Of a stretch of DNA of 17,788 nt, positions 1-17,788 are shown piece by piece. Origin of the DNA: Candidatus Heimdallarchaeota archaeon (GTDB lineage Archaea; Asgardarchaeota; Heimdallarchaeia; JABLTI01); NCBI GenBank assembly GCA_030614005.1, contig JAUWKS010000066.1, positions 1 through 17,788 on the forward strand, in the 5' to 3' direction. Numbering within the stretch: the stretch's first letter is position 1; each line of letters starts with the position of its first letter. Position numbers and translations under genes: made by a program. The notes beneath the pieces were generated by a model. The model was not told where the DNA came from, did no database searches, and was given only the letters and a program-made list of their open reading frames with translations.

Positions 1-651
1 CTTTTACTCGTCAATAATTTCACAGAAAGAGATGACTTTACTAAAATGAAATTCTTTGATGAAACTCTATTCACAATAACTGTTGGAGGACAAGTTTATC
101 TTTATGATTTTTCTGAACTAATAATTCCTGATAATGATTTCTCTAATTGTGACTATGGATTTATCTCAAGAGATGGAGGAGGATTTATTGATGTTATCTT
201 AAAAGATAATATTGTATATCTAAGCACAGGAGCAAGCTTAGTTTTAGTGGATATAAACAACAGAAATAATTTTGAAGAAATACAAACCATAACCGACGGG
301 AATTATTATACATTGGATCTTGAAGAAAACCTACTGTTTGCGAGAGGATCAAATTCAGTTCAGCTTCTAGATATATCTAATTATAATAGTATAGGACAAA
401 CTGAACTCTTTGTAAATAACACTTACCTCTCAAATATTGCAGTAGAAAAGGACTATGTAGCCGTTTCAAACATCATAAAAGGAGCTGACATACTTCTCTT
501 TCAACTTCAATATCCTGACACAGAATCATCAAAAATAATTTGGCCATATATAGTTGGTCCAATTGGTGGAATAGTAATCGTTGTAGCAACGGTTTTCGGA
601 ATAATAAAAATACGAAAGAAAAAAATACAAAAAAAACAACCTGAAAATTGA
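1..651 (+). CDS. C-terminal part of an LVIVD-repeat/beta-propeller-like surface protein with a C-terminal membrane anchor (5'-truncated by window edge)
   Basis: Frame is open from position 1. LVIVD-like repeats (LVLVDINNRNN, VQLLDISNYNS). C-terminal hydrophobic helix (IIWPYIVGPIGGIVIVVATVFGII) followed by a basic stop-transfer tail (KIRKKKIQKK). Confidence 0.7.
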   Translation, partial: LLLVNNFTERDDFTKMKFFDETLFTITVGGQVYLYDFSELIIPDNDFSNCDYGFISRDGGGFIDVILKDNIVYLSTGASLVLVDINNRNNFEEIQTITDGNYYTLDLEENLLFARGSNSVQLLDISNYNSIGQTELFVNNTYLSNIAVEKDYVAVSNIIKGADILLFQLQYPDTESSKIIWPYIVGPIGGIVIVVATVFGIIKIRKKKIQKKQPEN

Positions 652-659
652 AAAATAAT

Positions 660-700
660 GTAGAAAAGATTTCCAAAAAATCTCTATATTTCTACTTTTT
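660..700 (+). terminator. Putative hairpin plus oligo-T terminator after the surface-protein gene
   Basis: GTAGAAA(660-666)/TTTCTAC(689-695) and AGATTT(667-672)/AAATCT(678-683) pair, followed by TTTTT(696-700). Confidence 0.4.
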
Positions 701-837
701 AACTAAAAAATAGAAATTGAAAAACAATAGAAATTAGATAAAAAGAGAAAATGCGCTCAAAAAGAGTGTATAATATACAAGTCTAGAATTAATCCTGCTA
801 GCCTTTAATGAAAGACTTGACTTCTTAAACTGCTCAC

Positions 838-859
838 AAAACATCACAAAGAATCACCT
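838..859 (+). repeat. Left copy of a degenerate direct repeat flanking the Cas1-Cas4 module
   Basis: AAAACA-TCACAAAGAATCACCT vs AAAACAACCACAAAGAAT-ACCT at 6025-6046; 20 of 23 aligned columns identical. Confidence 0.45.
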
Positions 860-945
860 TTAGGGAAATAGATAGAAATGATATCGTAGTATTTCTTGTT
901 TCCTCTAATAGACTAATTTAGGCAATTTTTTCCAACATAAATCAG

Positions 946-1347
946 TCAAAGGATCCTTTGGATCACAACCATCAAGCATAATGGATTGAATTTCGTTAAC
1001 AAAACCAATAAAATAATTGCTATTTTGAATTTGATGATAATCTTCCTTATACTTAGTGAAAATATTTGTTTCTCAAGTGAATTTTTCTTTTTTAATTTAG
1101 ATGTTATTTCTACCATTTCATTTGATGATAAACACTTATTTTTAGTTATTGTGAAGTAATAATTCCAAACCCTCTTTACAAGAATATTATCTAAATTCAA
1201 AGAATACTTTCGTTTACTATAGAGCAAAACATTCTGTTTAGTAGCTTTTTTCAAATAATAGTTAAGTTGAGTCTTTTTCCATTTGAAGTAAGCTTGTAAT
1301 TCACTTATTTTATAGGATTTCAGCAAAAAATGACTGTGAAAGCTCAA
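946..1347 (-). CDS. Winged-helix-like protein, paralog of 4339..5022; possibly the 3' part of a pseudogene extending to ~1464
   Basis: WKKTQLNYYLKKATKQNVLLYSKRKYSLNLDNILVKRV aligns with WKKNRTSQIMQQLVKEGILLYERRKYLLNLDDPFVKRV. ITSKLKKKNSLEKQIF aligns with ITSEVKKEQKNGEKQVY. An in-frame TAA lies at 1354-1356, with an open frame upstream to 1464. Confidence 0.6.
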   Translation of the reverse strand: MSFHSHFLLKSYKISELQAYFKWKKTQLNYYLKKATKQNVLLYSKRKYSLNLDNILVKRVWNYYFTITKNKCLSSNEMVEITSKLKKKNSLEKQIFSLSIRKIIIKFKIAIILLVLLTKFNPLCLMVVIQRIL

Positions 1348-1478
1348 AGCTCTTTATCGAGCAAGTAACTTTACAACTCCTCGGATCATTTGTGCTAATT
1401 CGTATTTTGACAAATTCTTAGCTATTAATAAGCAAAATTCAGCGATAGTACTATTGCTGATACTTCATAAAAGAGAAG

Positions 1479-2210
1479 GTGAGAAAAATAATTACCCATC
1501 AGAAAAACACTGATAACCAAAAGAGAGAAGATAAAATTGGGCTGTTTGTTGATATATTAAACAATACCAACAAGACAATCACAGTAAAGCGAATAAACAA
1601 AACACCTCAAAAACTACTGCTCTATCTTTTATGGATGAAATTAGCATCTGGGGAGAAGATAACCTTAGAAAGTCAAAAAGCGCTAGCAGAGAAACTAAAC
1701 ACTCACCTTAATTCAATTAAGCCAGCACTTAGAAAATTACAGTCATTGAATTATCTCACTCTTGAGAAGGTAAAAAATAAAACAGTCGTTGAAATAAATA
1801 CAATGAATTATGATATTGTTGAATTGCTTTTTCTGATAAGCAAGAGTTTTACTCAAGAGACCTTGAAAAATCTCTCTCAAAATAAACTTCTCAATTCAAA
1901 GAATGTCAATGATGAAGAACAAAAAGAAACATTATCAGTTATCAACCATTTATTAGTAGAGACTGATGCCCAATTCCTGCAAAATAATGCAAGAGAGATT
2001 TCCAATAAAATAGCTGAAGCAATCCATGACGATTTGATTCAAGCTGAGAACAAGACTCAGGTTCTTTTAGATTCTTCTGATTATGATGTAATAATCTCAG
2101 GAACTCTGGAACATATCAAATCAATAATACCAGAACTAGAGTCAACAGGAATAAACCTCAAGCTATCTTCACAACGAAAAATAACTCGAGGAAAACAAGG
2201 TGAGATATGA
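1479..2210 (+). CDS. Winged helix-turn-helix DNA-binding protein (GTG start)
   Basis: wHTH pattern SQKALAEKLNTHLNSIKPALRKLQSLNYLTLEKVKNKTVVEIN; lies directly upstream of the Cas1-like gene. Confidence 0.7.
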   Translation: MRKIITHQKNTDNQKREDKIGLFVDILNNTNKTITVKRINKTPQKLLLYLLWMKLASGEKITLESQKALAEKLNTHLNSIKPALRKLQSLNYLTLEKVKNKTVVEINTMNYDIVELLFLISKSFTQETLKNLSQNKLLNSKNVNDEEQKETLSVINHLLVETDAQFLQNNAREISNKIAEAIHDDLIQAENKTQVLLDSSDYDVIISGTLEHIKSIIPELESTGINLKLSSQRKITRGKQGEI

Positions 2211-2225
2211 CAAGGAGATGCTGAC

Positions 2226-4322
2226 TTGGTTTCTTCCCAGAACAAAGATGGAAAAAAAACTGCTTTCTCAGCTAAAGTTGAAAACGCTATCTTGAATTTC
2301 ATTAGAGAACGAGCTCTACAAGCTATGCCATTGGATTTAACTAAGGAAGATTCAGTAATACTTGAGCAGTTTTCTTCAAGAATCAATACCCTCTTTCCGG
2401 CAACTAAAATGGAAATAGCTAAGATTGTTAATCTGCATGAAAGTACAACTTCAGATTTTTTGGAGAAGCTTCGAAGAAGCAAGAAAGTCAAATCAAGATT
2501 ATTTATGTGGTTTAATAAGAAAATCAGATTCTATATCCCATATGATATGTCTTGGCCAAGATATCTAGAATGGACATGTAAAAATTGTGAGAATTGGAAC
2601 AGGTTCAATCGTAGTTGCACATTCTATCAGGATCTTGCAATGAAAGGCTTTACAGTTGATGAACAACGCTATGTGAAACAAATCAAACCAAAACTAACTG
2701 CTTGTAAATGGAGGATTCCTCGAACAAAAAACCCAATTAAAACATTTCATTCTATTCAAGAATTTGCAGAAGAAATTTACGATTCAAATATGTGGTGGAA
2801 AGAGAATGACATGAATAACAATTACTTGCATAGTCCACAAGTTCCTCTCTCTGCTTATAGGTGCTATTTCTGTAAGAAACCGATACCTCAGTTTGGGTGG
2901 GGAGTATTGCCATTAATAGGCAGTTCACTAACATCCTGCTATTATTGCGGTTCTTTTTACAAACTGTTTTTTGATCAGACAGAAGAGAAATATTATGTGA
3001 AAGCTTCCAAAGAGAAATTTAGAGAATACTCAAGGAATTATAGATTGTTTACAGGAGGAGAAGATCCAGTTAGAGGTTATTCAAGTGTAAATTATGGACT
3101 CTCACTTTACGACTTTAATGACGAAGTTGATTTACATGATGAAATCTATGCTTTCACTTCATTCAATCTTTTTGCTTATTATAACCAATTAAAATACTTG
3201 GTCGTGAGAAAAGAGGAATATTACGATGTCCTACAAGCAAAACTAGCTGCTCATTATTCTGATATGAACATTATTTTGGCAAAAGAGCAACCTGTGAGTG
3301 CGAAACCAACAAAGCAGCAAATAGGCGCAACGCGGTTATTGCAAAAAACTGGTGTACTGAGCACTAATTATGCGATAGAATTACTTTGGAATAGGCTAGC
3401 AGTTCTTAATGAAATAAGCGACCTTGCTAACAAAAGAAAACTGCTTTTAGCTCGAGAAATCACTACAGAATTAATAACTAAAATACAGCAGATGAAGAAG
3501 AACAAGCAGATATTAACTAGCAATATCTGGAATACTATTGATGGACAAGCAGCAAATTACATGTGGGCAGTTATAAAAGAGATAATGGAAAAACAGGGTT
3601 TTGAAATGCCTAATCGCTCGAGATCAAGGCATCTTGAAAATGATCCCTTTAAGCCTTGGAGCTTTTTTCAAAGTTATTCTAATGGAAATACAGTCATTAA
3701 TGGCTCATTTAGAATGATCTCTGACTTGTATTTAGAGAAGTGTATAGAGCAAGGGTTCCCTTGGAAGGGGTTGGAAGGAATCTGTCATAGAAATACCCAT
3801 GGAGGTGAGATTGGGCTAAAATTGGATAATGAGGAAGGTCCCAAACTAGGAACGCTATCACAAACTTTGAGAATGATAGTTGACGAACGAATAAAACCGG
3901 AGATGATTTTCTCGGAAAGATTGAGAAAAAGAATACCTGTTTTTTATGTCAAAGAACAATCACAAGCCTATGTGGAGATGGAAGATAATTGTCAAAAGAT
4001 TGGTGAATTGAAAATACGGTCGGTTATATATGGGAAAGAGCAAGAAACAACGATCAGTAAAGCAATGGATTATAACATTGCAAGCATGAACAAACTGTTG
4101 GAAGACATTGCTTGGAAAGATGACACGGTAATTACTCTTGAGGGAAAGAAGTATGCTCCTTGGGCAATTGCTGCGGAAAACAAATGGGCTGCTCTCACTA
4201 GGAAACAATTAACAATAATATCTAGTTCTTTGAGTGAAATTATCAAAGACGCGGGGGAGTATTTTGCTCCCTTTAGATTGCGATTTGGTTCATCACTAGA
4301 GGAGTTTGATTTCAAGTTTTAG
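2226..4322 (+). CDS. cas1: Large, highly diverged Cas1 homolog (Asgard aCas1-like): HTH + Cys cluster + Zn ribbon + Cas1 catalytic domain
   Basis: TTG start with AGGAG SD. HTH (ATKMEIAKIVNLHESTTSDFLEKL), CKNC..C..C cluster, CYFC...CYYC ribbon. Cas1 motifs in order: TIDGQAANYMW (~EGxAAxxYF, D439), NRSRSR, NTVINGSF (~NxxLNYxY), GICH (H521), LKLDNEE (~LxxDxxE, D534/E537). Confidence 0.75.
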   Translation: MVSSQNKDGKKTAFSAKVENAILNFIRERALQAMPLDLTKEDSVILEQFSSRINTLFPATKMEIAKIVNLHESTTSDFLEKLRRSKKVKSRLFMWFNKKIRFYIPYDMSWPRYLEWTCKNCENWNRFNRSCTFYQDLAMKGFTVDEQRYVKQIKPKLTACKWRIPRTKNPIKTFHSIQEFAEEIYDSNMWWKENDMNNNYLHSPQVPLSAYRCYFCKKPIPQFGWGVLPLIGSSLTSCYYCGSFYKLFFDQTEEKYYVKASKEKFREYSRNYRLFTGGEDPVRGYSSVNYGLSLYDFNDEVDLHDEIYAFTSFNLFAYYNQLKYLVVRKEEYYDVLQAKLAAHYSDMNIILAKEQPVSAKPTKQQIGATRLLQKTGVLSTNYAIELLWNRLAVLNEISDLANKRKLLLAREITTELITKIQQMKKNKQILTSNIWNTIDGQAANYMWAVIKEIMEKQGFEMPNRSRSRHLENDPFKPWSFFQSYSNGNTVINGSFRMISDLYLEKCIEQGFPWKGLEGICHRNTHGGEIGLKLDNEEGPKLGTLSQTLRMIVDERIKPEMIFSERLRKRIPVFYVKEQSQAYVEMEDNCQKIGELKIRSVIYGKEQETTISKAMDYNIASMNKLLEDIAWKDDTVITLEGKKYAPWAIAAENKWAALTRKQLTIISSSLSEIIKDAGEYFAPFRLRFGSSLEEFDFKF

Positions 4323-4338
4323 AAGATGGTGTAAAACA

Positions 4339-5022
4339 ATGGTATATGCTCTATCAAATAAAAATGAAAAGGTAATTTCACTTGTGGAGTTATTCCTTGA
4401 ACTTGAGGAAGAAATAACAAACAATACAATCAAAGGTGAGAGCTTTTCAAAGCTCATTTTTGAATTGATAGTTATTTTAGGCAAAAGAGATTTCATAAAG
4501 ACCTATAAGATAACCAAACTGCTTCTCAAGCAATTTGTAGAATTTGGTGTAATTGAACCAAAGGGAGAAAAAGAACTTGAGGTGCTACTCCCTTGGAAAA
4601 AAAATCGTACATCTCAAATAATGCAACAATTAGTTAAAGAAGGAATTCTGTTGTACGAGAGAAGAAAATACTTGCTCAATCTGGATGATCCTTTTGTAAA
4701 GAGAGTGAAAGGGAGTATAAGATTAGGAGAGAAGGATATTGATATTGAAGAGATGATTACAAAATTCTCAGAAAAAATTTGTCCAATGATTGAGGAACAT
4801 GAATCTATAACCTCTGAAGTCAAAAAAGAACAAAAGAATGGTGAAAAACAAGTTTACCGAAAAGCAACACGACAGGAGATGAAGCAGTTCTACCGAGAGA
4901 TTTTCAGTAAATATATTGGGGAATCATTTTCTGATAATGAATTCGTTATTAAAAAAAATCTAGTATCATTGATAAAAAACAATATTTTATTGACAATAGG
5001 AATTGTTCAAAAAGAAGAGTAG
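4339..5022 (+). CDS. Winged-helix-like protein, paralog of 946..1347
   Basis: ATG at 4339 with GGTG SD preferred over the TTG at 4306 that overlaps cas1. The central segment has an HTH-wing pattern shared with 946..1347. Confidence 0.7.
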   Translation: MVYALSNKNEKVISLVELFLELEEEITNNTIKGESFSKLIFELIVILGKRDFIKTYKITKLLLKQFVEFGVIEPKGEKELEVLLPWKKNRTSQIMQQLVKEGILLYERRKYLLNLDDPFVKRVKGSIRLGEKDIDIEEMITKFSEKICPMIEEHESITSEVKKEQKNGEKQVYRKATRQEMKQFYREIFSKYIGESFSDNEFVIKKNLVSLIKNNILLTIGIVQKEE

Positions 5023-5054
5023 AGTAAGAATATCTTTTTTAATACAGGACTCCA

Positions 5055-5801
5055 TTACTCATGTTTCTTTAGCATTTTATCAGGAACTTTAGTGCAAATA
5101 ACCGCATAGCTACATTTGTTTTTTTGTAGATGGCAATCTGCCCTTGGAAATAAATCACCTGTGAGCATCTGTTCTCGATAATTCTCGAGATTGACCTTAA
5201 AATCAGACAGATCTTCTGTTGTAACTTCTTGTGAGAACCATTCACCAGAATCATAAAAGTAGCAACCGACTTGAGAAACCTTTCTGCTGTAGGTTTGTTT
5301 GAATTCTTGACTTTCTGTTGCTAGAAGTGCATAAAATAGTAGTTCTTCGTTCAAAAAGCCACTTCTTCTCTCCGAAGATTTATACTCGACGATTCGGCAT
5401 TCATTGTCTGATAACGGATCCACCCTGTCGATCTGTCCACGCATAGTATCTGTTGCCAGGTAGAGTTCATGGGCTAAGGGATACCAATTGTTAGGGTCAA
5501 CTTGATAGCGCTGAACTTCTTGTTCCCAGAATTTTCGTAGAATTGGTTGTGTTGTTACTTTGTCTGGTGTAGGGTTTTGATTGATGACGTCATCAGCAAA
5601 ATTTTTGTAGAATTCTCGTAATTTACGATGTTCTTTCAAGCCCTTTTTGAAATGTGTGGGATAATTGGAATGATCTTTTATCCTTCGAGGACCTTCTTTC
5701 ATTTGCTGGTTTTGTTGTTTTAGTAAGTAGAACTTTAGTGAGCACTCTAAATAAGCAGTAAATTCTGTTTTGCTAAGATTAAATCGTTTGATAGTTGTCA
5801 T
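5055..5801 (-). CDS. cas4: Cas4-like PD-(D/E)XK (RecB-family) nuclease with four putative Fe-S cysteines
   Basis: C20 plus C223/C230/C236; GxxxH (H58); E112; RGQIDRVD (D125); IVEYKSS (E139/K141); ELLFY in place of the QxxxY motif. Confidence 0.8.
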   Translation of the reverse strand: MTTIKRFNLSKTEFTAYLECSLKFYLLKQQNQQMKEGPRRIKDHSNYPTHFKKGLKEHRKLREFYKNFADDVINQNPTPDKVTTQPILRKFWEQEVQRYQVDPNNWYPLAHELYLATDTMRGQIDRVDPLSDNECRIVEYKSSERRSGFLNEELLFYALLATESQEFKQTYSRKVSQVGCYFYDSGEWFSQEVTTEDLSDFKVNLENYREQMLTGDLFPRADCHLQKNKCSYAVICTKVPDKMLKKHE

Positions 5802-5960
5802 GGTTAAATAACTTATAAACAGTTTTCTTTTTTAATAGCTAAAAAATGGAATTTAAATCTTAAATTTTAGCATTTTTAGTAAAAAATAACTAAAAAGTCA
5901 ATCTCAAAATCCTCAAAAAACAGAAACAATAGTTTTTTCAAGAAAAAATAATGAAAACCT

Positions 5961-6019
5961 ATCACAAAAAATTGGGCGAAAAAAAGAAAAAAGAGAACTC
6001 ATCACAAAAAAATGGGCGA
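5961..6019 (+). repeat. Two 19-bp direct repeats with a 40-bp period
   Basis: ATCACAAAAAATTGGGCGA (5961-5979) and ATCACAAAAAAATGGGCGA (6001-6019); 18/19 identical. Confidence 0.75.
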
Positions 6020-6024
6020 GAGAG

Positions 6025-6046
6025 AAAACAACCACAAAGAATACCT
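6025..6046 (+). repeat. Right copy of the degenerate direct repeat flanking the Cas1-Cas4 module
   Basis: AAAACAACCACAAAGAATACCT; matches 838-859 with a 10-bp exact core CACAAAGAAT. Confidence 0.45.
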
Positions 6047-6215
6047 ATGAAAGGGGTCTTCTCCAACCACCTTTAATCATTTCAGCCTTTCCTAAAACTA
6101 CTCGGATAAAATGAACGAGAGAGAATCCGCTAAATATACATTTTATTCCTTTTCCCGCCTCTAATTTTCCGCTGGGCTCCCTCTGATAAGTTTGTATGAT
6201 GATGCAAATATCGAT

Positions 6216-7820
6216 TTAATTTTTGTTTATTTTTTCTCTCCAAAGAGATTTAATTAACGATATATTCACTTGATATTTCTTATAAATTCCAAAAGTTAAG
6301 AGAAATTTACTTAATAATCTATTAGAATGAATTTCGTCCTGGGAATTATTGCCCAATATTTTTTCTTGTAATAAGAATAATTCATCAGTTGGGTGATAAA
6401 GTGTTGCACCTCTTACAGTTGGAATAAGATTCTTCACAAGTTTTTCCAAATCATCTGAAGGGCGGATTGGTAATTTATAAGGATGTGAAGAAGCAGACCT
6501 AAATGTTATGTTATTGTAGTATTTTTGTAGAAAGGGCATTAATTCTTGATTTGTGTTAGTTAGATGTTTAAGCAGCTTTCTAATTGTAATTCCATAATCA
6601 TTCTTATAATTTTGCAGATCACTTTTTGAAAATATACTAGTTTTATGGAGGATGGCACGAAAATAATAACCTAAGCCAATTATAGAGACCTTAGGTAAAT
6701 AGGAGAAATCAAAAAAACCATCTGTTGTTATTCTTTTGGAATTAAATCCATGAAAAGACAAATTTTGAATGTTATTTTGTAGCATTCTAATGAAATCTTG
6801 AGATTTTTTTGGATGTAATGAACCAATCAAATCAGCAATTTTCATTTTATCTTTTGCTAAAACATTTACTTGAAATCCACCTCCCTTTTTGGAGAAGAAA
6901 TGGGATTCAATATCATTTACTTCTAAATACTTTTGAAAATCCTTTGAATAATTTTCACTTATAGAACAAAAGACTATCTGATTCTTAAAAGAACCATCAG
7001 CATCAAACGCACCACGCCAATACAAACTCCGGTAAGGTTCACCCAATTTTTGAAAGATAAGAGGTTCTCGTAATGTGTTATATTTTGGTTCATCGATTGC
7101 TTGATTCGTTAGAAAATTAAACAAACGAACAGTCCAGAGAAGATTTAATTTTACTATCCAAGCACCTCCCGTTTTCATTAGTTTTCCATTTTTCGAGAAT
7201 TGTTCATTTAGCAAACTAGTAACGAATTCAATATGTTCTTTTGTTTCATCTGCAACAATAATCCAATATTGTCTTAAATTTCCATCACCATTGCAGATTC
7301 CACAGAGATAAGCCAATTTATTTGTTACACTCGTAGGAAAAGTGAAGGCTTCTCCTCGAGCGCTCGTAAAAGGAATATTTCCAGCATCATTCACAGGGAG
7401 AGATAATTCTAGAATAATTTCCTGCGCACAGCGAAATAATGGAAAGGGCAACGCTCCCTGTTCAAGGTACTTACAAATAATATCCCGCCAGGCGGTGATG
7501 GTCTTGTTTATTGAGCGATAAAAGTAATCTCGAGCCACTTCAGCTATGGGAAGGGTTCGTTCTTGAATTTTGGTTCGAATCTCGTCTGTCAGGATAAGGA
7601 ATGGAAATCGAGCGATGATCCTATCCCTTGCACCTTTTCGCACAAAGTCTATCTTTCGTACCATTATTCCATAGATGTTAACGAAGGAAAGGTCATTATT
7701 AATTACAACACCGATAGCAGATGTTCGAAGGATACTATTTGCTGTCTCCCAGTCGTTGTATGATGTGGGTTCTTCATCATATAGCAATGGATCCATAGAC
7801 CAATGGAGATAAGTAGCCAT
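6216..7820 (-). CDS. Stand-alone double-motif LAGLIDADG endonuclease-like protein with N- and C-terminal extensions
   Basis: LAYLCGICNGDG (D179) and YWRGAFDADGSF (D275). No intein splice motifs seen; has its own GAGGA SD. Confidence 0.8.
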   Translation of the reverse strand: MATYLHWSMDPLLYDEEPTSYNDWETANSILRTSAIGVVINNDLSFVNIYGIMVRKIDFVRKGARDRIIARFPFLILTDEIRTKIQERTLPIAEVARDYFYRSINKTITAWRDIICKYLEQGALPFPLFRCAQEIILELSLPVNDAGNIPFTSARGEAFTFPTSVTNKLAYLCGICNGDGNLRQYWIIVADETKEHIEFVTSLLNEQFSKNGKLMKTGGAWIVKLNLLWTVRLFNFLTNQAIDEPKYNTLREPLIFQKLGEPYRSLYWRGAFDADGSFKNQIVFCSISENYSKDFQKYLEVNDIESHFFSKKGGGFQVNVLAKDKMKIADLIGSLHPKKSQDFIRMLQNNIQNLSFHGFNSKRITTDGFFDFSYLPKVSIIGLGYYFRAILHKTSIFSKSDLQNYKNDYGITIRKLLKHLTNTNQELMPFLQKYYNNITFRSASSHPYKLPIRPSDDLEKLVKNLIPTVRGATLYHPTDELFLLQEKILGNNSQDEIHSNRLLSKFLLTFGIYKKYQVNISLIKSLWREKINKN

Positions 7821-7992
7821 AGTATTATCCTCTTGAATTTATGTTTTGTTTATACTATTAAATACCCCTTTGTACAACTATCCGAAAAGTAAAGGATCAG
7901 TTTGCCAATTAATTACTACCATAGAGTAATTCCTCTAAGCTTTGTTTGTACGATTAATATTAACTCACCGAAATTAACAATAAAATACTAAA

Positions 7993-8154
7993 TTATTCCT
8001 CTATTTTCTTGCACAAGAAACTGTCTTCTTCTAAAGTGATTCCTAAAATGTCACCTTTCTTTAAATTCAAAGACTCAACAATTTCTTTTGGAACTATGAA
8101 TTGTAATGAAGCTTTGTTTTGCACCAACTTCCTTTTGAATACTATTTTTGCCAT
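7993..8154 (-). CDS. AbrB/MazE/SpoVT-family DNA-binding protein, 53 aa (not in the ORF track)
   Basis: Manual translation: MAKIVFKRKLVQNKASLQFIVPKEIVESLNLKKGDILGITLEEDSFLCKKIEE. Carries the AbrB signature (vPKEI.E.L.LK.GD); GAGGG SD upstream. Confidence 0.85.
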   Translation of the reverse strand: MAKIVFKRKLVQNKASLQFIVPKEIVESLNLKKGDILGITLEEDSFLCKKIEE

Positions 8155-8170
8155 TTTTTACCCTCTTATG

Positions 8171-8255
8171 CAATGCTTAAGCAATTATTACATCATGCGT
8201 AAGATTTATATCTATGTTTCTACTTACAATATACTTAAGCAATACTTAAGTATTG
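8171..8255. promoter_or_regulatory. Divergent abrB/cas7 promoter region with repeated CTTAAG-centred palindromic operators
   Basis: Perfect 16-bp palindrome CAATACTTAAGTATTG (8240-8255), TGCTTAAGCA (8174-8183), ATACTTAAGC (8231-8240), and TATA-like TTTATAT (8205-8211). Confidence 0.6.
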
Positions 8256-8275
8256 TTCGAATTTGGTGAAAAAGA

Positions 8276-9040
8276 ATGAACGTCTCTCGTAAATTTAAAA
8301 GAATAAAAATAGAAATGCGAACACCAATTGCAAAACCAGGCAATGGGCAAATTAGTAACGGAAAGATAAACAACTTACTGCTAATTGGAAATGGAACCGG
8401 GAAAGAAGGAAAGAGATACTTAGTGAAAGGACTTCGAGGACTGCTAAATCACTCAATGATGACGATAGCAGAACAAAAAGGAATAGAGATATGCCATTCG
8501 TCAAATAAAGTGGAAACACAAAGTGGAGAGAATTTACTACCAGCAAATTTCCACCCAAACGGTGCATGTTACCCGGAAAATGAGTGCATTAGACACTGGT
8601 TGATGGGATCAATCAATAAGAGATCAGTGTTGCGGTTTAAACCTGTGGTTATTGTATCTGAGAACGGAAAAAGAAAAGCTACAGGAGGGCAAAAAATGCA
8701 CATCGCTACAGAAAATCGAAATAGCCTAATGAAAGACACAATGAAAGCTATCCAAGATTTTGGGGATAGATACATAGCTGGGAAGTTCACACTAGTAATT
8801 GAATTATTGCGAGAACTTTCTCAAGAAGAATTAGGATTCCTATTGAAAAGCATACTCAATTTTCCAGAGATGGGGTTCGGGGGGGCAGTAAACAATGGAT
8901 CGGGGGAAATCATCTTAGAAAAAGTAGCATTACAAGAAGTGGTTCGAACAAGAGCTATTGGGAAAAAAGGAACAATAATCGAGGAGGAGAAAGAGAAAAA
9001 CCTTTGGAAAGAGATGGAGGAGGGGCTTGCATCTTGGTAA
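8276..9040 (+). CDS. cas7: Cas7-group RAMP protein (Csm3-like; ARAMP-type)
   Basis: N-terminal strand + TP; KGLRGLL (~SLKGxLR); Cys/His knuckle CHS...ACYPENECIRHWLMGS (~C..C.LFGS); SVLRF; C-terminal G-rich loop GFGGAVNNGSG. Confidence 0.8.
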   Translation: MNVSRKFKRIKIEMRTPIAKPGNGQISNGKINNLLLIGNGTGKEGKRYLVKGLRGLLNHSMMTIAEQKGIEICHSSNKVETQSGENLLPANFHPNGACYPENECIRHWLMGSINKRSVLRFKPVVIVSENGKRKATGGQKMHIATENRNSLMKDTMKAIQDFGDRYIAGKFTLVIELLRELSQEELGFLLKSILNFPEMGFGGAVNNGSGEIILEKVALQEVVRTRAIGKKGTIIEEEKEKNLWKEMEEGLASW

Positions 9041-9972
9041 CAAAGAGGATCTTTACTCTCGAGGGAAAATTACTGACACCAATAATAACACCCTCATTAG
9101 TAACAAAGAATGGTTCTTGTAGATGTAAAGTGCTGCGAAATTTAACATCAGAGAAAAAACCACTAAGAACATACATTGGTAAACTAGTAAAAGGAGAACG
9201 AAAAGCACCAGCAAAACAATTAGCATACAGAGGATTTGTGAGAATAACAACCGTAGATTGGAATAACGAAAGAGGGAGAAAGAACATTCAAAACTTTTTC
9301 AAAAGAGAACACCTGGGTAAGAAAACAAATGAAGGATTTGGTATGGTTCAATGGGTAAATTACAAAGAGGGACCATACAAACCAGTGGAACAAGAACAAA
9401 AGAGAAAAAAATTAAAGTTTAGAAAAGGGTTGGGACCAAATTATCCTAAAGAATTACAAAGATTGATTATAGCATTAATGCTTCACGATTTTGTGCATAC
9501 AGAGAAACATCCGAGCAAGATATTCAAAGAAATAACGATTAATGATGTAGAAATTAGAACTGCCTGTTTGAACCATCACAACGGAACAACTAATGAAAAC
9601 ATACTACTGCCTTTGATTAGATATTACGATGGATTAGCTTCTTACATAACGAGAAAGAAACCTTTCAAAACTTTAACGAGATATGACTATCAAAATGGGA
9701 AAATAGCATTCGAACAATTAGCAGAAGAAATAGAAGAAAGACAAGATTCCGCATACAAACTATACAATTACATCTACTACTCAAAAGAATTAAAGCGAAT
9801 AGTGGAATCTATGACTTACGGACAGAACAGCCTGAGAAACCACTTGCTATTAATGGTAAATTTAGCAATAAATGACTATCTAAGCAGAAAAATAATAATA
9901 GCAAATGGGGCAATAATCAATAGAAATAACAACCAAAAGACTAAAAAATCAATCTCAGAATCGGCAACTTGA
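9034..9972 (+). CDS. cas5: Cas5-group RAMP fused to a Cas10-type circularly permuted HD nuclease domain
   Basis: TTG at 9034 with GGAGG SD, overlapping the cas7 stop. RAMP start (FTLEGKLLTPII) and G-loop HLGKKTNEGFG. HD motifs LHD (H151/D152), NHH (H181/H182), YDGLAS..R (D199), C-terminal SLRNHLL (H270). Confidence 0.75.
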   Translation: MVTKRIFTLEGKLLTPIITPSLVTKNGSCRCKVLRNLTSEKKPLRTYIGKLVKGERKAPAKQLAYRGFVRITTVDWNNERGRKNIQNFFKREHLGKKTNEGFGMVQWVNYKEGPYKPVEQEQKRKKLKFRKGLGPNYPKELQRLIIALMLHDFVHTEKHPSKIFKEITINDVEIRTACLNHHNGTTNENILLPLIRYYDGLASYITRKKPFKTLTRYDYQNGKIAFEQLAEEIEERQDSAYKLYNYIYYSKELKRIVESMTYGQNSLRNHLLLMVNLAINDYLSRKIIIANGAIINRNNNQKTKKSISESAT

Positions 9973-10035
9973 TGCGGAGAAATGCAAAGGAATAAAAGCA
10001 TTCGCAAAAGTGCTAGAGATGTTGAGATGCATCTA
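9971..10035 (+). ncRNA. Candidate structured RNA element downstream of cas5-HD (speculative)
   Basis: Hairpin TGCG[GAGA]AATGC-loop-GCATT-CGCA and hairpin AGATG-loop-CATCT. Two similar motifs GATGCGGAGAAATGCA (9971-9986) and GATGTTGAGATGCA (10018-10031), 31 nt apart. Confidence 0.25.
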
Positions 10036-10149
10036 ATCCTTGACCATGAACAAAACTAACTCAAGAGAGATAATCCAACTCGAAGAATGAGAAGGCTCGG
10101 AGCATAGGCAGGGAAAAGCCAACAGAAAAAGTCGGTAGGAGACAGAAAA

Positions 10150-10917
10150 ATTTACTACGTAGCTGAAGTTCGCGATACAATTAGAGTAATCCCCAAGAGA
10201 TTTGGCGAAGACCTAGAAGAAGTTGTACTAGAAATATGTAGAGAGACATTTGAGGGTACAATCAGCAAAGAATTAGGACTTACTATAGTTGTAGTTGATC
10301 TCTTGGAGATAGGTCCTGGAAGACTTGTTCCCGGTGATGGAGCAGCATTCTATGACGTTATATTTAGTACTTTGAATTATTTACCAGAAGATAGAGAATT
10401 TATTCTTGGCGATGTTGTAGAAGTAACTGATTTCGGTGTCTTCTTACGACTTGGCTGTGTTGATGCACTATGCCATGTTAGTCAAGTTGCTGATGATTAC
10501 TATTCTTATAGCTCAAAACAAGGTGTCTTATTAGGGCGCGAAAGTGGGAAGACTATTAGTGTTGGTGATAGAGTACGAGCTAGAATAATTGCTGTAACTA
10601 TTGGAAAATCCCAAATAAGAATTGGAGTAACAATGAGACAAGCAGGTCTAGGTGTTGAAAGTTGGGTAGAGGAATGGAAGAAAGCTTCCGCCACTGCAAA
10701 AGATAAGAAACCTGCTGGAAAGGACAAAGCGACTAAAGGAAAAGCTGATAAAAAAACTAAATCCGATTCAAAAGATAAATCTAGTTCAAAATCCACAACA
10801 AAGAAGGCTACTACAAAAAAAGCTACAACAAAGAAACCTGCTAAAAAGAAGACTGCCGATAAGAAACCTGCCGAAAAGAAAACTACAGCAAAGAAGTCCA
10901 CAACCAAAAAGAAATGA
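10150..10917 (+). CDS. rpoE1: DNA-directed RNA polymerase subunit E' (Rpo7), probable ATT start, Lys/Thr-rich C-terminal tail
   Basis: The frame upstream of the tracked 10303 start reads (I)YYVAEVRDTIRVIPKRFGEDLEEVVLEICRETFEG, the canonical Rpo7 N-terminus. S1 domain GVFLRLGCVDALCHVSQV; IGVTMRQAGLG motif. Confidence 0.95.
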   Translation: MYYVAEVRDTIRVIPKRFGEDLEEVVLEICRETFEGTISKELGLTIVVVDLLEIGPGRLVPGDGAAFYDVIFSTLNYLPEDREFILGDVVEVTDFGVFLRLGCVDALCHVSQVADDYYSYSSKQGVLLGRESGKTISVGDRVRARIIAVTIGKSQIRIGVTMRQAGLGVESWVEEWKKASATAKDKKPAGKDKATKGKADKKTKSDSKDKSSSKSTTKKATTKKATTKKPAKKKTADKKPAEKKTTAKKSTTKKK

Positions 10918-10963
10918 ATGATTAGTTAGTATTAATTAAACAAAGCATGATAAGGTGTAAAAA

Positions 10964-11149
10964 ATGGCTAAAGCATGTAAAACCTGCCACAGAATAGTAG
11001 ATGAAGGCAACCAATGCCCAAATTGTAAAACTCATAACTTTTCTAAAGATTATTCTGGAGAAGTTCATATAATTAATCCTGAGCAATCAGCAATAGCTAA
11101 GAAATTAAATATTAAAAAACCTGGAACTTACGCCTTACGAGTGAGATAA
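10964..11149 (+). CDS. spt4: Transcription elongation factor Spt4 (RpoE'')
   Basis: KACKTCHRIV...CPNC...SKDYSG...INPEQSAIAKKLNIKKPGTYALRVR; follows rpoE1. Confidence 0.95.
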   Translation: MAKACKTCHRIVDEGNQCPNCKTHNFSKDYSGEVHIINPEQSAIAKKLNIKKPGTYALRVR

Positions 11150-11199
11150 TTTTTTTATCTTTACTCTCTTTTAACTTTTTGTTCTTCTAATATCAACTG

Positions 11200-11784
11200 G
11201 TGTATTTAGTTATGAAAAAAGAAAAAAATTTCTCTTCCCAAGATTATTTCTTACCGGTTGAAATGAGAGAGGAACTAAAACAGCCGTTAGGAGAATTGAT
11301 TACTGAATCCCCGACAAAAAATTTGTTACAACGAATAGAGAACGAGAAACCTCGACTAACAATTTTCGTTGGAGATTATTGTGTGCAAGAAGCTATCAAT
11401 TCAGGGTATATTCCGAACATATCTATAATAGATGGGAAAAATTTGCGTGAAAAATTTAGAAATATCTTGATTCCAAACGCAAAAGTAATAAAGACAAAAA
11501 ATCCCCCAGCGATGGTAACAGCTGAATCATGGACAATGATCGCTGAACAAATAGGAAAACAAATTGACTCTTCTGAGAATAAATCAAAGGAACCAATAGT
11601 TCTTTTTATAGATGGGGAAGAGGATTTATTGGTATTCCCAGCAGTGATAGAGAGTCCTGAAGGAGCTTTCATCATTTATGGTCAACCTCACGAAGGGGTT
11701 GTGCTAATTAAAGTAACAGCAAACGTAAAGTTCAAATTTAGGAAGCTTATCGAACGAATGAAGGTTAACAAAAATGAAGATTAA
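11200..11784 (+). CDS. DUF359 GTP-dependent dephospho-CoA kinase
   Basis: REELKQPLG, VGD, IIDGK, NPPA, IDGEEDLL, YGQP.EGVV motifs; conserved position between spt4 and rps24e. GTG 11200 or ATG 11212 start. Confidence 0.9.
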   Translation: MYLVMKKEKNFSSQDYFLPVEMREELKQPLGELITESPTKNLLQRIENEKPRLTIFVGDYCVQEAINSGYIPNISIIDGKNLREKFRNILIPNAKVIKTKNPPAMVTAESWTMIAEQIGKQIDSSENKSKEPIVLFIDGEEDLLVFPAVIESPEGAFIIYGQPHEGVVLIKVTANVKFKFRKLIERMKVNKNED

Positions 11785-12067
11785 GGTAGTAAATAAAAAC
11801 ACCAACAAGCTTCTAGACAGGCTCGAAGTTAACTTTGAGATTGAATCAGAAGCAGAAACACCTAAGCGATTAGAGGTTAAAGAGAAGTTGGCTGCAATGA
11901 TAAATTATGATGCTAGTTTAGTTGTTATCAAAAAAATAGATCAATTAACTGGTATTCGCAAAAGTGTTGGAATTGCTCATGCGTACAAAACACAAGAAAC
12001 ACTAAAAACAGTTGAGCCTGAACACTTAATCAAACGAAATACTCCCCCACCCGCTAAAAAGGAATAA
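11774..12067 (+). CDS. rps24e: 30S ribosomal protein S24e
   Basis: NKLLDRLEVNF, TPKRLEVKEKLAA, G.RKSVG.AHAY, EPEHLIKRN. Confidence 0.95.
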   Translation: MKIKVVNKNTNKLLDRLEVNFEIESEAETPKRLEVKEKLAAMINYDASLVVIKKIDQLTGIRKSVGIAHAYKTQETLKTVEPEHLIKRNTPPPAKKE

Positions 12068-12098
12068 AATAAAAGAATTATACACACGGTGAATACTA

Positions 12099-12272
12099 AT
12101 GCCTAAAGAGAAAAATCAAGAAGTTTGGACGTATTATAAAGTAGATAAATCTGGCATACAGCGAACTAAGAAAGAATGCCCTCGATGCAAAGGATCTTTT
12201 CTTGCTGAGCACAAAGATAGAAGAACTTGTGGAAGTTGTGGTTATACCGAATATAAGCAAAAAGGGAAGTAA
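12099..12272 (+). CDS. rps27ae: 30S ribosomal protein S27ae, 57 aa (not in the ORF track)
   Basis: Manual translation: [57 protein letters not shown]. Confidence 0.95.
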
Positions 12273-12403
12273 ATAATTTTCCTACCTCCCAGCCCCACAC
12301 TATTAAGTATCAATCTCAAAAGTAAGTTACAATAGAAATTTTACAATTTCTATCTTATAATTTATTAGTTTTAAAAAGCAAATAAAAGCAATGAGGTTAT
12401 TCT

Positions 12404-13042
12404 TTGTTGAAGGAAAATTTCCGTGGAGCTGAATCCAAACTTTATATTAAAGATTGGTTAGATTTGCCGGCTATATACAAACAGCGAATAGCCAAAACAT
12501 ATCGAATAGAAGAATTGGATTTTTACTTTAGAAAACAGAGAACAATACATGAAGCAAAGCTCCTTGCTAAAGCTAAATCAATTGCTGGTGTAAAAACTCC
12601 TTTTATTTATGAAATCGACATCCCCCAAACTACAATTATAATGGAATTAGTTGAAGGAGATCAACTGAAAAATCTTTTACCAAGTTTTAATGCAAAAAAA
12701 AGAGAAGAAATTTGTAGAGAGGTTGGAAGAAACGTAGGTAAATTACATCATGCTAATATCATTCATGGAGACTTAACAACATCAAATATTTTGTTATCTT
12801 CAAAAACTAATGAACTTATATTTGTTGATTTTGGCCTAGGGTATATTTCAGATAGATTAGAAGATTTTGGAATTGATGTATTTCTCCTTGAAAGAGCTTT
12901 TATCAGCACTCATCAAAACATCTATGAAAATTCATGGAATGCAATAATTCAGGGATATAAAGAAACCTCTCAAAATGGTGAGCAAATAGAAGAAAAAATA
13001 AAAGAAATAGCATCTCGAGGGAGATACTCCGAGAGAATGTAA
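12404..13042 (+). CDS. bud32: KEOPS kinase Bud32 (Kae1-associated)
   Basis: FRGAES, KQRIAKTYR, RTIHEAKLL, IIHGDLTTSNI, VDFGL, EDFGIDV.LL, RGRY. Confidence 0.93.
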   Translation: MLKENFRGAESKLYIKDWLDLPAIYKQRIAKTYRIEELDFYFRKQRTIHEAKLLAKAKSIAGVKTPFIYEIDIPQTTIIMELVEGDQLKNLLPSFNAKKREEICREVGRNVGKLHHANIIHGDLTTSNILLSSKTNELIFVDFGLGYISDRLEDFGIDVFLLERAFISTHQNIYENSWNAIIQGYKETSQNGEQIEEKIKEIASRGRYSERM

Positions 13043-13046
13043 TTGA

Positions 13047-13712
13047 TTATGCATAAGCTCTTTGATGAAGTGCAACGACAAATCCCCAACCAATATGAGG
13101 GTCGAGCTTATCACTTAGTAGTTGTAAGGTAAATCCTGCTTTTCTTTTAGTTTGGAAATAAACCTCCTCTCGATTTTCTGGATGAATAAAAGTGAATTGC
13201 CTCATTTTATTTTTTAATGATTGACTGTCTTCAGGATCTCTAATAGCAATTATTTCTCCATTGGTATCAAAAATTTGCCATAAATCTGCTTTAGCTATAT
13301 GCTTTATTTCTCCACGCAAATTTCTACCATAGTCAAAAATTTTCCAACTTGCGTCTGAGATTTTATTTGATGCTCTAGAACTTCCGTCTACTGATCCAAT
13401 AACTCGATTCACATCATTAAAGAAATAATATCTAATATTGTAATTCTTATCCACAACAAATTTAGTCACATCTCTTTTTTCTGCAAAAGCGATTCTTGAG
13501 CCTAATGTGTTATAAATAATATAAGCATATTTCTGAGCAGCAAAATTATACTTTTTTAGTTTGTATATTGGTAAAAGCTTTATTTCCTTAACAATATCTT
13601 CTGATAGAAAACGTTCGCATTTCGAACAAAAATAATCATTATATTGTTTCATATATTCAACATTACTATCACAAAACTTACAGGGACGCTTTTTTTTCTT
13701 TGAACCAAACAA
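13047..13712 (-). CDS. Zn-ribbon plus LURP-one/scramblase (tubby-like beta-barrel) domain protein
   Basis: CKFC..VEY.KQYNDYFCSKC N-terminus; repeated 'W/Y.I.D..G..IG' strand motif; C-terminal DP...W.FVVAL helix. Confidence 0.55.
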   Translation of the reverse strand: MFGSKKKKRPCKFCDSNVEYMKQYNDYFCSKCERFLSEDIVKEIKLLPIYKLKKYNFAAQKYAYIIYNTLGSRIAFAEKRDVTKFVVDKNYNIRYYFFNDVNRVIGSVDGSSRASNKISDASWKIFDYGRNLRGEIKHIAKADLWQIFDTNGEIIAIRDPEDSQSLKNKMRQFTFIHPENREEVYFQTKRKAGFTLQLLSDKLDPHIGWGFVVALHQRAYA

Positions 13713-13894
13713 GATTCTTCTTCTCCTAATATCTCATTTACAAAGTAAAGGGGGACAACTCTTATAAAACAAACTAAATACTTTGTTGAAAATCATTCTT
13801 AAAAGAGATAGAAAATCCTATATAGAAATAACTTTTTTAAACTGTTAATTAACTCAAGAGTTGCTGTAATAAAATTGTTACATGAGGTAGAACC

Positions 13895-14260
13895 ATGAGC
13901 TCAAAAGACTACGATGACGATGAATACTATACCGAAATCGAAGATGAGGAAGAGGAAGAAGAAGAATGGGAATACTTTGAAGAAGAAGATAAAGAAAAAT
14001 TGAGAGATAGAGTTTCCATATGGGATATTATTAAACTCATAGGATTATTTGCAGCTTTTGCGTTATTTTTCCTCTATTTTAGATTCTGGGATTTCTTTGT
14101 CAATCTGCTTTCATTTGGCAATGAAGAATTAGGTTTCTCGAGACTTGTTTTTATTACAATATTTCTCTTCCCAGTTGCAGCAGCATTTTTCTTAGCAGGA
14201 CTTGTGAAAGTGTCAAAAACACTATTCATTCCTACAAAGGACGCTCCTGTAAAAGATTGA
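13895..14260 (+). CDS. Small membrane protein with an acidic N-terminus and two transmembrane helices
   Basis: D/E-rich residues 1-35; hydrophobic segments IIKLIGLFAAFALFFLYF and LVFITIFLFPVAAAFFLAGLV; GAGGT SD. Confidence 0.75.
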   Translation: MSSKDYDDDEYYTEIEDEEEEEEEWEYFEEEDKEKLRDRVSIWDIIKLIGLFAAFALFFLYFRFWDFFVNLLSFGNEELGFSRLVFITIFLFPVAAAFFLAGLVKVSKTLFIPTKDAPVKD

Positions 14261-14268
14261 AAGAAAAA

Positions 14269-14288
14269 GAGAAGAGTTTCATCTTCTC
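14269..14288. terminator. Hairpin between convergent genes
   Basis: GAGAAGA/TCTTCTC 7-bp stem with 6-nt loop, flanked by A-rich and T-rich runs. Confidence 0.4.
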
Positions 14289-14318
14289 AAAATTTTATTT
14301 ATTTATCTATCTACTTAC

Positions 14319-14825
14319 TCATTTTTGTTTTTGTAAAACATCTTCGACAAGCCAAGACCAGTATATAGCCATTGCTTGTTTACCCCAGTTGAAACCATTA
14401 TTGCGTAATAGATTACGGATATAAACACCAATTTCACCTTTGTTTTTGAGCGCCCAAAGACGTCCTTCAGATTCAATTATACCTCTTACTTTTTGAATGA
14501 AACTAGCCTCCAAATTACCATTGAGAAAATCGACCGCCTCATTCCACGATTTCTTTGTTATTTTCTTTCCATCATCTTTTGGTAATTTAGTTTTGATTTG
14601 TGTTTGGATAATTTCTTCAGCTAATTCAGTGCCTATTTTAGAAAAAGTAGTATACAATGAAGATCTCAATACAGGGCTGTCATCAGTTTGAAGAAGTTGT
14701 GTTAGTGGTTCAATGAATCGATCATCCCCGTTTTCGCCAATGAAATCAAAAAGCTCTTCACGTTGCTTTTGATCTCGTTCATTTCTGATTTGCTCCAACA
14801 TTTTCATATATTCAAATTCACTCAT
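14319..14825 (-). CDS. Hypothetical protein with an N-terminal HEAT-like repeat
   Basis: IGENGDDRFIEPLTQLLQTDDSPVLRSSLYTTFSKIGTE resembles a PBS-lyase HEAT repeat. Confidence 0.6.
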   Translation of the reverse strand: MSEFEYMKMLEQIRNERDQKQREELFDFIGENGDDRFIEPLTQLLQTDDSPVLRSSLYTTFSKIGTELAEEIIQTQIKTKLPKDDGKKITKKSWNEAVDFLNGNLEASFIQKVRGIIESEGRLWALKNKGEIGVYIRNLLRNNGFNWGKQAMAIYWSWLVEDVLQKQK

Positions 14826-14946
14826 TTTTTTTTATCACTCGTCGAATATTGTCGGTATATACAGCTTATATTATCCTTTAACTACAAAAACGTTTTCTCT
14901 GGAAAAGTAGGTACATTTTTTTTGATAGGGAGAAAAGGGTAATACA

Positions 14947-15630
14947 TTATTCAGAAGGTTTGTTTTTAACGCCTTTCATTCTCGCACCTGTAAATATAGT
15001 GCCCTTTATATTAGCCCCTTGTAAATCTGCACCCTCTAAAATAGCTCCAGAAAGATCAGCATTTTCAAGATTCGTTTTGATTAACCGTGCTTCATTAAGA
15101 AGAGCTTTTTTCATAATAGCTCCGACAAGTGATGCTTCACGAAGGGATGCGAATTGTAAATTACAAAAAGTAAAATCTGCTTCTGCTAAATCACTATAAT
15201 CTAAACTTGCAAGATAGAGTTTTGAATTATTGAATTTTGCTCCTATGCCCTTTGCTTCATAAAATGAACAATTCTCCATATCACATCTGCTAAGAATAGT
15301 TCTATCAACAGTAGTTTCATCCAATTGAGCGTCAGGCATGAGGGCTTCGGTAAAATCAGCATCAGTTAAGTTAGCTTTTTGAAGGTTAGCTGATTCAAGC
15401 TTGGCTTTCTTCAAAGAGGCTTTTGTAAGATTTGCTCCTTCGAGGATAGCAGCATCAAGACAAGCACCATCTAAAATTACTCCTTCAAGATTAGCATTTG
15501 TCAAATCAGTATCAAAGAAATCAACATTCTCCAAGGATCCACCACTAAGGTCGGCTCCAGATAAATTCGCGGAGCAATATGCATGTTTGTCCTCTGCTAA
15601 TTTAGCTAAAATTTCTTCACGTGTTGGCAT
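14947..15630 (-). CDS. Pentapeptide repeat protein
   Basis: Tandem A(D/N)Lxx pentamers (ANLSG ADLSG ... ANLTK ASLKK AKLES ANLQK ANLTD) over nearly the whole length. Confidence 0.95.
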   Translation of the reverse strand: MPTREEILAKLAEDKHAYCSANLSGADLSGGSLENVDFFDTDLTNANLEGVILDGACLDAAILEGANLTKASLKKAKLESANLQKANLTDADFTEALMPDAQLDETTVDRTILSRCDMENCSFYEAKGIGAKFNNSKLYLASLDYSDLAEADFTFCNLQFASLREASLVGAIMKKALLNEARLIKTNLENADLSGAILEGADLQGANIKGTIFTGARMKGVKNKPSE

Positions 15631-15822
15631 ATTGCGTCATCCCAATCAATTAGATGTGTAAAATGCGATACCACGTATAATAATGTTATTTATAGTATGA
15701 TTTGCTTTTTTGTATATTTAAATCTAAAATTTGCTAGGTAACTATGAGAGCGCGAGAAAAATCTCATTGAAAAATGAAAACATATTTGAAAGAAATACTA
15801 CTAGATTGCAGGAGAGTAAAAT

Positions 15823-16614
15823 GTGACTATAAAAAATTCAACAGAACGACTAATTGATCTTTCAGAAGCAGAAGTGAAAAAGCTAATCAAATCAAAACTG
15901 AACAATAAGAATTCTAATCTCCCATACGGTTTTTGGCGATGTGCACAAGGAAAAGAACATTCAAGAATAGCAATAAAATATCTCATTGAAGATCATTTGC
16001 AATTGAGTCTTGATGAAGTACCAAAGAAAATTAATGCAAAAATATTTCATGATATAGGATTATTTCGTTTATTAGTGGAGCATTTTGATTCATCGTATTT
16101 TAAAGCGTTGGAATTTACATATCCCGGTAAATTTAAACCTTGGCAGTTTTCAAAAGGCATGACTGGTATCTGGTGTGGGGATGCCGGGAAGAAGCGATCA
16201 CATGATGCAATTAACTATATTATAAACGAGCTAGACATTACTAAAGAAAAAATTCCTGAAAAGTTAAATTATGGAACATTTAAAAAATTTGGATTAGGAG
16301 GGATGCTGCAAACTCTCTATAACAGTTCACCATTTTTAGCTATTGATTCTCTTTATCCTAATGAATTCAAACCATGGGAATTTCATGTGAAAAATTTTTG
16401 GGTTGATAAATCAATTGAAACTGCAAGAGAAGCAACGAAATGGTTGGTAGATGAAAAACTAAAACTATCAGCTAACGAATTAAATACTATCCGCAGGAAG
16501 CATTTTTTACAATATAGTTTAGGGCAAATGTTAAAAAAATTCTATAGAAATTCACATTTAGTTGCGCTATATGATAGCTATCCAGATCTATTCAAAGATA
16601 AGTATTCTTTTTAA
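15823..16614 (+). CDS. DUF4046-like repeat protein
   Basis: About three repeats of W...G....AI.Y...L...P......F...GL..ML...Y..S.F.A+...YP.+FKPW(Q/E)F. Confidence 0.6.
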   Translation: MTIKNSTERLIDLSEAEVKKLIKSKLNNKNSNLPYGFWRCAQGKEHSRIAIKYLIEDHLQLSLDEVPKKINAKIFHDIGLFRLLVEHFDSSYFKALEFTYPGKFKPWQFSKGMTGIWCGDAGKKRSHDAINYIINELDITKEKIPEKLNYGTFKKFGLGGMLQTLYNSSPFLAIDSLYPNEFKPWEFHVKNFWVDKSIETAREATKWLVDEKLKLSANELNTIRRKHFLQYSLGQMLKKFYRNSHLVALYDSYPDLFKDKYSF

Positions 16615-16688
16615 AGGATATTACGAAAGCTTTCAAATAGGTAAAAGTAAAAACAATTGTTAGATTTTACCAAGGAGTAGAAAGCAAA

Positions 16689-17123
16689 TTGAAATTACGA
16701 TTATTAGACATACTTGCATGTCCGATCGACAAAACATGGCCACTAAAAATACACATCTTTGAGGAACGGGAGATCTCTGACCCCAAAATCCCCCAAGCAG
16801 ATGAAATTACCAAAGTGGTTTGTAAATACTATTGTGGAAGAAATGATTTGGTGTTATCTAATGAAATCTCAGATACGGCTGATGGTTCAGCTAAAACTTT
16901 AGCGCCAACTGCAGAAGCAAGCAAAGTAAGCTATGATAAGGATTGCAAAGAATGTTTTTCAAAAGAAATAATTTCAGGGATAATCAAATGTTCAGCATGT
17001 GAAACATATTATCCTATTATCGAAGAAATACCAATGATGTTAAAAGTTGAACTCCGAAATGAGGACATTGAGAGGAAATTTACCTTGAAATGGGCTGAAA
17101 AGATTAAGGAATTACTTCAGTAG
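16689..17123 (+). CDS. trm112: Trm112-family methyltransferase activator with an internal Cys-rich insertion
   Basis: MKLRLLDILACPIDK N-terminus and GIIKCSACETYYPIIEEIPMML C-terminal motif; TTG start with AGGAG SD. Confidence 0.85.
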   Translation: MKLRLLDILACPIDKTWPLKIHIFEEREISDPKIPQADEITKVVCKYYCGRNDLVLSNEISDTADGSAKTLAPTAEASKVSYDKDCKECFSKEIISGIIKCSACETYYPIIEEIPMMLKVELRNEDIERKFTLKWAEKIKELLQ

Positions 17124-17287
17124 AAAAACAGTCAAAATTTTTATTAAAACTGAAAAACCGAAGAAAAAAGAAAATAAACTTTACAAAAATGTCCAGAGGT
17201 AAAGAATTATAATTAAGAACCATTTAATAGGAAATACGTTGGATTAAATGGTGCAGACAACTATCCTGGAAGCTGGTGTAATCGCGG

Positions 17288-17539
17288 GTGTACAAGGACT
17301 TAACAAGCATCGATCCATTAATAATATTCAGATGTAAAAATAAACAATGTCGGCATATATTCCCCCCAACACCGCTGCTAAGTGAAGCGGAAAAAAAACT
17401 TTACTTTGAGTGTCCATTATGTGGCTCAAAATATGAAGCACATTACACCAATGTAAAGGCATATGCAGATCAACAATCGATCATGCTCCAAGAACGGCCA
17501 AAAATGGTATTTCAAGGAACAAGAATAGCAAGCTCTTAA
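17288..17539 (+). CDS. Small zinc-finger protein
   Basis: CKNKQC ... CPLCG; GTG start; lies directly upstream of the Rab-like gene. Confidence 0.6.
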   Translation: MYKDLTSIDPLIIFRCKNKQCRHIFPPTPLLSEAEKKLYFECPLCGSKYEAHYTNVKAYADQQSIMLQERPKMVFQGTRIASS

Positions 17540-17564
17540 AAAGAAAAACAAGAGGGCAAATACA

Positions 17565-17788
17565 ATGACCAGTTCAAAAGTAAGAGACTCATCATATATC
17601 TTCAAAGTATTGCTGATCGGAGAAGCAGCAGTAGGCAAAACTAGTTTGACATTGAAATTCATTAGTGGGAAATTTAAATCTGATTATTTGCTAACTGTGG
17701 GAATGGAGCCATACAGCAAATATATTAAAGTTGGAGACGATTTGGTTACATTATCCATTTGGGATATCGCGGGTCAGCAAAGATTCGA
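17565..17788 (+). CDS. Rab-like small GTPase (Ras superfamily), 3'-truncated by window edge (not in the ORF track)
   Basis: MTSSKVRDSSYIFKVLLIGEAAVGKTSL (G1) ... YLLTVG (G2) ... LSIWDIAGQQRF (G3). Confidence 0.9.
   Translation, partial: MTSSKVRDSSYIFKVLLIGEAAVGKTSLTLKFISGKFKSDYLLTVGMEPYSKYIKVGDDLVTLSIWDIAGQQRF

Follow-up and report, generated by a model that had tools for sequence, protein, structure and literature searches.

The locus analyzed here has its closest described relatives in the ARAMP class, a class reportedly named by Makarova et al. 2020, CRISPR J 3:156. According to the published summaries, ARAMP loci are array-less, type III-derived and characterized by diverged Cas5 and Cas7 proteins, occur mostly with a distinct Cas1 and with PD-(D/E)xK or HNH nucleases, and have been catalogued without experimental data (PMC8730458, PMC12669027). 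Array-less diverged Cas5 and Cas7, together with extra nucleases, were also described as HRAMP in haloarchaea, for which a defence role through a mechanism that is not CRISPR-like was predicted (Makarova et al. 2019, FEMS Microbiol Lett 366:fnz079). The relation between the two classes is termed distant in the literature, and the published opinion is that the mechanisms of both probably differ from CRISPR and are possibly non-programmable.

The island under study occupies positions 838-10149 of the window, i.e., the whole 17,788-nt stretch of DNA that was analyzed, in a Heimdallarchaeota genome of 3.6 Mb (126 contigs, 90% complete). The following features were recognized:

946-1347, minus strand: ORF of 133 aa, outside the duplicated block described below
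1479-2210, plus strand: p243, winged-helix protein of 243 aa that opens the Cas1 operon
2226-4322, plus strand: Cas1-like protein of 698 aa, with an N-terminal wHTH, a Cys-rich (Zn-ribbon-like) region and a complete two-domain Cas1 fold
4306-5022, plus strand: p238, protein of 238 aa with a wHTH-like core and a conserved LPW...RKY motif
5055-5801, minus strand: Cas4-like PD-(D/E)XK nuclease with four conserved Cys (Fe-S type)
5940-6019, no strand assigned: two 40-nt direct repeats (repeat-search family D2, 80% identity)
6216-7820, minus strand: LAGLIDADG-HTH protein of 534 aa, with a conserved N-domain and two LAGLIDADG motifs
7993-8154, minus strand: AbrB/MazE-type DNA-binding protein of 53 aa, divergent from cas7
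8276-9040, plus strand: Cas7-like (Csm3-like) RAMP of 254 aa with a G-rich loop
9004-9972, plus strand: Cas5-HD, 322 aa, a Cas5-like RAMP domain followed by a Cas10-type HD domain
9945-10148, plus strand: structured RNA-like element of ~200 nt, supported by covariation

This arrangement fits the published ARAMP descriptions, with which it shares the Asgard host, the lack of an array, extremely diverged Cas7 and Cas5 proteins nearest to type III, a distinct form of Cas1, and associated PD-(D/E)xK and HD nucleases (PMC8730458, PMC12669027). Since it fits the named class, the locus was considered to add a member to a kind already known, the array-less type III-derived CRISPR relatives of Heimdall-type Asgard archaea; relatives were Heimdallarchaeota MAGs. 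A LAGLIDADG-HTH protein, an AbrB protein, a 3' structured RNA and a two-unit mosaic are not mentioned in the ARAMP summaries, while HRAMP, compared by description, differs in its host lineage and is described without Cas1 or Cas4. The first-pass annotation had named the aCas1/ARAMP identity, which held, and had spoken of an uncharacterised system; being already catalogued, the system is not an unnamed one. The four cas-like genes that it proposed (Cas1-like, Cas4-like, Cas7-like and Cas5-HD) each obtained independent support (Pfam, PADLOC, AF2, Foldseek, hhalign), and both the Cas1 and the RAMP folds were found, but its parts list had missed the LAGLIDADG-HTH gene, the AbrB/MazE gene and the RNA-like element.

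Canonical CRISPR components were absent at both scales searched. In the window, neither a tandem nor a spaced repeat array was found by repeat search, and ORFs of at least 100 aa within 838-10149 gave no Pfam match to Cas2, Cas6, Cas3, Cas10 palm or PolB, in agreement with the absences initially listed. Genome-wide, our k-mer chain scan detected no CRISPR-like array in the 126 contigs, and no match above cut-off was obtained for Pfam Cas1, Cas2 and Cas6, Csm1 or the Cas3 core; a canonical locus that could serve the island in trans was not found in this 90% complete genome.

The effector genes resemble the type III core (Csm3/Cmr4 Cas7, Csm4/Cmr3 Cas5, Cas10 HD). Pfam RAMPs was matched by 21 of the 23 Cas7-like family members, and the family profile matched Csm3 (4qts_C, E 1.9e-4); a Cys/His cluster was conserved (C73, H93, C98, C104), and the position used by Csm3 for RNA cleavage showed no conserved Asp. 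The Cas5-HD gene, whose start overlaps the end of cas7, neighbours cas7 without exception. In its AF2 model (pLDDT 87), residues 11-130 matched RAMPs, including Csm4/Cmr-type ones, and residues 148-310 matched the N-terminal HD domain of Csm1/Cas10 (Z 8.2 and 7.9; E 0.0026 against the PADLOC Cas10 HD part), with H161-D162, H191/H192, D209 and H280 invariant or nearly so. As Csm4, Cmr, Csf and Cas6 scored alike (Z 6-8), the modelled RAMP domain is only putatively Cas5-like. Different from the type III core, the island has no Cas10 palm/cyclase, Cas11, Cas6, crRNA array or cOA signalling parts, and its HD domain is fused to a RAMP protein rather than to Cas10. Subtype IV-C, whose large subunit Csf1 carries a Cas10-related HD, is by description likewise derived from type III by reduction, a Cas10-type HD nuclease supplying the only enzymatic domain of its minimal complex of Cas5 and Cas7, yet type IV systems normally have CRISPR arrays and Cas6-like processing, and their HD belongs to the large subunit instead of a RAMP. 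Structure prediction weakly pointed to a Cas7/Cas5-HD complex: its ipSAE of 0.56 (best control 0.00; contact agreement between runs of at least 68%, partner pLDDT of at least 75) is a level that 58 of 80 solved complexes attained, as did 2 of 110 mismatches, in a range (<=0.60) where predictions are often wrong, and the pass may reflect resemblance to solved type III complexes. Upstream of cas7, the 53-aa AbrB/MazE protein (Pfam MazE_antitoxin, E 2e-6, 28.1 bits, above cut-off) is a probable repressor of the cassette; a homologous minus-strand coding signal was seen in other copies. It is the real gene of this stretch, where the 86-aa plus-strand ORF of the first reading (8009-8269) is probably spurious.

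The remaining genes encode putative DNA-handling proteins. For the Cas1-like model (pLDDT 89.5), all of the 50 top PDB matches in Foldseek were Cas1 or casposase, the best being 4n06_B (E 1.2e-7, ~340 aligned columns covering both Cas1 domains), and hhalign against canonical Asgard Cas1 gave a probability of 94.7% (E 6e-8). The protein is a very divergent Cas1 and its family is tiny (42 matches with E <= 1e-3 among 1.84 billion representatives); D439, H521 and D534 are its putative catalytic residues, the subfamily having Asp in place of Glu as the first one. The p243 protein, faintly similar to phage replication-initiator/DnaD-type wHTH proteins (phrog_428, E 3.9e-6; Pfam HTH_36, E 0.0018, under cut-off), is conserved 5' of the Cas1-like gene in 6 loci, and p238, which had no Pfam match above cut-off and belongs to no known family, lies invariably immediately 3' of it. 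Residues 90-195 of p238 were 33-44% identical (blastp) to the 133-aa ORF at 946-1347, whose best match was the p238 equivalent in the second-type module of G081:C6; this ORF is probably a p238-like wHTH remnant derived from another Cas1-module subtype. The Cas4-like nuclease matched Pfam PDDEXK_1 (E 3e-12) and PADLOC Cas4/Cas4b (E 5e-6 to 1e-5), with the four Cys, D125 and K141 conserved, and C20, D125, K141 and C223 invariant. LAGLIDADG_3 was matched by all 12 aligned members of the LAGLIDADG-HTH family (best E 3.4e-8; E 1.3e-4 against PI-PfuI 1dq3), and both catalytic Asp (D179 and D275) are kept, whereas the C-terminal XRE-type HTH is present in only part of the family (HTH_3 in 4 of the 12). 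The LAGLIDADG stop and the Cas4 start are separated by a 415-nt spacer that folded no better than its shuffles (z -0.3) and contains the two 40-nt repeats, candidate protein-binding sites that are retained in a second copy of this region (C78, at 7449-7507).

That copy bears on whether the island moves as a whole. The 4.9-kb block 1325-6193, comprising p243, Cas1-like, p238, Cas4 and the intergenic repeats, has a paralogous copy at C78:12137-7276 (87% identity, blastn) with unique flanks and no RAMP pair, and weaker homology runs on to 7872 across the LAGLIDADG gene (75% identity for 6925-7872). Synonymous divergence from C78 was 0.3-0.5 for the block and 1.4 for the LAGLIDADG gene; since the latter is much older, the copy may reflect recombination rather than transposition. 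A TnpB gene adjoins the C78 copy. Casposons (Cas1-solo) are similar in having a Cas1-fold integrase without CRISPR context (casposase 6opm was among the best structural matches) and the island's multi-kb Cas1-containing block is duplicated in the genome; they differ in that no PolB, terminal inverted repeats or target-site duplication were found for the island, and its Cas1-like protein has the additional wHTH and Zn-ribbon, the Asp substitution and a LAGLIDADG-HTH partner. It seems unlikely that the entire island forms one selfish mobile system in which the Cas1-like and/or LAGLIDADG proteins move the block and Cas7/Cas5-HD with the RNA picks the insertion site, the RNA reading into the host flank like a TnpB omega-RNA or the complex working as in CRISPR-associated transposons. 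Such a reading would accommodate the duplicated block at an unrelated site and the TnpB gene beside it, the 10 Cas1-like and 7 RAMP loci of this genome, its 13-14 LAGLIDADG-HTH paralogs, which accompany a Cas1-like gene in at least 8 loci, and the repeated position of cassettes immediately 5' of housekeeping genes, where the 3' end of the RNA meets the flank. It is at odds, however, with the lack of terminal inverted repeats, target-site duplications and PolB, with the search for a perfectly empty site matched to a filled one, which found none, and with the vertical inheritance of the RAMP cassette at rpoE' in at least three species; moreover, a 10-nt motif proposed as bracketing 838-6046 occurred at chance frequency (6 matches observed, 7.6 expected).

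The synteny and divergence results pointed instead to two units, different in boundaries and ages. The order Cas5-HD and Cas7 on one strand, then LAGLIDADG, Cas1-like, p238 and Cas4 on the other, recurs in C67, C9, G081:C17, G089:C26 and G085:C397, and the arrangement of the window in G081:C42 and G083:C162. The RAMP and Cas1 modules were found together in at least 6 other loci from 5 species, a co-occurrence whose absence would have counted against the first-pass annotation. RAMP pairs without the Cas1 module were also found (three times in C9, and in C83), as were Cas1 modules standing alone (C78, G084:C48, G081:C6); the Cas1 module is copied or exchanged among genome sites. At the orthologous rpoE' site of G084:C88, Cas7 and Cas5-HD were 72-74% identical (aa) and the LAGLIDADG protein 39%; in G081:C19, which is the closest relative and has flanks 84-98% identical (aa), only fragments of Cas7 and Cas5-HD are left at this site, and the cassette is therefore dispensable there. 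Judging from these comparisons, the AbrB-Cas7-Cas5-HD-RNA cassette has been passed down at the rpoE' site and decays in sister species while the RNA persists, and the island is a mosaic of two separable units with separate histories. The initial proposal of a Cas1-mobilised element carrying RAMP cargo was not supported, as the RAMP genes lie outside the block boundaries (1325 and 6193/7872).

The fragments in G081, the p238-like remnant and the missing array, cas6 and Cas10 palm would also be expected of a decaying, now functionless type III CRISPR-Cas relic. This is very improbable, given that all eight genes are intact under purifying selection (dN/dS 0.09-0.42; 0.09 for Cas7-like against its G084 ortholog, 0.16 for Cas5-HD), catalytic residues are invariant between species, gene order is kept over many loci and species, and 37 of the phylum's 399 genomes carry the Cas5-HD family, often more than one copy of it. 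Selection and invariant residues, as read from the sequences, point to retained function.

The RNA element overlaps the final 28 nt of Cas5-HD and terminates at the rpoE' ribosome-binding site. Its fold comprises a long-range helix around a variable hairpin, a three-stem middle domain and a 3' hairpin whose stem sequence varies among copies, followed by the Shine-Dalgarno of the next gene. With the model (R1), 8 copies were retrieved from this genome, and 11 of the 12 genomes of the family gave 47; pairing was kept in 93% of cells (35-42% in slid controls), compensatory changes were found in 18 of 28 pairs, G-U pairs were consistent with the plus (coding) strand only, and Rfam gave no match. 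Overlapping the nuclease gene end and reaching the exact cassette edge beside flanking host DNA, the element recalls OMEGA systems (TnpB/IscB, whose omega-RNA overlaps the nuclease gene 3' end), yet the proteins are unrelated (RAMP/HD, not RuvC), and the analogy is one of layout only, which does not imply the flank as guide. As for the earlier suggestion of a guide source other than an array, this conserved RNA is a concrete candidate.

Because it outlives the cas genes (G081:C19, G080:C33, C94) and its 3' end lies in the ribosome-binding site of an essential downstream gene, the element may be a 5' leader or cis-regulator and not a protein partner. The effector cassette (Unit A) would then act through its proteins alone, as a non-programmable module of innate defence or abortive infection, and the RNA would be kept since cassettes directly precede essential genes. 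We regard this as possible, if rather doubtful. It agrees with the published expectation for ARAMP and HRAMP and with the intact element beside broken Cas7 and Cas5-HD genes, as well as with orphan copies, which have no Cas5-HD within 1.3 kb, lie directly 5' of rps19e (C94), of genes resembling those for RFC and ABCE1 and, in G080 and G088, of rpoE', and each end in an AGGTGA/AGGAGA-type Shine-Dalgarno 5-9 nt ahead of the start codon. Against it, the element begins within the Cas5-HD frame, ~200 nt upstream of the next gene, and one leader for many different genes would be unusual; as identical sequence and fold stand before unrelated genes, with ~20 of 30 copies examined following a Cas5-HD gene or fragment, the element travels with the cassette rather than with the host gene.

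We incline, with modest confidence, to an ARAMP locus of two units, a putative RNA-scaffolded HD effector (Unit A) and a putative DNA-handling module (Unit B); that they bind RNA, act as nucleases, have particular targets or integrate DNA is inferred. Unit B (~1325-7872), with the LAGLIDADG-HTH endonuclease, the wHTH proteins, the wHTH-Zn-Cas1 integrase homolog and Cas4, stands repeatedly beside RAMP cassettes and also alone; it would cut and join DNA either to propagate itself or to swap adjacent cassettes, and we do not think that it acquires spacers. Unit A (7873-10148) is a compact effector cassette, probably held repressed by AbrB, in which the conserved folded RNA may be the island's missing RNA partner: Cas7 subunits and Cas5-HD would assemble on this 3' transcript region as a fixed partner replacing crRNA, and the complex, once triggered, would degrade nucleic acid through its HD domain, in a role of defence or exclusion.

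Judged from sequence comparison, the island (838-10149) was found to have a two-unit architecture, consisting of a LAGLIDADG/Cas1-like/Cas4 module (about 1325-7872) and a cassette of AbrB, Cas7 and Cas5-HD genes and a structured RNA-like element (7873-10148). Based on ORF listing and family scans, the following features were recognized in the window:

1-651 (+): gene of a membrane-anchored protein, 3' end
946-1347 (-): 133-aa remnant, with likeness to the middle of p238
1479-2210 (+): p243, winged-helix protein
2226-4322 (+): 698-aa Cas1-like protein
4306-5022 (+): p238
5055-5801 (-): Cas4-type nuclease
between the Cas4-type nuclease and LAGLIDADG genes: spacer of 415 nt, with two 40-nt direct repeats
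6216-7820 (-): LAGLIDADG protein, 534 aa
7993-8154 (-): AbrB/MazE-type protein, 53 aa
8276-9040 (+): Cas7-like protein
9004-9972 (+): RAMP-HD (Cas5-HD) protein
3' of the island: housekeeping run rpoE'-spt4-DUF359-(97 aa)-Bud32-like kinase

An 86-aa ORF at 8009-8269 (+), antisense to the AbrB gene and without homologs, was regarded as spurious. At the other end, the window and contig C77 of the same genome (G000) start at the identical point of the membrane-anchored protein gene and share 88.6% identity over positions 1-572 of both, which suggests a recent paralog or a strain variant at an assembly break. Many contig ends of the assembly, G000:C83:18173-18399 and those of over 12 further contigs, share a repeat of ~130-225 nt (92-100% identity), probably a multi-copy element at which the assembly breaks.

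Nothing above cut-off was returned for the Cas1-like protein in direct scans of Pfam, NCBIfam and PHROGs, a PDB profile search with its family did not find Cas1, and the PADLOC Cas1 match was weak (E 1.3e-3). The family has very few members: a word-indexed search yielded 10 proteins, and of 1.84 billion representatives 42 were matched at E <= 1e-3. Of the 25 most distant hits, 4 themselves matched Pfam Cas1. When the C-terminal domain (41-sequence alignment) was compared with 12 canonical Cas1 proteins of the same class, hhalign gave a probability of 94.7% (E 6e-8) and placed D439, H521 and D534 on the Glu-His-Asp triad of Cas1; within this putative triad His and Asp are invariant or nearly so, and at the first position this subfamily has Asp where distant members have Glu. 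The AF2 model (pLDDT 89.5, pTM 0.85) contains the two-domain Cas1 fold, with an N-terminal beta-sandwich and a C-terminal helical catalytic domain, and the best 50 Foldseek matches in the PDB were all Cas1 or casposase, covering both Cas1 domains (~340 aligned columns, target TM 0.58). An additional wHTH and conserved Cys pairs were found in the N-terminal 280 residues. Because of the profile match, the confident model and the uniform Foldseek matches, the 698-aa protein is judged to be a true, extremely diverged Cas1 homolog, whose homology is visible only by profile-profile and fold comparison and does not reach a curated sequence threshold.

No Cas2 family match was found in the genome, hence no Cas2 partner for the Cas1-like protein, and the cas2 position is occupied by p238, a wHTH-like protein of no known family. 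As a Cas2 substitute p238 was rejected, its fold being wHTH-like and not ferredoxin-like. The operon p243, Cas1-like, p238, with the Cas4 gene convergent to it, recurs at five further loci in the genus, some of them close to RAMP pairs and some not. The Cas4 protein matched Pfam PDDEXK_1 (47.4 bits vs a cut-off of 22) and conserves the four cluster-binding Cys (C20, C223, C230, C236), together with D125, K141 and the D...EYK motif.

Pfam LAGLIDADG_3 was matched by all 12 aligned members of the LAGLIDADG family (the window protein alone scored 22.2 bits vs a cut-off of 22.5), with both motifs, ending in ...NGDG (D179) and ...DADG (D275), invariant and an XRE-type HTH in about one-third of the members. 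The 534-aa protein thus carries the features of a double-motif, single-chain homing endonuclease, and DNA cleavage is predicted from its motifs. Genome-wide, 13-14 LAGLIDADG paralogs and 10 ORFs with a Cas1-like domain were counted, and at least 8 loci have the two kinds of gene side by side, among them those of giant (1100-1400 aa) Cas1-like proteins. Three such giants (1124-1392 aa), with the same diverged domain near residues 680-1130, are encoded at G000:C63:37515-41651, C8:196-3570 and C9:144694-148872, each adjoining a LAGLIDADG-HTH paralog. A full-text literature search found no paper on the combination of Asgard, Cas1 and LAGLIDADG. In the favoured reading, the Cas1/Cas4/LAGLIDADG unit would cut and join DNA so that it, or its neighbours, could be exchanged.

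The spacer between the LAGLIDADG and Cas4 genes folded no better than its shuffles. Its two direct repeats (5940-6019, upstream of cas4), each ending in ...ATCACAAAAAA(A)TGGGCGA, are kept in a paralogous copy of the Cas1-Cas4 block on contig C78 and may serve one of the wHTH proteins as operators.

The C78 copy aligned at 87% identity over window 1325-6193 (C78:12137-7276) and at 75% over window 6925-7872 (C78:6524-5576). Synonymous divergence between the two copies was 0.3-0.5 for p243, Cas1-like, p238 and Cas4 vs 1.4 for the LAGLIDADG gene, which makes the copy a mosaic. A co-binned strain variant of the window locus was rejected as an explanation of C78, since the block lies there between TnpB and a transporter, in unique flanks unrelated to those of the window. 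The TnpB-type gene (G000:C78:4263-5456, -; OrfB_IS605 plus a Cas12f-like TNB domain) adjoins the LAGLIDADG end of the block. No terminal inverted or direct repeats and no target-site duplication were found at the block boundaries 1325 and 7872, and no PolB domain in any island ORF; in these respects the island differs from casposons, whose hallmarks are a family B DNA polymerase, terminal inverted repeats and target-site duplication. The 10-nt motif TCACAAAAAA, considered as a bracket of 838-6046, was discarded, as it occurs at chance frequency (6 seen vs 7.6 expected). That the whole island is a fully selfish, RNA-targeted mobile system is a rival to the reading in which the Cas1 unit would serve exchange of itself or its neighbours.

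At the rpoE' site (rpoE' being the first housekeeping gene 3' of the island), related genome G084 (contig C88) shows the same order, LAGLIDADG, Cas7, Cas5-HD, rpoE', with identities of 74% for Cas7, 72% for Cas5-HD and only 39% for LAGLIDADG. In the closest relative at this site (G081:C19; flanking proteins 84-98% identical), Cas7 and Cas5-HD are reduced to fragments, the RNA element is intact and the Cas1 unit is absent, and in G080 and G088 the element precedes rpoE' without Cas5-HD. A further rival takes the island for a decay product; in the window all genes were under purifying selection (dN/dS 0.09-0.42). Contigs from four metagenome DNA runs covered the window with short, low-depth pieces only, and no RNA run was listed as containing the locus. 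At 1287 and at 9288 the match of these contigs stops, and an unrelated sequence common to all the runs follows. These loose ends, and a 3442-to-8471 joint with sides of 21 nt, are most likely due to paralogs or chance; the loose ends may also be variant junctions of natural populations.

For the Cas7-like and Cas5-HD proteins of the window, direct scans of Pfam, NCBIfam and PHROGs gave no match above cut-off. At the family level, 21 of 23 Cas7 members matched Pfam RAMPs (as did 4 of the 6 paralogs in the genome), and the family profile matched Csm3 and type VII Cas7. The Cas5-HD model (pLDDT 87) returned CRISPR RAMP subunits in all of its best 50 Foldseek rows. Its residues 148-310 aligned with the Csm1 structure 6ifk_A (Z 8.2, rmsd 3.9, 150 aligned) and with 6mua_A (Z 7.9), values at a level that common structural arrangements can reach and accompanied by weak sequence matches; the metal-binding HD residues H161, D162, H192, D209 and H280 are invariant. 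Residues 11-130 aligned with Csm4-, Cmr-, Csf- and Cas6-type RAMPs (Z 6-8). A PDB profile search with the family gave only a marginal match to a Csm3 loop, and a protein-feature atlas search only leads below 0.8, to HD proteins. As modelled, the protein combines a RAMP fold with a Cas10-type HD nuclease domain, and nuclease activity is predicted. Since the Cas10 domain is carried by that RAMP, the label Cas5 is a reasonable one, with RAMP matches alike across the Csm4, Cmr, Csf and Cas6 types. Thus, among the protein identities proposed in the first-pass annotation, a diverged Cas1, a Cas4 and a Cas7 were all recovered, whereas for Cas5-HD the RAMP fold and the HD domain stood and the Cas5 subtype was not singled out.

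The cas7 gene overlaps cas5-HD, and in nearly every locus the two lie side by side; the AbrB/MazE gene is divergent from cas7 in the window and in other copies. Structure prediction of Cas7 with Cas5-HD scored 0.56 (best control 0.00), a mark that 58 of 80 solved complexes and 2 of 110 mismatches attained. In this range (<= 0.60) predictions are often wrong, and the score weakly suggests that the two may form a complex.

The alignment of the 3' ends of Cas5-HD genes revealed nucleotide conservation independent of the reading frame; the window ORF stops at 9972, and other copies read through the conserved stretch. RNAalifold predicted a long-range helix and a three-stem domain, with G-U pairs compatible with the coding strand only. 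A covariance model of this element (~200 nt, 9945-10148, + strand in the window) found 8 copies in the genome and 47 in 11 of the 12 genomes of the family; scanning the window against Rfam and for tRNAs gave no relevant match. Over 31 copies, in an alignment fitted to the covariance model, 93% of cells pair (vs 35-42% in slid controls) and 18 of 28 pairs show compensatory changes, values reached by none of 500 shuffles. Near the 3' end most copies have an extra 5-8-bp hairpin of conserved shape whose stem sequence varies, and the end itself is a Shine-Dalgarno-like motif, 5-9 nt ahead of the start codon of the next gene (rpoE', rps19e, RFC-like, ABCE1-like and others).

In the favoured reading, Cas7/Cas5-HD would act as an RNA-scaffolded nuclease under AbrB control. 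That the element is instead a cis leader, and the defence protein-only, is rather unlikely, and the main reason for retaining this alternative is that Cas5-HD is missing upstream of about one-third of the copies examined. More ambitious than the RNA-scaffolded nuclease, and considered improbable, is a reading in which the ~200-nt transcript would be a non-CRISPR RNA dedicated to a ribonucleoprotein of Cas7/Cas5-HD, target specificity would come from the 3' extension of that RNA into the adjoining host gene, and the LAGLIDADG/Cas1/Cas4 unit would install or exchange cassettes before essential genes; its logic resembles that of omega-RNA, here on a class 1 chassis.

Two orphan elements without intact Cas5-HD were observed in the genome: one at G000:C94:2255-2435 (-), directly before an rps19e-like start and with a few relic Cas5-HD codons upstream, and one at G000:C9:140337-140517 (-), ~2 kb from a LAGLIDADG gene and the gene of a 1392-aa Cas1-like protein. 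The rpoE' (Rpo7) gene of the window (10150-10917, +) has an apparent ATT start codon 8 nt past a GGAG motif; its frame holds no ATG, GTG or TTG from the stop at 10105 to 10303, the SHS2_Rpb7-N domain is encoded from 10150, and the ATT-TAC start also occurs in G084, G081, G080 and G088.

No CRISPR array was detected in the window, and the genome-wide array search proposed in the first-pass annotation, carried out on all 126 contigs as a custom k-mer chain scan, detected none and returned protein-coding repeats only. Pfam Cas1, Cas2 and Cas6, as well as Csm1 and Cas3 core, had no match above cut-off in the genome, and canonical Cas1 was present in 3 of the 10 genomes of the genus. The absences recorded earlier for the window (array, cas2, cas6, cas3, Cas10 palm and polB) therefore held, and the genome likely lacks a canonical CRISPR system, likely and not proven because it is 90% complete and arrays assemble poorly. 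In contrast to canonical class 1, type III CRISPR-Cas, the array, Cas6-type processing and a Cas10 with palm domains are all absent here. In PMC8730458 and PMC12669027, ARAMPs are described as array-less Asgard loci with highly diverged Cas7/Cas5 nearest to type III, most with a distinct form of Cas1 and a PD-(D/E)xK or HNH nuclease. The window agrees in its Asgard host (closest homologs in Candidatus Heimdallarchaeota archaeon), type III-like Cas7 and RAMP-HD proteins, lack of an array, Cas1-fold protein and Cas4-type PD-(D/E)XK nuclease, and members of the Cas5-HD family occur only in parts of that phylum (37 of 399 genomes). The aCas1/ARAMP identity proposed in the first-pass annotation thus agrees on each of these features, and the locus, assigned from published descriptions of the class, is very probably of ARAMP type. 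The class is already named in the literature, without experimental tests, and the locus therefore belongs to a known kind; reviews describe the mechanism of ARAMP and of its haloarchaeal counterpart HRAMP as enigmatic.

The locus is compact, intact and testable, the effector comprising three small genes and one candidate RNA and the Cas1 unit five genes, in an organism with apparently no canonical CRISPR system to confuse the results. Among the relatives of class 1 CRISPR effectors, ARAMP and HRAMP loci are the most reduced. If the cassette RNA partners Cas7/Cas5-HD, it would show a CRISPR effector working without an array, and a guided ribonucleoprotein, if real, would represent a new type of RNA-guided system that dispenses with both array and spacer acquisition. 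The position of the cassettes right before essential genes, whose ribosome-binding site they supply, is a puzzling trait of genome organisation. Movement of DNA by the Cas1-LAGLIDADG unit, if it occurs, would place a new kind of Cas1-based element beside casposons, with a bearing on the origin of CRISPR adaptation modules.

Follow-up and report, generated by a model that had tools for sequence, protein, structure and literature searches.

A diverged Cas1-superfamily protein with added DNA-binding modules in a conserved gene cassette of a Heimdallarchaeal genome

Gene content of the locus

The window analysed here, a stretch of 17,788 nucleotides from a Candidatus Heimdallarchaeota assembly, carries a gene for a diverged Cas1 homologue (aCas1), whose reading frame is uninterrupted and whose translation agrees with the earlier description. 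It forms part of a conserved core that runs from a winged-helix protein (F12) through aCas1 and a second winged-helix protein (F10) to a Cas4-like Fe-S nuclease (F6) and a LAGLIDADG-HTH protein (F1), a set found again in 8 external loci (Table 1), with the last two genes read from the strand opposite to F12-aCas1-F10. The original prediction described aCas1 as a stand-alone enzyme, a description that has to be given up because the gene sits centrally in a conserved, multi-copy cassette, being translationally coupled to that of a winged-helix protein and having the Cas4-like and LAGLIDADG-HTH genes as neighbours in the 8 external loci.

F12 weakly matches Pfam HTH_36 (E 0.0018, below the cut-off) and replication-initiator-like winged helices among the PHROGs, has a homologue at the same position in loci L002 and L033-L036, and shows a dN/dS of 0.40 against its copy in the sibling cassette on contig C78. 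F10, for which the database gene call starts at the ATG at 4339, follows aCas1 in every one of the 8 external loci, and our own reading of the alignment suggests that its conserved motif, LPWKKSRLS..LVKEGIL..KRKY, is winged-helix-like. A Cas2-like role for F10 was considered and is unsupported, given this motif and Atlas matches that are HTH leads only, and searches with Pfam, NCBIfam and PADLOC found no Cas2 among the aCas1 neighbours.

The Cas4-like nuclease matches PDDEXK_1 in Pfam (3e-12) and Cas4b and Cas4 in PADLOC (5e-6 and 1e-5), with C20, D125, K141 and C223 invariant, Y140, C230 and C236 at least 90% conserved, and a dN/dS of 0.16. Two remote homologues, P0043 and P0044, have PDDEXK_1 and an aCas1-like domain fused in a single chain; modelling aCas1 residues 355-698 and the Cas4-like protein as a complex, without controls, gave a score of 0.00, which weighs neither way. 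F1 has at least 12 paralogues, eight of them adjoining an aCas1 gene, and PF14528 is matched by 12 of 12 paralogues and PF01381 by 9 of 12. Outside the five-gene core, the RAMP protein F4 belongs to a set of paralogues of which six in seven match PF03787 (best 8.5e-8), the window copy itself matching PADLOC Csm3 at E 0.01. Its partner F5 has a conserved LHDFVH..H..HH motif, a PADLOC match to the Cas10 N-terminus (E 0.0026) and Atlas HD leads (0.79), and its assignment as an HD protein is a lead only; the F5 orthologue in genome G084 extends 29 codons past the premature TGA of the window copy. The polymerase domain PolB is absent from the 19 window ORFs scanned.

Table 1. Features of the aCas1 locus, in window coordinates.
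Feature	Position	Strand	Remarks
F12, 243-aa winged-helix protein	1479..2210	+	directly upstream of aCas1, 15-nt gap
aCas1, 698 aa	2226..4322	+	TTG start; predicted diverged Cas1-superfamily integrase
aCas1 winged helix-turn-helix	residues 12-107 = 2259..2546	+	VIA-align Z ~10
aCas1 first Cys4 module (C118, C121, C131, C160)	residues 118-160 = 2577..2705	+	invariant Cys
aCas1 CxxC...CxxC zinc ribbon (C213, C216, C238, C241)	residues 213-241 = 2862..2948	+	invariant Cys
aCas1 probable reduced Cas1 N-terminal beta domain	residues ~289-357 = 3090..3296	+	weak structural matches
aCas1 Cas1 catalytic alpha-helical domain	residues 359-686 = 3300..4283	+	structure, HMM alignment, conservation
aCas1 catalytic codons	D439 3540-3542; H521 3786-3788; D534 3825-3827; E537 3834-3836	+	codons read directly
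F10, 227-238-aa winged-helix protein	4306..5022	+	17-nt overlap with aCas1 stop
F6, Cas4-like PD-(D/E)XK nuclease, four Fe-S-type cysteines	5055..5801	-	Pfam, PADLOC
Two 40-nt direct repeats, core TCACAAAAAANTGGGCGA	5940..6019		upstream of Cas4-like gene
F1, 534-aa double-LAGLIDADG with C-terminal HTH_3 (WhiA-like layout)	6216..7820	-	Pfam
F4, RAMP (Cas7/Csm3-like) protein	8276..9040	+	PF03787 in paralogues
F5, probable HD-nuclease protein, RAMP partner	9004..9972	+	motif; ends at premature TGA

The Cas1 catalytic domain and the added modules of aCas1

The aCas1 gene product is a genuine, strongly diverged member of the Cas1 superfamily, as had been proposed, because its AlphaFold model superposes on Cas1, its family profile matches a casposase and relatives of it pass the Pfam threshold. 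The predicted catalytic region superposes on the helical domains of both Cas1 and casposases, aligning with residues 80-344 of A. fulgidus Cas1 (4n06) at Z 19.0 and an rmsd of 3.6 Å over 244 residues (VIA-align), and the best 45 Foldseek matches of the model are all Cas1 or casposase (lowest E 4e-6). A profile of the wider family matches the M. mazei casposase 6OPM at E 5.3e-6. Comparison with the Pfam Cas1 profile gave a divided result: aCas1 itself has no match to PF01867 (E up to 0.1), while its relatives P0036 and P0045, reached via the family profile, exceed the cut-off with 24.0 and 24.3 bits against 22.3. NCBIfam, PHROGs and PDB sequences likewise give aCas1 no match to Cas1, and its PADLOC Cas1 match is weak (E 0.0013). 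This silence of the single sequence is what speaks for a chance resemblance of short motifs in some other fold, an explanation that is refuted by the Foldseek matches, the superposition and the casposase profile and to which we give practically no credence.

The original prediction had placed an active site at D439, H521 and D534/E537, and these positions coincide with the active site of the M. mazei family 2 casposase (PDB 6OPM), which is formed by E162, H232 and E247 together with D244 (Hickman et al. 2020; PMC6977970). In the HMM alignment of the family profile with 6OPM, H521, D534 and E537 fall on H232, D244 and E247. D439 is invariant in 11 homologues of 41-89% identity, and the other three residues are conserved in every covering sequence among them; in the wider-family alignment of 34 sequences, R464, R468, N492, H521 and D534 never vary and positions 439 and 537 have E as their consensus, which preserves an acid-His-acid set. 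Judged from these alignments, D439, H521 and E537, with D534, occupy the casposase positions and the active site looks intact. The dN/dS of aCas1 against its sibling copy, 0.18, places the gene under purifying selection, and the conserved catalytic set, this selection, the additional DNA-binding modules and the lack of Cas2 and of an array together make it reasonable to read aCas1 as an active integrase or transposase.

The N-terminal part of the protein largely bears out what had been claimed for it. The helix-turn-helix is a winged helix that matches those of PadR, Z-alpha and MarR type (Z about 10; pLDDT 75-91), and the Cys cluster and zinc ribbon are both real Cys4 modules, their eight cysteines being invariant in the 11 homologues and their codons confirmed in the DNA; remote relatives carry the same CxxC...CxxC ribbon N-terminal to a Cas1-like domain. 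Residues 100-288, which contain the zinc modules, found no structural match with Foldseek or in a wide VIA search, a result that does not imply a new fold. These modules had been thought to stand in place of the Cas1 beta domain, and here the claim of added modules holds while that of full replacement is improbable. In a model of residues 100-400 (pLDDT 82), Foldseek detected nothing for the Cas1 N-terminal beta-sandwich; among 48,161 chains compared with VIA, the best matches of residues ~289-357 are Cas1 N-domains, weak ones at Z 3.4-4.2 over ~60 residues (rmsd 3.0), from seven structures (7mi4, 6qxf, 7kft, 4n06, 8d3p, 2yzs and 7cr6). A reduced Cas1 N-domain may thus survive around residues 289-357, replacement of the beta domain is probably incomplete, and the modelled order of domains would be winged helix, Cys4 zinc module, Cys4 zinc ribbon, probable reduced Cas1 N-domain and complete catalytic domain.

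Repeats, copies and the surrounding island

Element ends had been proposed at 838-859 and 5961-6046, and neither survives inspection. Together they bracket neither the duplicated unit of the window (1325-7872) nor the segment missing in a close relative (716-8743). The 22-bp direct repeat on which the first rested agrees with the region at 6026 at no more than 15 of 22 positions and was discarded. The second falls on a pair of 40-nt direct repeats lying upstream of the Cas4-like gene; the sibling locus L012 alone has both copies again, with unchanged spacing, and they are a possible operator, not element ends. Neither terminal inverted repeats nor target duplications turned up where the duplicated unit ends, in a targeted search of 1100-1500 against 7700-8100 and of the C78 equivalents, and a window-wide repeat scan found no terminal repeats. 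In the window, Rfam, tRNA and tandem-repeat scans found neither a CRISPR array nor tRNAs or Rfam RNAs; the 90%-complete assembly contains no canonical Cas1 and no CRISPR array, searched for as a run of at least three exact 18-mers at 45-100 nt spacing.

The aCas1 family is narrow, with 42 representatives among 1.8 billion proteins, one homologue being named Ca. Heimdallarchaeota, and it occurs in 11 of 399 Asgard genomes, mostly of one genus. Within the 3.6-Mb assembly there are ten matches to its profile, and the partner genes are co-duplicated. Most of the copies are ~21-30% identical in protein, the closest pair being 87% identical in DNA; they are old, and no sign of recent transposition was found among them. 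The closest relative of the window unit, at C78, is ~87% identical over 4.9 kb and 75% over the F1 part, and outside the unit the flanks differ on both sides, with TnpB at the C78 sibling and the RAMP-HD pair in the window. Larger aCas1 paralogues of the same genome lie in the order TnpB, LAGLIDADG-HTH, aCas1, helicase. Between the C67 and C9 cassettes, DNA is too diverged to define unit ends.

The island around the cassette spans 10 kb or more and is variable: three congeneric species lack it, G084 has it at the same site, and in G081, the closest relative, it has decayed. One species in which that chromosomal site is also occupied shares just 68% identity in housekeeping DNA, a pattern compatible with long vertical residence and with site-specific insertion. 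Upstream, the syntenic block is found on contig C70, and the first 3.7 kb of that contig carries multi-copy genes (~230-590 aa) unrelated to the cassette, which places the left junction of the island in an assembly gap, beyond the contig that holds aCas1. Among sequencing runs, the stretch is carried by contigs from marine-sediment and cold-seep DNA only, and no RNA run is listed as containing it. Loose contig ends at 934, 1287, 1842, 3422 and 6462 probably belong to paralogues or other strains, and a contig joint from 3442 to 8471, whose shorter side has only 21 letters, was treated as a repeat artefact.

Relation to known systems and proposed role

Loci of this kind are already known. As far as they are described in PMC8730458 and PMC12669027, the aCas1/ARAMP loci that Makarova, Wolf, Shmakov, Liu, Li and Koonin predicted computationally in Asgard archaea (2020, CRISPR J 3:156) match the window locus, as do those of Altae-Tran et al. 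(2023). PMC12669027 and PMC8730458 summarize ARAMP systems as array-less, type III-derived and tied to PD-(D/E)xK or HNH nucleases, mostly with a distinct Cas1, and the shared traits are an Asgard host without a CRISPR array, a Cas1 that has diverged extremely, a distinct Cas4-like PD-(D/E)xK nuclease and, besides RAMP proteins, additional nucleases; the particular family of the window, with its winged helix, two Cys4 modules, length of ~700 aa and LAGLIDADG-HTH partner, is compared here with the published summaries of those loci. In the second study, aCas1 was proposed to be the transposase of repeat-flanked aCas1-TnpB loci (Cas1H-Asgard-1/-2; PMC10691335). The C78 sibling cassette, which adjoins a TnpB gene, and the TnpB-containing order of the larger paralogues resemble these loci, whereas the window copy lacks TnpB, has no flanking repeats that we could find and contains their GTTCACTCA motif at chance level.

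Two better characterized Cas1 assemblies offer further comparison. The M. mazei casposase is the best sequence-profile match of aCas1, shares its catalytic domain and E/H/E-type triad, dispenses with Cas2 and needs an HTH domain, and the window likewise combines an HTH with the lack of Cas2. The HTH is, however, N-terminal in aCas1 and C-terminal in the casposase, aCas1 adds two zinc modules and has a probably reduced N-terminal beta domain, and at the level of the element the window lacks the PolB of a casposon and showed no terminal inverted repeats in the repeat scan or at the ends of the duplicated unit. Casposons, moreover, do not carry the Cas4-like and LAGLIDADG-HTH partners. With the Cas4-Cas1-Cas2 complexes (PDB 7MI4, 8D3L), the locus shares the Cas1 catalytic domain (Z 18.4 to 7mi4_B) and a Cas4-family Fe-S nuclease, and single-chain fusions of Cas1/Cas4 type occur among the remote aCas1 relatives; it differs in having no Cas2, CRISPR array or leader and in the placement of the Cas4-like gene on the opposite strand.

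We prefer to read the five-gene cassette as an integration module, serving mobility or duplication, of an Asgard island family with exchangeable nuclease partners, and would give this reading an even chance; it is preferred over that of a CRISPR-like memory device. Here aCas1 would perform a transesterification of Cas1 type, with a DNA 3'-OH attacking the target DNA. DNA ends would be prepared by the Cas4-like nuclease, and ends or target would be chosen by the zinc modules together with four helix-turn-helix modules, which would take the architectural place of Cas2 or of the casposase tetramer contacts, with RAMP and HD as the exchangeable nuclease partners in the window and TnpB in the sibling copy. 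In its favour are the Cas1 fold and the casposase link, the conserved catalytic set, the co-duplicated multi-copy cassette with its differing neighbours, the variable island and the published proposal that aCas1 is the transposase of aCas1-TnpB loci. Against it count the plain ends of the duplicated unit, the age of the copies, the occupied site in the species with 68% identical housekeeping DNA and the RAMP-HD order kept beside the cassette in L002.

The alternative that the locus is an ARAMP-type, array-less type III CRISPR derivative working in defence, with the cassette a host gene set that does not move, strikes us as a less probable, if serious, possibility. The aCas1 and Cas4-like proteins would then form an adaptation-like or DNA-processing arm and RAMP and HD the effector arm, and the published ARAMP description (PMC12669027, PMC8730458) agrees with this as far as it goes. 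The RAMP and probable HD genes adjoin the cassette, and their order is kept in G084 and in the distant metagenomic locus L002 (aCas1 46% identical), in keeping with a host defence system; in five of the genome's seven RAMP-HD pairs an aCas1 or F1 gene is close by, and defence islands typically show such patchy occurrence among congeners. Against this reading, the 87% identical sibling cassette has TnpB in place of the RAMP pair, no such pair was found in L001 and L036-L038 in 2.5-10 kb of sequence beyond the cassette, and the pairs C9c and C9d have no nearby aCas1. The window HD gene is prematurely stopped, the RAMP-HD pair is decayed in G081, and ten diverged copies per genome would be unusual for a defence system. 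Far less probable is that aCas1 is a domesticated Cas1 without strand transfer that only regulates or scaffolds, binding DNA with its winged helix and zinc modules: four extra DNA-binding modules, helix-turn-helix proteins as neighbours and an Asp in place of the usual Glu at the first catalytic position would suit such a role, but every catalytic position is kept throughout the family and in its remote relatives, Asp for Glu is a conservative substitution at a position where the wider family has E, and aCas1 and the Cas4-like nuclease are the genes under the strongest purifying selection. Somewhat in the same range, and hence improbable, is the idea that aCas1, the Cas4-like nuclease and the LAGLIDADG-HTH protein make up a portable 'writing' module that docks next to different guide-dependent or RAMP-type nucleases, TnpB in one copy and RAMP with HD in another, and supplies or renews their targeting information without a CRISPR array; if it were true, the cassette would stand, as a living intermediate, midway from Cas1 transposons to CRISPR adaptation modules.

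Cas1 enzymes connect transposition with CRISPR memory. To our knowledge, the Asgard archaea hold the widest Cas1 diversity, and we know of no Asgard aCas1 that has been tested at the bench. As a candidate integration module, the locus is compact enough for biochemistry, with an intact-looking active site, DNA-binding modules of its own and defined partners (the Cas4-like nuclease, two winged-helix proteins and the LAGLIDADG-HTH protein), and a single genome offers two diverged sibling copies joined to different nucleases. Evidence of which DNA aCas1 integrates, and at which sites, would tell whether Cas2-free Cas1 integrases exist beyond casposons and would also clarify the role of array-less CRISPR derivatives.

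Cas1 ancestry of aCas1

The protein aCas1 is a Cas1, a placement reached by three independent routes, namely structure, exhaustive profile search and the comparison of a family profile with PDB sequences. Queried alone, it matches no Cas1 entry of Pfam, NCBIfam or PHROGs, nor any PDB sequence, and PADLOC returns two weak Cas1 matches at residues 399-468 (E 0.0013 and 0.0045). The AlphaFold model, moderate overall (pLDDT 60), is of higher quality over the C-terminal part of the protein. When the PDB is searched with it by Foldseek, Cas1 and casposase structures take all of the first 45 places (best E 4.3e-6), and VIA-align superposes residues 359-686 on the helical domain of A. fulgidus Cas1 (residues 80-344; Z 19.0, rmsd 3.6 A, 244 residues), with alignments to casposase and to Cas1 from Cas4-containing systems being of nearly equal quality. 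The family profile recovered 42 proteins in all from 1.84 billion representatives. The Pfam profile PF01867 misses aCas1 itself; of the remote relatives, P0036 and P0045 exceed its threshold and P0037 and P0033 lie slightly under it, all of them aligning to the catalytic half of PF01867. A second profile, built from the C-terminal domains of 34 family members, matches the Methanosarcina mazei casposase (6OPM) with E 5.3e-6 and Synechocystis Cas1 weakly. It aligns the family H, D and E to casposase H232, D244 and E247, numbered after subtracting the 17-residue SEQRES offset of 6OPM; the casposase active site consists of E162, H232 and E247 (PMC6977970, eLife). The first aCas1 motif, WNTIDGQAA, pairs with the Cas1 motif E-G-x-A-A. 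A chance resemblance to Cas1 is excluded.

Ten homologues of 41-89% identity, one of them named Candidatus Heimdallarchaeota, came out of a word-indexed search of 5.8 billion proteins; they start MV... at the position equivalent to the TTG codon of aCas1. The presumed catalytic residues are conserved in their alignment: D439 is invariant and H521, D534 and E537 are kept in each homologue covering these positions. Two cysteine clusters, C118/C121/C131/C160 and C213/C216/C238/C241, are likewise invariant, and the codons for all four catalytic-site residues and eight cysteines were checked directly in the DNA. Across 34 family sequences R464, R468, N492, H521 and D534 are invariant and the consensus has E at 439 and 537, so the Asp at 439 of the aCas1 subfamily is a conservative change. 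Of the checks originally set for this reading, the one on superposition with the Cas1 helical domain and the one on conservation of D439, H521 and E537 came out in its favour.

The N-terminal half begins with a winged helix (residues 12-107), which matches PadR, MarR and Z-alpha type domains at Z about 10. A separate, confident model of residues 100-400, from 25 sequences (pLDDT 82, pTM 0.72), gave no Foldseek match; in a Foldseek-independent structure search of 48,161 chains, residues of about 289-357 best matched, though weakly, the N-terminal domain of Cas1 in seven separate structures (Z 3.4-4.2, about 60 residues, rmsd 3.0). Residues 100-288, which hold the zinc modules, could be assigned to no fold. 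Because of these matches, a reduced Cas1 N-domain probably survives directly before the catalytic domain. The extra N-terminal domains of the original prediction, the winged helix and two Cys4 modules, do exist, but were probably added to the Cas1 N-domain rather than put in place of its beta domain.

A conserved gene cassette

The aCas1 gene had been taken to stand alone, a view contradicted by its fixed set of partner genes (see table), which was compared with eight loci outside this genome, drawn from other genomes and from metagenomes. All eight have the core of aCas1, the putative winged-helix gene F10 and the Cas4-like gene; F12 was found in five and the LAGLIDADG-HTH gene in four, several of the others being short contigs. 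In the Cas4-like alignment the nuclease-motif residues D125 and K141 are invariant, as are C20 and C223 of four cysteines in the Cas4 pattern, with C230 and C236 conserved at 90% or more; two remote relatives carry a PD-(D/E)XK and a Cas1-like domain fused in a single chain. Among LAGLIDADG-HTH paralogues, 12 of 12 match PF14528 and nine of 12 PF01381. No neighbouring gene resembles Cas2, the locus has no PolB, and the window contains no CRISPR array, tRNA or Rfam RNA; neither a canonical Cas1 nor a CRISPR-like array was found in the assembly (3.6 Mb, 126 contigs, about 90% complete), of which the window is one entire contig (C122, 17,788 bp).

Features of the aCas1 locus and of related loci
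Feature	Position (strand)	Length	Observation
Start shared with contig C77	1-651; C77 1-578		
Truncated F10 paralogue	946-1347 (-)	133 aa	inverted; 33-44% identity to F10
Metagenome break points	934, 1287, 1842, 3422, 6462, 9288		contigs match to this point, then unrelated sequence
Duplicated unit	1325-7872		
F12		243 aa	stop 15 nt ahead of aCas1 start; weak winged-helix matches
aCas1	2226-4322 (+)	698 aa	TTG start
F10	4306-5022	227-238 aa	17-nt overlap with aCas1 stop; conserved motif read as winged-helix; Atlas gives HTH leads only
Direct repeats	5940-6019	40 nt each	two; core TCACAAAAAANTGGGCGA; 160-220 nt upstream of Cas4-like gene
Cas4-like PD-(D/E)XK nuclease	opposite to aCas1		Pfam 3e-12; PADLOC Cas4 5e-6
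LAGLIDADG-HTH protein	6216-7820 (opposite to aCas1)	534 aa	two LAGLIDADG motifs and C-terminal HTH_3
F5 stop codon	9970-9972		TGA
F5 tail beyond stop	9973-10060		DAEMH...DHEQ encoded in frame
Tandem repeats	10788-10907	15 nt, 30 nt	encode Lys/Thr/Ala-rich tail of S1-domain protein
Sibling repeats	L012 7449-7506		
Sibling LAGLIDADG-HTH gene	L012 5716-7254		
Sibling TnpB	C78 (L012) 4263-5456 (-)	397 aa	OrfB_IS605 and Cas12f1-like TNB
Larger aCas1 paralogues	L015 (G000:C9) 2933-14014; L019, L020, L021	1124-1392 aa	
RAMP/HD fragments in G081	L028 (G081:C19) 9300-10540		abut DNA equivalent to window 538-716

Both direct repeats recur at equal spacing in the sibling locus, while none of the other loci compared was found to have the core; they are possibly an operator for one of the HTH proteins.

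Beyond the LAGLIDADG-HTH gene lies a RAMP gene, six of whose seven paralogues match PF03787 (best 8.5e-8), the window copy matching PADLOC Csm3 at E 0.01. Its partner F5 has a conserved HD-like motif with weak Cas10-HD and HD leads. The seven-gene order of the window recurs in a metagenomic locus (L002) with an aCas1 just 46% identical. F5 stops 29 codons short of its orthologue in the relative G084 (L032), which continues to a conserved tail that the window still encodes past the stop; F5 may be at the start of decay, like its counterpart in G081.

Duplication of the cassette and variation of the island

The five-gene cassette was duplicated as one unit, about 87% identical in DNA over 4.9 kb to its sibling on contig C78, and both flanks of the unit differ between the two. 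The LAGLIDADG-HTH genes are 75% identical in DNA (dS 1.43) as against 87% for the other four genes (dS 0.31-0.55), a higher divergence that suggests a mosaic history or gene replacement within the cassette. All cassette genes are under purifying selection, as dN/dS between the copies shows: it is 0.16 for the Cas4-like gene, 0.18 for aCas1 and 0.25-0.40 in the remaining genes. The ends of the unit bear no inverted repeats or target duplications. Next to the sibling LAGLIDADG-HTH gene, in the position of the RAMP-HD pair of the window, C78 encodes a TnpB. The truncated F10 paralogue, immediately outside the left edge of the unit, may be what is left of an earlier cassette.

The family profile matches this genome ten times. 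Five matches lie in frames of about 500-700 aa, and the remainder are mostly large aCas1 forms (open frames of 1132-1395 aa) in the order TnpB, LAGLIDADG-HTH, aCas1, helicase-phosphoesterase. This order, the last gene encoding an SF2 helicase-MZB-metallophosphoesterase, occurs in at least three places.

The island varies by presence and absence. To the right of the cassette, a housekeeping block (S1-domain protein, DUF359, S24e and a small kinase) is shared with each of the ten congeneric species. In G086, G089 and G082 homology to the window starts at about 10153 with other syntenic genes upstream, so the island extends at least 10 kb to the left of this point; its left end falls within an assembly gap. 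G084 has the LAGLIDADG-HTH, RAMP and HD genes at the equivalent site; its remaining cassette genes are on a short contig, which fits next to these three. At 88% identity G081 is the closest relative; it lacks window 716-8743, retains RAMP and HD genes as fragments only, and looks to have lost the cassette by deletion. The family is narrow in distribution: with two candidates scored per genome, members turned up in 11 of the 399 genomes searched from the phylum, eight of these 11 being among the ten congeneric species.

Metagenome contigs from two studies, of marine sediment and a cold seep, diverge at the break points in the table, that at 1287 (both studies) lying near the 1325 edge of the unit. 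Several relatives' contigs end near the tandem repeats in the S1-domain protein gene. Over their first 578 nt the window and C77 are 88% identical. Both encode the C-terminal portion of a protein that has a larger relative with LVIVD repeats on C67, and their shared starting point resembles a break of the assembly at a repeat.

Relation to described systems and possible roles

As summarized in PMC8730458 and PMC12669027, Makarova et al. 2020 (CRISPR J 3:156) described Cas1 homologues of Asgard archaea that are extremely diverged and of a diversity without precedent. Some belong to 'ARAMP' loci, which derive from type III systems, lack an array and contain RAMPs and PD-(D/E)xK or HNH nucleases; for others, new mobile elements were considered possible. 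The locus in the window agrees with the ARAMP description as these summaries give it. The sibling cassette fits the aCas1-TnpB loci of Altae-Tran et al. 2023 (PMC10691335), which are often repeat-flanked and for which aCas1 was proposed as a transposase. The window locus is a further example of a kind already described by computation. The original observation on aCas1 is confirmed, and its interpretation as an active stand-alone integrase or transposase, whose added DNA-binding domains may replace Cas2, is partly supported.

In the proposed mechanism aCas1 would use Cas1-type transesterification to integrate DNA 3' ends, with the Cas4-like nuclease trimming these, and the HTH and zinc modules may provide recognition and architecture, Cas2's part in CRISPR systems. 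These modules might alternatively parallel the tetramer contacts and C-terminal HTH that serve both purposes in casposases (PMC6977970). That aCas1 is an inactive, purely regulatory Cas1, as its HTH-rich surroundings might allow, is very improbable beside a catalytic domain that is intact, conserved and under purifying selection. The exchange of a RAMP-HD pair for TnpB next to otherwise matching cassettes might recall a portable writing module for interchangeable nucleases, which we likewise judge a long shot.

With RAMP and HD-like neighbours and no array in the window, a less likely but serious reading is a defence system of ARAMP type in which the cassette is the adaptation-like arm. Its duplication as a unit and the aCas1-TnpB arrangements elsewhere in the genome point towards mobility, while the unit ends bear no transposon hallmarks of the kinds sought. 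The two readings are not exclusive of each other, and there is an even chance that the cassette serves a family of Asgard islands as their module for mobility or duplication.
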